A DNA stretch of 63,411 nt, filler included, from Collodictyon triciliatum (taxonomy: Eukaryota): assembly GCA_043381765.1 (NCBI GenBank). It is 7 parts of 7 records of this genome, joined end to end, with 100 filler letters (N's around TTAATTAATTAA, not from the genome) between each part and the next. Parts side by side here need not be neighbours in the genome. Positions count along the whole stretch, not along the records: positions 28,917 to 38,453 come from JBHJMP010002969.1; 6 more parts are not named here. One strand, given 5' to 3'. The position numbers and the translations under genes are program-made. Shown piece by piece: positions 1 through 63,411 of the stretch; position 1 is the first letter of the stretch; every line of letters starts with the position of its first letter. The notes under the pieces were generated by a model. That model had not been told where the DNA came from. It saw nothing but the letters and a program-made list of their open reading frames with translations, and made no database searches.

Positions 1-848
1 GAATAGTTTAATAACTAAATATTGTGTTCAATATGTATAGACACAGTCACATGAAAATTTTTAATAGGCAGCCAACTTATATGACTTTTTGGAGGGTGCT
101 TACTGTATGGATAGGTTGTTTTCTTCGTATCGAGGATTTTATAGATGTATAACCTGATTTACCTTTTTAATGCCCATTCGGACTTAAATACCGTATATAA
201 GCAACATGTTACAATCAACATGTCACAATCAACATATCGATATACTTTTAAATGATAAAAATTAATCAAATACAATCAAAAATTAAAAATTCTCGTAATA
301 TATCAATTGGAACAGGATATTGCCAATATTGATAGTAACTCTTTTGTAATTATGAAATAAATATTTTATTGCTATCATAAGCATGCATACGATAAAGAAT
401 GCAAACAGTGCAAGACTATTTTACATCTATGAGATATTAGTTGTAAATTGATCATTCAGGTTATGGAGCAAGATTAATACATAATGAAACAAATAAACAC
501 AGCATACAATTTTAGTATATTCATACAAAATATTTTTAATTATATGCCATGGCTAGTGCATTGTTGGCTTTGTATATGTAATCATTGTGCGTTGAATAAT
601 CAAAATACAGTCCCTATAAGACTGGAATATCAATACTGTTGGTCACTTAAAAATTATTAATAAATCAATACTCCATGAGACACGCTAACTGTGGCGTTGA
701 CCACGGAGTCCAGACCACGGCGTAAAGGCTTGGCTATGTAAATTATTATTTTCTCTCTTTTAAAATTTGTGCAACCCTCGATTGTTTGACCTGACATAGT
801 AATGTATTTTTTAGATGCATCAAATAATAATACACATAATCGATACGA

Positions 849-1328
849 TTATTTTGATACCAGAAAACTAATATAAATCAGCAAAAGAACGTTGGTAGTT
901 ATGAGACCCTGAAGAGAAACCAAGCCGACATAAAAACCCAAGAGAGCTGTCCTACTCCCATATGATATTTCTTGGGGCGCTAATCTTACAAATAAATCGA
1001 AGAAATCAAAAGCATATGAAACCTATCTCATAAAGTACAAGCGTGAATATATATAATGGAATAATAAAACTTTAGATATAGTTATCCTAACATATAACAA
1101 CTGTAAACAAAAAAATAAAAAAATGGGAATCCACCAAAACATCATCGCTAATGAAATACCTTGCACACGACAAAAAACCATAAACAAATTACTTCTGAAA
1201 CTTCCAGAATATTCTTCTGGTATAATTGCGAATAATTGTAAGATTCTACCAACCACAACATAACCAAATATAAATAAAAATCCCTGTGTTTTTGTTTTAC
1301 CTTTCAATTCCTTACTCAACCGCACCAC
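849..1328 (-). pseudogene. Fragment of a multi-pass membrane protein, possibly GPCR-like (last TM helices)
   Basis: Hydrophobic frame GFLFIFGYVVVGRILQLFAIIP... continues after a TAG (possible intron acceptor) as ...LLGFYVGLVSLQGLITTNVLLLIY; LxxLQG resembles TM7 of cAMP-receptor/secretin-like GPCRs. No full model could be built. Confidence 0.25.
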
Positions 1329-3722
1329 TTATTGTTGTTAGATATCATAGTCTTTACTTAAATGACACTCGCGTTGAAGAATATAATAACTGTCTGACAT
1401 ATACAGGTAATAAAACTCCTTGAAATCGTTCTTAAGGTAACTGATTTGTGCGTACTTTTTTCAACCCGACAATTTTTTTAGCCCTTCTTTCAATCTCGAA
1501 CACAATTTGAACCCGCGTTGGATTTTTTTTTATTTACAACAGAACAAGATGTTGGCGCCTGTGCCTACAATCTTAAAACCATGTTTGATTTAACCCACTT
1601 CAGGAAGAAAAGTTTGTGTGCAAAAAAACTTTGCTACTTTTCTATTTCACCACCCAGTTTATCTTTTCTTACGTTCCTATTCATCTCTTTATATTAATCA
1701 AAAATTTTATTTTTATAAACAAAAAATCCAAATACATAAAGTTCAAGTTTTCCACTGTCTCATCCGTATCTCGTGTTTGTCCTAGAGGCGAAGGCAGCAC
1801 CTCGACTTTGTTTTCTATTAGTAAATAGTTGAAATGAAATCAAGGAAAAATAAAAAATGCTACCTTGAATCAATTAAAAGCAACACAACTCATATATACA
1901 AAAATACAAAACCATTGTCATCGAATCTTTTTTATCTCTTATGGAAGATATTTGGCAAATTATAAAAAACCTTCAACGCATCACCACAAGCTTATCGATT
2001 TGCTTGCACATTTGTAAAGAATATATTGAAAACACTTGCTAGTTTTTTCGCTGTAATACCCTCAAAAATTGCATTTCTAAAGGAGCAGAGAGCATTTACT
2101 GATGTTTGCAATATTGCCACCCTTGAGTGTGTATTTCTGTTTCTTAAAAACAAAGAATCTGAAACTGTTCCTTTCAATACTTTTATTATTCGAATATTTG
2201 TTATGATAAATCTATTCTTTATATAATTCTTGTTTGATACCACCATAAATACTTTTCTTGACCGGGTTTACTTCTCTTTGTGTTTATGCAAGTCCAGTAA
2301 GTTAAAGTCAAGTTTGAATTATTCATAATTTTATTATTATTTGTGCATATATAATTTTTTACGTATTTTTTTGTTTGTTTTCACTTCAGTAGCTAACAAG
2401 TATGCGAACAGATGGAAGAGCCGCATGTGGAGTCGCATCACTCACAAATGTGCCAGTGATGCGAATAAATAGAGGCCTTACAAACAGAATAAGGACAGTG
2501 TCATGCTAAATTACATCACATTCTCTACTGCAACAACAGGTAGAAATATCGTCTATGCTTACACGCTCTGAAGCTTTATGAACACGTTTGCTAAAATCTT
2601 TAAATACATACATATAAAAACAACTTAATATTTTACAAAAAAATATTATATTAATAGTTGGACAACACTGCCGGTGCCTTACAGGCTCAAAGAAAGTAGC
2701 GAATTTGAAAAGGACATACAGAGCCTACATCTTGAAGAAATTACAATAACATATATTTCATAAGAAAAATATAATGAAATTATCATATTGAGAGCAAGTG
2801 ACACACGCGCAAGAGTTGAATACTGTCCACACAGGTTGTGTAAATTATGATTTCTTATATATACTTTAATAAAAAAAATAGCAAAATATTCCAGGAACAC
2901 ATAATATGCAAACAAAATCAACAAACCTTACAATGTTTTTGCATAGGATGAAATGTATACCTTTCACCCATGAAACACAGAACAGTGTACTGTATATAAT
3001 AATACTATTAATAATGTTATATCCTTCGTTCAATTCAAAGAAAGGGGATTTTCCCGCATTTTTCTACAGTCCGCCGTTGTTGTTGCACCTTGTTTGAACG
3101 CAATGAACACGTCGGATTCGGGTTTAAGTCAGCTTGGTATAGAAACTCAATTTGTGGCTCATCAAAATTCATGTATGAAGGCCGAGGATAGTTACAACTC
3201 TAAAGGGCTGCAACTAACAGGAGCCCTGACCTGGATTCGACTCAAAGTCAATTTCACCTGAAGGCGAATGAACGCAAATTATATTACTTGGTGTTAAAGT
3301 GAATATAAGGGCAGATTTAGCATCTTATTGGATAATACATCGCGCACTCGAGGTCAGCAGTACAGAGTAAGAGTTGAATATCGAAAAGGCATCTGCGCGA
3401 TTGTTAAGGCCATGTTCTTGTGAGAACGCATCGCTGAGGGGTAAAATTATCATCACTTACTATTCATTTATGAGATATTACATTTTTTGCATTGTTTTGA
3501 TTAATAGTTCATATCCCAGACATAAATTAAAAGCCAACTGGCCAAGATAAGATTTTTGTGTACGAAGAAAGCATGGACGAAAAGAACCGGCAAGGATTAT
3601 GGACATCTATGTGATTTTTATATTTACTTGGCGTAATTTCTTGTAAATATCTGTGCAAATCTAAGCCTTTCGAATAAACAGAATGAGAACATAAAAAAGG
3701 TGACAGAGGTCGATATCAACGC

Positions 3723-4010
3723 ATGCTTCAGAAAATTTTTTGTGGCATATGTGTCACTTTATACAACAATTTTGCAGTTCCACCGGGTCAAAAAACATTT
3801 TGCTTTGGCTGTATCATGTCAGCCGTCAGCAATTCAAATGTAAGTCTGGCGTTTGGGTGCAAAGTGTGTACCGAGCTAATTCAAATGAATGTAAAAAGGC
3901 AGTGAGTATCTTATATAATTCGATTGATTCGCGTTTACAGGATATATAATCAGGTAAAGACACCGGCGATAAGGTCACAAAATGGTTCATATGTTATCCG
4001 ATGCAAGGAA
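3723..4010 (+). pseudogene. Degenerate RING-finger-like exon(s)
   Basis: CGIC-x11-(GQK)TFCFGC-x15-CKVC resembles C3HC4 RING with the C-x-H pair lost; followed by a GTGAGT...TTTACAG intron-like stretch and then the gap. Confidence 0.3.
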
Positions 4011-4478
4011 NNNNNNNNNNNNNNNNNNNNNNNNNNNNNNNNNNNNNNNNNNNNNNNNNNNNNNNNNNNNNNNNNNNNNNNNNNNNNNNNNNNNNNNNNN
4101 NNNNNNNNNNNNNNNNNNNNNNNNNNNNNNNNNNNNNNNNNNNNNNNNNNNNNNNNNNNNNNNNNNNNNNNNNNNNNNNNNNNNNNNNNNNNNNNNNNNN
4201 NNNNNNNNNNNNNNNNNNNNNNNNNNNNNNNNNNNNNNNNNNNNNNNNNNNNNNNNNNNNNNNNNNNNNNNNNNNNNNNNNNNNNNNNNNNNNNNNNNNN
4301 NNNNNNNNNNNNNNNNNNNNNNNNNNNNNNNNNNNNNNNNNNNNNNNNNNNNNNNNNNNNNNNNNNNNNNNNNNNNNNNNNNNNNNNNNNNNNNNNNNNN
4401 NNNNNNNNNNNNNNNNNNNNNNNNNNNNNNNNNNNNNNNNNNNNNNNNNNNNNNNNNNNNNNNNNNNNNNNNNNNNNA

Positions 4479-4987
4479 AGGCATCTGCCCTGCCTACCGA
4501 CAACAAGGATTATTCCAAAGTTAAATATGAGGACCTAGAGAAGGGAGACTACATTATGTATGAAATGAAAGCACGGTCGTACAATGGCAAGGAGTACCCA
4601 GCCAAGATTAACCAGGGCTTTGTTTCAATGATTCAAAATGAAGTGGGTAATGCTTTATGGAAAGACCAGGATGGTAAAGTCTTGGGAATGACAAACTACG
4701 GAAAGACTTGGACTAATAACACCAAAGACATTGGTGACATATACAGGCAATCAAAGGAAGCTGCCCTTGAGAAAAAGAAAAAGGGTTTAGCCACGGTCAA
4801 AGAGAATGAACCCAAGCGCGCAGAGAAGCGCAAGATAGTTGCAGAAGCTGAAGCCTCTATGCAAAAGAAAGAAAAGGAAGCAGCCAAGGAATTAGAGAAT
4901 GACCCTGAAGCATTGGGCAAGCTTGCAAAGGAAATACAAAAAGAGTTGAAAAAAAAACCACGCTTTACCCTGCCTAAGGCCAAATAG
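4479..4987 (+). CDS. Orphan protein of the element (5' end in gap), Lys/Glu-rich C-terminus
   Basis: Open frame of ~168 codons from the gap edge to a stop overlapping the integrase 3' end (convergent overlap 4974-4987). Confidence 0.7.
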
Positions 4988-6386
4988 GATCTACAGTTAA
5001 ATTCGCTACCGGTGTATCGTCTTGAGGCTTCACAGCTAGCTTGCGTCTTTTTTCTATTGGCTCTGCTATCACACGCTTTAACTTTTCAAAGTTCTTTTTC
5101 TGCAGTGTAGTCAATGGAGGATCATTTGTATACGCCTGAATAAAAGCATCAAACAACTTTTTAATTTTGGGATGTGCCTTTACTAATTCTTCTTGTCGTT
5201 CTTTTTTGCCTACATCAAACTTCCCTGTTCTGTTTGTAAAGTTCTTGGCGCTCATCCATAACACACCCCAAGCCTTGCGTGCTTTCACTTTCTCTTCAAC
5301 TAATCTAGGTCTGCCTCTTGGTCTAGACTCTGTGTCTCGTTTAATTAAATCAACTACAGGCTTGAAATTTTTGTCTGTGTCTTTGTCCACGGGTTGTAGG
5401 TCTCTACGTAGAAAACGCTTGCCCTTTAATATTTTCTCGTCCCCCTCTTTAGCTGCCTTTAATTCATAAGTTGGTGCTTTGAATCCCTCCTTATGAATAT
5501 TCACTTTATGTATAATAAAAAGCTCTGTGGTAAATTTAGGAATCCAGTTCTTCTGTGTCTTGAATTTATTTCTTTCTTTTGTTGTCAGGTTGGTTTTAGT
5601 TAGACTGACTCTAACTTTAGTGCCTACATCCAACACATTGTCTCTTTCGCTCTTGCTGGCTTTTTCCAATTTATCCTGATTTGCTTTTATCAACTTCTCC
5701 AGGTTTTCTTTTGTTGTAGCATTGTTGGGTATCACACCTGTGTTTCTATTAGGCTGGTCATTGATACTATCAGCTGTCTGCTCTAGCACTTCTTTTGTCA
5801 ATACATCTTTACCAGTCTTTTGATGAAACTTGTACAATGAATTTTTCACTACGCTATTCATACGCTCGACGTATGCCTGGCTTGTAGGATTGTATGCCGA
5901 ACTCTTGACCGACTTTAATCCGTGTTCCTTCAGCCAGGATTTCTCATACTTGAACTCTGTCCCGTTATCACTCTGTATAACCTTCAATGGCGGATAGTCC
6001 TTTTTAAAATTTAGTACGGCCTTCTTTGATTCGGCTAGTGTCTTGTCTGTCAATGGATACAGAAATACTTTGCGGGTTAGTAATACAACACACACCATCA
6101 GATACTTAAACATATTACCCTCATAGTCATCTGGATACAATCCTTTGGTATAAATCAAATCAATCTGTGCATAACTAGGATCGGTTACATTAAACGGATT
6201 GACATCTTTACTTTTAAAAGCTGGCTTGCTTATTTGTTGATAGGGATTTTTCTTCATCCACCTTGAAATGTAACTTCGCGGTATCTCTTTATTAAAGTGT
6301 CTATACAATGCATCAATCGAATTCACTTGTCCAGGTTCGTTGTAGCGCTTCTCTAATTTTTCGTTATAATTATCACTTGTGCTCAT
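4974..6386 (-). CDS. Retroviral-type (rve) DDE integrase of Polinton/Maverick/mavirus type, with AT-hook
   Basis: 470 aa; triad motifs AQIDL, IQSDNGTEF, AYVERMN; FKYLMVCV..TRK..LYPL; Polinton-like C-terminal VGTKVRVS...FTTELFIIHKV...TYEL; RPRGRPR AT-hook. Confidence 0.93.
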   Translation of the reverse strand: MSTSDNYNEKLEKRYNEPGQVNSIDALYRHFNKEIPRSYISRWMKKNPYQQISKPAFKSKDVNPFNVTDPSYAQIDLIYTKGLYPDDYEGNMFKYLMVCVVLLTRKVFLYPLTDKTLAESKKAVLNFKKDYPPLKVIQSDNGTEFKYEKSWLKEHGLKSVKSSAYNPTSQAYVERMNSVVKNSLYKFHQKTGKDVLTKEVLEQTADSINDQPNRNTGVIPNNATTKENLEKLIKANQDKLEKASKSERDNVLDVGTKVRVSLTKTNLTTKERNKFKTQKNWIPKFTTELFIIHKVNIHKEGFKAPTYELKAAKEGDEKILKGKRFLRRDLQPVDKDTDKNFKPVVDLIKRDTESRPRGRPRLVEEKVKARKAWGVLWMSAKNFTNRTGKFDVGKKERQEELVKAHPKIKKLFDAFIQAYTNDPPLTTLQKKNFEKLKRVIAEPIEKRRKLAVKPQDDTPVANLTVDPIWP

Positions 6387-6422
6387 ATATTAACATAGAT
6401 TTTATTTTCGGATGTAAAACGC

Positions 6423-6444
6423 GATTTAAAGACATCTGTATATA
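6423..6444 (+). promoter_or_regulatory. Element-specific upstream motif, copy 1
   Basis: GATTTAAAGACATCTGTATATA, 8 nt before ATG 6453; 17/22 identical to the motif upstream of the TVpol-helicase gene. Confidence 0.55.
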
Positions 6445-6452
6445 ATTACTTA

Positions 6453-6767
6453 ATGAAGATGGATCATCATTTTACACAAGAAGAACTTAACCTGTTCAAT
6501 ACATTTTGCCTCCGCGAATTTTATATGTCGCTGGATACTGTGCGCACATTAGTATCGTCTGGCCTTAGAACAAAAGCACGAAATTCCCGCGGTTACAAAC
6601 GCCGCACACAAAGAAAAAAAGAAAAAGAAGCCATCGCTCAAATTATAGAACCTGAGCCCCCTCAGATTGACATCCAGATTGACTACACAGAATTTGATGA
6701 ACGCTTCCCTAAAGTTTACTCAACCGGAATGTCTTCTAGTGAATATTTCTCCGACAATTCAAAATAA
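6453..6767 (+). CDS. Small orphan protein of the element (basic, NLS-like centre)
   Basis: 104-aa ORF filling the space between integrase and helicase; preceded by the shared motif; RGYKRRTQRKKEKE basic patch. Confidence 0.65.
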   Translation: MKMDHHFTQEELNLFNTFCLREFYMSLDTVRTLVSSGLRTKARNSRGYKRRTQRKKEKEAIAQIIEPEPPQIDIQIDYTEFDERFPKVYSTGMSSSEYFSDNSK

Positions 6768-6792
6768 ATTGTGGCAATCACCACCATTCATT

Positions 6793-9066
6793 TTATTCTT
6801 TTGTGCGGGCTCTCTTGGCGCTGCTCACAATCTCATCAGTCACAAAGTAACTCTTCATATTGCTGTTATCTGTCATCATCTTGCGAACCTCTTTATAGTC
6901 GCATTCATACTTACCACGTTTAACAGTAATCGGGTAGGTAGATTTAAAATTAGTCCAGATTGGATTATTGATAAACGATTTAAACTCCAACACTTTGTGA
7001 TTCGGTAATCTCTTGGCGCTAAACATTTTGTAAATGTCATATATCTCATCGGCGTGATGGCAAAAAGGAGATGGGTCCTTTTCTTTATGCCATTGATACT
7101 TTGATTTAAACGTCAGCTCATATGTGTCCCAGATGTAATCATTCCAGTCAACAAACAAAAACTTGATAAACTGTTCCACGGGATGCATACTAGTTTCTGC
7201 CAACACTTCACACGTCTCACTTTTGGGAAAGTCATTAAAGTTGAAATTAGGATCATGTTCATTCATCAACACTTTTGTAAATATCTTGACAAACTCATCA
7301 TTGTAAGTTTCCTTTGTTAACTGTGATATCTCTTGTGGAGTCAGTCTATACTCTTTCACATCAAACACAGGGAAGCGTCTCATATTGTCCCTTTCAAATA
7401 CAATACCAATTTCTTTGTTGGTGTTGAGAATATAATTGACCGTGTTCTTTACTGGATACGGATTGTGGTACAACATACGCACGTGATTATCGTCACGGTC
7501 CACAGCTTCTTTAATGTCTCCTTGCAAACTCTTTGTCTTTGAAGCATCACTCTCCTCCAATATACACAACAGCTTATTAGCAATGTTCATATTCTTTTCT
7601 CCAAAGACCTCAGACAAACCGGAATGTGTGCTGCCGTATTGCCTGCCTAGAATTTGCTGCACAAACATCTTATAAAAGAAAGCAGTCTTACCTGTCCCTC
7701 CTTTGTTGTTGCGGAATATCATCATCTTGCCAATTCGATAATTGGGTTGATACAGAATTCTCGCTAGGTATTGAATCACATATTTCTCAGATTCGGGATT
7801 ACCCGCACAGAGATACTGAGACAATTGCTTATATGTCATACTACTCTTCCAAATAGTATAATCGGCTTCGCTCACGGTTTGAGCAATGTTAGTACAATAC
7901 CCTAGCCAGTCAATATATTGTTGTCCGTCAAATTCTGGGAAATACTTTTCGAATGCAAAGCCTTTGAAATGGTTGTAGGCCTTGGGGTTGTATTTGTTTG
8001 TAAATCCGTCATAGGGTATAAAGTCAAAGTACATAAAGTGTCGTTCAATTGGTAAATATAACTGCACAGTTTGCCAAAACCCATCTCCAAATCGTTGACA
8101 ATAAGATGGGGCAGACTTTATGTGTTCGGGCTTACGAGTAGGTTCATCTGGGTACTCGACAAACAAGTTGCCAAGTAACATAAAATGAGTCTTTGCAAAT
8201 TCTTCTATTGATGTGTCTGCATTGATAGTCTTAGGCTCTAATGTTGATTCAATAGGTTCAAAGCTAAATTCTACTTTGTACCCTGTCTGCTCTTCAATAT
8301 ATCTTGCCAGTTCAATATTCTTTTCAACTGGGTCGCAATACTGTTCCTTATTAACAAACAGACCATCAAAATTGTACATCCCAATCTCAACATTAGCTTG
8401 TTGTAATACACCAATCACTTTTTGCATTATTTTTGTTTCTTCTGTTTGCAGCAAATATGCCAAAAAACTATAAATGCGATTGTCGTGTTCTTCTAAACTA
8501 TCAAAATCGTCTTTGAATTTCAACTTGTGCCATTCAGGATATTTAGAATATGCCATAGCAGCCAGAATTTGCATTTCTTGCAGTTTGATACTAAACTCGT
8601 CATTACTAACAAGTGCTTGTCTTTTGCCACTAAACGCTAACATCAAATATCTTTTCTTGACTTCCTTGCGAGTCTTATGTGTTAACTCCATTCCCCTTTC
8701 AATTATACTATCACGGTTCTTTACATATTCCTCGATAGCTTCGTGATCTATATTCCATTTTTTTGCCAAAGCCAAAGACAGAGCATAATGGCAGTTGACA
8801 ATATCAAGGCTAGCATATTTATCCTTCAACAGATAATTACGAATGGGTTTATTAAGCATTCCCACTGAAATACCACAAGGGTAGAATCTACCAACTTTGA
8901 TTTTTCTTAAATGCTTAGCATAATCGTATTTGACTTTTAAGCCATCCTTCTCCATTTGCTTTTTCATAATACTTAGCTTCCCCTTTTCCTTTTTGCTGAT
9001 TATATCTTCTGGCTGCTTCAGCAGCTTTTTAATTGTAATGGGGTCGATTGATTCAACTAGTTCCAT
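6793..9066 (-). CDS. TVpol (family A-related primase-polymerase) fused to D5-like superfamily 3 helicase
   Basis: 757 aa; N-terminal GRFY, motif A YASLDIVNCH, motif B RKEVKKRYLMLAFSG, LQTEE, motif C YNFDGL; C-terminal Walker A NKGGTGKT, Walker B LCILEES, motif C ILNTN, RRF. Confidence 0.88.
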   Translation of the reverse strand: MELVESIDPITIKKLLKQPEDIISKKEKGKLSIMKKQMEKDGLKVKYDYAKHLRKIKVGRFYPCGISVGMLNKPIRNYLLKDKYASLDIVNCHYALSLALAKKWNIDHEAIEEYVKNRDSIIERGMELTHKTRKEVKKRYLMLAFSGKRQALVSNDEFSIKLQEMQILAAMAYSKYPEWHKLKFKDDFDSLEEHDNRIYSFLAYLLQTEETKIMQKVIGVLQQANVEIGMYNFDGLFVNKEQYCDPVEKNIELARYIEEQTGYKVEFSFEPIESTLEPKTINADTSIEEFAKTHFMLLGNLFVEYPDEPTRKPEHIKSAPSYCQRFGDGFWQTVQLYLPIERHFMYFDFIPYDGFTNKYNPKAYNHFKGFAFEKYFPEFDGQQYIDWLGYCTNIAQTVSEADYTIWKSSMTYKQLSQYLCAGNPESEKYVIQYLARILYQPNYRIGKMMIFRNNKGGTGKTAFFYKMFVQQILGRQYGSTHSGLSEVFGEKNMNIANKLLCILEESDASKTKSLQGDIKEAVDRDDNHVRMLYHNPYPVKNTVNYILNTNKEIGIVFERDNMRRFPVFDVKEYRLTPQEISQLTKETYNDEFVKIFTKVLMNEHDPNFNFNDFPKSETCEVLAETSMHPVEQFIKFLFVDWNDYIWDTYELTFKSKYQWHKEKDPSPFCHHADEIYDIYKMFSAKRLPNHKVLEFKSFINNPIWTNFKSTYPITVKRGKYECDYKEVRKMMTDNSNMKSYFVTDEIVSSAKRARTKE

Positions 9067-9087
9067 TTTCTTTAGTTCCTACTACCC

Positions 9088-9109
9088 TATAGACAAATGT
9101 TTTTAAGCC
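9088..9109 (-). promoter_or_regulatory. Element-specific upstream motif, copy 2
   Basis: GGCTTAAAAACATTTGTCTATA on the minus strand, 21 nt before ATG 9066. Confidence 0.55.
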
Positions 9110-9150
9110 AGCATTTACATAATAATAGGGGTATGCGTTTAACCCCTCTT

Positions 9151-9365
9151 ATAATGGGTAGGGTTGTGCATTGGTTAATTTCTCCTTACTCTTTTATATA
9201 AGGGGTATATATGTATAACTATATGTATATCCTTATATGTATAAGTATATATATATAAAGTTATAGGATACCTTACCCCATTTTATATGAAAAAGAGCTA
9301 AGGGTGTCCATATAAAAAGTTTTTAAGGGGGGGTTAGGAGGAGGGTACGTGTGCAACCCCATTAT
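9151..9365 (+). repeat. Long imperfect nested inverted repeat (hairpin)
   Basis: Nested arms ATAATGGG/CCCATTAT, GGGTTGTGCA/TGTGCAACCC, CCTTA/TAAGG, CTCTTTT-ATATAA/TTATAT-AAAAGAG, GGGGTA/TACCCC, TATAACT/AGTTATA, CTTATA/TATAAG, centred at ~9238. Confidence 0.75.
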
Positions 9366-9588
9366 TCAAAAATAACTGTAACAGGGCCACGAAGAATAGA
9401 GTAAGGAGTTTTCTTTTTCCTAGTCACCCTTTTCTTTTTTGTAAAGAGCAAGTCAAGAAACATCTGAGCCTCCTCAAAAGTCAAAAATACGTGTTGTTCA
9501 GAATTAGGAGTATATAGTCGTAACATATATTAAGACTAGATATTNNNNNNNNNNNNNNNNNNNNNNNNNNNNNNNNNNNNNNNNNNNN

Positions 9589-9600
9589 TTAATTAATTAA
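9589..9600. other. Artificial scaffold linker TTAATTAATTAA (also 19222, 28861, 38498, 48134, 59920)
   Basis: Identical 12-mer with stops in all six frames, always flanked by 44 N on each side. Confidence 0.97.
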
Positions 9601-10789
9601 NNNNNNNNNNNNNNNNNNNNNNNNNNNNNNNNNNNNNNNNNNNNTGTTTTTTGTTTTTTGTTTTTTGTTTTTTGTTTTTTGTTTTTTGTTTTTTTGTTTT
9701 TTTGTTTTTTGTTTTTTGATCCAGGTTCCGTGGACAACAAGCCGTTCGTGTGGCGGTGGCGGGTCTTCTCTGTTTTTGCAGGTGTTGATTACGAAGTTTG
9801 TTACAGCGTCTGTTGCGGATAGTTTCTTTGAATATCCAAGTCGCAGCCAAAAAAAAGGTGGATATCAGTTTTGTCTCTTTGTTTTTAAGGTTCGTTTTTG
9901 TTTATTGAAAGGCACGATAATTTTCGAATTCAAAACATGGTTTCCCCACACAAACAAAGGCGATGGAGTGTTCGCGCATCACAGTCGCAATCAGCCTTTC
10001 GCCTCTGCGCGGNNNNNNNNNNNNNNNNNNNNNNNNNNNNNNNNNNNNNNNNNNNNNNNNNNNNNNNNNNNNNNNNNNNNNNNNNNNNNNNNNNNNNNNN
10101 NNNNNNNNNNNNNNNNNNNNNNNNNNNNNNNNNNNNNNNNNNNNNNNNNNNNNNNNNNNNNNNNNNNNNNNNNNNNNNNNNNNNNNNNNNNNNNNNNNNN
10201 NNNNNNNNNNNNNNNNNNNNNNNNNNNNNNNNNNNNNNNNNNNNNNNNNNNNNNNNNNNNNNNNNNNNNNNNNNNNNNNNNNNNNNNNNNNNNNNNNNNN
10301 NNNNNNNNNNNNNNNNNNNNNNNNNNNNNNNNNNNNNNNNNNNNNNNNNNNNNNNNNNNNNNNNNNNNNNNNNNNNNNNNNNNNNNNNNNNNNNNNNNNN
10401 NNNNNNNNNNNNNNNNNNNNNNNNNNNNNNNNNNNNNNNNNNNNNNNNNNNNNNNNNNNNNNNNNNNNNNNNNNNNNNNNNNNNNNNNNNNNNNNNNNNN
10501 NNNNNNNNNNNNNNNNNNNNNNNNNNNNNNNNNNNNNNNNTATTTTTTTTAAAAGGAAGATGTCATAGAACTCCTTCCGTGGAAAAGAGGTATGACATCC
10601 AACATATATGTTACATAAATGTCCTTTCGTAAAAATATAAAATGGGTATTTTGTCGACAGTAGGCTCGCATGCAATGGTATAATAAACACATACGCAGAG
10701 TAAGGTATTAAAATAATAATAATAATATAATAGTGTGCACTTAAGCGACTTGTTTTCACATATTGGCCTAATGTAGAGGGAATATTAAC

Positions 10790-24739: not shown

Positions 24740-26842
24740 GAATACTTGAAATATCTTCCGCGCATGGTGCCTATGCAAGGCATGTATATCCCATAGAACA
24801 GCCAGAAGAATGGTAGCGGAATTAAGGAAGCAAATAAATTCTATATGAATCATTTTTATAATTTTTTAAAATAATAAAACACCGCACAAATGAAATTTGA
24901 AAAGTGAGTTCTTTTTTTCTAAAAAAAAAAAACCTCTGGAATCGCAATGGAAGCAACAAGCGTCAATGATGATGCGGAAAATACAATATTGGAGAGCGTC
25001 TCCACAACACAATAATGCAATTCAATAGTGTAATGGAAAACTGCGCTCCCAACCATTATGGAAATCATGTATATGCCAAAAACTAAGCCGAATGGAAGCC
25101 CTGGGATACTTACAGAAATAACTTGCTTCAAGAGCAAAAGTTAGAAACTTGATATGAAAAACATCAAAGGACCAATGTGAGCTCCATGTAACTCCTTTCT
25201 TTTTTTATTTATAAAGGGAAAAAAAAAAAGCTATTACGTATTCAAGAAGCGGTATTTGCGATAACACCGAGCACACAGCGAGTTCATACATTGATTGAAC
25301 CAATCCGAGAGCCACGATTTTTCTATCTAATATTTTACAGAATAAAAGCCTGTTAGTCTGAGAGATTTTATATCAACAAAATTTACTTTTTGAATGCGGT
25401 TCTTGCTGTTTTATTTTCATCATTCCTCCATGTAGATACGAACATTACATATCAAATATAAGAGAAAAAATACTAACTCCCAGTAACTTCGTGGAATGCA
25501 GAGCTAAATGTGGTCGCAAGGTCGAATTGAACGTTTCCATAGTTTTCCCTCCAAGTGAACTGGATGATGAACCCAACAACTACAAGGCACGCCAGGGCAG
25601 CCATAAAAGGGCTAACAAACCCGAAACTACCTGCAAGAAGATCACCCAGAAGCCCAGATGCGATAGCAATAAATCCATTAATCAACGTAGCCATGGAGAA
25701 GGTTTCAGATAAAAGCTCATCTGAAAACCCCGCCTTGATTTTTTTTTGTGGCAGTCAAAAAATGAAAAGACGTTAGTATGCGCTTCAGAATTATGCCTGA
25801 TACTTATTCAAAATTGTTGAAGGAGGATAAAGACTAGAAGATAAAAAAAAATTAAAAAATGATATGACCAGGTGATGTCTAAGCATCACAAAATGTAAAG
25901 AATAGGTGGAAATCGTTCGCTCTGAGAAGGCTAACAAGATTACAAACTAATAAACATTCATTTATTTGTTTTGTCTTAGAGTTACCTTTCGGTGCTCACA
26001 CACCATCCATGCCTCAAATACGGAGTAGAGTATAGATGTGGATATTCCTCCCATGACATGACTAAAGGACAACACATCAAAGCTGGATGAAAGCTTTGTA
26101 ATGCAAGAAATGGAGTACGTCACGACATACACCAGACACGAGTTTTTGCGTCCGCTAGAGTATTTTTGGTCATATTCATGACAAAAAATGAAGATAATTC
26201 AGAACATCGTGAAAAGAAACACAATATATATTTATGAATGGTTTTTTTTTCAGAATAGCTAATAAAACTATGAATTGAGACGCATGATTTGGTAGCAGGA
26301 AAAATGCAGATAGCCGCAGGAAGAGGAAAAAAAATCCAATAAGCCATGGTGTATAAGGCCATTTAGAGGACATATCATCCGTAAGTAAACGCATACAATT
26401 TATCGGCGATTACTCCAGTAAATAAACCGAAAATAGCACTTGTGAGATACTCAATAACCAGTAGATAGGATGTCTTGGGTGAATCCATCAAATAGCTTTG
26501 ATAAAGCGAGAGAATGCTCGATACTTGAAACCAAAAGGCCACTATCAAGATCGAGTAGGAATAAAAAAAAATATTATGTAATTAATAGAAGTGGGATGTC
26601 ATCGGGTCAAGTGATTCATATTCTTCAGCACAATAGGGATTAGAAGGACAAAAAAAAAATTATATAAAAAGTATTTATAAAAGAAGCGACTTTGACATAC
26701 TCATCGACAGCGCATAAACAAGAAGGTAACGCCGCTGGAATAGGACAAAGGCCGTGGGGTGGTTTGCCTTTGGCAAGAGCTGCTTCCGATTGACTAGCAA
26801 ACAAGGGATCAGGAGAAACCCAAACAGAGCAGAGATGTTCAT
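24740..26842 (-). CDS. MFSD5: MFSD5-like (molybdate-anion transporter) MFS protein, 3' end in gap
   Basis: Exons FQRRYLLVY, IFGLFTGVIADK, GRKNSCLVYVVTYSISCITKLS..MGGISTSILYSVFEAWMVCEH, NGFIAIASGLLG..W.ENYG, PFGLVF. Confidence 0.85.
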
Positions 26843-27466
26843 GGCGACCCTATGTTACAGATCAGTTGTTTTGATTTGTGTATGCGGCTCTTGCCGTGAA
26901 AATACCTAGGAAAATGGTAATTAAAATAAAAAAATAAAAAAATAAAAAAATAAAAAAATAAAAAAATAAAAATAAAAAATAAAAAATAAAAAATAAAAAA
27001 TAAAAAATAAAAAATAAAAAATAAAAAATAAAAAATAAAAAATAAAAAATAAAAAATAAAAAAATAAAAAAAATGAAAAGGAGAGAGGAAGAGTCCATCG
27101 ACGAGTGGAAATACACTGCTCCGCACAAAAGTACAGTATCCTTCAACTCACACATACTCATACAGACAGACAGACAGACAGACAGACAGTAGTTGGAGCG
27201 GTAGTCCTGCTTCGTATTCTGTCCAACTCACGAGCCAGTCCCGAGAAAGGCCGCGGCGCTGCAGCTTCAATCACGCGTCAAACAACACAGCGCGGCCTCC
27301 AAATTGCTTTTGGCTGGAGAAGAAAAGAAAAGTGTAGGAAGCCATAGCTAATGTGGAATTACTCGGCACTAAAAAAGGCATATCCGTCAACCACACAAAA
27401 AATAAATAGTCCAATAAGATAAATTTAGTATTATTATCTATTCTATCTACAAATGTTGTCGAGGAA

Positions 27467-27485
27467 GCTTCCATGGCGCAACCGG

Positions 27486-27522
<37 letters not shown>

Positions 27523-27539
27523 GAGCCCACCTGGGAGCG
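27467..27539 (+). tRNA. tRNA-Asn (GTT)
   Basis: Cloverleaf: GCTTCCA/TGGGAGC acceptor, TTCGG-CT GTT AA-CCGAA anticodon arm, GGTTCGAGCCC T arm; downstream T-run. Confidence 0.96.
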
Positions 27540-27847
27540 GATTTAGTTTTTTAAGCCGTCTGTGTCATGCTTAGCGTTTCCCTCCTTTGGCTATGCAAAC
27601 AGGCGTGTCGTTGCAGAGTTCTTTTTAGTACAGATTATGGATTAACTACTACAACTCTTGTAATCTTCTCTCGTATCTTTGATTTCATTTTTCATAAAAC
27701 ATGCGCTTGCGTCACAAAATTTTCATTTTTTTTTTAAAAAAAAAAAGAGAAAAAAGGGTGCATGGAATGAAATCGTCAAGCGCTCCGAAGCAAACAAAAT
27801 CGTTTTTTGTGCTGGTGAGGGAGAAAAAGACAAAGGTGCGTCCATTG

Positions 27848-28650
27848 TCAATCATCATCTTCCTCGTCACGCCCTTGATTCTCTGCCACAAACTCAAACT
27901 CATCCTCCTCTTCTTCTTCTTCCTCCTCCTCTTCATCTGCTGCGTCTTGCACGTCCTGTTCCGCGTACTCATGTTCCTCATCCTCGGCATATTCATCCCC
28001 GGTATACTCCACGCCCATTCCCTCTGGGTCCACAAAAATCTGCGGCTCTTGTCCTGGCTCTTCATTCTCTGCAGCATCGGGCATCGGCTCTGCAGGGTCC
28101 TCTGTTTTGATTTCGAAGACCTGAACAACCAACTGCAAAAGAGCATCCACTTCCTCATCTGTCAGTCGCTCCTGACATTCTTCAACAATCTTGCAGAGAT
28201 AGAGACACACGCGCGTTCGTTACGGTTAACACAGTAATTTTTTTTGATTGCAACAAAATCATCATTGGGATATCATAATCATAATCGCAATCATCATAAT
28301 CTTAAACATGATAAAAAAAAATAAGAATAATAACGGCAGTCAAGATTTTGTAATCCCAACCATTAATCAGATAAGATGAAAAAATTTTTAAGAAAAAACA
28401 GAAAAAACAGAAATATTGTGGGAAAAAAATATGGCTTGTCGTCTTTTCTTTCTAAGGGCTGTGATAGTGGTTGTGACGGAATCAACACGAACCAGATGCA
28501 ATTCCACCAATGTGCGTGGAAGAAGGTTGACTACCTGAAGAACTTCTACTCTCGTGAGACGGAACGGCACGACCCTCTTAATGAAATCCTTGATTTTTTG
28601 TTCGTCAACTTCGGCCGCAGCAGATTTTTGAAGGGAGAAGTGAGTCTGTA
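27848..28650 (-). CDS. CRCP: RNA polymerase III subunit RPC9/C17 (CRCP), 5'-partial, acidic tail
   Basis: FRLTRVEVLQVVNLLPRTLVELHL|IVEECQERLTDEEVDALL is the HRDC-like Rpb4/RPC9 signature. Confidence 0.85.
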
Positions 28651-28718
28651 TGCAAATAACGCTTAGTTTTTTTTTAAAAAAAAATATCAAATAAGATGAA
28701 GTAAATATACAAACGCAA

Positions 28719-28816
28719 AAACTAAAACTAAAACTAAAACTAAAACTAAAACTAAAACTAAAACTAAAACTAAAACTAAAACTAAAACTAAAACTAAAAC
28801 TAAAACTAAAACTAAA
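28719..28816. repeat. (TAAAAC)n microsatellite; representative of many SSRs ((AAAC)n, (ACAT)n, (AAT)n, (GT)n, (CTA)n, (TTTTC)n) at most gap and scaffold edges
   Basis: Direct inspection. Confidence 0.95.
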
Positions 28817-29160
28817 NNNNNNNNNNNNNNNNNNNNNNNNNNNNNNNNNNNNNNNNNNNNTTAATTAATTAANNNNNNNNNNNNNNNNNNNNNNNNNNNN
28901 NNNNNNNNNNNNNNNNACATACATACATACATACATACATACATACATACATACATACATACATACATACATACATACATACATACATACATACATACAT
29001 ACATACATACATACATACAGAAAAGCGAAATGCTATTTTCCCATCATAAAGGTGATAATACTTAATTTTTATAACTGAAAGCACCAATCGCAGGGTGTCT
29101 ATAACTAGTGAGCTACAATAATTGAAATGAGGAAAGAGAGGAATAGTATTGGGTTAGTCG

Positions 29161-32100
29161 CTAAGCTGACGGTTGCATTAGCTTCGACGGGCTGTCTGGA
29201 AGTTGCTCCATCGCGTCTAAAATTTTAAAAGGGTGAATTGAAGCGCATTTATGCAATAGCTCAAGAACTGTTCATTAGTTATGGCAAAAGTTCATGGTTC
29301 TGAATATTACACGGCAGAAAGCCATCTTACGACACAGTGTCATCAATTTTGATTTACGATAAAAGAAATACTTTGGACGTCCCCAAGAGAGAGCTGGCTT
29401 TTTTGCTGCATATCTTTCCAACAATTGAGGTTCGCCTGCATGTTGTTCGCTATTCCGTGAGCGTCCCCGGCATATTGTAACCATGACATAAACATGGGCA
29501 TCACAACGAACGACAGAAAACTAAACGGTATTATTTCCATTATTATGAAGCTGGCGAGTTTTGAATACTTCAATGAAACAATAATATTTGTGCATGAAGA
29601 GATCTAGGCTTGGTTGATAATCATATGCGCGTAGTGATTACCCAATTTGGCTTTTCGGTACATCTTCTGCCGATCGATCCATAAAAGGTGACTTTGGGAG
29701 GTGCAAAGAAGCTTCCCTGTCACCCTGTCGATATAAATCATGCATATTTACATATCTCAAACGGTAAATGGAGCAATCAAAAATAAGATGAACACAATCG
29801 GATATTCGTTTCAAGATACTTTTAAGCTACCATCAAACGCGTTAAATTCCTTTACCTGTCTATAAAATTCTTCTGTCACACGCATTGTCCACTGGCAGTG
29901 TACCCCAAATTCTTTAGCCATGTGTGAGAGGTCAGCACATTTTAAGGCCATTTGTAGCACAATTATTTTGTTTTCTCGCACGGCTAGGTCGATATCAGCT
30001 GTATAAATGATTGTCTCGTGTTAAATTGAAACATATGTTCAATAAACAGAGAGGATGACTATGAAATTTAATAAAAATGTCAAAAATTAAATCTGTCAAG
30101 ATATTGACTATATTATGTTATTGTATATATAAAAGATGCGTACTGCCTGTTGCGATTTTGGCTTTGAATTTCCCGACATAATCAAAATGATAACTCATAT
30201 CTGTAGATAGAACAAGCTCAATTACATTGTCTCGAATGAGCTTCCTCCTAGTGAATTGAGTTTTTTTTTTATCAGAAAAATAGTTGTATATATTAGGTCA
30301 AAAAAGTTGTGTATTCCCATAAAATCGTATGGATAGACTTGATATATTCTCACTCTTCACGCGGAACATTTTCTAGAAAATTATATCGCTCGTCCTTCAT
30401 TACAGAAAAGGCCTGGAATAAGTGGTAATTTTCCATGACCTAGAATAATTTTGTTTTTTCTCTTTACGGAAAAAGAGTCAAAATGCATAATCTTGCTCTC
30501 TTTTTTTTCTCAATTGAAGAAATGCACACAACAGCATCATATTAAACTTACAGATTTGTCATTATACATCAACGACTGTTGTGACTCGCTTTGAATATGG
30601 AAATTGTTGTTCATTCCCTATTATTTAATAGAAGAAAAGTTGTCACTTTTTGTATAGTTGAGCCATAAGATATACTTTTTTTTTAAAAAAAAATAATATA
30701 ATAACATAACTCGAAAATTCTGCTCGAATTATATAAAATCATATCATTATAATTGGGATAAAATATACTGTGTGGGCATAATCATGAATTATGGCTGCTA
30801 AGAATACAGACAAGACATCTATATCTGTGAGTAAGCTTGAAGGAGGATCAAGAAAAATAATCATCTAAGCTGTGTAATGGGATGTGGACGGAATATTGAG
30901 AGAAGAATATCGTGGAAGTCCAGCTGGACTATCATGTACAATAGTAAGGATACTCTCCAATTTTCTGAGAAGCAAGGAGATGCATTACATTAATCATGAC
31001 ATCTGCTGCATGGCAACTAGTGTGGTATGGGTTGTCCAGGTATCCAGATTCTATTTCACGTACAAACGAGAGGAACTTTGGAACATTCAAATTTAGTCGC
31101 TTCGCTAGCTGAAATCTCTCAAATATTGCAACAGCCGCAAACAGAAGAGGTTTATCTATTATCAGATAAATTGAAATGAAGGTTCAATTTTTCACTTTTA
31201 TTTAACACAAAAAAAGTAAAAGAAATCGCCATTTAAGGTATGGAAACGGCTGCATGTATCAGGATTATATATAAACTTCATTTTATTTTTATATTATTGT
31301 TTAATTCGTTGTTTATATGATTTATTACTTCCAGAATGCTCTGATAATTTGAAGATGTTGCCGTTCCAACTATCAAATAGATTTTTCATGGCACCTAATA
31401 GAACAGGTGACGAAGACCTATATAAGATTATTAAGTATGCAGTGAAGTGACCACGGTGGAAATGTTTCTTGATTCATATGCTATCTTAAGAGGGAAATTT
31501 TATGAGTCTTTTTCAAGTAATACACAAGAAAAGTACGTAAGGAAGGCGCGCAGGTCGTCAGTTTTGTATAGAGCTTGGTGGTTATAGACACATAAACTCA
31601 TGCTCCGATCTCGCCTGGATGGAAATATCCGAATATATTTTGGGATGTTTGGTTTGAAAAAAAAACTGTATTAGTGGGGAAATATCCATAGTCATTTATA
31701 TTTTATAAAATCATAATCGTTATTATCAAAATCATAATGACAAAAAATTAACCTTTTCGTCATTTTTTGGTAGATGTCATCCGAGTTGACTGACGTCCGG
31801 AATTCGGACCTAAGCCATGCCTTTGTGTTTAGATCCAATCCAGACTCGACAGGCGATTTCTTCAAGGCCACTGGAGCATGTAGATCATAGTCTGCGAGCA
31901 ATACGATAACGGACCGAATCCTGGACGCTGTAGTTTGGTCTAGAGGTAAAGTCCATTCGATTATTCAAATTATCTCGGCTATATAACTAGAGAATATTGA
32001 AGGAATCAAACTCGACATATCGTCCAGTAAAGAGTACCTTTAACATGGTTGGCTATGTCTCGTAAATTCCTCATCGCAAAATCCATGGGGGATTCAAAGT

Positions 32101-32792
32101 TCGTCAGACCTATAGTGGCTCCATCTCCGATGATTGTGTCTATTTTTCTATTTTGAAAAAAAGAAAGAAAATATACAAATATATGATGTTGATTATATTG
32201 AAGGTTGAGTCTATTAGAATTATAATGATGAATATTTTTATTCATCGTAGATTAAATGCGCTATAAATCCCAAAATATCAATACTTTGACTTAATTTCCA
32301 ATTGCTGGTCCGTCATAAATCGATATCTTTCAATAAATTCTATTCTCCTCGTCGTAAGAATTGGGCATATCGGACTCATAAAAAGAAATATAATTGATAA
32401 AGGTTTCCAAGAGTCTAATGAATGCTTACATTAGAAAAAAGGAGTATTTCATGATTCATACAAAATGATTTGGATAAAGAATGCAGTGTTTTTTTTTTAA
32501 AATTTTATTTATTTAAATACAAGATAGGAGATATGTTGCCATTACATCAATTACCTGTGAATTCTGAACAATCAGAGTAGCATTCAAAATTATGGAATAT
32601 AGGAACTAGGCAAATTGAAGAGATGGAATGTAGCGCAGAAACAACAACCTAGAAAGAAATGCACAAGACAAGAAAATGTATAACCCATAGTTTAAGTCAT
32701 AAAAATGTGACCATCTGACAGTTATTGTAAATAATCGCTAAACAGAGGATATAACCAGAAATTCCTTATGAATATGACTTGGAGCTAAATAT

Positions 32793-32877
<85 letters not shown>

Positions 32878-35061
32878 CATACAAATACATATACACGTAC
32901 ACATACACATATGTAACTTGATGATTATGAATTTAATGAAAATCAGTGAACCATTGCCATGTATCGGATTTGCAGCGCTGATGATAATACATTGTAAGCT
33001 ATCCATGTCAGAAGTACAGAGACAGGGTGTGTGAGTGATTCGAATACTGAAATGCTAACTACAGTAGCTCCAGCCATAGTGCAAGCGCCCTAATCAGAGG
33101 AGGTTTGCTAGTAAGTAAAACACATGCCCATACATAGCTGCACAGTGCCTTGCTGTGTTTACCTAAAACCTAATTCGGATTCATCATTCTGATAGAAAAC
33201 TGTCACTTACCAATATTGTTTCGTAAACTTCATGATGACGAACGTAAGTGTGTCTGGATAGTATATACAGCGAAACAAAAATTGGCAGGCACAATAGAAT
33301 AAGGGATGATGCGAGAGCTGACACGTGCAATTCTATTGAGAATTTTAATACAAAGTCATGCTATTTTGCCCTTCATTAATTCAAAATGTTTTTGGTAGTA
33401 TTAAATAAAAGATTTTTAGAAAAGACGGCAAAGTACCGAATTAGTTATAACGATATTGACAAAAGTGAAATTTACTAGATGTCAGCGGTACAGCAATGAA
33501 GATGGCAAGGTATATCCCAAGTAAACCTTGTAGGGAGCTATTCAACGCAAGGAAGTATCAAGAAATATTGGATATTGTTCCTTTTTTTTTTTAAAAAAAA
33601 AACCTACATGAATTTTCAAGCTGATATTGACGAGCAAGATATGATTTATCTCACCTTTTATTGTGTTGGTGTCTTAATTTTTGATAATGCTTGTTAAATT
33701 TTTCCTCTGATATTACATCATTAAATCTCAGGAGCGACTTGTTTCTAACAGAAATCATTTCAATCAAAGTTTAAGGTGAGGCATACTCATTTTTGTTCGA
33801 GAAAGTTCTATCAACACTGTAACCGCCTTTTTTTTAAAAAAAAAATATTTAAAAATTGACTTGAAATTCAGGCTGGTAAAATGAAACATGCATGATTGCA
33901 CTCACATTTGGGGTACAAAGTCATCTCCTTTGTCATTATCTGGAGCAAAAGCGATTGGTGTGATGATGGACTCATTTCTGGATGCCCTTCCGGGCAGTAG
34001 GTTATCAAAATTCAACGCCGAAAAGGACTTTGTAAACTGACCAATTCTTGTGGATGCTTTTCTTAGCCGTGGAGGTATGTTACTTTTTTTGGGGGATGAA
34101 AGGGAAATATCTGGGGCGTTCGAATCTGTTGCCGATGAAGCTTCAGCAGAAGGGCCGGCTCCATTGGTCATTCGAAATAGATTGTGGCTGGGCGGGTCGG
34201 GAAGCTTGGGCTTCTTTGCCGGAAAAGGGAGACCTTGTGTTTCAGATACAGATGGCGTCTGGTTCTCTGCCACTACTTCGTCGATAATAGTAAGGCCATG
34301 ACTGTCAGCAGGGGAACGAGGGTTGATAGGAACAAGGCGATGTGGAAAGCTAAATCGATGGATGTGGTTCTGGTTAACAAAGCATAATCTATTTTTTAAA
34401 ATTTTAGAAACAATTAGGAATATGAGCAATTTTTTCTCTTCGTTCGATACAAGGGAATCAGGCAAAGAAACACAATTTATTTAGTCGTCGATCTTTCAGC
34501 CCAGCCAGGATATTATGGCGCCTGAATTTATCGTGTTGATCTAATTCAACTCAATTTTCATGTAGTATGAATCTCAAGAGGATTACTTGTTTTTGGCTTT
34601 TCTCTCGTAATTCTTGTGGAGCACCTTCGAGACAGGAGGTAATGGGCTATGACATAAAAAATAAATGAGCAATTAGGCAAATGATCGACTATTGTTGAAG
34701 TAAGTTTTTGTAATATGATAATGTCTCGTCTCAAAATAGAGAATGCTCAAACTATAACAATTAAAAAAAAATTAGCAAATACGCCGTGTACTCATTATTA
34801 CTGTTTTTTATTATTATTCTTCCTTTCAATTTTGCACAGGGTGATGGGATGTTGGTTTTATTATGATGATTATTATGATTATTATTGTTATTGGCGTTGG
34901 TGTTAATTCATTCTCAGGAAATAATAAAATATAATTTAAAGGATAATCCATCTCCCCTGCTAAGCAAGGACACATGACACATTAATACTGTAAATAACAC
35001 ATCATCAAAATCCTTACCTTATGTCCGAAGTATCATTTGAAGACCTGTTCAAGTCGTCCAT
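29161..35061 (-). CDS. Class I cyclic-nucleotide phosphodiesterase with N-terminal transmembrane region (about 20 exons; ends approximate)
   Basis: YLDNPYHTSCHAADV, AAIIHDYAH, GMNNNF, MENYHL, LVLSTDM, LKCADLSH..W..RVTEEFYRQ|GDRE, SQIG; hydrophobic exons at 32550-33550. Confidence 0.9.
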
Positions 35062-35769
35062 GCCAGAAGGTCGGTGCGTCCGTTGGTTTTTTTTTTTTAT
35101 CAAAATTCTTCACCAAGCTTAAAAAAAAACCCCCTACCATTTGGTTTTACCAAAGGCGAAAAAACAAACAAGCAAACAAACAAACAAACAAACAAACAAA
35201 CAAACAAACAAACAAACAAACAAACAAACAAACAAACAAACAAACAAGAAACATGGTGAGCTAAAGACTGGATCACTAAATATTCTTGATATTTATGTTT
35301 ATTTTCTTTTCGACGCTATTCCTATAGTTATTATTGTGACTTTCATTTTGTTTCATTTTGTTTTGTTTTGTTCTGTTTGTTTTGTTTTGTTTTGTTTTGT
35401 TTTGTTTTGTTTTGTTTTGTTTTGTTTTGTTTTGTTTTGTTTTGTTTTGTTTTGTTTTGTTTTGTTTTGTTTTGTTTGTGGATCAGCGTGTAGTTCTTGG
35501 AGACTGAGTAGGTTGGCAGCCGATTAGGATAGTTCGAAAAGAAGGCTGTGGAACATGGCCTGGCGAGGTGTGTGGCAACAAACACAACGGCACAGAATCC
35601 ACGGCCTTGCGGTGAGGCAACCGGCGCATACTCCCCCATCCATATTTGTCCTGGCAAAATAAGTCGAATGTATTGAATATTCAGTAAAAAAAGCTCTTAA
35701 AAGATACATGTTCTTCAAAATTGTACATAATTATTAACAAAGAAAGGCACGTTCATAGCCAGCTGGCGA

Positions 35770-35956
35770 ACCGTTGAGGGGCAAGAGGGGTGCAATACAC
35801 TCTGTGTAAATAATACGAGTAGACAATCTTTCGCTTGGTAAACCTGGTGCTAGTATCTAAGGTCTCACCACTTTTTTCACAAAGATTGTGCAGTGGTGAA
35901 GGCTGTCAGGAAAGACCAGACAACCTGTTTTTTTAAGAGGAATGTGTATGCATTTT
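35770..35956 (-). ncRNA. Candidate Fanzor omegaRNA scaffold / transposon right end
   Basis: Directly 3' of the Fanzor stop; stems GGTTGTC/GACAGCC (G-U pair valid only on the minus strand), TCACCACT/AGTGGTGA enclosing CACAA/TTGTG, TACAC/GTGTA. Confidence 0.55.
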
Positions 35957-37098
35957 TTAAAGGATTGAAAGAACTTTCTTGGGTATATTTTTAGCGCTTT
36001 TAAAGTCCCTTGTCAAGAATACACTTTGCTTGCTTTCTGAGCGATTGCATTCTTTACACATGAGACATCTATACAACCTTTTTTTGTATTTCCTTTCGGT
36101 GTCATATATTCCAGTTCTTTTTCGCAGTTGCATCATGTCTTGGAGGTTCTAAATTCATCTACACTTACTGTCTCAAAACGTTTGGATAGTATTTTTCGTA
36201 ATCCTCTTCCAATTGCTGGCATGAAATGTTTCATCTGACATTTTCTGCTCCAGTCTCCATACGCCAGTACAACATCCTTGCCAAATGTCTTTTCGATTCG
36301 GTCCATAAACAACTATTCACTTCCTTTTGTATTAACATAATGTCTCCATCTCATCTTTAGAAAAGTAACTTGTTCAAAAAATCTGGATAGTTCTATCTGG
36401 TATCTTGATGTAATTGTTACATAACCTCGAAATTATTCATAATCGACGTGCATGAATTATGTTTACTCAGTTTTGTGTCTAAAACTATTAAAGATACTCT
36501 TGATGTCTCAAACTGCTGATTCTCTTCAAAAGTCCTGTGACCAAAAGAAATAGCATTTTGTAAATACGTTGCCATACATATCCCTGAATCATTGCACTTT
36601 TCTTTCTTTTTTCTTTCTTTTTTTTGTGCAAGAGTATTTTGTGATTTTTAAAGAGATTTGCTATCATGTCATGTTTGGTGTGCCGTGTAACGTGATTTCT
36701 TATCTTTCTCATCTACCATGTAAACCAAATTAAACTTGCCTGCGTCCACTCCAACTATTTTTTTGTCGCTAATAAAGATAACTGCTCTTCGGAAAGTTCA
36801 TCTATATAAACATATTCTTGAGTTGTTTGATTATATTGAATTTCGAGTTTGAAATACCTTTCTTTTCAATCAACGATGACACCACCAAGCCGTCTGTTTG
36901 TATCATGTATAGAAAATTGTAGTCCCTTCGATGAAAGACCCTCTTCTTCACTTCAAATAAATTATCCCATAGGTCTCTTTGCATCCGGATATATTCTTCA
37001 TTAATAATGTTTTATCCAGTTGATACTAATAGACCTATCAAACATGTCCTATCTAGAGTATTATGACATGGTATATTGTTAGTTCTTATATAGATTGG
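35957..37098 (-). pseudogene. Fanzor (Fanzor1-type, TnpB-derived nuclease), C-terminal half, disrupted
   Basis: IQTDG, RuvC-I IVGVDAGKFNLVYM, KMRWRHY, LAYGDWS, MKHFMPA..RGLRK, VDEFRTSKT*CNC...CKEC Zn finger, RuvC-III TRDFKSAKNI; several stops and frameshifts. Confidence 0.9.
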
Positions 37099-37363
37099 CC
37101 AGCATCTAGGGAACCCTCTAGAACGGTCTACCTGCCCCGTACTTAAGGGGATCCCTCCTACGCCTAGCCGCACCTACCTTTTACCCTTTCTCCTAGTCAG
37201 AACAATATGCATTTTAGTCTTTTGAGATCCCGATATCCTCTCCTTGCAATGTAGTTGTTGTTTTTTTTTTAATAAATGGAATAGTTGACTAATGGACTTC
37301 CGTTTTATTAAAATTGAAAGTTCAGTAATTTTCTAAAGGAAAAAATAAAACAAATACTTTCAG

Positions 37364-38453
37364 ATGAAGAAAAGAAAACGCCTTGAGTCTGAGAATCTAA
37401 AGTCTGTAAAACCAGACTATCGAAATGTGAAAATACTAAAGTCGATTGTAAAGAATGTGGATGACTATGACAAAATAAACAATATGGTTTAATTGTGTCA
37501 TAATTTGGTTACCGACACTTATCTGTTTGCAAGATGTTACATATTGTAATCAAAACAGCTCCCAACAATCGATGAAATGGAGAGTTTTTTGTATGCTTTA
37601 AAAACTGTCGAAACAGTTTCACAAGATAGACCCGCAAGTTTAAAAAAAACCAGATATGAGAGAAGACATGATGACTTTTTATCTCAATGATTTTCGATTA
37701 CTTTTGTCCCGAGAAGAACGCTTTCCGTCGGTTAGACTCTCTCATGTATTACTGTACTTGGCGAAGCGAATGTTAACAGCCTATCATAATAAAATTAAGG
37801 AACATTTTGTAAAGAGGTTACTGCGCTTTATAAATCAAACAGTTCCTAAAGATGAGAATATTACAGAAGCTATTCAAAATGTAGAGTTACGAAATTAAAA
37901 AAAAAAGCCATCTTCAAGAAACTCGACATACCGGAACAATATAAAGGATGGGCTACAATCCATTTGCATCGTATCATCCCAGCGACATTGTAAATGGTAA
38001 CGAATATGATGTCAAAGTCAATCCAAATAATTACACCATGTTTGATTTACAGGAATCGTATTTTTTGAGGACGTTGGAACCAAACTTTTTCAACCAATCT
38101 CTATAAGAACTAACAATATACCATGTCACATTACACTAGATAGGACATGTTTGATAGGTCTATTAGCATTATCTGGAAAATCATTATTAATGGATAATAT
38201 CAGGATGCAAAGAGACCTATGGGATAAGTTCTTTGAAATGAAGAAGAGGGTCTTTCGTCAAAGAGATTAGAATATTGAATACACGATACAAACAAACAGC
38301 TTGGCGTTGTCATTTTGTTAGAGAAGAAAGGTATTTCAAACTCGAAATTCAATATAATCAAACAACTCAAGAATATGTTTATATAGATGAACTTTCCGAA
38401 GAGCAGTTATCTTTATTAGCGACAAAAAAAAATTTGGGGTGGACACAGGCAAG
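37364..38453 (+). pseudogene. Second Fanzor copy, N-terminus to RuvC-I, disrupted, cut by scaffold end
   Basis: MKKRKR (NLS-like)...LKSIVK...TYLFARCYIL...MLTAYHNKIKEHFVKRLLRFIN...YDVKVNP...LFQPISIRTNNIPCHITLD...GVDTGK; 38094-38453 is a diverged inverted copy of ~36736-37098. Confidence 0.88.
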
Positions 38454-38553
38454 NNNNNNNNNNNNNNNNNNNNNNNNNNNNNNNNNNNNNNNNNNNNTTA
38501 ATTAATTAANNNNNNNNNNNNNNNNNNNNNNNNNNNNNNNNNNNNNNNNNNNN

Positions 38554-38648
<95 letters not shown>

Positions 38649-38768
38649 TCTCTTGCTCCCGAAATCTTATTTTTTTTTTATGCCTGGTTTTCTTCTTCCT
38701 CCTATAATAATTGTTATTTAAACTTCTTTCAGTCTTGTCGATTTCCCTTAAATTTACCATGTGAACAG

Positions 38769-40987
38769 GCAGTTTACTCCCTCTTTGGAAATTTTCCTTT
38801 GATAAAGCAAAGAAACGGACCGTAACATCCATCGCATGGAACCCCGAATACAACGATTTGTTTGCTGTGGGCTATGGTAGCTATGATTTCCTGCGACCTA
38901 CATCAGGTGTGATTGCATGCTTCTCATTGAAAACGCCATCATATCCCGAATTCTGGTTTACCACTGAATCCGGTGTCATGGCTTTGGACTTTCATCCTCA
39001 GGTGTTTATAATATTGCCTCTATAATCATACTTTTTTTTTTCCTTTATTCGATTCAAAGAGTCTCTATAATCATACGTATTCGGCCCTCATAAATTGCAG
39101 TGCTTGATTTCTCATGGGAAAAGAAAAGCCTTTTACCCATCAAGAATCATATTTTGCACTCATCAGAACAACTCTCATAGCATTCCTCGCTTCTGGCCGT
39201 CGGACTGTATGATGGGAGAGTACTTGTCTTTGACATCCAAAATAAGAATAACAGACCCATCTTCCAGTCTAATATTAAGACGGGGAAGCATACCGAGCCT
39301 GTCTGGCAGGTTTGCGGATACACCAACCTAAGCTTTCGTGTCATGGTCATGTCATTTTCTTCTTAATTCTTCCTTTCAATTTGTGCAAGATGGTGAAGGT
39401 CGTGGCTTTGGTTCGCCACCCATTTTTGCCCATGACATGATCATTTTAATTTCAATTGTTAACATCATATCTATTCATGTTCTAGGTAAAATGGCAAGAG
39501 GAAGACTTTGCCAAAGACTTGCAGTTTTACTCTATCTCCTCTGACGGTCGTGTCTGTCTGTGGACCATGTCAAAAACTGGAATCAGTCATAATGTATTGA
39601 TAATATCTTGATATTGAAATTTCTGTATTTATCAAGATTAAGATCGCCACAATATTATCATTATCATTATCATTATCATTATCATTATCATTATCATTAT
39701 CATTATCATTATCGCGATATGCGATTTAATCTTATTTTTTCTTCCGTTTACGACCTCATAATTATAACGATCATGAATATTTTGAAAAGGACATATTGGA
39801 GTTGAAACAGAATCCATCAACAAGTCATGACCCCAATACTGAAGACGACTCAACCATGTACGGACTATCTGCTGGAACAGCCTTAGATTTTAACCGATTC
39901 AGCGAGCACTTGTTCCTTGTTGGGACGGAGGAAGGATCCATTCACAAGTGCTCAAAGGCTTATAATAGACAATACCTCGAGACATACGAGGTAGATTCCG
40001 TCATAAGCATAACAGTACCTAATAATCACATTCTTGGTGAACCTGTGAATCTTATCATATAGGAGCGGTCCAAATCGAGGAACTGCTGCCCTTACACCAA
40101 TGCTGATTAATCTTATATCATATTTAGGGTCATGGGATGGCGGTCTATGGCGTCAAATGGAATCCTTTCCACCCGAAAGCATTCATATCATGCAGTGCTG
40201 ACTGGACAGTGAAAGTGTGGGACCATAGCCGAAAGCAGCCCTTGTTTGCTTATGACTTGAACAGCTCTGTGGGTTCCGTCGCATGGGCTCCCTTTTCATC
40301 AACAACGTTTGCTGCCTGCACTACTGATGGAAAGGTATATTCTTGATAGGTCTTTGCTTTCTCCTAAAGGAATCACTAACTTGATTCTTTATCTTTATAG
40401 GCCTATTTTTTTTTTTTTTTGGAAGTTGTTAACAATTTCATAATTTTTATTTTCGTGTGACCCAAGGTTCATATTTTCGATTTGGGCATCAACAAGCATG
40501 AATCACTGTGTGAACAACCCATCGTGAAAAAATCTAAACTCACACAGATAGTATTCAACCCTAAGGTAAACGTTCATTGTTTTCTTTATATAATATTTAT
40601 ATACATACATGATAATAAAAGCGGAATCAAAGAGGTGAACATATCCCAAAGCCATGACTGTGTTATTCCTCTGCAAATTTCAAATATCCACTATGACTCT
40701 GTCGAGTGAAAACGAGCTAGAAGCGATGCAACAATAATAATAAAAATACATACGATAATATATTACTATGCGTGACAAAAAAAAAACCATGCTGCATTTG
40801 CTGACGGAATAAATAAACGTGTGCAACACATCAGGAACCGATTGTCCTTGTGGGAGATGACAGAGGCGGAGTATCCTGCTTGAAGTTGTCTCCAAATCTG
40901 CGCGTACATGGAACGGCCGAAAGTGAGCATGACAAGATGGAGCAAATGCTGTCCCTGGTGAAGCCTTCGCCCAATGCCCAAGAATAG
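38769..40987 (+). CDS. DNAI1: Axonemal dynein intermediate chain 1 (WD40), 5'-partial
   Basis: [97 protein letters not shown]. Confidence 0.93.
39033..39063 (-). mobile_element. Poly(A)-tailed micro-insertion with 14-bp TSD (other copies ~15360, ~51570, ~54762, ~61297, ~61858)
   Basis: ACTCTTTGAATCGAATAAAGG-A10 flanked by direct repeat CTCTATAATCATAC. Confidence 0.75.
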
Positions 40988-41027
40988 CGGATTTGTCCCA
41001 CAAACTGTCATTCATTCATCACACTCC

Positions 41028-41090
41028 ATCACACCCCATCACACCCCATCACACCCCCATCACACCCCATCACACCCCATCACACCCCAT
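41028..41090. repeat. (ATCACACCCC)n 10-mer tandem repeat, about 6 copies
   Basis: Direct inspection. Confidence 0.9.
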
Positions 41091-41354
41091 TTCACTCCAT
41101 CGCGATTGTTCTCATCAAACACCTCTATTCGGGGACATACCCATCACCGTGGAAAGCACTCGAAGGCAACCTCGCCATGAGTCCACGATAAAGGAACCGA
41201 ATAACCAGAATACGGCGAATGAGGAGCAAAAGTAGAATGTATCACCTCTGCTTCTTTCAGAGAAAGTAGAAAGAGAGAGGAAGAAGGAGCAAACAACCCG
41301 CACGCAAAGCCCACCAACACAGCGAGACACTCATCACACATAACACAACAAAGC

Positions 41355-44300
41355 ATGAGCTTGAACCTGCGAGCGGACACACTCGACAGAGTCTACGCAA
41401 GCGCAAGTGCAAACACAGAGCCGTTCTATGCGAGGGACTATGAATCTGACCCGTTCAAGGCTGCGGGCGAAGCAGATCTGAACCCGGCTGCTTCGGCCAT
41501 GATCCGGTGTATACTTGATCCACTGAGCAACGAGGTTGCAAGTTTGGAGTCAGGCGTCAAATCCTTATCCAGACTGACAAGTGAGTCGCAGCTCCAAAGC
41601 ATTCGCGGAGGACAAACAAACTTATTCCAAGCCTTGGCCGACCCGCCTTCGGCGCACAAGGAGTCTGCCGCCCATCTACATACATTACTGAGTGCGCATA
41701 TGCGTCCCATCATCCAGTCCACGGAAAGATTGCAGGGCCTTATTGCCGTAACAAAAGAGCGTTTGGTTAAGTTTGCTTTGTCCACAACATCACAGGCAAG
41801 CACATATCTACCTCCCCGTCACTACGTACATGCACATAGAGAAAAAGCCGCGCCCACCTATGACATCGAAAGCATGAGTGCTCGACTGGGTGGCCGAGAT
41901 AGGGTGGTCGCTTTTGGGCCGGATGATGCAACTCCGCTCACCCATGTAATGCCTCGTGGAGTGGAAAAGGAAGCCGCTCGGATGGCACAGCTACATGCTA
42001 TCGAGACGGCGATGGAAAGGCGTGCAAGCCAGGCGGTTATAGACAAAGAGCAAACCATAGCCCAATTGAGGGAGCAGTGCGTAAGCTATTCCCAAACACA
42101 AGCCATGGATAGGCAGCTCCTACAAGATGCACAGAAGCAGCTTACTATTGCGTAAAATGACTTAAGATTTTTTTCCCTTCCTTTCCCCTTTTTTTGTTCT
42201 TTTCTATTCTTTTCTTTGTTTTATTTGGGGTTGCTCATGTTTTCTTGTGTTCGCTCAGGTTTTCTTATGTTTCTTCTTATATTTTCATTCTTGGTTTTGA
42301 ATCATGTCTTTTAGGAACAAAAAGATCGAGCAATACGAGACAGCTTACAAGAGGCAGAAAGAACAAATTCATCGCCTAGAAGGCAGCCTAGAGCAATCCC
42401 GTCGTGATCTTTCCGAGGCCAGAGGAGAGATTGTACAAACAAGACATGCAATTAATCATATGCGCAAAAACGAGATGGAGGCACATCACCGAAAAGAAGA
42501 GGTTGAAAGTGTTGCCATGGGTACAAAGAGGAGTTTTCAGGAACTTAATATTCTATTGATCGAATTGAAGCAAGAATTGAAAGAGGCAAAGAGGTTAGAG
42601 GATGCCTCCAAGCGCGAGCTATTGGACCTTAAGAAGCAAGATGGAGAAACGCAACAACAGTTGACGGATTTGAAAAGAAATGAGGGAGCACTTTCGAAAG
42701 AAAATATGGAACTTAAAGCACAATGCGAATCATTGGCGAAAGACCTCTTGCAGCTTCGAGGGTCAGATAACCCCCTTAAAATGGAAATAGTCGAGTTGAA
42801 GTTACAGAATGAAGTTCTGAAGAGAAACATCACTGACTTGAGTAGAAATGAGGCGTTCAAGTTCAGAGAATTGAATGATATGAGACTTCGAGAACAAGAA
42901 ACCAAATCTCTACTCACTGAAGCCAGAGCCCGAGAGGATGTTTCCAAGAAGGAACTCGCCGAGTCGTTAAAAAATGCCATGTCATTACAACGAGATTGTT
43001 CTGAGATCAAAATCCAATTGGATACTCTCAAAAGAGACTTGATTGACACAAAAAAAGTCGAGGATTCACTTCGGAAAGAAGTATTGGAGCTCAGATGCCG
43101 TGATGAAACTGCCAGGCGGGGATTTTTGGATCTTAGGAGTAGAGACGAGACGATAAGAAAAGACATCGTAGACGCCAAGAAAAATGAGGAGCTTGCCAAA
43201 AAGGAGGTGGCAGAATCTAAAAGGAATGAAGAGGCACTGAAGATTGAAATAGCTGAAATGAAGAGACATTTTGAAGGATTGAACGCAATTATAATTAGGT
43301 TAAGGGAAGAATTGAAGGAGACGACTCTCCGTGAAGAATCAGTTCAACAAGAACTCCGGGAGCTAAAAAGGATAGGGGAATGCGAAAGGGCGCAACTAGT
43401 TCAATTCAAACTTAATGAGGAATTACAAAAGAGAGACCACTCGAATCTGAGAAACGAAATCGACCACCTTAATAGCATTATATCTAATATGAAATCAAAT
43501 GAAGAGGCATTAAAAAAGGAATTGTCTGAGGTAAAGAATCGCGAGGAAATGTCTAGAAAAGGCCTTTTGGAGATGAAGAGTAGGGAGGACCTACTGAAAA
43601 AGGATTTCGCAGAGGCTAAGGTGAGCGAACAAATTTTCAAAAAGGATGCCATCGAGGCAAAGAAGGAGGAGGAGAGAGTCAAAAAGAGTCTCCTGGAGTC
43701 TAAGCAGAGTGAGGAGAATGCAAAACTAGAAATTCAACAAATGAAAAGATTCGAAAGCAGCCTAAAACAAGAAATAACCGAGGCAAGGAAAAATGAGGAT
43801 TTACTGAGGCAAGAGGTCACAGAAATAAAGAAAAAAGAAGACCATCTGAAGGCGGAAGTGGCTGAGGCGAGAAAGAATGAAGAAAAATGGAAGCAAGATT
43901 TGTTCCAATTACAAAAAGATATGGATGATTCAAGAAGCACGATAAAATCCCTCAAAGATGTGGTCGAGGCAAAAGAAAAGGAAATCTCGCAAGTGAGGCA
44001 AGGGGACTTGGAAAAGATGAACCTAGTCCAACAACTAAAGGAGCGCAACCGCGAGCTTGAATACTTGTTGATGGAGAAGGACTCGAGGATTAAAAAGGAA
44101 TCACTACACCGCGAGCAGCTCAGACAGAGGCGCAACCAAGCCCAAATGTTGTTGCAAATCGCGCTTGAAAAGCCAAAAAGTCAGGAACCCCCCATGAACT
44201 ATCGAATTCCCGAACCTGTCTACAACCATAGTCAAAATCACGCTGCGAGTAGCACACGCCGTTGTCACGAAAGAAAGCAATCGGACTTGGTTGACTTGGT

Positions 44301-44355
44301 CGACCTTGCCGAGGATGAAAATGGGAATGAGAGGAGACTCCCCGCGTTTGATTGA
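41355..44355 (+). CDS. Large coiled-coil protein (2 exons, about 945 aa)
   Basis: ORFs 41355-42155 and 42304-44355 join in frame via a GT(42152)-AG(42315) intron (..TIA|NKKIE..); 14-aa-periodic E/K/R-rich repeats. Confidence 0.8.
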
Positions 44356-44636
44356 AGAGAATAAAATATTATTTCAACATGGAAAAAATGCCATTGATAA
44401 TATGGATTCCGATAAGCTTGAAAAAAAAAAATCTAGAACCTTTCCCGCATCGCCCACCAGAGCGTGGTGAAAAAAAAAAGTGTTGTGTTGAGAACCAAAA
44501 GAATTATTCAAGTACAGTATAATTTAATCCATATTAACATATAAGGACAAATTCTTTGAATTTTAGCAGGAAGTTGTTCCTTTGGAATTTCTCAATTTTT
44601 TTTTCTCTGTCGTGTTCGTCGCATGGAACCACATAT

Positions 44637-44665
44637 CCTCTTTCCGCTTCGACTCTTCCTTCGCG
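44637..44665 (+). promoter_or_regulatory. Pyrimidine-rich (TOP-like) transcription start region of RPL8, followed by a 5'UTR intron (~44694-45133)
   Basis: CCTCTTTCCG...CTCTTCCTTC; GTAAGT donor; TTCTCTTACAG acceptor 10 nt before the ATG. Confidence 0.5.
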
Positions 44666-45143
44666 TACCACCAGCAAGTCACGCCTGCTAAAAGTAAGTT
44701 GAAGTACCCCAGCCCTTGGCACACAACCAAAAAGGCTCTCAAACAGCCGACCCCGCGCTGACTATATGGCCTGTGCGGAAAGATTTGACCTGGTCTAAAC
44801 TATCTGGACGACACCAAGAGCGATTTAAAGAGCCCTATCCAAGGGCCTAGCCTTGATCTGATCATCTAACCATTGCCAGCGGACAGAGATATTTAAGATT
44901 GTGAAAGTTGGGGCGTCAATCATTCCCTCTGAGAAACCAAGTCTAGCAGCCACGATACCTTTTGTGAGCACGACAGGACGCACCAAACAACCATTTGTTT
45001 ATTGAATTTTGCTGAGCCACACTGCAAAATTTGCTGCGATCACCACAACTGCCGATCACTGGCCCTTGAATTCGTCACATAATTCAGATCACTAACTACC
45101 ATGTGTTCTTTTACCTTACCTTTTCTCTTACAGACAGAACAAA

Positions 45144-46304
45144 ATGGGTCGTGTTCTCCGCGGTGAGTCTGATATCTTTTCATGAAACGTACTCTCAATA
45201 TGCGCTCAACGCACTTCTCACTGGAGCCATTCTTTTCATCACACAGCTCAAAGACGTGGTTCTGGAAGCATCTTCACCGTGAGTTGTTACTAATTTATTA
45301 CAATATGTTTGCCTTTCTCCCTGCTACCCCTATCACGACAGATCCCTAAGGTGTTCTGAACTTTTTCGTCCTTTCTTTCCTCTCCAGAGCCACACCAAGC
45401 ACCGCAAGGGCGCTGCCAAGCTCCGCAACTACGACTATGCCGAGCGCCACGGATACATCAAGGGTATCGTGAAGGAAATCATCCACGACCCTGGACGCGG
45501 AGCCCCCCTTGCCCGCATCCACTTCCGCAATCCCTACAAATACAAGTGCGTCTAGTTGCATACAACTTTACTACTTGTCCTCAGGCTCATGCTCGTTATC
45601 CCACAAACACCAGCGACTCACCATCTTTGCCACGTCCGCAGGGTGGACAAGGAGACCCTCGTTGCCGTCGAAGGCATGTACACCGGCCAGTTTGTCTATC
45701 ACGGCAAAAAAGCCCAGCTCAGCGTCGGAAACGTGCTGCCTGTTAGCATCATGCCCGAAGGTACTGTTGTCAGCAACGTCGAGGCCCGCACTGGTGACAA
45801 GGGCAAGTACGCCCGCACCTCCGGCACATACGCCACCATTGTCGGACACAGCGAGGATGGCCGCACCCGCATCAAGCTGCCCTCAGGCGCAAAGAAGGTC
45901 ATTGCCGGCGACGCTCGCGCCATCGTCGGTCTAGTTGCTGGCGGAGGCCGTATTGAGAAGCCCATCCTCAAGGCCGGCCGCGCCTACCACAAGTACAAGG
46001 CCAAGCGCAACTGCTGGCCCGTTGTCCGTGGTGTTGCTATGAATCCTGTTGAGCATCCTCACGGAGGAGGTAATCACCAGCACGTTGGTCACGCTACCAC
46101 CGTGAAGCGCTCCGCCCCCCCTGGCGCCAAGGTCTGTTTTTGCTGAGACATCTCTAGTGTCTTTATCATAATGCTTAAGAGTCTAGCGCTTAACATTTCA
46201 TTAACCCTGTATTTTTCTTCGATGTCGAACAGGTCGGTCTCATTGCAGCCCGCCGCACTGGTCGTCTCCGTGGTACCAAGGTTGTCTTCAAGAAGGACGA
46301 CTAA
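45144..46304 (+). CDS. RPL8: 60S ribosomal protein L8 (uL2), 5 coding exons
   Basis: [60 protein letters not shown]..|[14 protein letters not shown]. Confidence 0.98.
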
Positions 46305-46419
46305 GCCGTTCAATAAATCTGTGCACTTTAACCGACACCAGACTGCGACGCCCAGCCAGCCAGCCTCAACCCATTGCCACAGCGTCTATATGAGTTTCTT
46401 TATTCACACGATCTTGCAG

Positions 46420-47926
46420 GAGGTGACTTGCATATGTGCGGCTAGCTAATCAGGCACTCGCTCTTCTTTTTGTGCCGCATGGGTGGAGAATACAGGGCCT
46501 GGCGTTGTGTTCCCTGGTGTGTGTAAAAGTCCCAGTCAGCCGCTATGTCCCGTAAGAAACCACCCCATCAGATATCAAGCCACACTCACCACACCCCCGT
46601 TCGGGCCGACGTGCGATGCAAACGTCACTCCACGACGTGCATCGTTTGGCCCGGCTGCTGCAAACCCCATGGACTGTGGCCGCGCAGCCAAGCAACTCTG
46701 GCCGGCAGGCCGGTTCGTCCCCAGCAGCGGGTTCATGTGGGCCAGCGGGTTGGCTCCAGCCTGACCTATTGAAGAAGGAAGGCGGTTGAGTCCATGTGCG
46801 GCATCAGCACGCCAGACGCAGGGCTGCTTTTACTCGGTTGCTTCCCCAGGAGCGGGTTTGACAGGGTGGAGTGTCTCTGCAGCGGGTTGTTGCTCGTTGC
46901 CGGCTTCTTCTGCGTCAGGGGATTTGGGACTGCGGTGGCGGGCTGAGGGCGGGGTGATTGGACAGGCGGCTGTGGTGGAGATGCTTGCGTGATGAAGTTT
47001 TGATGAGGTGGAGATGCTTGTGTGATGATGGTTTGTTGGGGTGATGATTGTGTGATGAAGTTTTGATGAGGCGGAGAAGCTTGTGTGTTGATGGTTTGTC
47101 GGGGTGATGCTTGTGTGGTAGTCTGCTGAGGTGGAGGTGCTTGTGTGGTGATGATTTGTCGGGGTGATGCGTGCGCGGCTGTCGGATTGTATGATGTGAT
47201 GGGTGAAGGCGGTAGGGCCAAGTGGCTCGGCAATGTGATGGGTGATTGCTGGGCGGGCTCAGACGGGAGAAGGACAAGACTCTGGGGCGGCTGTGCGATG
47301 ATGGTGTTTGTGATGTGCGGTTTGTGGAGCGTGGCTAAAGCTGGGAGGCTGGGCATGGACGCAGACCGGATGTCACGTGTGATGGCCGTGGTGTTTGGCG
47401 TGGCGGTGTGTGTGGCGTATGCGTGGATGATTGGAGACTGGACCAGAACGGGCGGGGCGGGGATGACGAGAGGTGTGGCTTTTTGTGGCGGCGCGTGTCT
47501 GTTGTTTGTGCGTTCGTTTGGGTCTGTGCGGTTGTTTGGGTCTGTCTCCGTCTCCGTCTCTGTTTCTGTCTCGTCCTCCACGGTGATTTCGGGGCTGCGT
47601 GTGAGGCAATCGGCGGGGTTCTAGAGAGGAGTGAATCATCAGCATATTCGTCATCTTAGTGCATGGGCATTGGAGCAGTGTGGGTGAAGGTGTGATGGAA
47701 TTATGTGTGTTTTAATGGCGATTCTGGGCTTGGCTTCTGTTGCTGTAATCGCTAGGGAATTGTTCCTTTTTTTTTTTCTTTCTATTTTTTTTTTTTTTGA
47801 ATTGTAATTCTTGAATGTTACTTGGGTTTGTGTCATATCTGCACCAAAGTTACTCGGGTCAAGGCTAAGATATTTCTGAGGAATGTTCTGCCCGGTTAGC
47901 CACTCTGCCGCTGTCTGGATGGACAT
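46420..47926 (-). CDS. Hypothetical Pro/Gln/Thr-rich multi-exon protein with (I)TQASP(P) repeats (3' end approximate)
   Basis: Exon 1 MSIQTAAEWL...TQTQ|GT; long open exon ~46830-47600 with 30/33-bp repeats; further GC-rich exon to ~46590. Confidence 0.55.
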
Positions 47927-47990
47927 CCAGCTCCGTGTTGGTGGGTAGATTTCATAAGAAAATCCAGAATCCTAGAATGTGTTTATGCGT

Positions 47991-48089
<99 letters not shown>

Positions 48090-48692
48090 NNNNNNNNNNN
48101 NNNNNNNNNNNNNNNNNNNNNNNNNNNNNNNNNTTAATTAATTAANNNNNNNNNNNNNNNNNNNNNNNNNNNNNNNNNNNNNNNNNNNNAACAAAAAGGA
48201 GGTTTCTGGTCATTAAGGAGGAATGTAAAAAAAAAAAAAAAAAGGAAAGAAAAGAAGCTTGTTGCGCACTTGCCGTGCAAAGCATATCTTGATTGTCTAT
48301 CCTTCCCTTCCAGCTTTCGCAAATTGCTCTACCTTAACTTTAAGGATAATTTTGCTTTGTCATTCCCTGCCATCAAAGATCAACACAGAGCAACAAAGAA
48401 AATAAGTGCATGTGGCTTGTGGCTGTCTTCTTCAATCCGAGGGCGACCCCGTCAATACATCCTCCTTCTTTCTTTCATCCCTCTTTCTTCTATATATTCT
48501 CGCGACACATCTATTTTTTTCAATCTTTCTTTCTTTCTTTCCCTATGATTCACACCGTCACTTTTTGTCTCCATCCACAAAGCCAACACCCACAACGCCC
48601 GCTTCCATCACAGCACCCACCAAAAAGGCGACAAGAAGGAAAAAAAAACACGACGTTTTCATACCTCTTCTGGAGTTTATTGACAATGAGCG

Positions 48693-49295
48693 CTATTCGA
48701 GGGCGGAGAGCCCATCTCTCATCTTTGCGGCTGTGTCCTGAATCTTGACGAGCGTGTCGTATCTGCGAAGAAGCGCTTCGGGCGTGGACTGCGAAGAGTC
48801 GGCTATCTTGACGACCAGCTGCTTGCACAGCTTCATCAGCTCCTCCATGGGCAACTGCACAAGTTCCTGGATCTCTGGGGTTTCAGGCGTCTGCGATGGC
48901 GGCTCAGCTGCTCTGGCTGGACTTTCGCATGCTCTTTCCGGTCCGTCGTCAGCGATTGGGGTTGACGCGCCGCGACTGTTTCCTTTGCGTCCGCGGAATG
49001 TGGTGTTGAGGGCTATGGCCAGCGCAGCCTCTGCAATGACGAGGGCAAAGCGGCTGATTAATTGCTTGTCATGACCAGCACTGCGGGTTCGTGGCGATCA
49101 GGCCTCTGCGCAGGTTTCCCTTTGTATGCCAGGGAATATGCGGTCTGGTTGCGTTTTTCTTTGAATATATATGCGTGTGTGTGTTTGTGTGTGTGGAAGG
49201 ATAAGAGGAGTGAAAAATGTTGAGTCTCTAGCACGGTGTTCGCTACCTGACACTGTGTTTGACAAGTTTTGCTGGGCGGATTCCTCGGCTGACAT
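48693..49295 (-). CDS. Small hypothetical protein (about 130 aa, 2 exons) downstream of tRNA-Gly; second copy starts at 50689
   Basis: MSAEESAQQNLSNTVS, phase-1 intron GTAGCG...TTGCAG, then EAALAIAL...ELMKLCKQLVVKI...GLSALE*. Confidence 0.55.
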
Positions 49296-49394
49296 CTTGA
49301 AGCGGCTGGTAAAAAAGAAAAGGAATGGCTTTTGCTGTGAGTTTTCTCGATTCTGATCTGAGCACAAAGCGGAAGAAATATCCACCAAAAAGAT

Positions 49395-49465
49395 TGCATT
49401 GTCCGGGAATCGAACCCGGGTCGACAGCTTGGAAGGCTATCATGCTGCCACTACACCAACAATGC
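49395..49465 (-). tRNA. tRNA-Gly (TCC), copy 1
   Basis: GCATTGT...ACAATGC-A acceptor, loop CT TCC AA, GGGTTCGATTCCC, T5 terminator. Confidence 0.95.
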
Positions 49466-49486
49466 TTCTTGCCCAGTTGGCCATCT

Positions 49487-49862
49487 ATATTAGATTTATA
49501 CCGTATATGTTTTTGTAAATATTAGATTTGTACCGTATATGTTTTTTTGTAAAAATATTACATTTGTACCGTATATGTTTTTTTGTAATAATATTACATT
49601 TGTACCGTATATGTTTTTTGTAAAAATATTAGATTTGTACCGTATATGTTTTTTTGTAAAAATATTACATTTGTACCGTATATGTTTTTATATGTAAAAT
49701 GTATATTAGTTTTGTATATATGTTTTTATATGTAAAATCTATATTAGTTTTGTATATATATGTTATTATATGTAAAATCTATATTACTTTTGTATCATAT
49801 ATATTTTTATATGTAAAATCTATATTACTTTTGTATCATATATGTTTTTACATGAATTCTAT
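49487..49862. repeat. AT-rich 34-41 bp minisatellite, about 10 units; second array ~50877-51260
   Basis: TATTAGATTTGTACCGTATATGTTTTTTTGTAAAAA units grading into TATATTACTTTTGTATCATATATGTTTTTATATGTAAAATC. Confidence 0.9.
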
Positions 49863-50785
49863 ACTATAATATAAGAAAATTGTTCTATATTAGTTTTGTA
49901 TCGGTATATATCATATATATTTCTCTTTCATTTTATAAATTATGTTAATGTTTTTATCATTTTATATTTTCTCATTTGTCCTTATATTTGTAGTTTTATA
50001 TAATTTGTTTTCTCATATTGATTCTATTCNNNNNNNNNNNNNNNNNNNNNNNNNNNNNNNNNNNNNNNNNNNNNNNNNNNNNNNNNNNNNNNNNNNNNNN
50101 NNNNNNNNNNNNNNNNNNNNNNNNNNNNNNNNNNNNNNNNNNNNNNNNNNNNNNNNNNNNNNNNNNNNNNNNNNNNNNNNNNNNNNNNNNNNNNNNNNNN
50201 NNNNNNNNNNNNNNNNNNNNNNNNNNNNNNNNNNNNNNNNNNNNNNNNNNNNNNNNNNNNNNNNNNNNNNNNNNNNNNNNNNNNNNNNNNNNNNNNNNNN
50301 NNNNNNNNNNNNNNNNNNNNNNNNNNNNNNNNNNNNNNNNNNGTCCGTCGTCAGCGATTGGGGTTGACGCGCCGCGACTGTTTCCTTTGCGTCCGCGGAA
50401 TGTGGTGTTGAGGGCTATGGCCAGCGCAGCCTCTGCAATGATGAGGGCAAAGCGGCTGATTAATTGCTTGTCATGACCAGCACTGCGGGTTCGTGGCGAT
50501 CAGGCCTCTGCGCAGGTTTCCCTTTGTCTGCCAGGGAATATGCGGTCTGGTTGCGTTTTTCTTTGAATATATATGCGTGTGTGTGTGTGGAAGGATAAGA
50601 GGAGTGAGAAATGTTGTGTCTCTAGCAGGGTGTTCGCTACCTGACACTGTGTTTGACAAGTTTTGCTGGGCGGATTCCTCGGCTGACATCTTGAAGCGGC
50701 TGGTAAAAAAAAAGGAAGGCTTTTGCTGTGAGTTTCTCGATTCTGATCTGTGCACAAAGCGGAAGAAATATCCACCAAAAAGGAT

Positions 50786-50856
50786 TGCATTGTCCGGGAA
50801 TCGAACCCGGGTCGACAGCTTGGAAGGCTATCATGCTGCCACTACACCAACAATGC
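50786..50856 (-). tRNA. tRNA-Gly (TCC), copy 2
   Basis: Same sequence as copy 1. Confidence 0.95.
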
Positions 50857-52023
50857 TTCTTGCCCAATTGGCCATCTATATTAGATTTATACCTTATATG
50901 TTTTGTAAAATATTAGATTTGTACCGTATATGTTTTTTTGTAAAAATATTAGATTTGTACCGTATATGTTTTTTTGTAAAAATATTAGATTTGTACCGTA
51001 TATGTTTTTTTGGAAAAACATTAGATTTGTACCGTATATGTTTTATATGTAATATCTATATTAGATTTGTATATATGTTTTTATATGTAAAATCTATATT
51101 AGTTTTGTATCATATATGTTATTATATGTAAAATCTATATTACTTTTGTATCATATATATTTTTATATGTAAAATCTATATTACTTTTGTATCATCTATG
51201 TTATTATATGTAAAATCTACATTACCTTTGTGTCATATATGTTTTTACATGAATTCTATACTATAATATAAGAAAATTGTTCTATATTAGTTTTGTATCG
51301 GTATATGTCATATATATTTCTCTTTCATTTTATAAATTATGTTAATGTTTTTATCATTTTATATTTTCTCATTTGTCCTTATATTTGTAGTTTTATATAA
51401 TTTGTTTTCTCATATTGATTCTATTCAATATTTTATTGTGGTTGTTTTATTGTTTGATTCTTATTTGTCATTGTTTTCCGTTTTTCCTATGTGTTTATCG
51501 TATCAATTCGATTTGCTTTCGTAATTATCACACTGTTCTTCTTCCAGATATAATTTTCGATGTACCAACTTTGAATCGAATGAAGGATATATTTTTCGAC
51601 GAATGAATTACATCGCTTTTTTTTTTTTAACAGACGTGGGTTATACAAAGAGATTATTTCGATTTTTAGCAAGCATATTTAAATTCTCAATTTCTCTCAT
51701 TCTTTTTCCCCTATAATCACAAAATATTGATTGGGAAAATACAATGATTCTTCAGCTCAATTTCTGGTTGTGTGCGAGGGATATCACAGCATTGTCCATC
51801 ACCACTTGGATATGTTCTTTATTCGCTTGTTTGTAGTTTTTCCACCACTGTGCGAGTGGAAAAAAGAAAAAAAAAGCGAGAAAAAAAGAGGAACGGATCG
51901 CTCGCTTTGTTTGGTTTTTGCTGGGCTCATTTAATTCCCAGCTTTGTCCAACCACACTTTGCAGAAAAGAAATTGAAGAGCGCGGTATCCGTGTGGATGA
52001 TTTGCAAAACATCACCGACGCGT

Positions 52024-54543
52024 TTATTCGTCCTCATCGTCAGCCGCAAGACTAGCAGATGGCTCATATCTATTTGTGAAAAAGCTGTTAAGGACAGGGC
52101 GGCAATAAATCAGGCCGGCATTCACCCTACGAATTTACTCCTTTTTCGAGTTAGATAAAGAAAAAAAATAGAAGTGAAGGAAATAAATATCATATCTGAC
52201 ATCGAGTGAAAATAAACAGTCCATAATATTATATTACTTTCTCAATCTTGTAAGCAAGTCTTTCACTTGGTCATTCTTCTTTTGTACCATTTTCTTCATG
52301 CTGACGAACTGAGAAGTTGATTGCACCTAAGGGAATCATATTATTTTAATATAAAATTTTGATCATATATACCAGCACAAATATTTCGTTTGGTGTATAA
52401 TTATAATGAAAGCAATATATCAGAAAACCAATCCTTGAAATATAAACCTTTCCAGATAGCTCCTTTCTCAAATCCTCGACTTCAGTAGTCTTGGCCTTCA
52501 ACTGAGCCTATATTGCAGGATAATTTAAGAAGGGTCAGGAATATTCGCACTGAGGTGCTGATTTTCCCTTTCTTATAAACAGACCCACCAGCAGAGCCAT
52601 TTTTGGTGAACTAAAAGGCTTGAATGTGGTTCGGGTTTGTTTTACAGTACCTCAGTTTCAGGGTCCTTCTGCGTCTTTGTAGGCTCAGCTGCCGACGCTT
52701 TCGAGCTTTGAGCGAGTTGGCGAGTCAGGTCATCCACCTTGGTCTTCAAGGTTGCAATTTGCTTCGAGTCGCTTGTCTCGCCTGCGAAAGCGTTGTATTA
52801 TTACAAGAAAGTTGGGTGGCCGAGTGTAACCGTAAAAAAAAGGGGGAAACCCCAGAGCAACAAAGTAAGCTATGTGGATAGTGATATATTTTCTCTTTTT
52901 TTCTTCTTTTTTCATTTCTGAATAAGCTCTGGTAAAAGTACAGACGGAGCTTCGATTCGTCCAGTTGCTTGCGGATTTGGTCAATCTCTTCGGTTACAGC
53001 GCTCTTTTCTTTGAGGACGGAAGTGGACTATAGTTTGGGAAACAGTAAGGTTTTCAGGGAGTTTGTGCATATGATTGTTTAAAATTAAAAAATAAAAGAA
53101 GAAAACACCCGGAAATGCGTTATTACAAGACACACATATATATGGGAAATTTATGAAATAAAAAAAAAAAGCTAATTGACAACCATCACCTGCCCCGTTA
53201 GTTTCTGAAGACGGTCACGAAGGACCTTGTTTTCCTCTCTTAGTGTGTTCACCTCTTGTAGAAGAATAGCAGGGTCGTTGCTCGATCTAATCGAATAAGC
53301 GTTATCAAAGAAGTGCGCCATGTTCGAATGACAAGGGTTGAGGTAGATATTTGAAATCATCTAGCGTCGTCAATAGTTGATAGTTTATTTGTTTATTTTA
53401 AAATATGGCTTCTTTGACTTACTTTCCAAGAGAGGGGAGTTTTTGTCCCGAGGCCAACTTTGGATAGATGACAGCATGCATTTCCGTTTGTTAGAAGTGT
53501 TTAAAAACAAGGGTATGTCTCCAGGTTTACTTATATTATTTAAGAAAAGTGTATAGATAAATGCACTTATCTAAAATGTAATTTTTTGTATGAATAATCG
53601 GATGGTTTACCTTGGTCTTCTCCTGTTCGAATTTCGCCAAGGAGCGTAGAGCGTCTCTTTTAGATTTCAATGAATTAATAAATACATAAACTGTCAATTT
53701 CAACGGACAAAGAAAGGAGTAGACGAAGGTTTGAATATTTGGATAATTTAGATTGACGCAGAAAGCTATGAAAAAATTAACCATATAAATTTACGCATAA
53801 ATTGTTAGATGGAACGGATCTAAAGTACAAACCCGTCCTCCAAACTGGCCGTGTCGACCTTCAGTTGCAAATTGAGAGCATCAGCTTGAGTAAATATAGA
53901 CTGCAGCATAAGTCCGGCGGAGTGCTGATTGGATGATACCTCCTTCTCAATAGTAGCACGCAGAGAGGCCTATTTAAGAAAGAAGAAATGAAAATATTTT
54001 ATTTGGAGACACACTCGACGTAAATGCCTTTGATTGTTTTCGGAGAGTTTGGTATTATGCATCAAAATTTCTTCACAATAGATGATAAATACGCAATAGT
54101 TAATATTCTTGTTATTTTAAAGAAGAATGATGATGCAATACCGCAAACTTATCTAGTAGCGCTACAACATCGCTACGAACAAAATGGTCGTCCACAACGC
54201 TATATACATTTTTTTTTAAAAAAATCTCAGTTGTATCGAGCAAAATATGATGTAAAAGAAAATACCAATGATAGGAAATTATTGCTTAGTAAATTAAAAT
54301 ATGTTCCACTTGTCAGGGTTTCAGATATCACCACGTTTCCACAAATCAAACTATCTCATAGCGAGATACGATGATTTTATGATACGAAAAATTAATTTGG
54401 AAAATAGGGGCGAGATAAAAACCTTGTCTCTTTGAACTCAGAGGCCAAAAGGTCATACTCACGGAGGGACTCGTCACGCTTGTACTTTGAGAATTGAACA
54501 TAGGCCTCGAAGCGCTCTTTGTAGTAAGGAGATAATTTTTCCT
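52024..54543 (-). CDS. LZTFL1: LZTFL1/BBS17 homologue (start exon not located)
   Basis: YVQFSKYKRDESLREYD...FKETR, LMLQSIFTQADALNLQLKVDTASLED, LLQEVNTLREENKVLRDRL, STQQFVSMKKMVQKKNDQVKDLLTRLRK|YEP. Confidence 0.85.
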
Positions 54544-55150
54544 GTAATATTTTGTCAATAAATTAGAACAGCACAGCTGTGAGATTTTTTTTTACCAAAA
54601 GACATATAAATAAACAAAATAAAGTAACAAAGAAACTGCAAGAACAGATGGAGGTCTTGCGTTTCAGCTGATACATTATTTGGTTTTATTTTTTGGCAAT
54701 TGTCGTGATAGGAGTGGTTAACAAAAATATGTGAAAGAATCTATTACGATACCATAATATACTTTGAATCGAATAAAGGGAAGAAAACACGATACCATTA
54801 TATCGTGTTTTCCAGCGAAAAGTGAAGGTTCTAGAAAGCTTGCGACCTACTCGAAGGGGATCGAGGTAGTACGTGAGTATTCAAAAGAACGACTATATCT
54901 AAGAGGCGCTCTGAATGTAGGAAATATAAGCCGCCTTTAAAAGCAGTGCCGGGCATGATCACGAACAAGTGGCTCCATGACAATCATGTTTATCAAGTGA
55001 AGAAAAAGAAAGATAAGAGGCAAAGAGCAAAGGAGAGAAACAGAGATGAAATAAAATGTTGTGCCGAGTGATGTGTGGATGTTGACTAAAGATGAAAGTT
55101 GGTATAACGCTTGCGATTCGCCTCGATTCGAACGCAAGCTTCTGTCGCAA

Positions 55151-55351
<201 letters not shown>

Positions 55352-55744
55352 AAATAAATAATTCAAGCTCGTGGTCTTCATAGTGTTCAAGTGCTGTGCT
55401 GACTCTCTTCCCGTAAATGTCTATGGGACAGTGCCCGTGAACCTGCTGCTTTGTTTGTGGTTTCGTTTGTGGTTGTGTTTATGATCGTGATTGTGATCGA
55501 AGAGGCCGGAGCTCTTTCTTTGGTTGTCGCAATTTACTTGGTTACGAAGATCTTTATCTATCTATATGTGGAATAAACTTTCCATCTTTGTCATAGGCTG
55601 GAAGAGTATCAGGGGTTTCGGTTCCTTTTCGTTTGCGATTTTCAATATCATTTACAACTTTTACTATCATTCACAATTTATTTTAATGCAACTTTATCTC
55701 ACAAAGCAATCATCGAATGTTTTTTCTTATAATTTTGTATTTTT

Positions 55745-56260
55745 TTCTTCCTTTCAATTTGTGTAAGATGGTGAAGATGCTGGCTTTGGTTCGCTAGTCA
55801 TTGCTTGCATGGATGCTACTTGGTGGCAGAGTAGAGAAGTAGTCGGTAATCAGCGATCGCATCCTGCAGTTTGGCCTGTAGCCTGGGTCTTGTGCTTGCA
55901 TGAGAGAGACAAGGCGAGTTTTAATATCTTTCTCAGTCTCTTCTCACAGAGTCTGAGTAATAGAGAACGCGCAGGTGGCGAAGGAAGCTATTGAGGAAAG
56001 AGATTTGTAGATGTCATCCAGTATTTTATCGGGTATGGGTGGCTGGTTGTTGAATCTTGCTTTGCGTGAGTATATGTGCGCTATCCACACAGTCCATAGC
56101 AAATGGCCTCGCGTCACTGCCCAGAATATTTTTGCCTCTGGGTGCTCAGACAGGGAGGTTTGGTGGGATTTACTAGATTAAAATATTTTTCCTTGGCTTT
56201 CTTTAAGGCGACAGATGTGATGATTGCGTAACCCTAGGCCACCAAATCCCTTAAGGTGAA
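55745..56260 (-). mobile_element. Decayed non-LTR retrotransposon (L1/Tx1-like) 3' fragment
   Basis: Minus-strand peptides KGFGGLGLRN and LLWTVWIAHIYSRKARFNN resemble L1-clade ORF2 C-terminal motifs; its 3'-terminal ~50 bp recurs at 39367-39416 and 34817-34858 with A/TAA-rich tails. Confidence 0.55.
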
Positions 56261-57382
56261 GCTCTATATAATTTTTTATTAATATTTTTATTCCCCCAAT
56301 ATGGGCCATCAAGGATACTTTGCTATTCTTTATCGTGAGGATAGAAATATACCTTTAATTTGTAGATATACTTCACACATGGCGATGAAACTTGATGAGA
56401 AGTAAAACTGCTATGTGTTCAATACCGACAAGGTATCATCGATTATTTGGCTGATTATTATTTATGTCACTATAGTGAATTGATTTATTGGTGTAAAAAA
56501 AGTGAATGAATTGGCGCTTTGATATACTTGTGAATGAATAATTGGTATTGAAATAACCCGAGGAAAGGCAGAAACGAAAAATTCTCCACAGATTCCGAAA
56601 CGGACATATTTTATCGAATTATTCTCACCATATAACCATCTCCGGAATATTCAATTCCGCCATTTCAGCCACATAAGAACTCTTCTACCAGCTCTTATCC
56701 TTATATAGATAAAAGTGCACACAGCTCACTGCACTTCGCCCTATTAAGTAAAGTGTTTTCGGCAGAGGAGGTCCCGCCGAGGCGCTTAATATCCCCGCTG
56801 CATCAATGAGCCCCGAAGCGTGAATCAAAAACACGCCAGCAGCGGATCAATGGGCGGATATATATGCACGCTCGACTTTCTCTTAGCGTAGCGTCAGTTT
56901 TGCATTCACACGTGGCTTGGAATCACCACTCCAACCCACAAACTCAACGCCCAACACAAACAGAACACAGTGGGACAGCAAGACAGAATAAAAGAAAAAG
57001 AAAGGAGATCAAGAAAGTAATCGACCCCCATTCCTCTTTTCCCTACCATCCTGCCCTGACGCACTGCAGCCAAAAGTGCTTCATTAATCCCACCGATAGG
57101 AATTGCGGCCGAAACACAAACGAATGATGACAACACTCTTCTAATATTTTGCTGGTGTCTCATTTATCTCATATCCTTTCCTTTCCCTTTTTTTTCTTCT
57201 TCTCTCTTTTCTTTTACAAATCCCACTTGCATCTATTCTGCCCATCTCCACACAACGACCCTTGCGCTTCGTCATTATGGCCACCGGTTTCATCACCATG
57301 AAGCAGCATATAACTCCTTCACCAATCAACGCAGCCCAGTGTCTCTACAGCCACTCAGCCACTGAGCCACGCGCCACGCATC

Positions 57383-58785
57383 ATGAATCTGCTCCGCGCA
57401 CACATCCCAGCCGACCCGGGCTCTGTTGCTGCTCCACTGCCGCGCATGGACGCGTGGATGAGTCGCACATCCAACTCGCACCGGTCTTTGCCGTCCAGCA
57501 CAGGCAGCCGCAACACATCGGCCGGTCGCACGTCTCGTTCGTGGGATTCGCCAACGCGCTTCAACTCGGACAAGACCCCGCCTCGCATCCCCGCACAGTC
57601 TCAGGCCAATACCTCAAAGAGCGGCAAAACAGCGGCATCTGCTTTGCCCGATAGCGCAGTCTCATTTGTCCGGGGCCATTTGACTTTTGCAAACATCGTC
57701 CTTGGAAAGAAGCCCCGATGCAAATGGTATGACACTGATGGAAATATGGGACTTGATGTGCGTCGATTCAGATGCATGTATTGTTTTTGTGTGGATGGGA
57801 CATTGTTTATTTTTATTGATTCATCGATTTGTGTTGGCATACATGCATATGTGTTCAATCTGGTGACTGAAATCATGAATTATGCGCATAGCTTGTTCTT
57901 GGGATATAAGGAATCTGGGAAATCAACGTTGATTGAGCATCTTCTTCATATGTATGCCCCAAAGTCATATGCAGCCCCATCTCTCGACGGGCTTCGATTC
58001 CCAACGAATTCTGTGGTGAAGCATAAATGCATCTTTAAGGACTACATGGAAATTCAGCTTATTGACACGCCAGGGAATTACTGGTAAGATTATTGCCCGT
58101 TCTATATCACGCTCAAAAAGACAATACATCAAAGGTTTTTCGTTTTTACTTTTTTCTTTCATTTCAAAATTCAACTTGTCGTCTCAGTATATGCATGCAT
58201 GCTAATATTTTTAATATGTATCCTTTTAGCCAAGGAAAGAACATGGCTGATATTGTGAAGTTGGATCCAGATATCGTCTTGTTTCTTGTCAACTTAAGCG
58301 ACCGGATTAACTTACCTCTTGCCCGCCAACAGTTGCATTCGCTGGTCCCGAAATGTGAGTGTTACACTTTTTTTTTTAAGAGTGTATCGGTGTGTGAATT
58401 ATACTTTTGGTAAATATCATTAGCTAAATAGAGTGTATTCTTATTTGAAAAGCAATAATTATAGATACTTTAGTATCTACTTTGTGAATACAAATAAAAT
58501 AATCACTTTATTCATTGCTAATATTCGAACAATATATTAGTACCCAGAACATCTCGTTTGGTTATACTTTCCACGAAGGAAGACCTATCCGCCTCTCCAA
58601 TCAATCGGGAATACATCCAAAACTACCTTGGCCTTGATGACTTTCCAATATCTTGCACTGTTTTGCAAGTATCTATATTTTCCAACCATTCGACGTCTGA
58701 GCTGAGCTGCTCGGCAAAGAAAGTGAGCCAGCTGATTCTAACTTTGTGTCATATGTCAAGAGATCTTCTTGCTTTAAAGGAATGA
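57383..58785 (+). CDS. Atypical small GTPase (Arf/Ras-like) with Ser/Arg-rich N-terminal extension
   Basis: G1 LFLGYKESGKST, G3 LIDTPG, IVLFLVNLSD, G4 ILSTKED, I..YLGL across 4 exons. Confidence 0.7.
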
Positions 58786-60200
58786 GGGTGATGTTTGTTA
58801 GCTTTAACATCACTTTCACTTATCATTTATCTTTTTTTTCTCTTCGAACCTATCACTTTTCAAGTCCTTTGTATTTGTCTATTCTAATGTAATAATTAAA
58901 CTTATCTTTGCGACGGTACTTTTATCTCCCACAACAACAAATAAAACCATGACAAACATTGTAATCATCCGCACACGAAGACGCAGAATCAGCCCCTTCC
59001 TTCTGATTGCAGCTTATGTGTATGAATGTGAACATGAATGACACGGCTTTGCTTCAATCCATTAAAATACAAAGCCTCGATGACCTAAGCAAAGAGGTGA
59101 ATAAATAATGGATTTCACATGCTAGTGCCATTCTTCTCTATCCATACGGCGGAAATACAATCTGGCCAGGTACAGTTGCGAGTTGGAGTTCAAATGATTC
59201 CTTTTGCGCATCTCTATAGATAACGATTTGGTTTGTCTGCCCGCACAACCACTCCATTGTCGTCTTGTAAGATGGCAAACCTCCTTTCTTTTCACTGCAG
59301 TGTGCTTCATCATCTGGCATCGGCCAGCTCACAAGCGTCAGGATTGTGTATTTGGTGTTTATGAATCAAAGGAAAAGAAAAGAGAAGAGGAAAATACGGG
59401 TCTGTGTGACATGACAAAACACCCGAACAAAGTCAAGCAATCGCTTCCCTCTTATGACGATCTCACATTTCTTCCCCCCTTTTTTTTCTTTTTTTTCTTC
59501 TTTTTAGTAAAAATCCACTCTATTGCTTAGACATCCTCTCTATTGAACCCTTCTTGCTCTTTTTCAAGTACAGAGATAACTAGGCTTGTGACCGCAACGA
59601 AGCAACAAAGCAGACAGAACAAACCGCTCGCGTATCTCTCACCTATAGGCGAAGCCCTGAACAACGAGAAAAAAAACTGGAGAGGGTGAGGAACCTTTGA
59701 CACAAGTTTCAAGCGAGCCAAGGATGCCCCCTAAAGCTAAAGACGCGAACAAAGCTGCACGAGCAGATGCCAGCCACCTCCCGCCGGTCGGGGCCTCACA
59801 AGGAAAATTCAAAACGACCCAGGTGCTTGAAAACCCAGCCCTTTTTTTTTTTTTTTTCGTGAAGAGACAATAACANNNNNNNNNNNNNNNNNNNNNNNNN
59901 NNNNNNNNNNNNNNNNNNNTTAATTAATTAANNNNNNNNNNNNNNNNNNNNNNNNNNNNNNNNNNNNNNNNNNNNACAAAAAAAACAAAAAAACAAAAAA
60001 ACAAAAAAACAAAAAAACAAAAAAACAAAAAAACAAAAAAACAAAAAAACAAAAAAACAAAAAACAAAAAACAAAAAAACAAAAAACAAAAAACAAAAAA
60101 AATTATTTACGAGTGAAGAGAAGAATGAAAAAGCAGTATACAACGTTGTCCTGTTACCTTAGGGAAACTAATCTTAAATCTCAGGACAGATTGAAATAAA

Positions 60201-63200
60201 ATGTCTGATAGATCTGGTTCCATGAAACAGCTGAAAGGTTTACGGCCAAACTGGGGGCCAACTAATCTGTCGCTCGACAACTGTACTATGCTTACATTAT
60301 CGTCCAAAAACTTGTCCTCGTTTCCACTCGCAATCCTTGAGCTAACCCATTTAGTTTTGCTTGGGATGGCAAACAATAAGCTCCGGGCTCTTCCGAATGA
60401 GATATCGAAACTCACTACATTGACCCTGCTTTGGGTGCAGAACAACAATATAACCTCGCTCCCTATAGGCATTTCCAGACTGCTGAATTTAAAGCAACTA
60501 TATATCAACAGCAACGAAATTTCCGTGCTCCCTGTTGAAGTATCTAGTTTGACTGGACTTACCTCTCTTGATATGTCTGATAATAAGTTCTCTTCTCTTC
60601 CAACATATTTTTTTGGGTTAACGAAACTCGTGTCGCTTCATATTGGATGTAATAAGATTACATCCATTCCTGCGGATATATCAAAATTAGTAGAATTGGA
60701 GGTGCTTAGCATATACGAAAATCGGGTAATAGCCATAATCACAATTTTTGAGTTCATCCTTTTTTTTTTAAAAAAAAAAAATTAGCTTAATTTTTCCCCT
60801 GATGCGCTTGATGTTTTTATTTTTACTGAATTTTCTCGAAAATTTTTTCTGATGAATAAACTACCTTTAGTTCGACTCACTTCAACCAAGTTTTTATGCG
60901 CTTACCAGTCTAAGAGTACTCCAAGTAGAGAATAAGGGACACATCAGTATCAAAAGAGCGCCAAGAGGAATCTCTAATCTTCCTTTATGGACGAGTGAAG
61001 ACTCATGCTCTATGCGTATACACAAATTGCGGTTATATGATCCTGTAATGGTCACCTCAAACTCATTGTAAATTTGAGCTTTTAGGTCATCTTAAAATTC
61101 TATATACAGGAGGAAGATATCATTGAACCAGGGTGGATAGCTGACAGCCACTACAACTGTATCCGGTCTCTTAACTTCAACGGATTCAACATATCTGCAA
61201 TACCGATTAATATTACGAAGCTTACTAACGTATCAAGCGTTGAGGCGTGTTCAAACAAAGTACCTCCCCTAGATGATTATTTTTTGTGTCCTCTGAATCG
61301 AATAAAGGAAATTTTTTTTTTTTGTGTCCTCTGACCAAAAGTTTATAAAATTACTCCTATGTGCTGAATTTTTCTTCCCACAGATAATCAAGTTCCCAGA
61401 AGTTTTTAGCTCTCTTTCTTCGATTAGGATTCTGAATCTATCAAATAATCAGGTCTTCAAAATTTTGGTCTTACGAATTTTATTTTAATAATTTTTTTTT
61501 TTTTTACTTTTCCCTTGAAACGAAAAAATGAATTTTTTTTACCCTTCTGTTTTCATACATAATATTATTCCATAATCGATGTATAAGTCTTTGCACTCAC
61601 AAAAAGGGACACACAAATATTTATATTCATATAAAATTTTGAATAAAATCATCGAAAACATATTAATAATTTATTGTAATTATGTTAATTTTACAAAGAA
61701 TCAATATATATATATATTTGCCATAGATAATTGATATACCCAAATGGATAATCGAATTAGTCAATCTTGAAATTTTTGACATGTCTCATAACGAGGTATA
61801 CCAGTTTATTAATTTTTTTATGTTATTCTTATCTTAACTTTTAAATTATAAGACTATGGAAAAATTTAAAAACTCTTCCCTCCTGTGAATCGAATAAAGG
61901 GAAAAAAATAAGACTATCTAATAGATTGATGCGAAAAAACACTACACTTCCTCATCAGAAAGTCATTAACGAGTTTTCATCAAATAAAGGTCTCTGACTT
62001 ACCAAATTTAAGGGCATTAACTGGGCTTAGAAAGCTTGATTTGACCATGAATGCATTCTCCCCAGAAGTACAAGACCTCTTTGATGCAATCAATTTGAAA
62101 GATGATCGAATTGTGTTTTCAGGAAGACATATACATCAAATACCTATAGAGATTTGCTTGGTTCCCATAGATCCAATAAGTTTTGATATGTCAGAGAACG
62201 AGGTAATATGATTATACAAATGCATTCAAGTAAAGGTCACTAAAGGCTTCCATAGGTGACAGAAATACCCGATTGGATTGGAAAGTTTAGTTCGATTGAA
62301 GATCTAGAGTTGTTTAGCAATAAGGTCTTCTCTGAGTTCAATTCAGATCATACATTTGAAATCAAAATATGATATATACTTTTATGCAGATAACAAGTTT
62401 ACCAAAGTCGCTGACAGACCTCAAAAAACTTAAAATGCTAAATGTGGGCTCAAATAAAGTACCTTACCTATGATGGATTCAATTCAAATCGATGTGTTTT
62501 CATAAGATCGTCAATATATGAAATAAAAATAAGAAAAATCATTCGATATCCTATTCGTTTATATGGTTGAACTATCTTTTGAATTGAGAAGGAAAAAAAG
62601 AGTTGAATTATCCCTCTCTTCATAGATATCAGTTATTCCAGAATATATTGGACAATTACAATCGCTAGAAAGTTGCGATATATCCAACAATTCGGTACAC
62701 ATATTAATATTGCTATATCATATTCAATGAACCAATAACTCTCAATTTCAATCAATATGGTAGTAAATTCCTTACATTTTCTAATGGCCACCAGATACAC
62801 ACCATTCCTGCGGTGATGACTGCTTTGGGAAACCTGAGAAACTTCAATATGCGATCTAATAATGTAATTCAATATAATTTATTGGACTTGTATTTATGTT
62901 ACATGAATGTTGTTTCTCATGAATTTTTTTATCAACTAATAATTTATTTAATTCTACAGTTGTCAGAACTGGACCAACATATTACAAACATGCGTGGATT
63001 AGAGACACTAGACCTTTCCAATAATGAGGTAAAACTCTCATACATTTATCTATTAATATATATACTCAGGAATGAACTTGTCCTACGACACAGTTAAGCT
63101 ATCTACCTGGCTCATTCTCAGAGCTGCGTCATGTAAGGTGTCTAAGTCTTCGTCAAAACAAAGTACATCTATTTCTTCGATTTACTCAAAATACAAAGAG

Positions 63201-63338
63201 GTCGACTATTTCAATACCATAAGAAAAAACTATTATCACACCTATGTTTAACATCGACAGAAAAATAGTTTTTAGATATACCAGATAGCATCAATAAAAT
63301 GACAACCATAGAGATACTGGATTTATCGAAGAATCAGG
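60201..63338 (+). CDS. Leucine-rich repeat protein, 3'-partial, many short exons
   Basis: Repeated LxxLxxLxLxxNxIxxLP 23-aa units; later repeats mostly one per exon. Confidence 0.92.
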
Positions 63339-63411
63339 TTCCTGAAATTACCATGCATTAATTGTCAAATATTTTAGTTAAAGTTTATGCTCCCCCCCCC
63401 CCCCCCCCCCC

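What the first reader, a model, noticed from the sequence alone, without database searches (positions are those of the whole stretch)
4478..9544. Intact-looking endogenous virus-like element pairing an rve integrase with a TVpol-SF3 helicase
Seen: four uninterrupted, intron-less, tightly packed ORFs. Known: Polintons and mavirus pair rve integrase with protein-primed PolB, whereas Sputnik pairs its TVpol-helicase with a tyrosine recombinase; PLVs shuffle these modules. Here rve integrase sits beside TVpol-S3H, with no PolB, capsid, ATPase or protease in view and host-like DNA only ~470 N to the left. Inference: either one end of a new PLV/virophage lineage or a compact capsid-less self-synthesising transposon (transpoviron/Tlr1-like).
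Basis: partly seen in the sequence, partly recalled or inferred. Interest (0 to 1): 0.85.

Follow-up and report, generated by a model that had tools for sequence, protein, structure and literature searches.

The report
Fragment of a freshwater polinton-like virus
This 5-kb stretch is the replication and integration part of a small capsid-forming virus of the polinton-like/virophage kind that is common in freshwater, and whether it is really inserted in the host genome cannot be told from this assembly.

Summary
The four ORFs are real. Three are complete. ORF1 lacks its first 20 codons, which fall in the N gap. The 757-aa protein is a TVpol (family-A polymerase fold) fused to an SF3 helicase. 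The 470-aa protein is a divergent rve integrase with an intact D,D,E triad.

The 5,067-bp contig is a piece of a larger virus, not a whole element. Close relatives on metagenome contigs carry a Pox_A32 packaging ATPase directly upstream of the TVpol-helicase, and two of them also carry a penton protein. Helicase and integrase relatives share contigs of 15.9 and 17.2 kb. This argues against the capsid-less-transposon reading.

Seventeen aquatic metagenome runs from 11 studies hold 29-56% of the stretch's sampled words. In the four runs laid, the integrase half is 98-99.9% identical and contigs run past both contig ends. The host-like left contig is not covered.

Endogeny is unproven. The only tie to host-like DNA is a sized 467-N scaffold gap, and the right end is an artificial scaffold-joining linker. 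The rve plus TVpol-helicase pairing recurs in this lineage but is atypical in the literature passages read. My verdict is a new member of a known kind, of moderate-to-low interest.

The parts
4011..4477 (.). Sized scaffold gap (467 N). It is the only link between the host-like contig 1-4010 and the element contig, and it hides the first 60 nt of ORF1 and whatever lies upstream.
   Evidence: ORF1 full length; the same 30-nt continuation left of 4478 in 4 of 4 metagenome runs, one of them with a single different letter (table 7)
4478..4987 (+). ORF1, 5'-truncated (169 of 189 codons). It is a lysine/glutamate-rich small protein of unknown fold that sits convergent with the integrase.
   Evidence: no Pfam, PHROG or PDB match; a 31%-identical counterpart sits beside the integrase in L001
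4974..6386 (-). rve-type (DDE) integrase, 470 aa. D76, D140 and E174 are invariant. There is an RPRGRPR motif at about residue 353 and a lineage-specific C-terminal tail.
6453..6767 (+). ORF3, 104 aa. A small conserved protein of unknown function, divergent from the integrase and convergent with the helicase gene.
   Evidence: no Pfam, PHROG or PDB match
6793..9066 (-). TVpol-SF3 helicase replication protein, 757 aa. Residues 1-~300 (nt ~8167-9066) have a family-A polymerase-like fold, with D88, N91, K137, Q207-E209-E210-K212 and D234-G235 invariant. Residues ~417-649 (nt ~7120-7818) are the SF3 helicase, with G457/G459/K460, E504/E505, T549/N550 and R563/R564 invariant.
9067..9544 (.). Non-coding stretch upstream of the helicase gene, with an AT-rich TATATGTATA-type repeat at 9205-9266. 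It is hypervariable between strains. The contig and the scaffold end here, inside the virus.
   Evidence: loose ends at 9126 and 9357, and contigs that run 482 and 1105 nt past 9544 (tables 7 and 8). In L001 the equivalent 490-nt spacer is preceded by the A32 ATPase gene.
9545..9644 (.). Artificial scaffold-joining linker (44 N, TTAATTAATTAA, 44 N). What follows is an unrelated scaffold.

Best explanation
Window 4478-9544 is a partial genome, the replication-integration module, of a capsid-forming small dsDNA virus of the polinton-like-virus/virophage assemblage. The virus circulates in fresh water.

Shown:
- The 757-aa protein joins a family-A-polymerase-like TVpol domain to an SF3 helicase, and all family-invariant residues are present.
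- The 470-aa protein is an rve/DDE integrase with an intact triad.
- The closest relatives place an A32-type packaging ATPase just upstream of the same helicase gene. Two of those relatives also carry a penton (minor capsid) protein there.
- Helicase and integrase relatives share contigs of 15.9 and 17.2 kb.

Inferred mechanism:
- TVpol-S3H opens and primes or copies the viral DNA.
- The A32 ATPase packs the DNA into a jelly-roll capsid whose genes lie outside this contig.
- The rve integrase inserts the genome into a eukaryotic host chromosome, giving a dual virus/provirus life style. ORF1 may act as a DNA-binding partner of the integrase.

The copy in this assembly is cut at both contig ends. 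I put about even odds on it being physically joined to eukaryotic DNA (a recent provirus) against co-sequenced viral DNA placed by a wrong scaffold link.
For: Domains:
- Pfam DUF5906 at 46.7 bits and a PHROG DNA primase match.
- PDB profile hit 6k9c/6k9e 'Primase' at E 5e-25 over residues 417-649.
- AF2 model of residues 1-330 with pLDDT 87. Its best PDB folds are Klenow, Mycobacterium smegmatis Pol1, Bst, Taq and T7 DNA polymerases, with 158 matches at E<=0.001. Its best viral folds are full-length virophage replication proteins such as Zamilon and Qinghai Lake virophage.

Integrase:
- The family profile hits PFV, HTLV and HIV integrase cores, best E 2.2e-10.
- D76/D140/E174 are invariant in 9 of 9 sequences.

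Virus hallmark genes in relatives:
- Pox_A32 at 35-38 bits, above the 22.8 cut-off, in L001, L003 and L004 directly upstream of the helicase.
- The 256-aa L003 protein models at pLDDT 89. Its best folds are the mavirus penton 6g41 (E 2e-9), Sputnik 3j26_N, a PBCV-1 capsid chain and adenovirus penton bases.

Pairing conserved: helicase P0008 and integrase P0036 both list a longest contig of 15,859 nt, and P0020 and P0041 both list 17,173 nt. L001 holds both genes.

Circulation:
- 17 runs from 11 studies hold 0.29-0.56 of the stretch's words.
- In 4 of 4 laid runs, contigs cover 4478-9544 and continue past both ends. 4478-~7050 is about 98-99.9% identical.
- dN/dS for the helicase gene is 0.22.
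Against: - No capsid, ATPase or protease gene is in the window itself. The virus assignment rests on relatives that are 84%, 57% and 32% identical in the helicase.
- The major capsid protein of the close lineage was not seen, so polinton-like virus against virophage is open.
- That helicase and integrase lie on one 15.9 or 17.2-kb contig is inferred from equal 'longest contig' lengths. It was not read from the contigs, because the tool that fetches them is closed.
- On the integration state: no read or contig spans a junction. The host-like contig 1-4010 is not covered in four metagenome runs that hold the element at word depth 3-62. No inverted-repeat pair links the left contig and the element.
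Confidence: 0.8

Rival explanations
1. A true, recent provirus. The virus genome was inserted by its rve integrase into the chromosome represented by contig 1-4010. The terminal repeat and junction lie in the 467-N gap, and the rest of the element is on other, unjoined contigs.
For: - A sized scaffold gap implies paired reads linking the two contigs (inference).
- Contig 1-4010 is AT-rich and has no ORF over 101 aa, so it does not look viral.
- The DDE triad is intact.
- ORF1 starts only 60 nt inside the gap, so the integrase cassette could sit at an element terminus.
- Passages of PMC10120064 say such insertions are common in protists and break short-read assemblies.
Against: - No junction sequence exists.
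- The element ends its scaffold inside an intergenic stretch.
- Near-identical copies occur without this flank in 4 of 4 runs laid.
- The scaffold is one of a chain of small left-over scaffolds, where contaminants tend to collect (inference).
- The eukaryote that owns contig 1-4010 need not be the nominal organism.
Confidence: 0.45
2. Co-sequenced free or episomal virus DNA, or a provirus of a contaminating protist, that was scaffolded to unrelated DNA by a wrong link.
For: - The same sequence is found in aquatic metagenomes of 11 studies.
- It is 99.9% identical over about 2 kb to contigs of run X7.
- The left flank is not covered there.
- Only a 5-kb piece was assembled, and both ends are open.
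Against: - Scaffolders normally need several consistent read pairs (inference).
- A virus with an intact integrase is expected to integrate.
- Absence of the flank from contigs of metagenomes is weak evidence, since low-depth DNA is not assembled.
Confidence: 0.4
3. The ORF1 + integrase pair is a separate two-gene mobile cassette nested in the virus genome, and is not the virus's own integration module.
For: - In L001 the cassette is inverted relative to the window and is only about 30% identical, while the adjacent helicase is 84% identical.
- Only 1 of the 109 loci that hold a helicase relative also holds an integrase matching the family profile at E<=0.001.
- One source names the integrase relative P0041 'transposase InsO family protein'.
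Against: - The cassette lies at the same place, next to the ORF3 start, in both genomes. This fits module replacement or inversion better than independent insertion.
- No flanking inverted repeats were found.
- Most of the 109 loci are short contigs, so absence there is weak evidence.
Confidence: 0.1
4. A compact capsid-less self-synthesising transposon (transpoviron- or Tlr1-like) made of just these four genes.
For: No structural gene lies in 4478-9544.
Against: - Contigs continue at least 373 nt to the left and at least 1105 nt to the right of the stretch.
- Relatives have an A32 ATPase and a penton gene next to the helicase gene.
- Related proteins sit on contigs of 15.9-17.2 kb.
Confidence: 0.03

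Closest known systems
[quoted passage not shown]
   Same: - N-terminal family-A-polymerase-like domain fused to an SF3 helicase, with similar overall length (757 aa against 776-853 aa).
- Fold matches at E 7e-18 to 3e-11.
- The architecture is described in passages of PMC4642659 and PMC12220804.
   Different: - Only 16-28% identical in the aligned part.
- In the passages read, those viruses carry a tyrosine recombinase or no integrase, not an rve integrase.
Mavirus-type virophages and Maverick/Polintons
   Same: - rve/DDE integrase.
- The penton protein of relatives is closest in fold to the mavirus penton 6g41/6g42.
- A32-type ATPase in relatives.
   Different: - The replicase is TVpol-S3H, not a protein-primed PolB.
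- Terminal repeats, target duplications and a protease were not seen.
- The integrase scores below Pfam's rve cut-off on its own.
Unnamed metagenome lineage (proteins P0001-P0011; loci L001-L003)
   Same: - Helicase 50-84% identical over its full length.
- Same ORF3.
- Integrase 46-100% identical in P0034-P0040.
- An ORF1 + integrase cassette is present.
   Different: - No full-length helicase over 84% identical was found.
- In L001 the cassette is inverted and only about 30% identical.
- These records carry no virus name, only 'hypothetical protein'.
Tlr1 of Tetrahymena and transpovirons
   Same: - Tlr1 carries an rve integrase (passage of PMC4642659).
- That transpovirons are small elements carrying a helicase is recalled from memory, not from a call.
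   Different: - Tlr1 has a superfamily-1 helicase (passage of PMC4642659); here the helicase is SF3 fused to TVpol.
- Relatives here carry capsid and packaging genes, so this is not a capsid-less plasmid.

Membership tests
TVpol-S3H replicases | N-terminal domain with a family-A DNA polymerase palm/fingers fold and conserved acidic motifs | tested here: met
   The AF2 model (pLDDT 87) matches Klenow, Taq, Bst and T7 polymerases at E 3e-7 to 2e-5. D88, N91, K137, E209/E210, K212 and D234/G235 are invariant in 25 sequences.
TVpol-S3H replicases | C-terminal superfamily-3 helicase with Walker A, Walker B, motif C and an arginine finger | tested here: met
   DUF5906 at 46.7 bits, above the 27.6 cut-off. 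PDB 6k9c at E 5e-25. G457/G459/K460, E504/E505, T549/N550 and R563/R564 are invariant in 18 sequences. Assigning these residues to the named motifs is my reading.
rve (retroviral-type DDE) integrases | RNase-H-fold catalytic core recognised by the rve model | tested here: met
   The window protein alone scores 28.6 bits, below the 32.6 cut-off. The L001 relative scores 42.4 bits. The family profile hits retroviral integrase cores, best E 2.2e-10, with 128 PDB sequences at E<=1.
rve (retroviral-type DDE) integrases | D, D, E catalytic triad with about 35 residues between the second D and the E | tested here: met
   D76, D140 and E174 are invariant in 9 of 9 sequences, with a spacing of 34.
Maverick/Polinton | [quoted passage not shown] | tested here: not met
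   No PolB lies in 4478-9544. The replicase is TVpol-S3H. The rest of the genome was not seen.
Maverick/Polinton | Terminal inverted repeats and a 5-6-bp target site duplication | not testable with these tools
   Both ends lie in N runs. No repeat pair links the flank and the element.
Polinton-like viruses / virophages (capsid-forming small dsDNA viruses) | A32-type packaging ATPase | tested here: inconclusive
   Absent from the window. Present directly upstream of the helicase in relatives L001, L003 and L004, at 35-38 bits against a 22.8 cut-off.
Polinton-like viruses / virophages (capsid-forming small dsDNA viruses) | Penton (minor capsid) protein | tested here: inconclusive
   Absent from the window. 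The 256/263-aa proteins of L003 and L004 fold like the mavirus, Sputnik and adenovirus pentons. 10 of 40 family members match Pfam DUF5901.
Polinton-like viruses / virophages (capsid-forming small dsDNA viruses) | Double-jelly-roll major capsid protein, whose type separates polinton-like viruses from virophages | not tested
   No contig of the close lineage long enough to hold it could be fetched. Nine ORFs of distant relatives, including candidate capsid genes, gave no capsid-protein Pfam match.
Virophages | Cysteine maturation protease | not tested
   Not in the window or in L001-L004. Longer contigs were not available.
Endogenous viral element | Continuous sequence or reads joining virus and host DNA | not testable with these tools
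   There is only a 467-N scaffold gap. No genome is held for the window. No run labelled as a single organism (as opposed to a metagenome) was among the 24 listed.

The most novel reading that the evidence does not exclude
The copy is a genuine, very recent integration. That would give the first host anchor for a widely spread freshwater virus lineage otherwise known only from metagenomes. This lineage has replaced the usual partners (PolB with rve, or TVpol-S3H with a tyrosine recombinase) by TVpol-S3H with rve. It also shuffles its ORF1-integrase cassette and its replicase as separate modules.
Probability: 0.4. Interest if true: 0.5.

Novelty: new member of a known kind. Interest (0 to 1): 0.3.

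Why it matters
If the junction with eukaryotic DNA is real, a virus lineage seen in aquatic metagenomes of at least 11 studies would gain a host. It would also be an example of an rve integrase serving a TVpol-helicase virus, which adds to the picture of free module exchange among polinton-like viruses and virophages. As the data stand, it mainly shows that a small left-over scaffold carries part of an environmental virus. That is also a warning about calling endogenous elements from gapped draft scaffolds.

Tried and rejected
- Own-genome searches: no genome is held for this window.
- Earlier findings of the scan: nothing by place, sequence or words.
- IMG/VR scans:
  - The single helicase protein found no relative.
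  - The helicase alignment found only relatives of 30% identity or less.
  - The integrase alignment found 12 loci of 41% identity or less over short parts. None carried the helicase, ATPase or penton.
- Phage GenBank collection: only two weak phage primase hits.
- ORF1 and ORF3: no Pfam, PHROG or PDB sequence match.
- Host identity: eight flanking ORFs gave no firm Pfam family. The Atlas look-up of a GTPase-like ORF gave only scores of 0.87 or less, mostly eukaryotic. I left the host as 'eukaryote-like, unidentified'.
- Composition: GC content and trinucleotide use do not separate the element from the flanks.
- Repeats: only short, chance-level pairs between the left contig and the element.
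- Bacterial promoter/terminator scan: at chance level and not relevant to a eukaryotic virus.
- Major capsid protein: nine ORFs of distant relatives, including candidate capsid genes, gave no capsid-protein family in Pfam.
- 'DUF5901' occurs in no paper of the library.
- The lack of cover of 1-4010 in metagenome contigs is weak evidence, because low-depth DNA is not assembled.
Full report
**What is in the sequence.**
Between two N runs lies a 5,067-bp contig, 4478-9544. Under the standard code it holds four ORFs:
- ORF1, 4478-4987 (+)
- a 470-aa ORF, 4974-6386 (-)
- ORF3, 6453-6767 (+), 104 aa
- a 757-aa ORF, 6793-9066 (-)

The spacers are 66 and 25 nt. ORF1 and the 470-aa ORF converge and overlap by 14 nt. 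9067-9544 is non-coding and carries an AT-rich repeat at 9205-9266.

ORF1 is not whole. A 189-aa protein that is 99% identical (P0043) shows that the window lacks the first 20 codons.

The left boundary is a 467-N gap, 4011-4477. The right boundary is 44 N, TTAATTAATTAA, 44 N. The same linker occurs six times in the window, mostly about 9.5 kb apart. The window is therefore a chain of small scaffolds. The scaffold in question is contig 1-4010, then the gap, then the element contig, and the element contig ends the scaffold.

**The two large proteins.**
*The 757-aa protein:*
- It matches Pfam DUF5906 at residues 455-564 (46.7 bits) and a PHROG DNA primase family.
- A profile of 18 homologues hits the PDB chains 6k9c/6k9e ('Primase') at E 5e-25 over residues 417-649.
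- Residues 1-330, modelled with 25 aligned sequences (pLDDT 87), match family-A DNA polymerases. The matches include Klenow, Mycobacterium smegmatis Pol1, Bst, Taq and T7, at E from 3e-7, with 158 matches at E<=0.001.
- Among predicted viral structures the model matches full-length replication proteins of virophages best. These include Zamilon and Qinghai Lake virophage, and two unnamed entries at 24-28% identity.
- All columns that are invariant in the family are kept in the window protein.

This is the TVpol-SF3 helicase architecture described in passages of PMC4642659, PMC12220804 and a 2026 preprint.

*The 470-aa protein:*
- Alone it scores 28.6 bits on Pfam rve, under the 32.6 cut-off.
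- A 9-sequence family profile hits retroviral integrase cores (PFV, HTLV-2, HIV and others), best E 2.2e-10.
- D76, D140 and E174 are invariant, with 34 residues between the last two.

**It is a piece of a larger, capsid-forming virus.**
- The helicase has 19 database homologues. Eleven are at 50-84% identity over the full length, all from metagenome sources and without a virus name. They sit on contigs of up to 17,175 nt.
- The integrase has a 100%-identical database protein (P0034) and relatives at 46-70%. A second clade lies at about 30%.
- P0008 (helicase, 54%) and P0036 (integrase, 67%) both list a longest contig of 15,859 nt. P0020 (in the 90%-identity cluster of P0001, the helicase 84% identical to the window's) and P0041 (integrase, 31%) both list 17,173 nt. 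I read this as both genes lying on one contig, but I could not fetch those contigs.
- Three fetched metagenome contigs show the neighbourhood.
  - L001 (helicase 84% identical) has a small ORF, a Pox_A32 packaging ATPase, the helicase, ORF3, an ORF1-like gene and an integrase.
  - L003 (57%) and L004 (32%) have a 256/263-aa gene, the small ORF, the ATPase and the helicase.
- The ATPases score 35-38 bits against a cut-off of 22.8.
- The 256-aa protein, modelled with 40 sequences (pLDDT 89), is closest to the mavirus penton 6g41/6g42 (E 2e-9). Next come the Sputnik penton chain 3j26_N, a PBCV-1 capsid chain and adenovirus penton bases.
- 10 of 40 family members match Pfam DUF5901.

A packaging ATPase and a penton next to the same replicase argue against the capsid-less-transposon reading. 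The major capsid protein of the close lineage was not seen, so I cannot say whether this is a polinton-like virus or a virophage.

**It circulates in fresh water.**
- The run index lists 20 runs of 13 studies that hold part of the stretch. Seventeen of them, from 11 studies, hold 0.29-0.56 of its words. All are labelled as aquatic, outdoor or unspecified metagenomes. None of the 24 listed runs is labelled as a single organism.
- Contigs of four runs from four studies were laid on 1-9544.
  - All four cover 4478-9544 at summed word depth of about 3-62.
  - 1-4010 gets only a few short pieces, such as two 18-nt matches and one of 123 nt with 10 differences.
- At 4478 all four runs continue leftwards with the same 30 letters, one run differing by a single letter. 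The letters translate in frame to residues 11-20 of P0043. The longest contig goes 373 nt further left.
- At 9544 contigs go on for 482 nt (X1) and 1105 nt (X6).
- From 4478 to about 7050 the contigs are nearly identical to the window.
  - X7: 1 difference in 1326, 0 in 558 and 1 in 174.
  - X3: 15 differences in 2299.
- From about 7050 to 9200 they differ by about 6-13%. The window copy is therefore a recombinant whose helicase variant is not matched closely in these runs.
- dN/dS of the helicase gene against L001 is 0.22.

**Is it endogenous?**
Points in favour:
- The gap is sized, which implies read pairs between the contigs.
- 1-4010 is AT-rich, without ORFs over 101 aa, and does not look viral.
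- The integrase looks active.
- Only 60 nt of ORF1 plus upstream sequence need fit in the gap. This would suit an integrase cassette at an element terminus.

Points against:
- No junction is sequenced.
- The element breaks off inside an intergenic stretch at a scaffold end.
- No repeat ties the flank to the element.
- Composition does not discriminate.
- The same sequence is abundant elsewhere without this flank.
- The scaffold sits among small left-over scaffolds.

No other piece related to the ORFs of loci L001-L110 lies in the window. No genome is held to look further. I put integration in some eukaryote at about 45% and a misjoin of co-sequenced viral DNA at about 40%.

**Modules.**
- In L001 the convergent ORF1-integrase pair is inverted relative to the window and is about 30% identical, although the neighbouring helicase is 84% identical.
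- L004 has an ATPase 91% identical to that of L001 but a helicase only 32% identical to the window's.
- Of the 109 loci that hold a helicase relative, one (L001) also holds an integrase that matches the family profile at E<=0.001. Many of these loci are short contigs.

This fits the module exchange described for these viruses in the 2026 preprint. It leaves a small chance that ORF1 plus integrase is a nested mobile cassette.

**Comparison with what is known.**
In the passages I read:
- Polintons and mavirus-type virophages pair PolB with rve.
- Polinton-like viruses mostly lack rve (a single exception in PMC4642659) and often pair a polymerase-helicase fusion with a tyrosine recombinase.
- Surveys of protist genomes list 'pPolB or primase-helicase' and 'tyrosine recombinase or rve' as alternatives.
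- Some newer clusters carry rve in 57-62% of genomes.

I found no passage that states the rve plus TVpol-S3H pairing outright. However, I made only two literature searches on this point, read only passages, and could not open the supplements. I therefore make no claim that the pairing is unpublished.

The element is a new member, at most 84% identical in its replicase, of a known kind.

**Verdict.**
The domains are right, and so is the 'part of a PLV/virophage lineage' reading.
- 'Intact' and 'endogenous' are not shown, and the 'capsid-less transposon' reading is not supported.
- Interest: 0.3.

Noticed in passing
window 9545-9644, 19178-19277, 28817-28916, 38454-38553, 48090-48189, 59876-59975: Six identical joins of 44 N + TTAATTAATTAA + 44 N cut the window into scaffolds of 9544, 9533, 9539, 9537, 9536 and 11686 nt, plus a cut last one. 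Neighbouring pieces are not physically linked.
   Followed up: yes
window 38554-48089: This scaffold has GC 0.456, against 0.32-0.40 for the others, and the lowest trinucleotide correlation with them (0.69-0.83). It holds a 684-aa ORF (42301-44355) and a 310-aa ORF (41223-42155) with no Pfam match. It may have a different origin.
   Followed up: partly
window 27467-27539 (+), 49395-49465 (-), 50786-50856 (-): Three tRNA genes. The last two have equal scores and lie 1.4 kb apart on one scaffold, across an N gap.
   Followed up: no
window 9645-9719, 11420-12240, 10768-11340 (-): The next scaffold holds a (TTTTTG)n microsatellite, long TCTTT-type repeats around an N gap, and an aspartate/glutamate-rich 190-aa ORF. 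Its only match is a weak Nop14-like hit at E 0.005.
   Followed up: no
window ~7050 (inside the helicase gene): There is a sharp change in likeness to metagenome contigs. Left of about 7050 they are about 99-99.9% identical, and right of it about 87-94%. This looks like a recombination breakpoint near the 3' end of the helicase gene (tables 3 and 8).
   Followed up: partly
L004 1493-2230 and 2702-5122; L001 322-1041 and 1537-3819: The packaging ATPases are 91% identical, but the adjacent TVpol-helicases are only distantly alike (32% between L004 and the window protein). This suggests a replicase swap between otherwise close genomes.
   Followed up: partly
L108 / L109 (one IMG/VR contig of 23,320 nt): The contig matched in both orientations. 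Each locus shows two ATPase ORFs with identical scores on opposite strands (6-848 - and 1555-2397 +). This points to a large inverted duplication, which could be a head-to-head assembly artefact or real long terminal repeats.
   Followed up: no
L026 4173-5216; L050 16134-17720: Distant TVpol-helicase loci carry a chondroitinase-B/beta-helix protein (E 3e-20) and a protein with CBM_5_12 carbohydrate-binding modules (E 4e-13). These may be fibre or host-surface enzymes.
   Followed up: no

What the first reader, a model, noticed from the sequence alone, without database searches (positions are those of the whole stretch)
35957..38453. Fanzor locus: two divergent inverted copies jointly covering the whole RNA-guided nuclease
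Absent from the ORF track because of stops and frameshifts. The plus copy gives the NLS-like N-terminus through RuvC-I; the minus copy gives the mid-region through RuvC-I (D), GDWS with Gly at the canonical RuvC-II position, the alternative Glu in VDEFRTSK, the Zn finger and RuvC-III (RD). This rearranged active site is the described Fanzor signature. The ~360-bp overlap is diverged, so these are two insertions, implying a multi-copy family from which an active enzyme could be reconstructed in a probably unsampled flagellate lineage. No transposase is seen (non-autonomous).
Basis: partly seen in the sequence, partly recalled or inferred. Interest (0 to 1): 0.8.

Follow-up and report, generated by a model that had tools for sequence, protein, structure and literature searches.

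The report
Two dead Fanzor1 nuclease gene copies
Two broken, head-to-head copies of a jumping gene that once encoded an RNA-guided DNA cutter (Fanzor1) sit on one small contig of a eukaryote draft genome; the reading is correct, but such relics are an ordinary, already described kind of thing.

Summary
An intact 648-aa metagenome protein (P0001) maps onto both strands. The minus copy covers residues 245-642 (37098 to 35892) with 6 stops and 7 frameshifts. The plus copy covers residues 1-367 (37364 to 38453) with 3 stops and 8 frameshifts.

It is a Fanzor1. A profile of 18 relatives matches the three solved Fanzor1 proteins at E 1.7e-83, 5.1e-80 and 3.5e-65.

Three corrections:
- The plus copy stops at 38453 because the contig ends at an artificial N/TTAATTAATTAA linker, not for a biological reason.
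- A 107-bp identical tract inside an overlap that is otherwise about 15% diverged points to gene conversion, so two independent insertions are likely but not shown.
- The lineage is not unsampled: two public runs hold 327 and 330 contig fragments of the family.

The nearest relatives outside its own subfamily are intact genes in about 2.4-kb elements with terminal inverted repeats on giant-virus contigs. No guide RNA, inverted ends or transposase could be shown in the window. Both copies are dead. This is a new member of a known kind, of low interest.

The parts
35820..37098 (-). Minus copy: a 5'-truncated Fanzor1 pseudogene. Coding remnant at 37098..35892 (P0001 aa 245-642), plus about 70 nt of 3' tail. 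The left limit is approximate.
   Evidence: 240 of 389 residues identical, 6 stops, 7 frameshifts; family contigs cover down to bin 35792-35887 and none cover 35600-35791. A loose end at 37098 shows that fuller copies continue where this one stops.
37233..38453 (+). Plus copy: about 130 nt of leader (37233-37363), then a Fanzor1 pseudogene from ATG 37364 to 38453 (P0001 aa 1-367), cut by the contig end.
   Evidence: 212 of 354 residues identical, 3 stops, 8 frameshifts; cover starts in bin 37232-37327, with a loose end at 37233. N run from 38454.
37099..37232 (.). 134-bp spacer between the two 5' ends. It is not part of the repeat family.
   Evidence: bin 37136-37231 has no cover in X2, X3 or X4. 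One X1 contig (151 nt, 4 differences) spans 37046-37196, so the junction is real; no other copy in the window.
36744..36746 (-). RuvC-I catalytic Asp codon of the minus copy, in GVDAGK (the family has DPG).
   Evidence: DPG in 17 of 18 full-length relatives; the column aligns with SpuFz1 D383.
36256..36258 (-). Gly codon at the canonical RuvC-II glutamate position (YGDWS).
   Evidence: Gly in 18 of 18 relatives. Jiang 2023 (PMC10530073, passages read): the canonical Glu is replaced by Pro or Gly in Fanzors. That this Gly column is the canonical Glu position rests on my recalled TnpB motif; no TnpB was aligned here.
36154..36156 (-). Alternative RuvC-II Glu codon (VDEFRTSK).
   Evidence: Glu in 18 of 18 relatives; aligns with SpuFz1 E541. 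Yoon 2023 (PMC10711439, passages read): the alternative Glu lies six residues before the zinc finger.
36133..36135 (-). TGA stop in place of the first zinc-finger Cys.
   Evidence: aligned with C562 of P0001. Cys in 17 of 18 relatives.
36005..36007 (-). RuvC-III Asp codon (TRDFKSAKNI).
   Evidence: RD in 18 of 18 relatives; aligns with SpuFz1 D606.
36758..36864 (.). 107-bp tract identical to 38324-38430 (inverted), inside an overlap that is otherwise 15% diverged. It holds both frameshifts that the two copies share.
   Evidence: P about 2e-4 for such a run at the mean divergence; shared frameshifts at 36822/38366 and 36772/38425.
35868..35901 (-). Hairpin (CACCACU / AGUGGUG) at the 3' end of the coding remnant. 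It is only a candidate remnant of the guide-RNA scaffold.
   Evidence: present in the fold, but the region's z-score is only -1.47; matches the helix of the viral model at 1.7 bits, E 1.1, which is not significant.
38454..38553 (.). Artificial contig joint: N44-TTAATTAATTAA-N44.
   Evidence: one of six identical joints in the window.

Best explanation
These are two decayed, non-functional remnants of a small mobile element that carried one gene, a Fanzor1 RNA-guided DNA endonuclease. They lie head to head on a 9.5-kb nuclear contig of a eukaryote.

SHOWN:
- Both are homologous and collinear with intact Fanzor1 proteins.
- Both are broken many times.
- The minus copy has lost its first 244 codons.
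- The plus copy is cut by the contig end.
- The family is present as hundreds of diverged fragments in two public runs.
- The repeated unit is little more than the gene: about 130 nt upstream and at most about 100 nt downstream.

INFERRED from characterised Fanzor1 and TnpB: in the live ancestor, the protein (N-terminal basic cluster MKKRKR for nuclear import; RuvC triad Asp, alternative Glu, Asp; zinc finger) bound a guide RNA transcribed from the 3' end of its own element. It cut double-stranded DNA next to a short motif where the guide pairs, and this helped the element to persist. Movement depended on a transposase supplied in trans or on another route.

Today neither copy can make the protein. 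The minus copy has a stop at the first zinc-finger cysteine, and each copy has lost the Pro of DPG.

I lean 60:40 to two separate old insertions, later partly homogenised by gene conversion between the inverted arms, over a local inverted duplication of one dead copy.
For: - The 59-aa piece hits Parasitella Fanzor1 in the PDB at E 2.7e-5.
- That piece found the intact relative P0001 at 78% identity over the piece.
- P0001 hits the three solved Fanzor1 proteins at 2.1e-28, 2.7e-24 and 3.7e-23. The 18-sequence profile hits them at 1.7e-83, 5.1e-80 and 3.5e-65, collinear end to end with SpuFz1.
- The catalytic columns match D383, E541 and D606 of SpuFz1 (residue numbers from Saito 2023, PMC10432273, passages read).
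- There are 9 stops and 15 frameshifts in all. The stops use all three codons opposite K, R, K, Q, C, L and Y, plus two in inserted codons with no aligned residue. Only 4 of the 15 frameshift sites adjoin runs of 6 or more identical bases.
- An independent lake-metagenome contig (X1, 151 nt, 0 differences) covers 36649-36799, which includes one stop and two frameshift sites. Another spans the truncation junction.
- Multi-copy: 327, 330 and 151 contigs were laid in X2, X3 and X4. Cover is zero at 35600-35791 and 37136-37231.
- All 29 viral-contig relatives whose ORFs were delimited are intact at 575-634 aa, and all 80 loci kept have an open frame of more than 400 aa that holds the YG[DNS]WS motif.
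- 18 of 39 of these loci have roughly 30-bp terminal inverted repeats. Element length is about 2.4 kb in 11 of those 18.
- Their 3' ends carry a helix with compensatory changes in 8 of 15 pairs.
Against: - No guide-RNA homologue could be shown in the window. The covariance model built from 37 viral 3' ends gave only 1.7-4.8 bits at the expected place, and its best hits elsewhere in the window were at chance level.
- Fold z-scores are -1.47 and -1.64 on the two strands.
- Rfam gave nothing.
- No terminal inverted repeat was found between the plus copy's leader and the minus copy's tail, so the element ends are not defined to the base.
- The closest intact protein is only 60-62% identical, so no live member of this exact family has been seen.
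- The two shared frameshifts could mean that both copies descend from one dead progenitor.
Confidence: 0.9

Rival explanations
1. One dead copy was duplicated locally in inverted orientation. The two arms then diverged, so this would be one insertion and not two.
For: The copies share two frameshifts relative to P0001. They are adjacent and head to head. Both lack the far 5' part seen in viral relatives, whose left end lies 415-1380 nt before the ATG.
Against: Both shared frameshifts lie inside the 107-bp identical tract, which conversion explains. Outside it, the lesions in the overlap are private: a stop at aa 273 in the minus copy only, and a stop at aa 304 and a frameshift after aa 318 in the plus copy only. 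The break points are asymmetric: the minus copy starts at aa 245, while the plus copy has its ATG and leader.
Confidence: 0.35
2. The genes are alive, and the breaks are sequencing errors, an unusual genetic code, programmed frameshifts or small introns.
For: This is a draft assembly with many gaps. Four frameshift sites adjoin homopolymer runs.
Against: There are 24 lesions in about 2.3 kb. All three stop codons occur, opposite seven different residues. An exon of a ribosomal protein on another contig reads open in the standard code. The alignment to P0001 has no long insertions that could be introns. An independent contig reproduces three lesions exactly.
Confidence: 0.02
3. The inverted repeat is an assembly chimera at a contig end.
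For: It abuts the contig end. A 107-bp tract is identical in both arms.
Against: The arms differ at 39 of 364 columns. A contig from an unrelated lake metagenome spans 37046-37196 with 4 differences, and another matches 36649-36799 exactly.
Confidence: 0.03
4. The copies arrived as part of integrated giant-virus DNA and are not a cellular transposon family.
For: The nearest named clusters are 92-100% viral, mostly Nucleocytoviricota. 392 of 409 matched stretches in the viral-contig collection encode relatives. Another contig of the window carries a virus-like helicase and an integrase.
Against: The repeated unit is only the gene with short flanks. The contig has low ORF density and many microsatellites. 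P0001 is only 42-47% identical to the best viral ORFs and sits on a long branch of an unrooted tree.
Confidence: 0.05

Closest known systems
SPu-1 / SpuFz1 of Spizellomyces punctatus (Bao & Jurka 2013, PMC3627910; Saito et al. 2023, PMC10432273)
   Same: A roughly 2.1-kb element whose only gene is a Fanzor1 of about 630-650 aa, with no transposase. It is multi-copy, with full and partial copies: 17 full-length copies, nine of them intact, in 2013; 42 loci, 19 full-length, in 2023 (passages read). The protein is collinear end to end with the family profile at E 5.1e-80, and the catalytic D, E and D columns align.
   Different: SPu-1 has 30-33-bp inverted ends, and many of its copies are intact. 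Here both copies are dead, no inverted ends were found and no guide RNA was shown. Sequence similarity is remote: E 3.7e-23 for P0001 alone.
Fanzor1 elements on giant-virus (Nucleocytoviricota) contigs, Pfam PF26935 / DUF8286 as labelled by the Atlas
   Same: These are the closest sequenced relatives outside the window's own subfamily, at 38-47% identity over about 600 aa. They share the N-terminal basic cluster, DPG, YG[DN]WS, the alternative Glu, the zinc finger and RD.
   Different: They are intact, at 575-634 aa. 18 of 39 are bounded by roughly 30-bp inverted repeats. They carry a conserved 3' RNA-like helix with compensatory changes that the window's copy does not match significantly.
GtFz1 of Guillardia theta and PpFz1 of Parasitella parasitica (solved structures 9cer, 9cf0; Xu et al. 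2024, PMC11423790, seen in a search listing only)
   Same: Best single-sequence PDB hits of P0001, at 2.1e-28 and 2.7e-24. [quoted passage not shown]
   Different: They are larger proteins with extra insertions, and they are functional.
CMe-1A, an old Fanzor1 family of Cyanidioschyzon merolae (Bao & Jurka 2013)
   Same: An old family about 80% identical to its consensus and classed as non-autonomous (passage read).
   Different: Some CMe-1A copies are still intact. The host is different. No sequence comparison was made here.

Membership tests
Fanzor1 (eukaryotic/viral TnpB-like RNA-guided nuclease) | Significant, collinear sequence similarity to characterised Fanzor1 proteins | tested here: met
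   the window piece against PpFz1, E 2.7e-5. P0001 and the family profile against PpFz1, SpuFz1 and GtFz1, down to 1.7e-83. SpuFz1 is matched over profile positions 4-609.
Fanzor1 | RuvC-I Asp in a DPG motif (Yoon 2023) | tested here: inconclusive
   17 of 18 relatives have DPG. In the window the Asp is kept but the Pro is lost: DAG in the minus copy, DTG in the plus copy. This fits decay.
Fanzor1 | Canonical RuvC-II Glu replaced by Gly or Pro (Jiang 2023) | tested here: met
   YGDWS in the window, and Gly in 18 of 18 relatives. That this column equals the canonical Glu position in TnpB rests on my recalled TnpB motif. No TnpB was aligned here.
Fanzor1 | Alternative Glu six residues before the first CxxC of the zinc finger | tested here: met
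   the window has E-FRTSKT-(stop)-CNC and P0001 has E-FRTSKL-C-CN-C. The Glu aligns with SpuFz1 E541. In the window, the first Cys codon is a TGA stop.
Fanzor1 | RuvC-III Asp after the zinc finger | tested here: met
   TRDFKSAKNI in the window. The Asp aligns with SpuFz1 D606.
Fanzor1 | Guide RNA (omega RNA) encoded at the 3' end of the element | tested here: inconclusive
   Viral relatives show a covarying helix. In the window there is only a hairpin, with 1.7 bits against that model, a fold z-score of -1.47 and no Rfam match.
Fanzor1 | RNA-guided DNA cleavage activity | not testable with these tools
   This needs biochemistry. The window's copies cannot encode a full protein.
Tc1/mariner-like or SPu-1-like element with terminal inverted repeats | Terminal inverted repeats, with a TA target duplication | tested here: not met
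   no inverted match between the leader 37200-37364 and the tail 35760-35960 (score 26, AT-rich only). The ends may be truncated, so absence from the family as a whole is not shown. 18 of 39 viral relatives do have such repeats.
Fanzor2 / IS607-type | Compact TnpB-like size and association with a serine recombinase | tested here: not met
   The relatives are 575-680 aa, with the long N-terminal half typical of Fanzor1. All significant PDB hits are Fanzor1. No recombinase ORF lies on the contig.

The most novel reading that the evidence does not exclude
The window's copies belong to an uncharacterised, high-copy cellular branch of the giant-virus-type Fanzor1 lineage (DUF8286) in a freshwater microbial eukaryote. 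That branch would have been exchanged between giant viruses and their hosts. Its intact members (P0001-like, 648 aa) and their 3' RNA would form a new, compact RNA-guided nuclease system. The head-to-head pairing of dead copies may reflect a preference of such elements to insert next to each other.
Probability: 0.3. Interest if true: 0.4.

Novelty: new member of a known kind. Interest (0 to 1): 0.25.

Why it matters
It matters little by itself. The locus is a correct example of how decayed RNA-guided nuclease genes hide from ORF callers. It adds one more eukaryote lineage to the known range of Fanzor1.

The side result is more useful. The nearest relatives are hundreds of intact elements on giant-virus contigs, of which 18 of 39 tested show inverted ends, typically about 2.4 kb apart. 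They have a sharply conserved 3' end and a covarying RNA helix. That set is a ready source for studying Fanzor1 guide RNAs and traffic between viruses and hosts. The window's own copies are too decayed to serve as an enzyme source.

Tried and rejected
- Pfam on eight single ORF pieces: no relevant family.
- Whole genome of the window: none is held, so no genome-wide copy census was possible.
- Second PDB search, with the zinc-finger piece alone: only chance hits.
- Scan of metagenome contigs with P0001: one locus at 21% identity, useless for close 3' ends.
- Scan of viral contigs with patterns specific to P0001: none. The alignment-based scan then worked.
- Cluster look-up: no organism names, and the contigs are 2.1-3.5 kb.
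- Sequencing runs: 7 listed, all with a small word share of 0.05-0.07, and no RNA holder listed. Whether X2 and X3 are RNA is only a guess by the tool, so nothing is said here about expression.
- Rfam, on the whole window at gathering thresholds: only three tRNAs. On the locus at E up to 1: nothing.
- Folding of 35790-36010: z-scores of -1.47 (minus strand) and -1.64 (plus strand), not distinctive.
- Covariance model R1 from 37 viral 3' ends. Over the whole window there were 46 hits at E 0.25-10, none at the expected place. In the targeted 351-nt search the best scores were 4.8 and 1.7 bits. My by-eye resemblance of the window's 3' tail to the viral end motif (about half the positions) is therefore not evidence.
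- Search for terminal inverted repeats in the window: none.
- Other repeats of the spacer or the left flank in the window: none.
- Homologue search with the 84-aa N-terminal piece among longer proteins: none scored. This is weak evidence, because even P0001 was not recovered.
- Pfam on presumed host exons of the contig: nothing. My recalled reading of one exon as a phosphodiesterase is unverified and is not used.
- Alternative code, introns and programmed frameshifts: rejected (see rival explanations).
- Tree. Fifty rows were used. Before the tree I dropped 48 near-identical viral rows (90% identity or more) and the two fragments P0002 and P0008. P0001 sits on a long branch and the tree is unrooted, so no direction of transfer can be read from it.
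- Earlier notes of this scan: none for this genome and none by sequence.
Full report
WHAT THE WINDOW IS. The 63,411-base window is not one natural stretch of DNA. It holds 19 runs of N. Six junctions have the form N44-TTAATTAATTAA-N44, at 9545-9644, 19178-19277, 28817-28916, 38454-38553, 48090-48189 and 59876-59975. These are artificial joints between contigs of about 10 kb. The finding lies on the contig 28917-38453 and touches its right end. The dynein-like gene that starts at about 38765 belongs to another contig and says nothing about this locus. No whole genome is held for the window.

THE OBSERVATION. An inverted repeat joins 36735-37098 to 38094-38453. Aligned, it spans 364 columns with 39 differences, 90.3% identity without gaps and K2P 0.104. 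Single ORF pieces gave nothing in Pfam. The 59-aa piece at 36133-36312 (minus strand) hit Parasitella parasitica Fanzor1 in the PDB at E 2.7e-5. Among longer proteins, the same piece recovered intact relatives of 596-648 aa that are 58-78% identical over the piece. Against one representative per 50% cluster of about 15 billion proteins, it found 525 representatives at E 1e-3 or better and 54 at 1e-10 or better.

The best relative, P0001 (648 aa), maps on both strands. My frameshift-aware alignment gives the following:
- Minus copy: aa 245-642 at 37098..35892. 240 of 389 aligned residues are identical. There are six stops: TAA opposite K273, TGA opposite R389, TAA opposite K462, TAG opposite Q502, TGA opposite C562, and TAA in an inserted codon after aa 619. 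There are seven frameshifts.
- Plus copy: aa 1-367 at 37364..38453. 212 of 354 aligned residues are identical. There are three stops: TAA opposite L44, TAA in an inserted codon after aa 62, and TAG opposite Y304. There are eight frameshifts.

No further copy lies in the window.

WHAT IT IS. P0001 matches the three solved Fanzor1 proteins: Guillardia theta at 2.1e-28, Parasitella parasitica at 2.7e-24 and Spizellomyces punctatus at 3.7e-23. A profile of 18 full-length relatives (alignment A1) matches them at 3.5e-65, 1.7e-83 and 5.1e-80. The next hit has an E-value of only 0.008. The match to SpuFz1 runs over profile positions 4-609.

In the fusion chain, residues 777, 935 and 1000 correspond to SpuFz1 D383, E541 and D606, the metal-binding residues named by Saito et al. 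2023 (PMC10432273, passages read). These fall on the family's invariant D, E and D columns.

Motifs in the 18 relatives:
- DPG in 17 of 18.
- Gly in YG[DNS]WS in 18 of 18.
- The alternative Glu in 18 of 18.
- The first CxxC in 17 of 18.
- RD in 18 of 18.

These are the published Fanzor signatures. The canonical RuvC-II Glu is replaced by Pro or Gly, with a compensating Glu elsewhere (Jiang et al. 2023, PMC10530073, passages read). Fanzors have DPG and the alternative Glu six residues before the zinc finger (Yoon et al. 2023, PMC10711439, passages read).

The window shows GVDAGK (minus copy) and GVDTGK (plus copy), then YGDWS, VDEFRTSKT-stop-CNC and TRDFKSAKNI. The new details are that the TGA stop sits exactly on the first zinc-finger cysteine and that both copies have lost the Pro of DPG. 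The N-terminus MKKRKR is a basic cluster like those of most relatives. Whether it acts as a nuclear import signal was not tested here.

ARE THE BREAKS REAL? All three stop codons occur, opposite seven different residues, so no recoding fits. An exon of ribosomal protein uL2 on another contig is open in the standard code. Only 4 of the 15 frameshift sites adjoin runs of six or more identical bases. The alignment has no long insertion that could be an intron. A contig from a lake metagenome (run X1) matches 36649-36799 without a single difference. That interval holds one stop and two frameshift sites. X1 holds only 7% of the stretch's sampled words, so it is unlikely to be the source of the assembly. 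Another X1 contig spans 37046-37196, across the truncation point of the minus copy, with 4 differences. The lesions and the junction are therefore real.

THE FAMILY AND THE UNIT THAT REPEATS. I laid the contigs of four public runs on 35600-38453 at 80% likeness or more. This gave 327 contigs in X2, 330 in X3, 151 in X4 and 3 in X1.
- In X2 the likeness bands were 26 contigs at 99% or more, 69 at 95-99%, 119 at 90-95% and 113 below 90%.
- Cover runs over 35792-37135 and 37232-38453. It is zero at 35600-35791 and, in X2, X3 and X4, at 37136-37231.
- The repeated unit is therefore the gene plus about 130 nt upstream and at most about 100 nt downstream.
- The family has many diverged copies in the two coded organisms.
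- The 134 bp between the two 5' ends is not part of the family.
- Where the window has the stop at 35957-35959, the other copies read CAA on the minus strand.
- At the frameshift site near 36078, several other copies lack two letters.

The lineage is thus not unsampled. Contigs that encode the closest proteins are 2.1-3.5 kb long, which fits a small repeat. No ORF of 70 aa or more between 28917 and 35900 looks like a transposase.

ONE INSERTION OR TWO? Within the overlap, one stop in each copy and one frameshift in the plus copy are private. Two frameshifts are shared. Both shared ones lie in a 107-bp tract of complete identity, 36758-36864 against 38324-38430. The rest of the overlap differs at 39 of 257 columns, or 15%. 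A run of that length has a probability of about 2e-4 at the mean divergence. The simplest reading is gene conversion between the inverted arms; read collapse in the assembly is the alternative. The shared lesions therefore do not prove a common dead ancestor. I lean to two old insertions, but a local inverted duplication keeps about one chance in three.

RELATIVES ON GIANT-VIRUS CONTIGS. The protein atlas places P0001 next to clusters labelled PF26935 (DUF8286). Their recorded taxa are 92-100% viral, mostly Nucleocytoviricota. This is a lead, not a test. The test was a scan of the viral-contig collection with the family alignment:
- 392 of 409 matched stretches encode relatives. Of these, 80 loci were kept, at 38-47% identity to P0001 over about 600 residues.
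- All 80 have an open frame of more than 400 aa that carries the YG[DNS]WS motif. The 29 whose ORFs I delimited are 575-634 aa.
- P0012, one of the metagenome relatives, is 88% identical to the ORF of L002.
- In 16 closely related loci, conservation continues for about 85-90 nt past the stop and then falls to background.
- 40 of the 80 loci carry a sharply conserved terminal motif 40-130 nt after the stop.
- 18 of 39 testable loci carry its reverse complement upstream of the ATG. This is a terminal inverted repeat of about 30 bp. The direct-orientation control scored in 1 of 39. Element length is about 2.4 kb in 11 of the 18.
- The 3' ends fold into a helix in which 8 of 15 predicted pairs show compensatory changes; for example, one pair is UA in 14, CG in 12 and AU in 9 of 37 sequences. 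In L004 the ORF stops earlier while the nucleotide conservation continues.

This is what a guide-RNA scaffold overlapping the end of the gene should look like. It matches the published architecture of Fanzor and TnpB elements.

In a quick, unrooted tree of 50 rows, P0001 sits on a long branch next to a set that includes the viral loci L002-L006. The support is 94 and unstarred. Before building the tree I removed 48 near-identical viral rows and two fragments. No direction of transfer can be inferred.

WHAT COULD NOT BE SHOWN IN THE WINDOW.
- A covariance model built from 37 viral 3' ends found no significant match at the 3' end of the minus copy. Across the whole window there were 46 chance-level hits, the best at E 0.25 and elsewhere. 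In a targeted 351-nt search it scored 4.8 and 1.7 bits. The second of these aligns the hairpin at 35868-35901 to the model's helix.
- Folding energies are not distinctive.
- Rfam gave nothing.
- No inverted repeat links the plus copy's leader to the minus copy's tail.

The guide RNA and the element ends are thus inferred from relatives and not seen here. Both copies may also lack their outer 5' part.

HOW IT WORKED. Shown: homology, motif content, decay, copy number and the extent of the repeat unit. Inferred from SpuFz1 and TnpB work (Saito 2023; Jiang 2023): the ancestor encoded a nuclear protein that bound an RNA made from its own 3' end. It cleaved DNA beside a short motif at sites paired by the RNA's 3' guide. 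The cleavage helped the element persist. Transposition itself needed another enzyme. Neither copy in the window can do any of this now.

COMPARISON AND NOVELTY. A roughly 2.1-kb element whose only gene is a Fanzor1 of about 633 aa, present in many full, partial and dead copies, is the prototype SPu-1 (Bao & Jurka 2013, PMC3627910, passages read; Saito 2023 counts 42 loci, 19 of them full-length). [quoted passage not shown] Fanzor1 in giant viruses has been known since 2013. Earlier notes of this scan describe head-to-head dead Fanzor1 copies in a red alga, and Fanzor1 elements with inverted ends in giant viruses. I used these as leads only, and checked the inverted-end claim on my own viral loci.

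The locus is a new member of a known kind. I could not open the supplementary tables of the survey papers, which may already list this subfamily.

VERDICT. Interest is low.

Noticed in passing
window 9545-9644, 19178-19277, 28817-28916, 38454-38553, 48090-48189, 59876-59975: The window is a chain of contigs of about 10 kb joined by N44-TTAATTAATTAA-N44 linkers. Gene neighbourhoods across these joints are artificial. GC content differs strongly between the pieces, from 24% to 54% in 2-kb bins.
   Followed up: partly
window 4974-9078, minus strand (contig 1-9544): Two long intact ORFs lie side by side. One is 761 aa with DUF5906 (PF19263, E 6e-12), a family I recall as the D5-type primase-helicase region. 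The other is 471 aa with a retroviral-type integrase core (rve, E 1.8e-6, below Pfam's cut-off). This looks like part of an integrated Polinton- or virophage-like element.
   Followed up: partly
loci L002-L081 (viral contigs): Hundreds of intact Fanzor1 elements lie on giant-virus contigs, with a near-invariant 3' terminal motif. 18 of 39 have roughly 30-bp inverted ends. A 3' helix shows compensatory changes in 8 of 15 pairs. Together these look like a well-defined guide-RNA scaffold.
   Followed up: partly
L038, within 6801-6982: One viral element has an extra insert of about 52 nt, GC-rich and hairpin-like, just before the conserved 3' terminal motif. The other 36 aligned sequences lack it.
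   Followed up: no
window 48693-49097 and 49996-50499 (minus strand); tRNAs at 49395-49465 and 50786-50856: Two ORFs share nearly the same first 50 residues. Two tRNA hits have identical scores and lie about 1.39 kb apart. This suggests a tandem duplication on that contig.
   Followed up: no
window 35159-35258 and 35341-35483: A (CAAA)n-type microsatellite and a (TTTTG)n microsatellite sit next to each other just left of the minus copy. They are roughly complementary, at about 71% over 49 nt.
   Followed up: no
window 35820-35849 against a loose end of run X4: In another copy of the family, a 5-bp stem in the 3' tail is kept while its 4-nt loop differs (GAAA in the window, UUUC in the other copy). 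This is a single by-eye comparison and was not tested.
   Followed up: no
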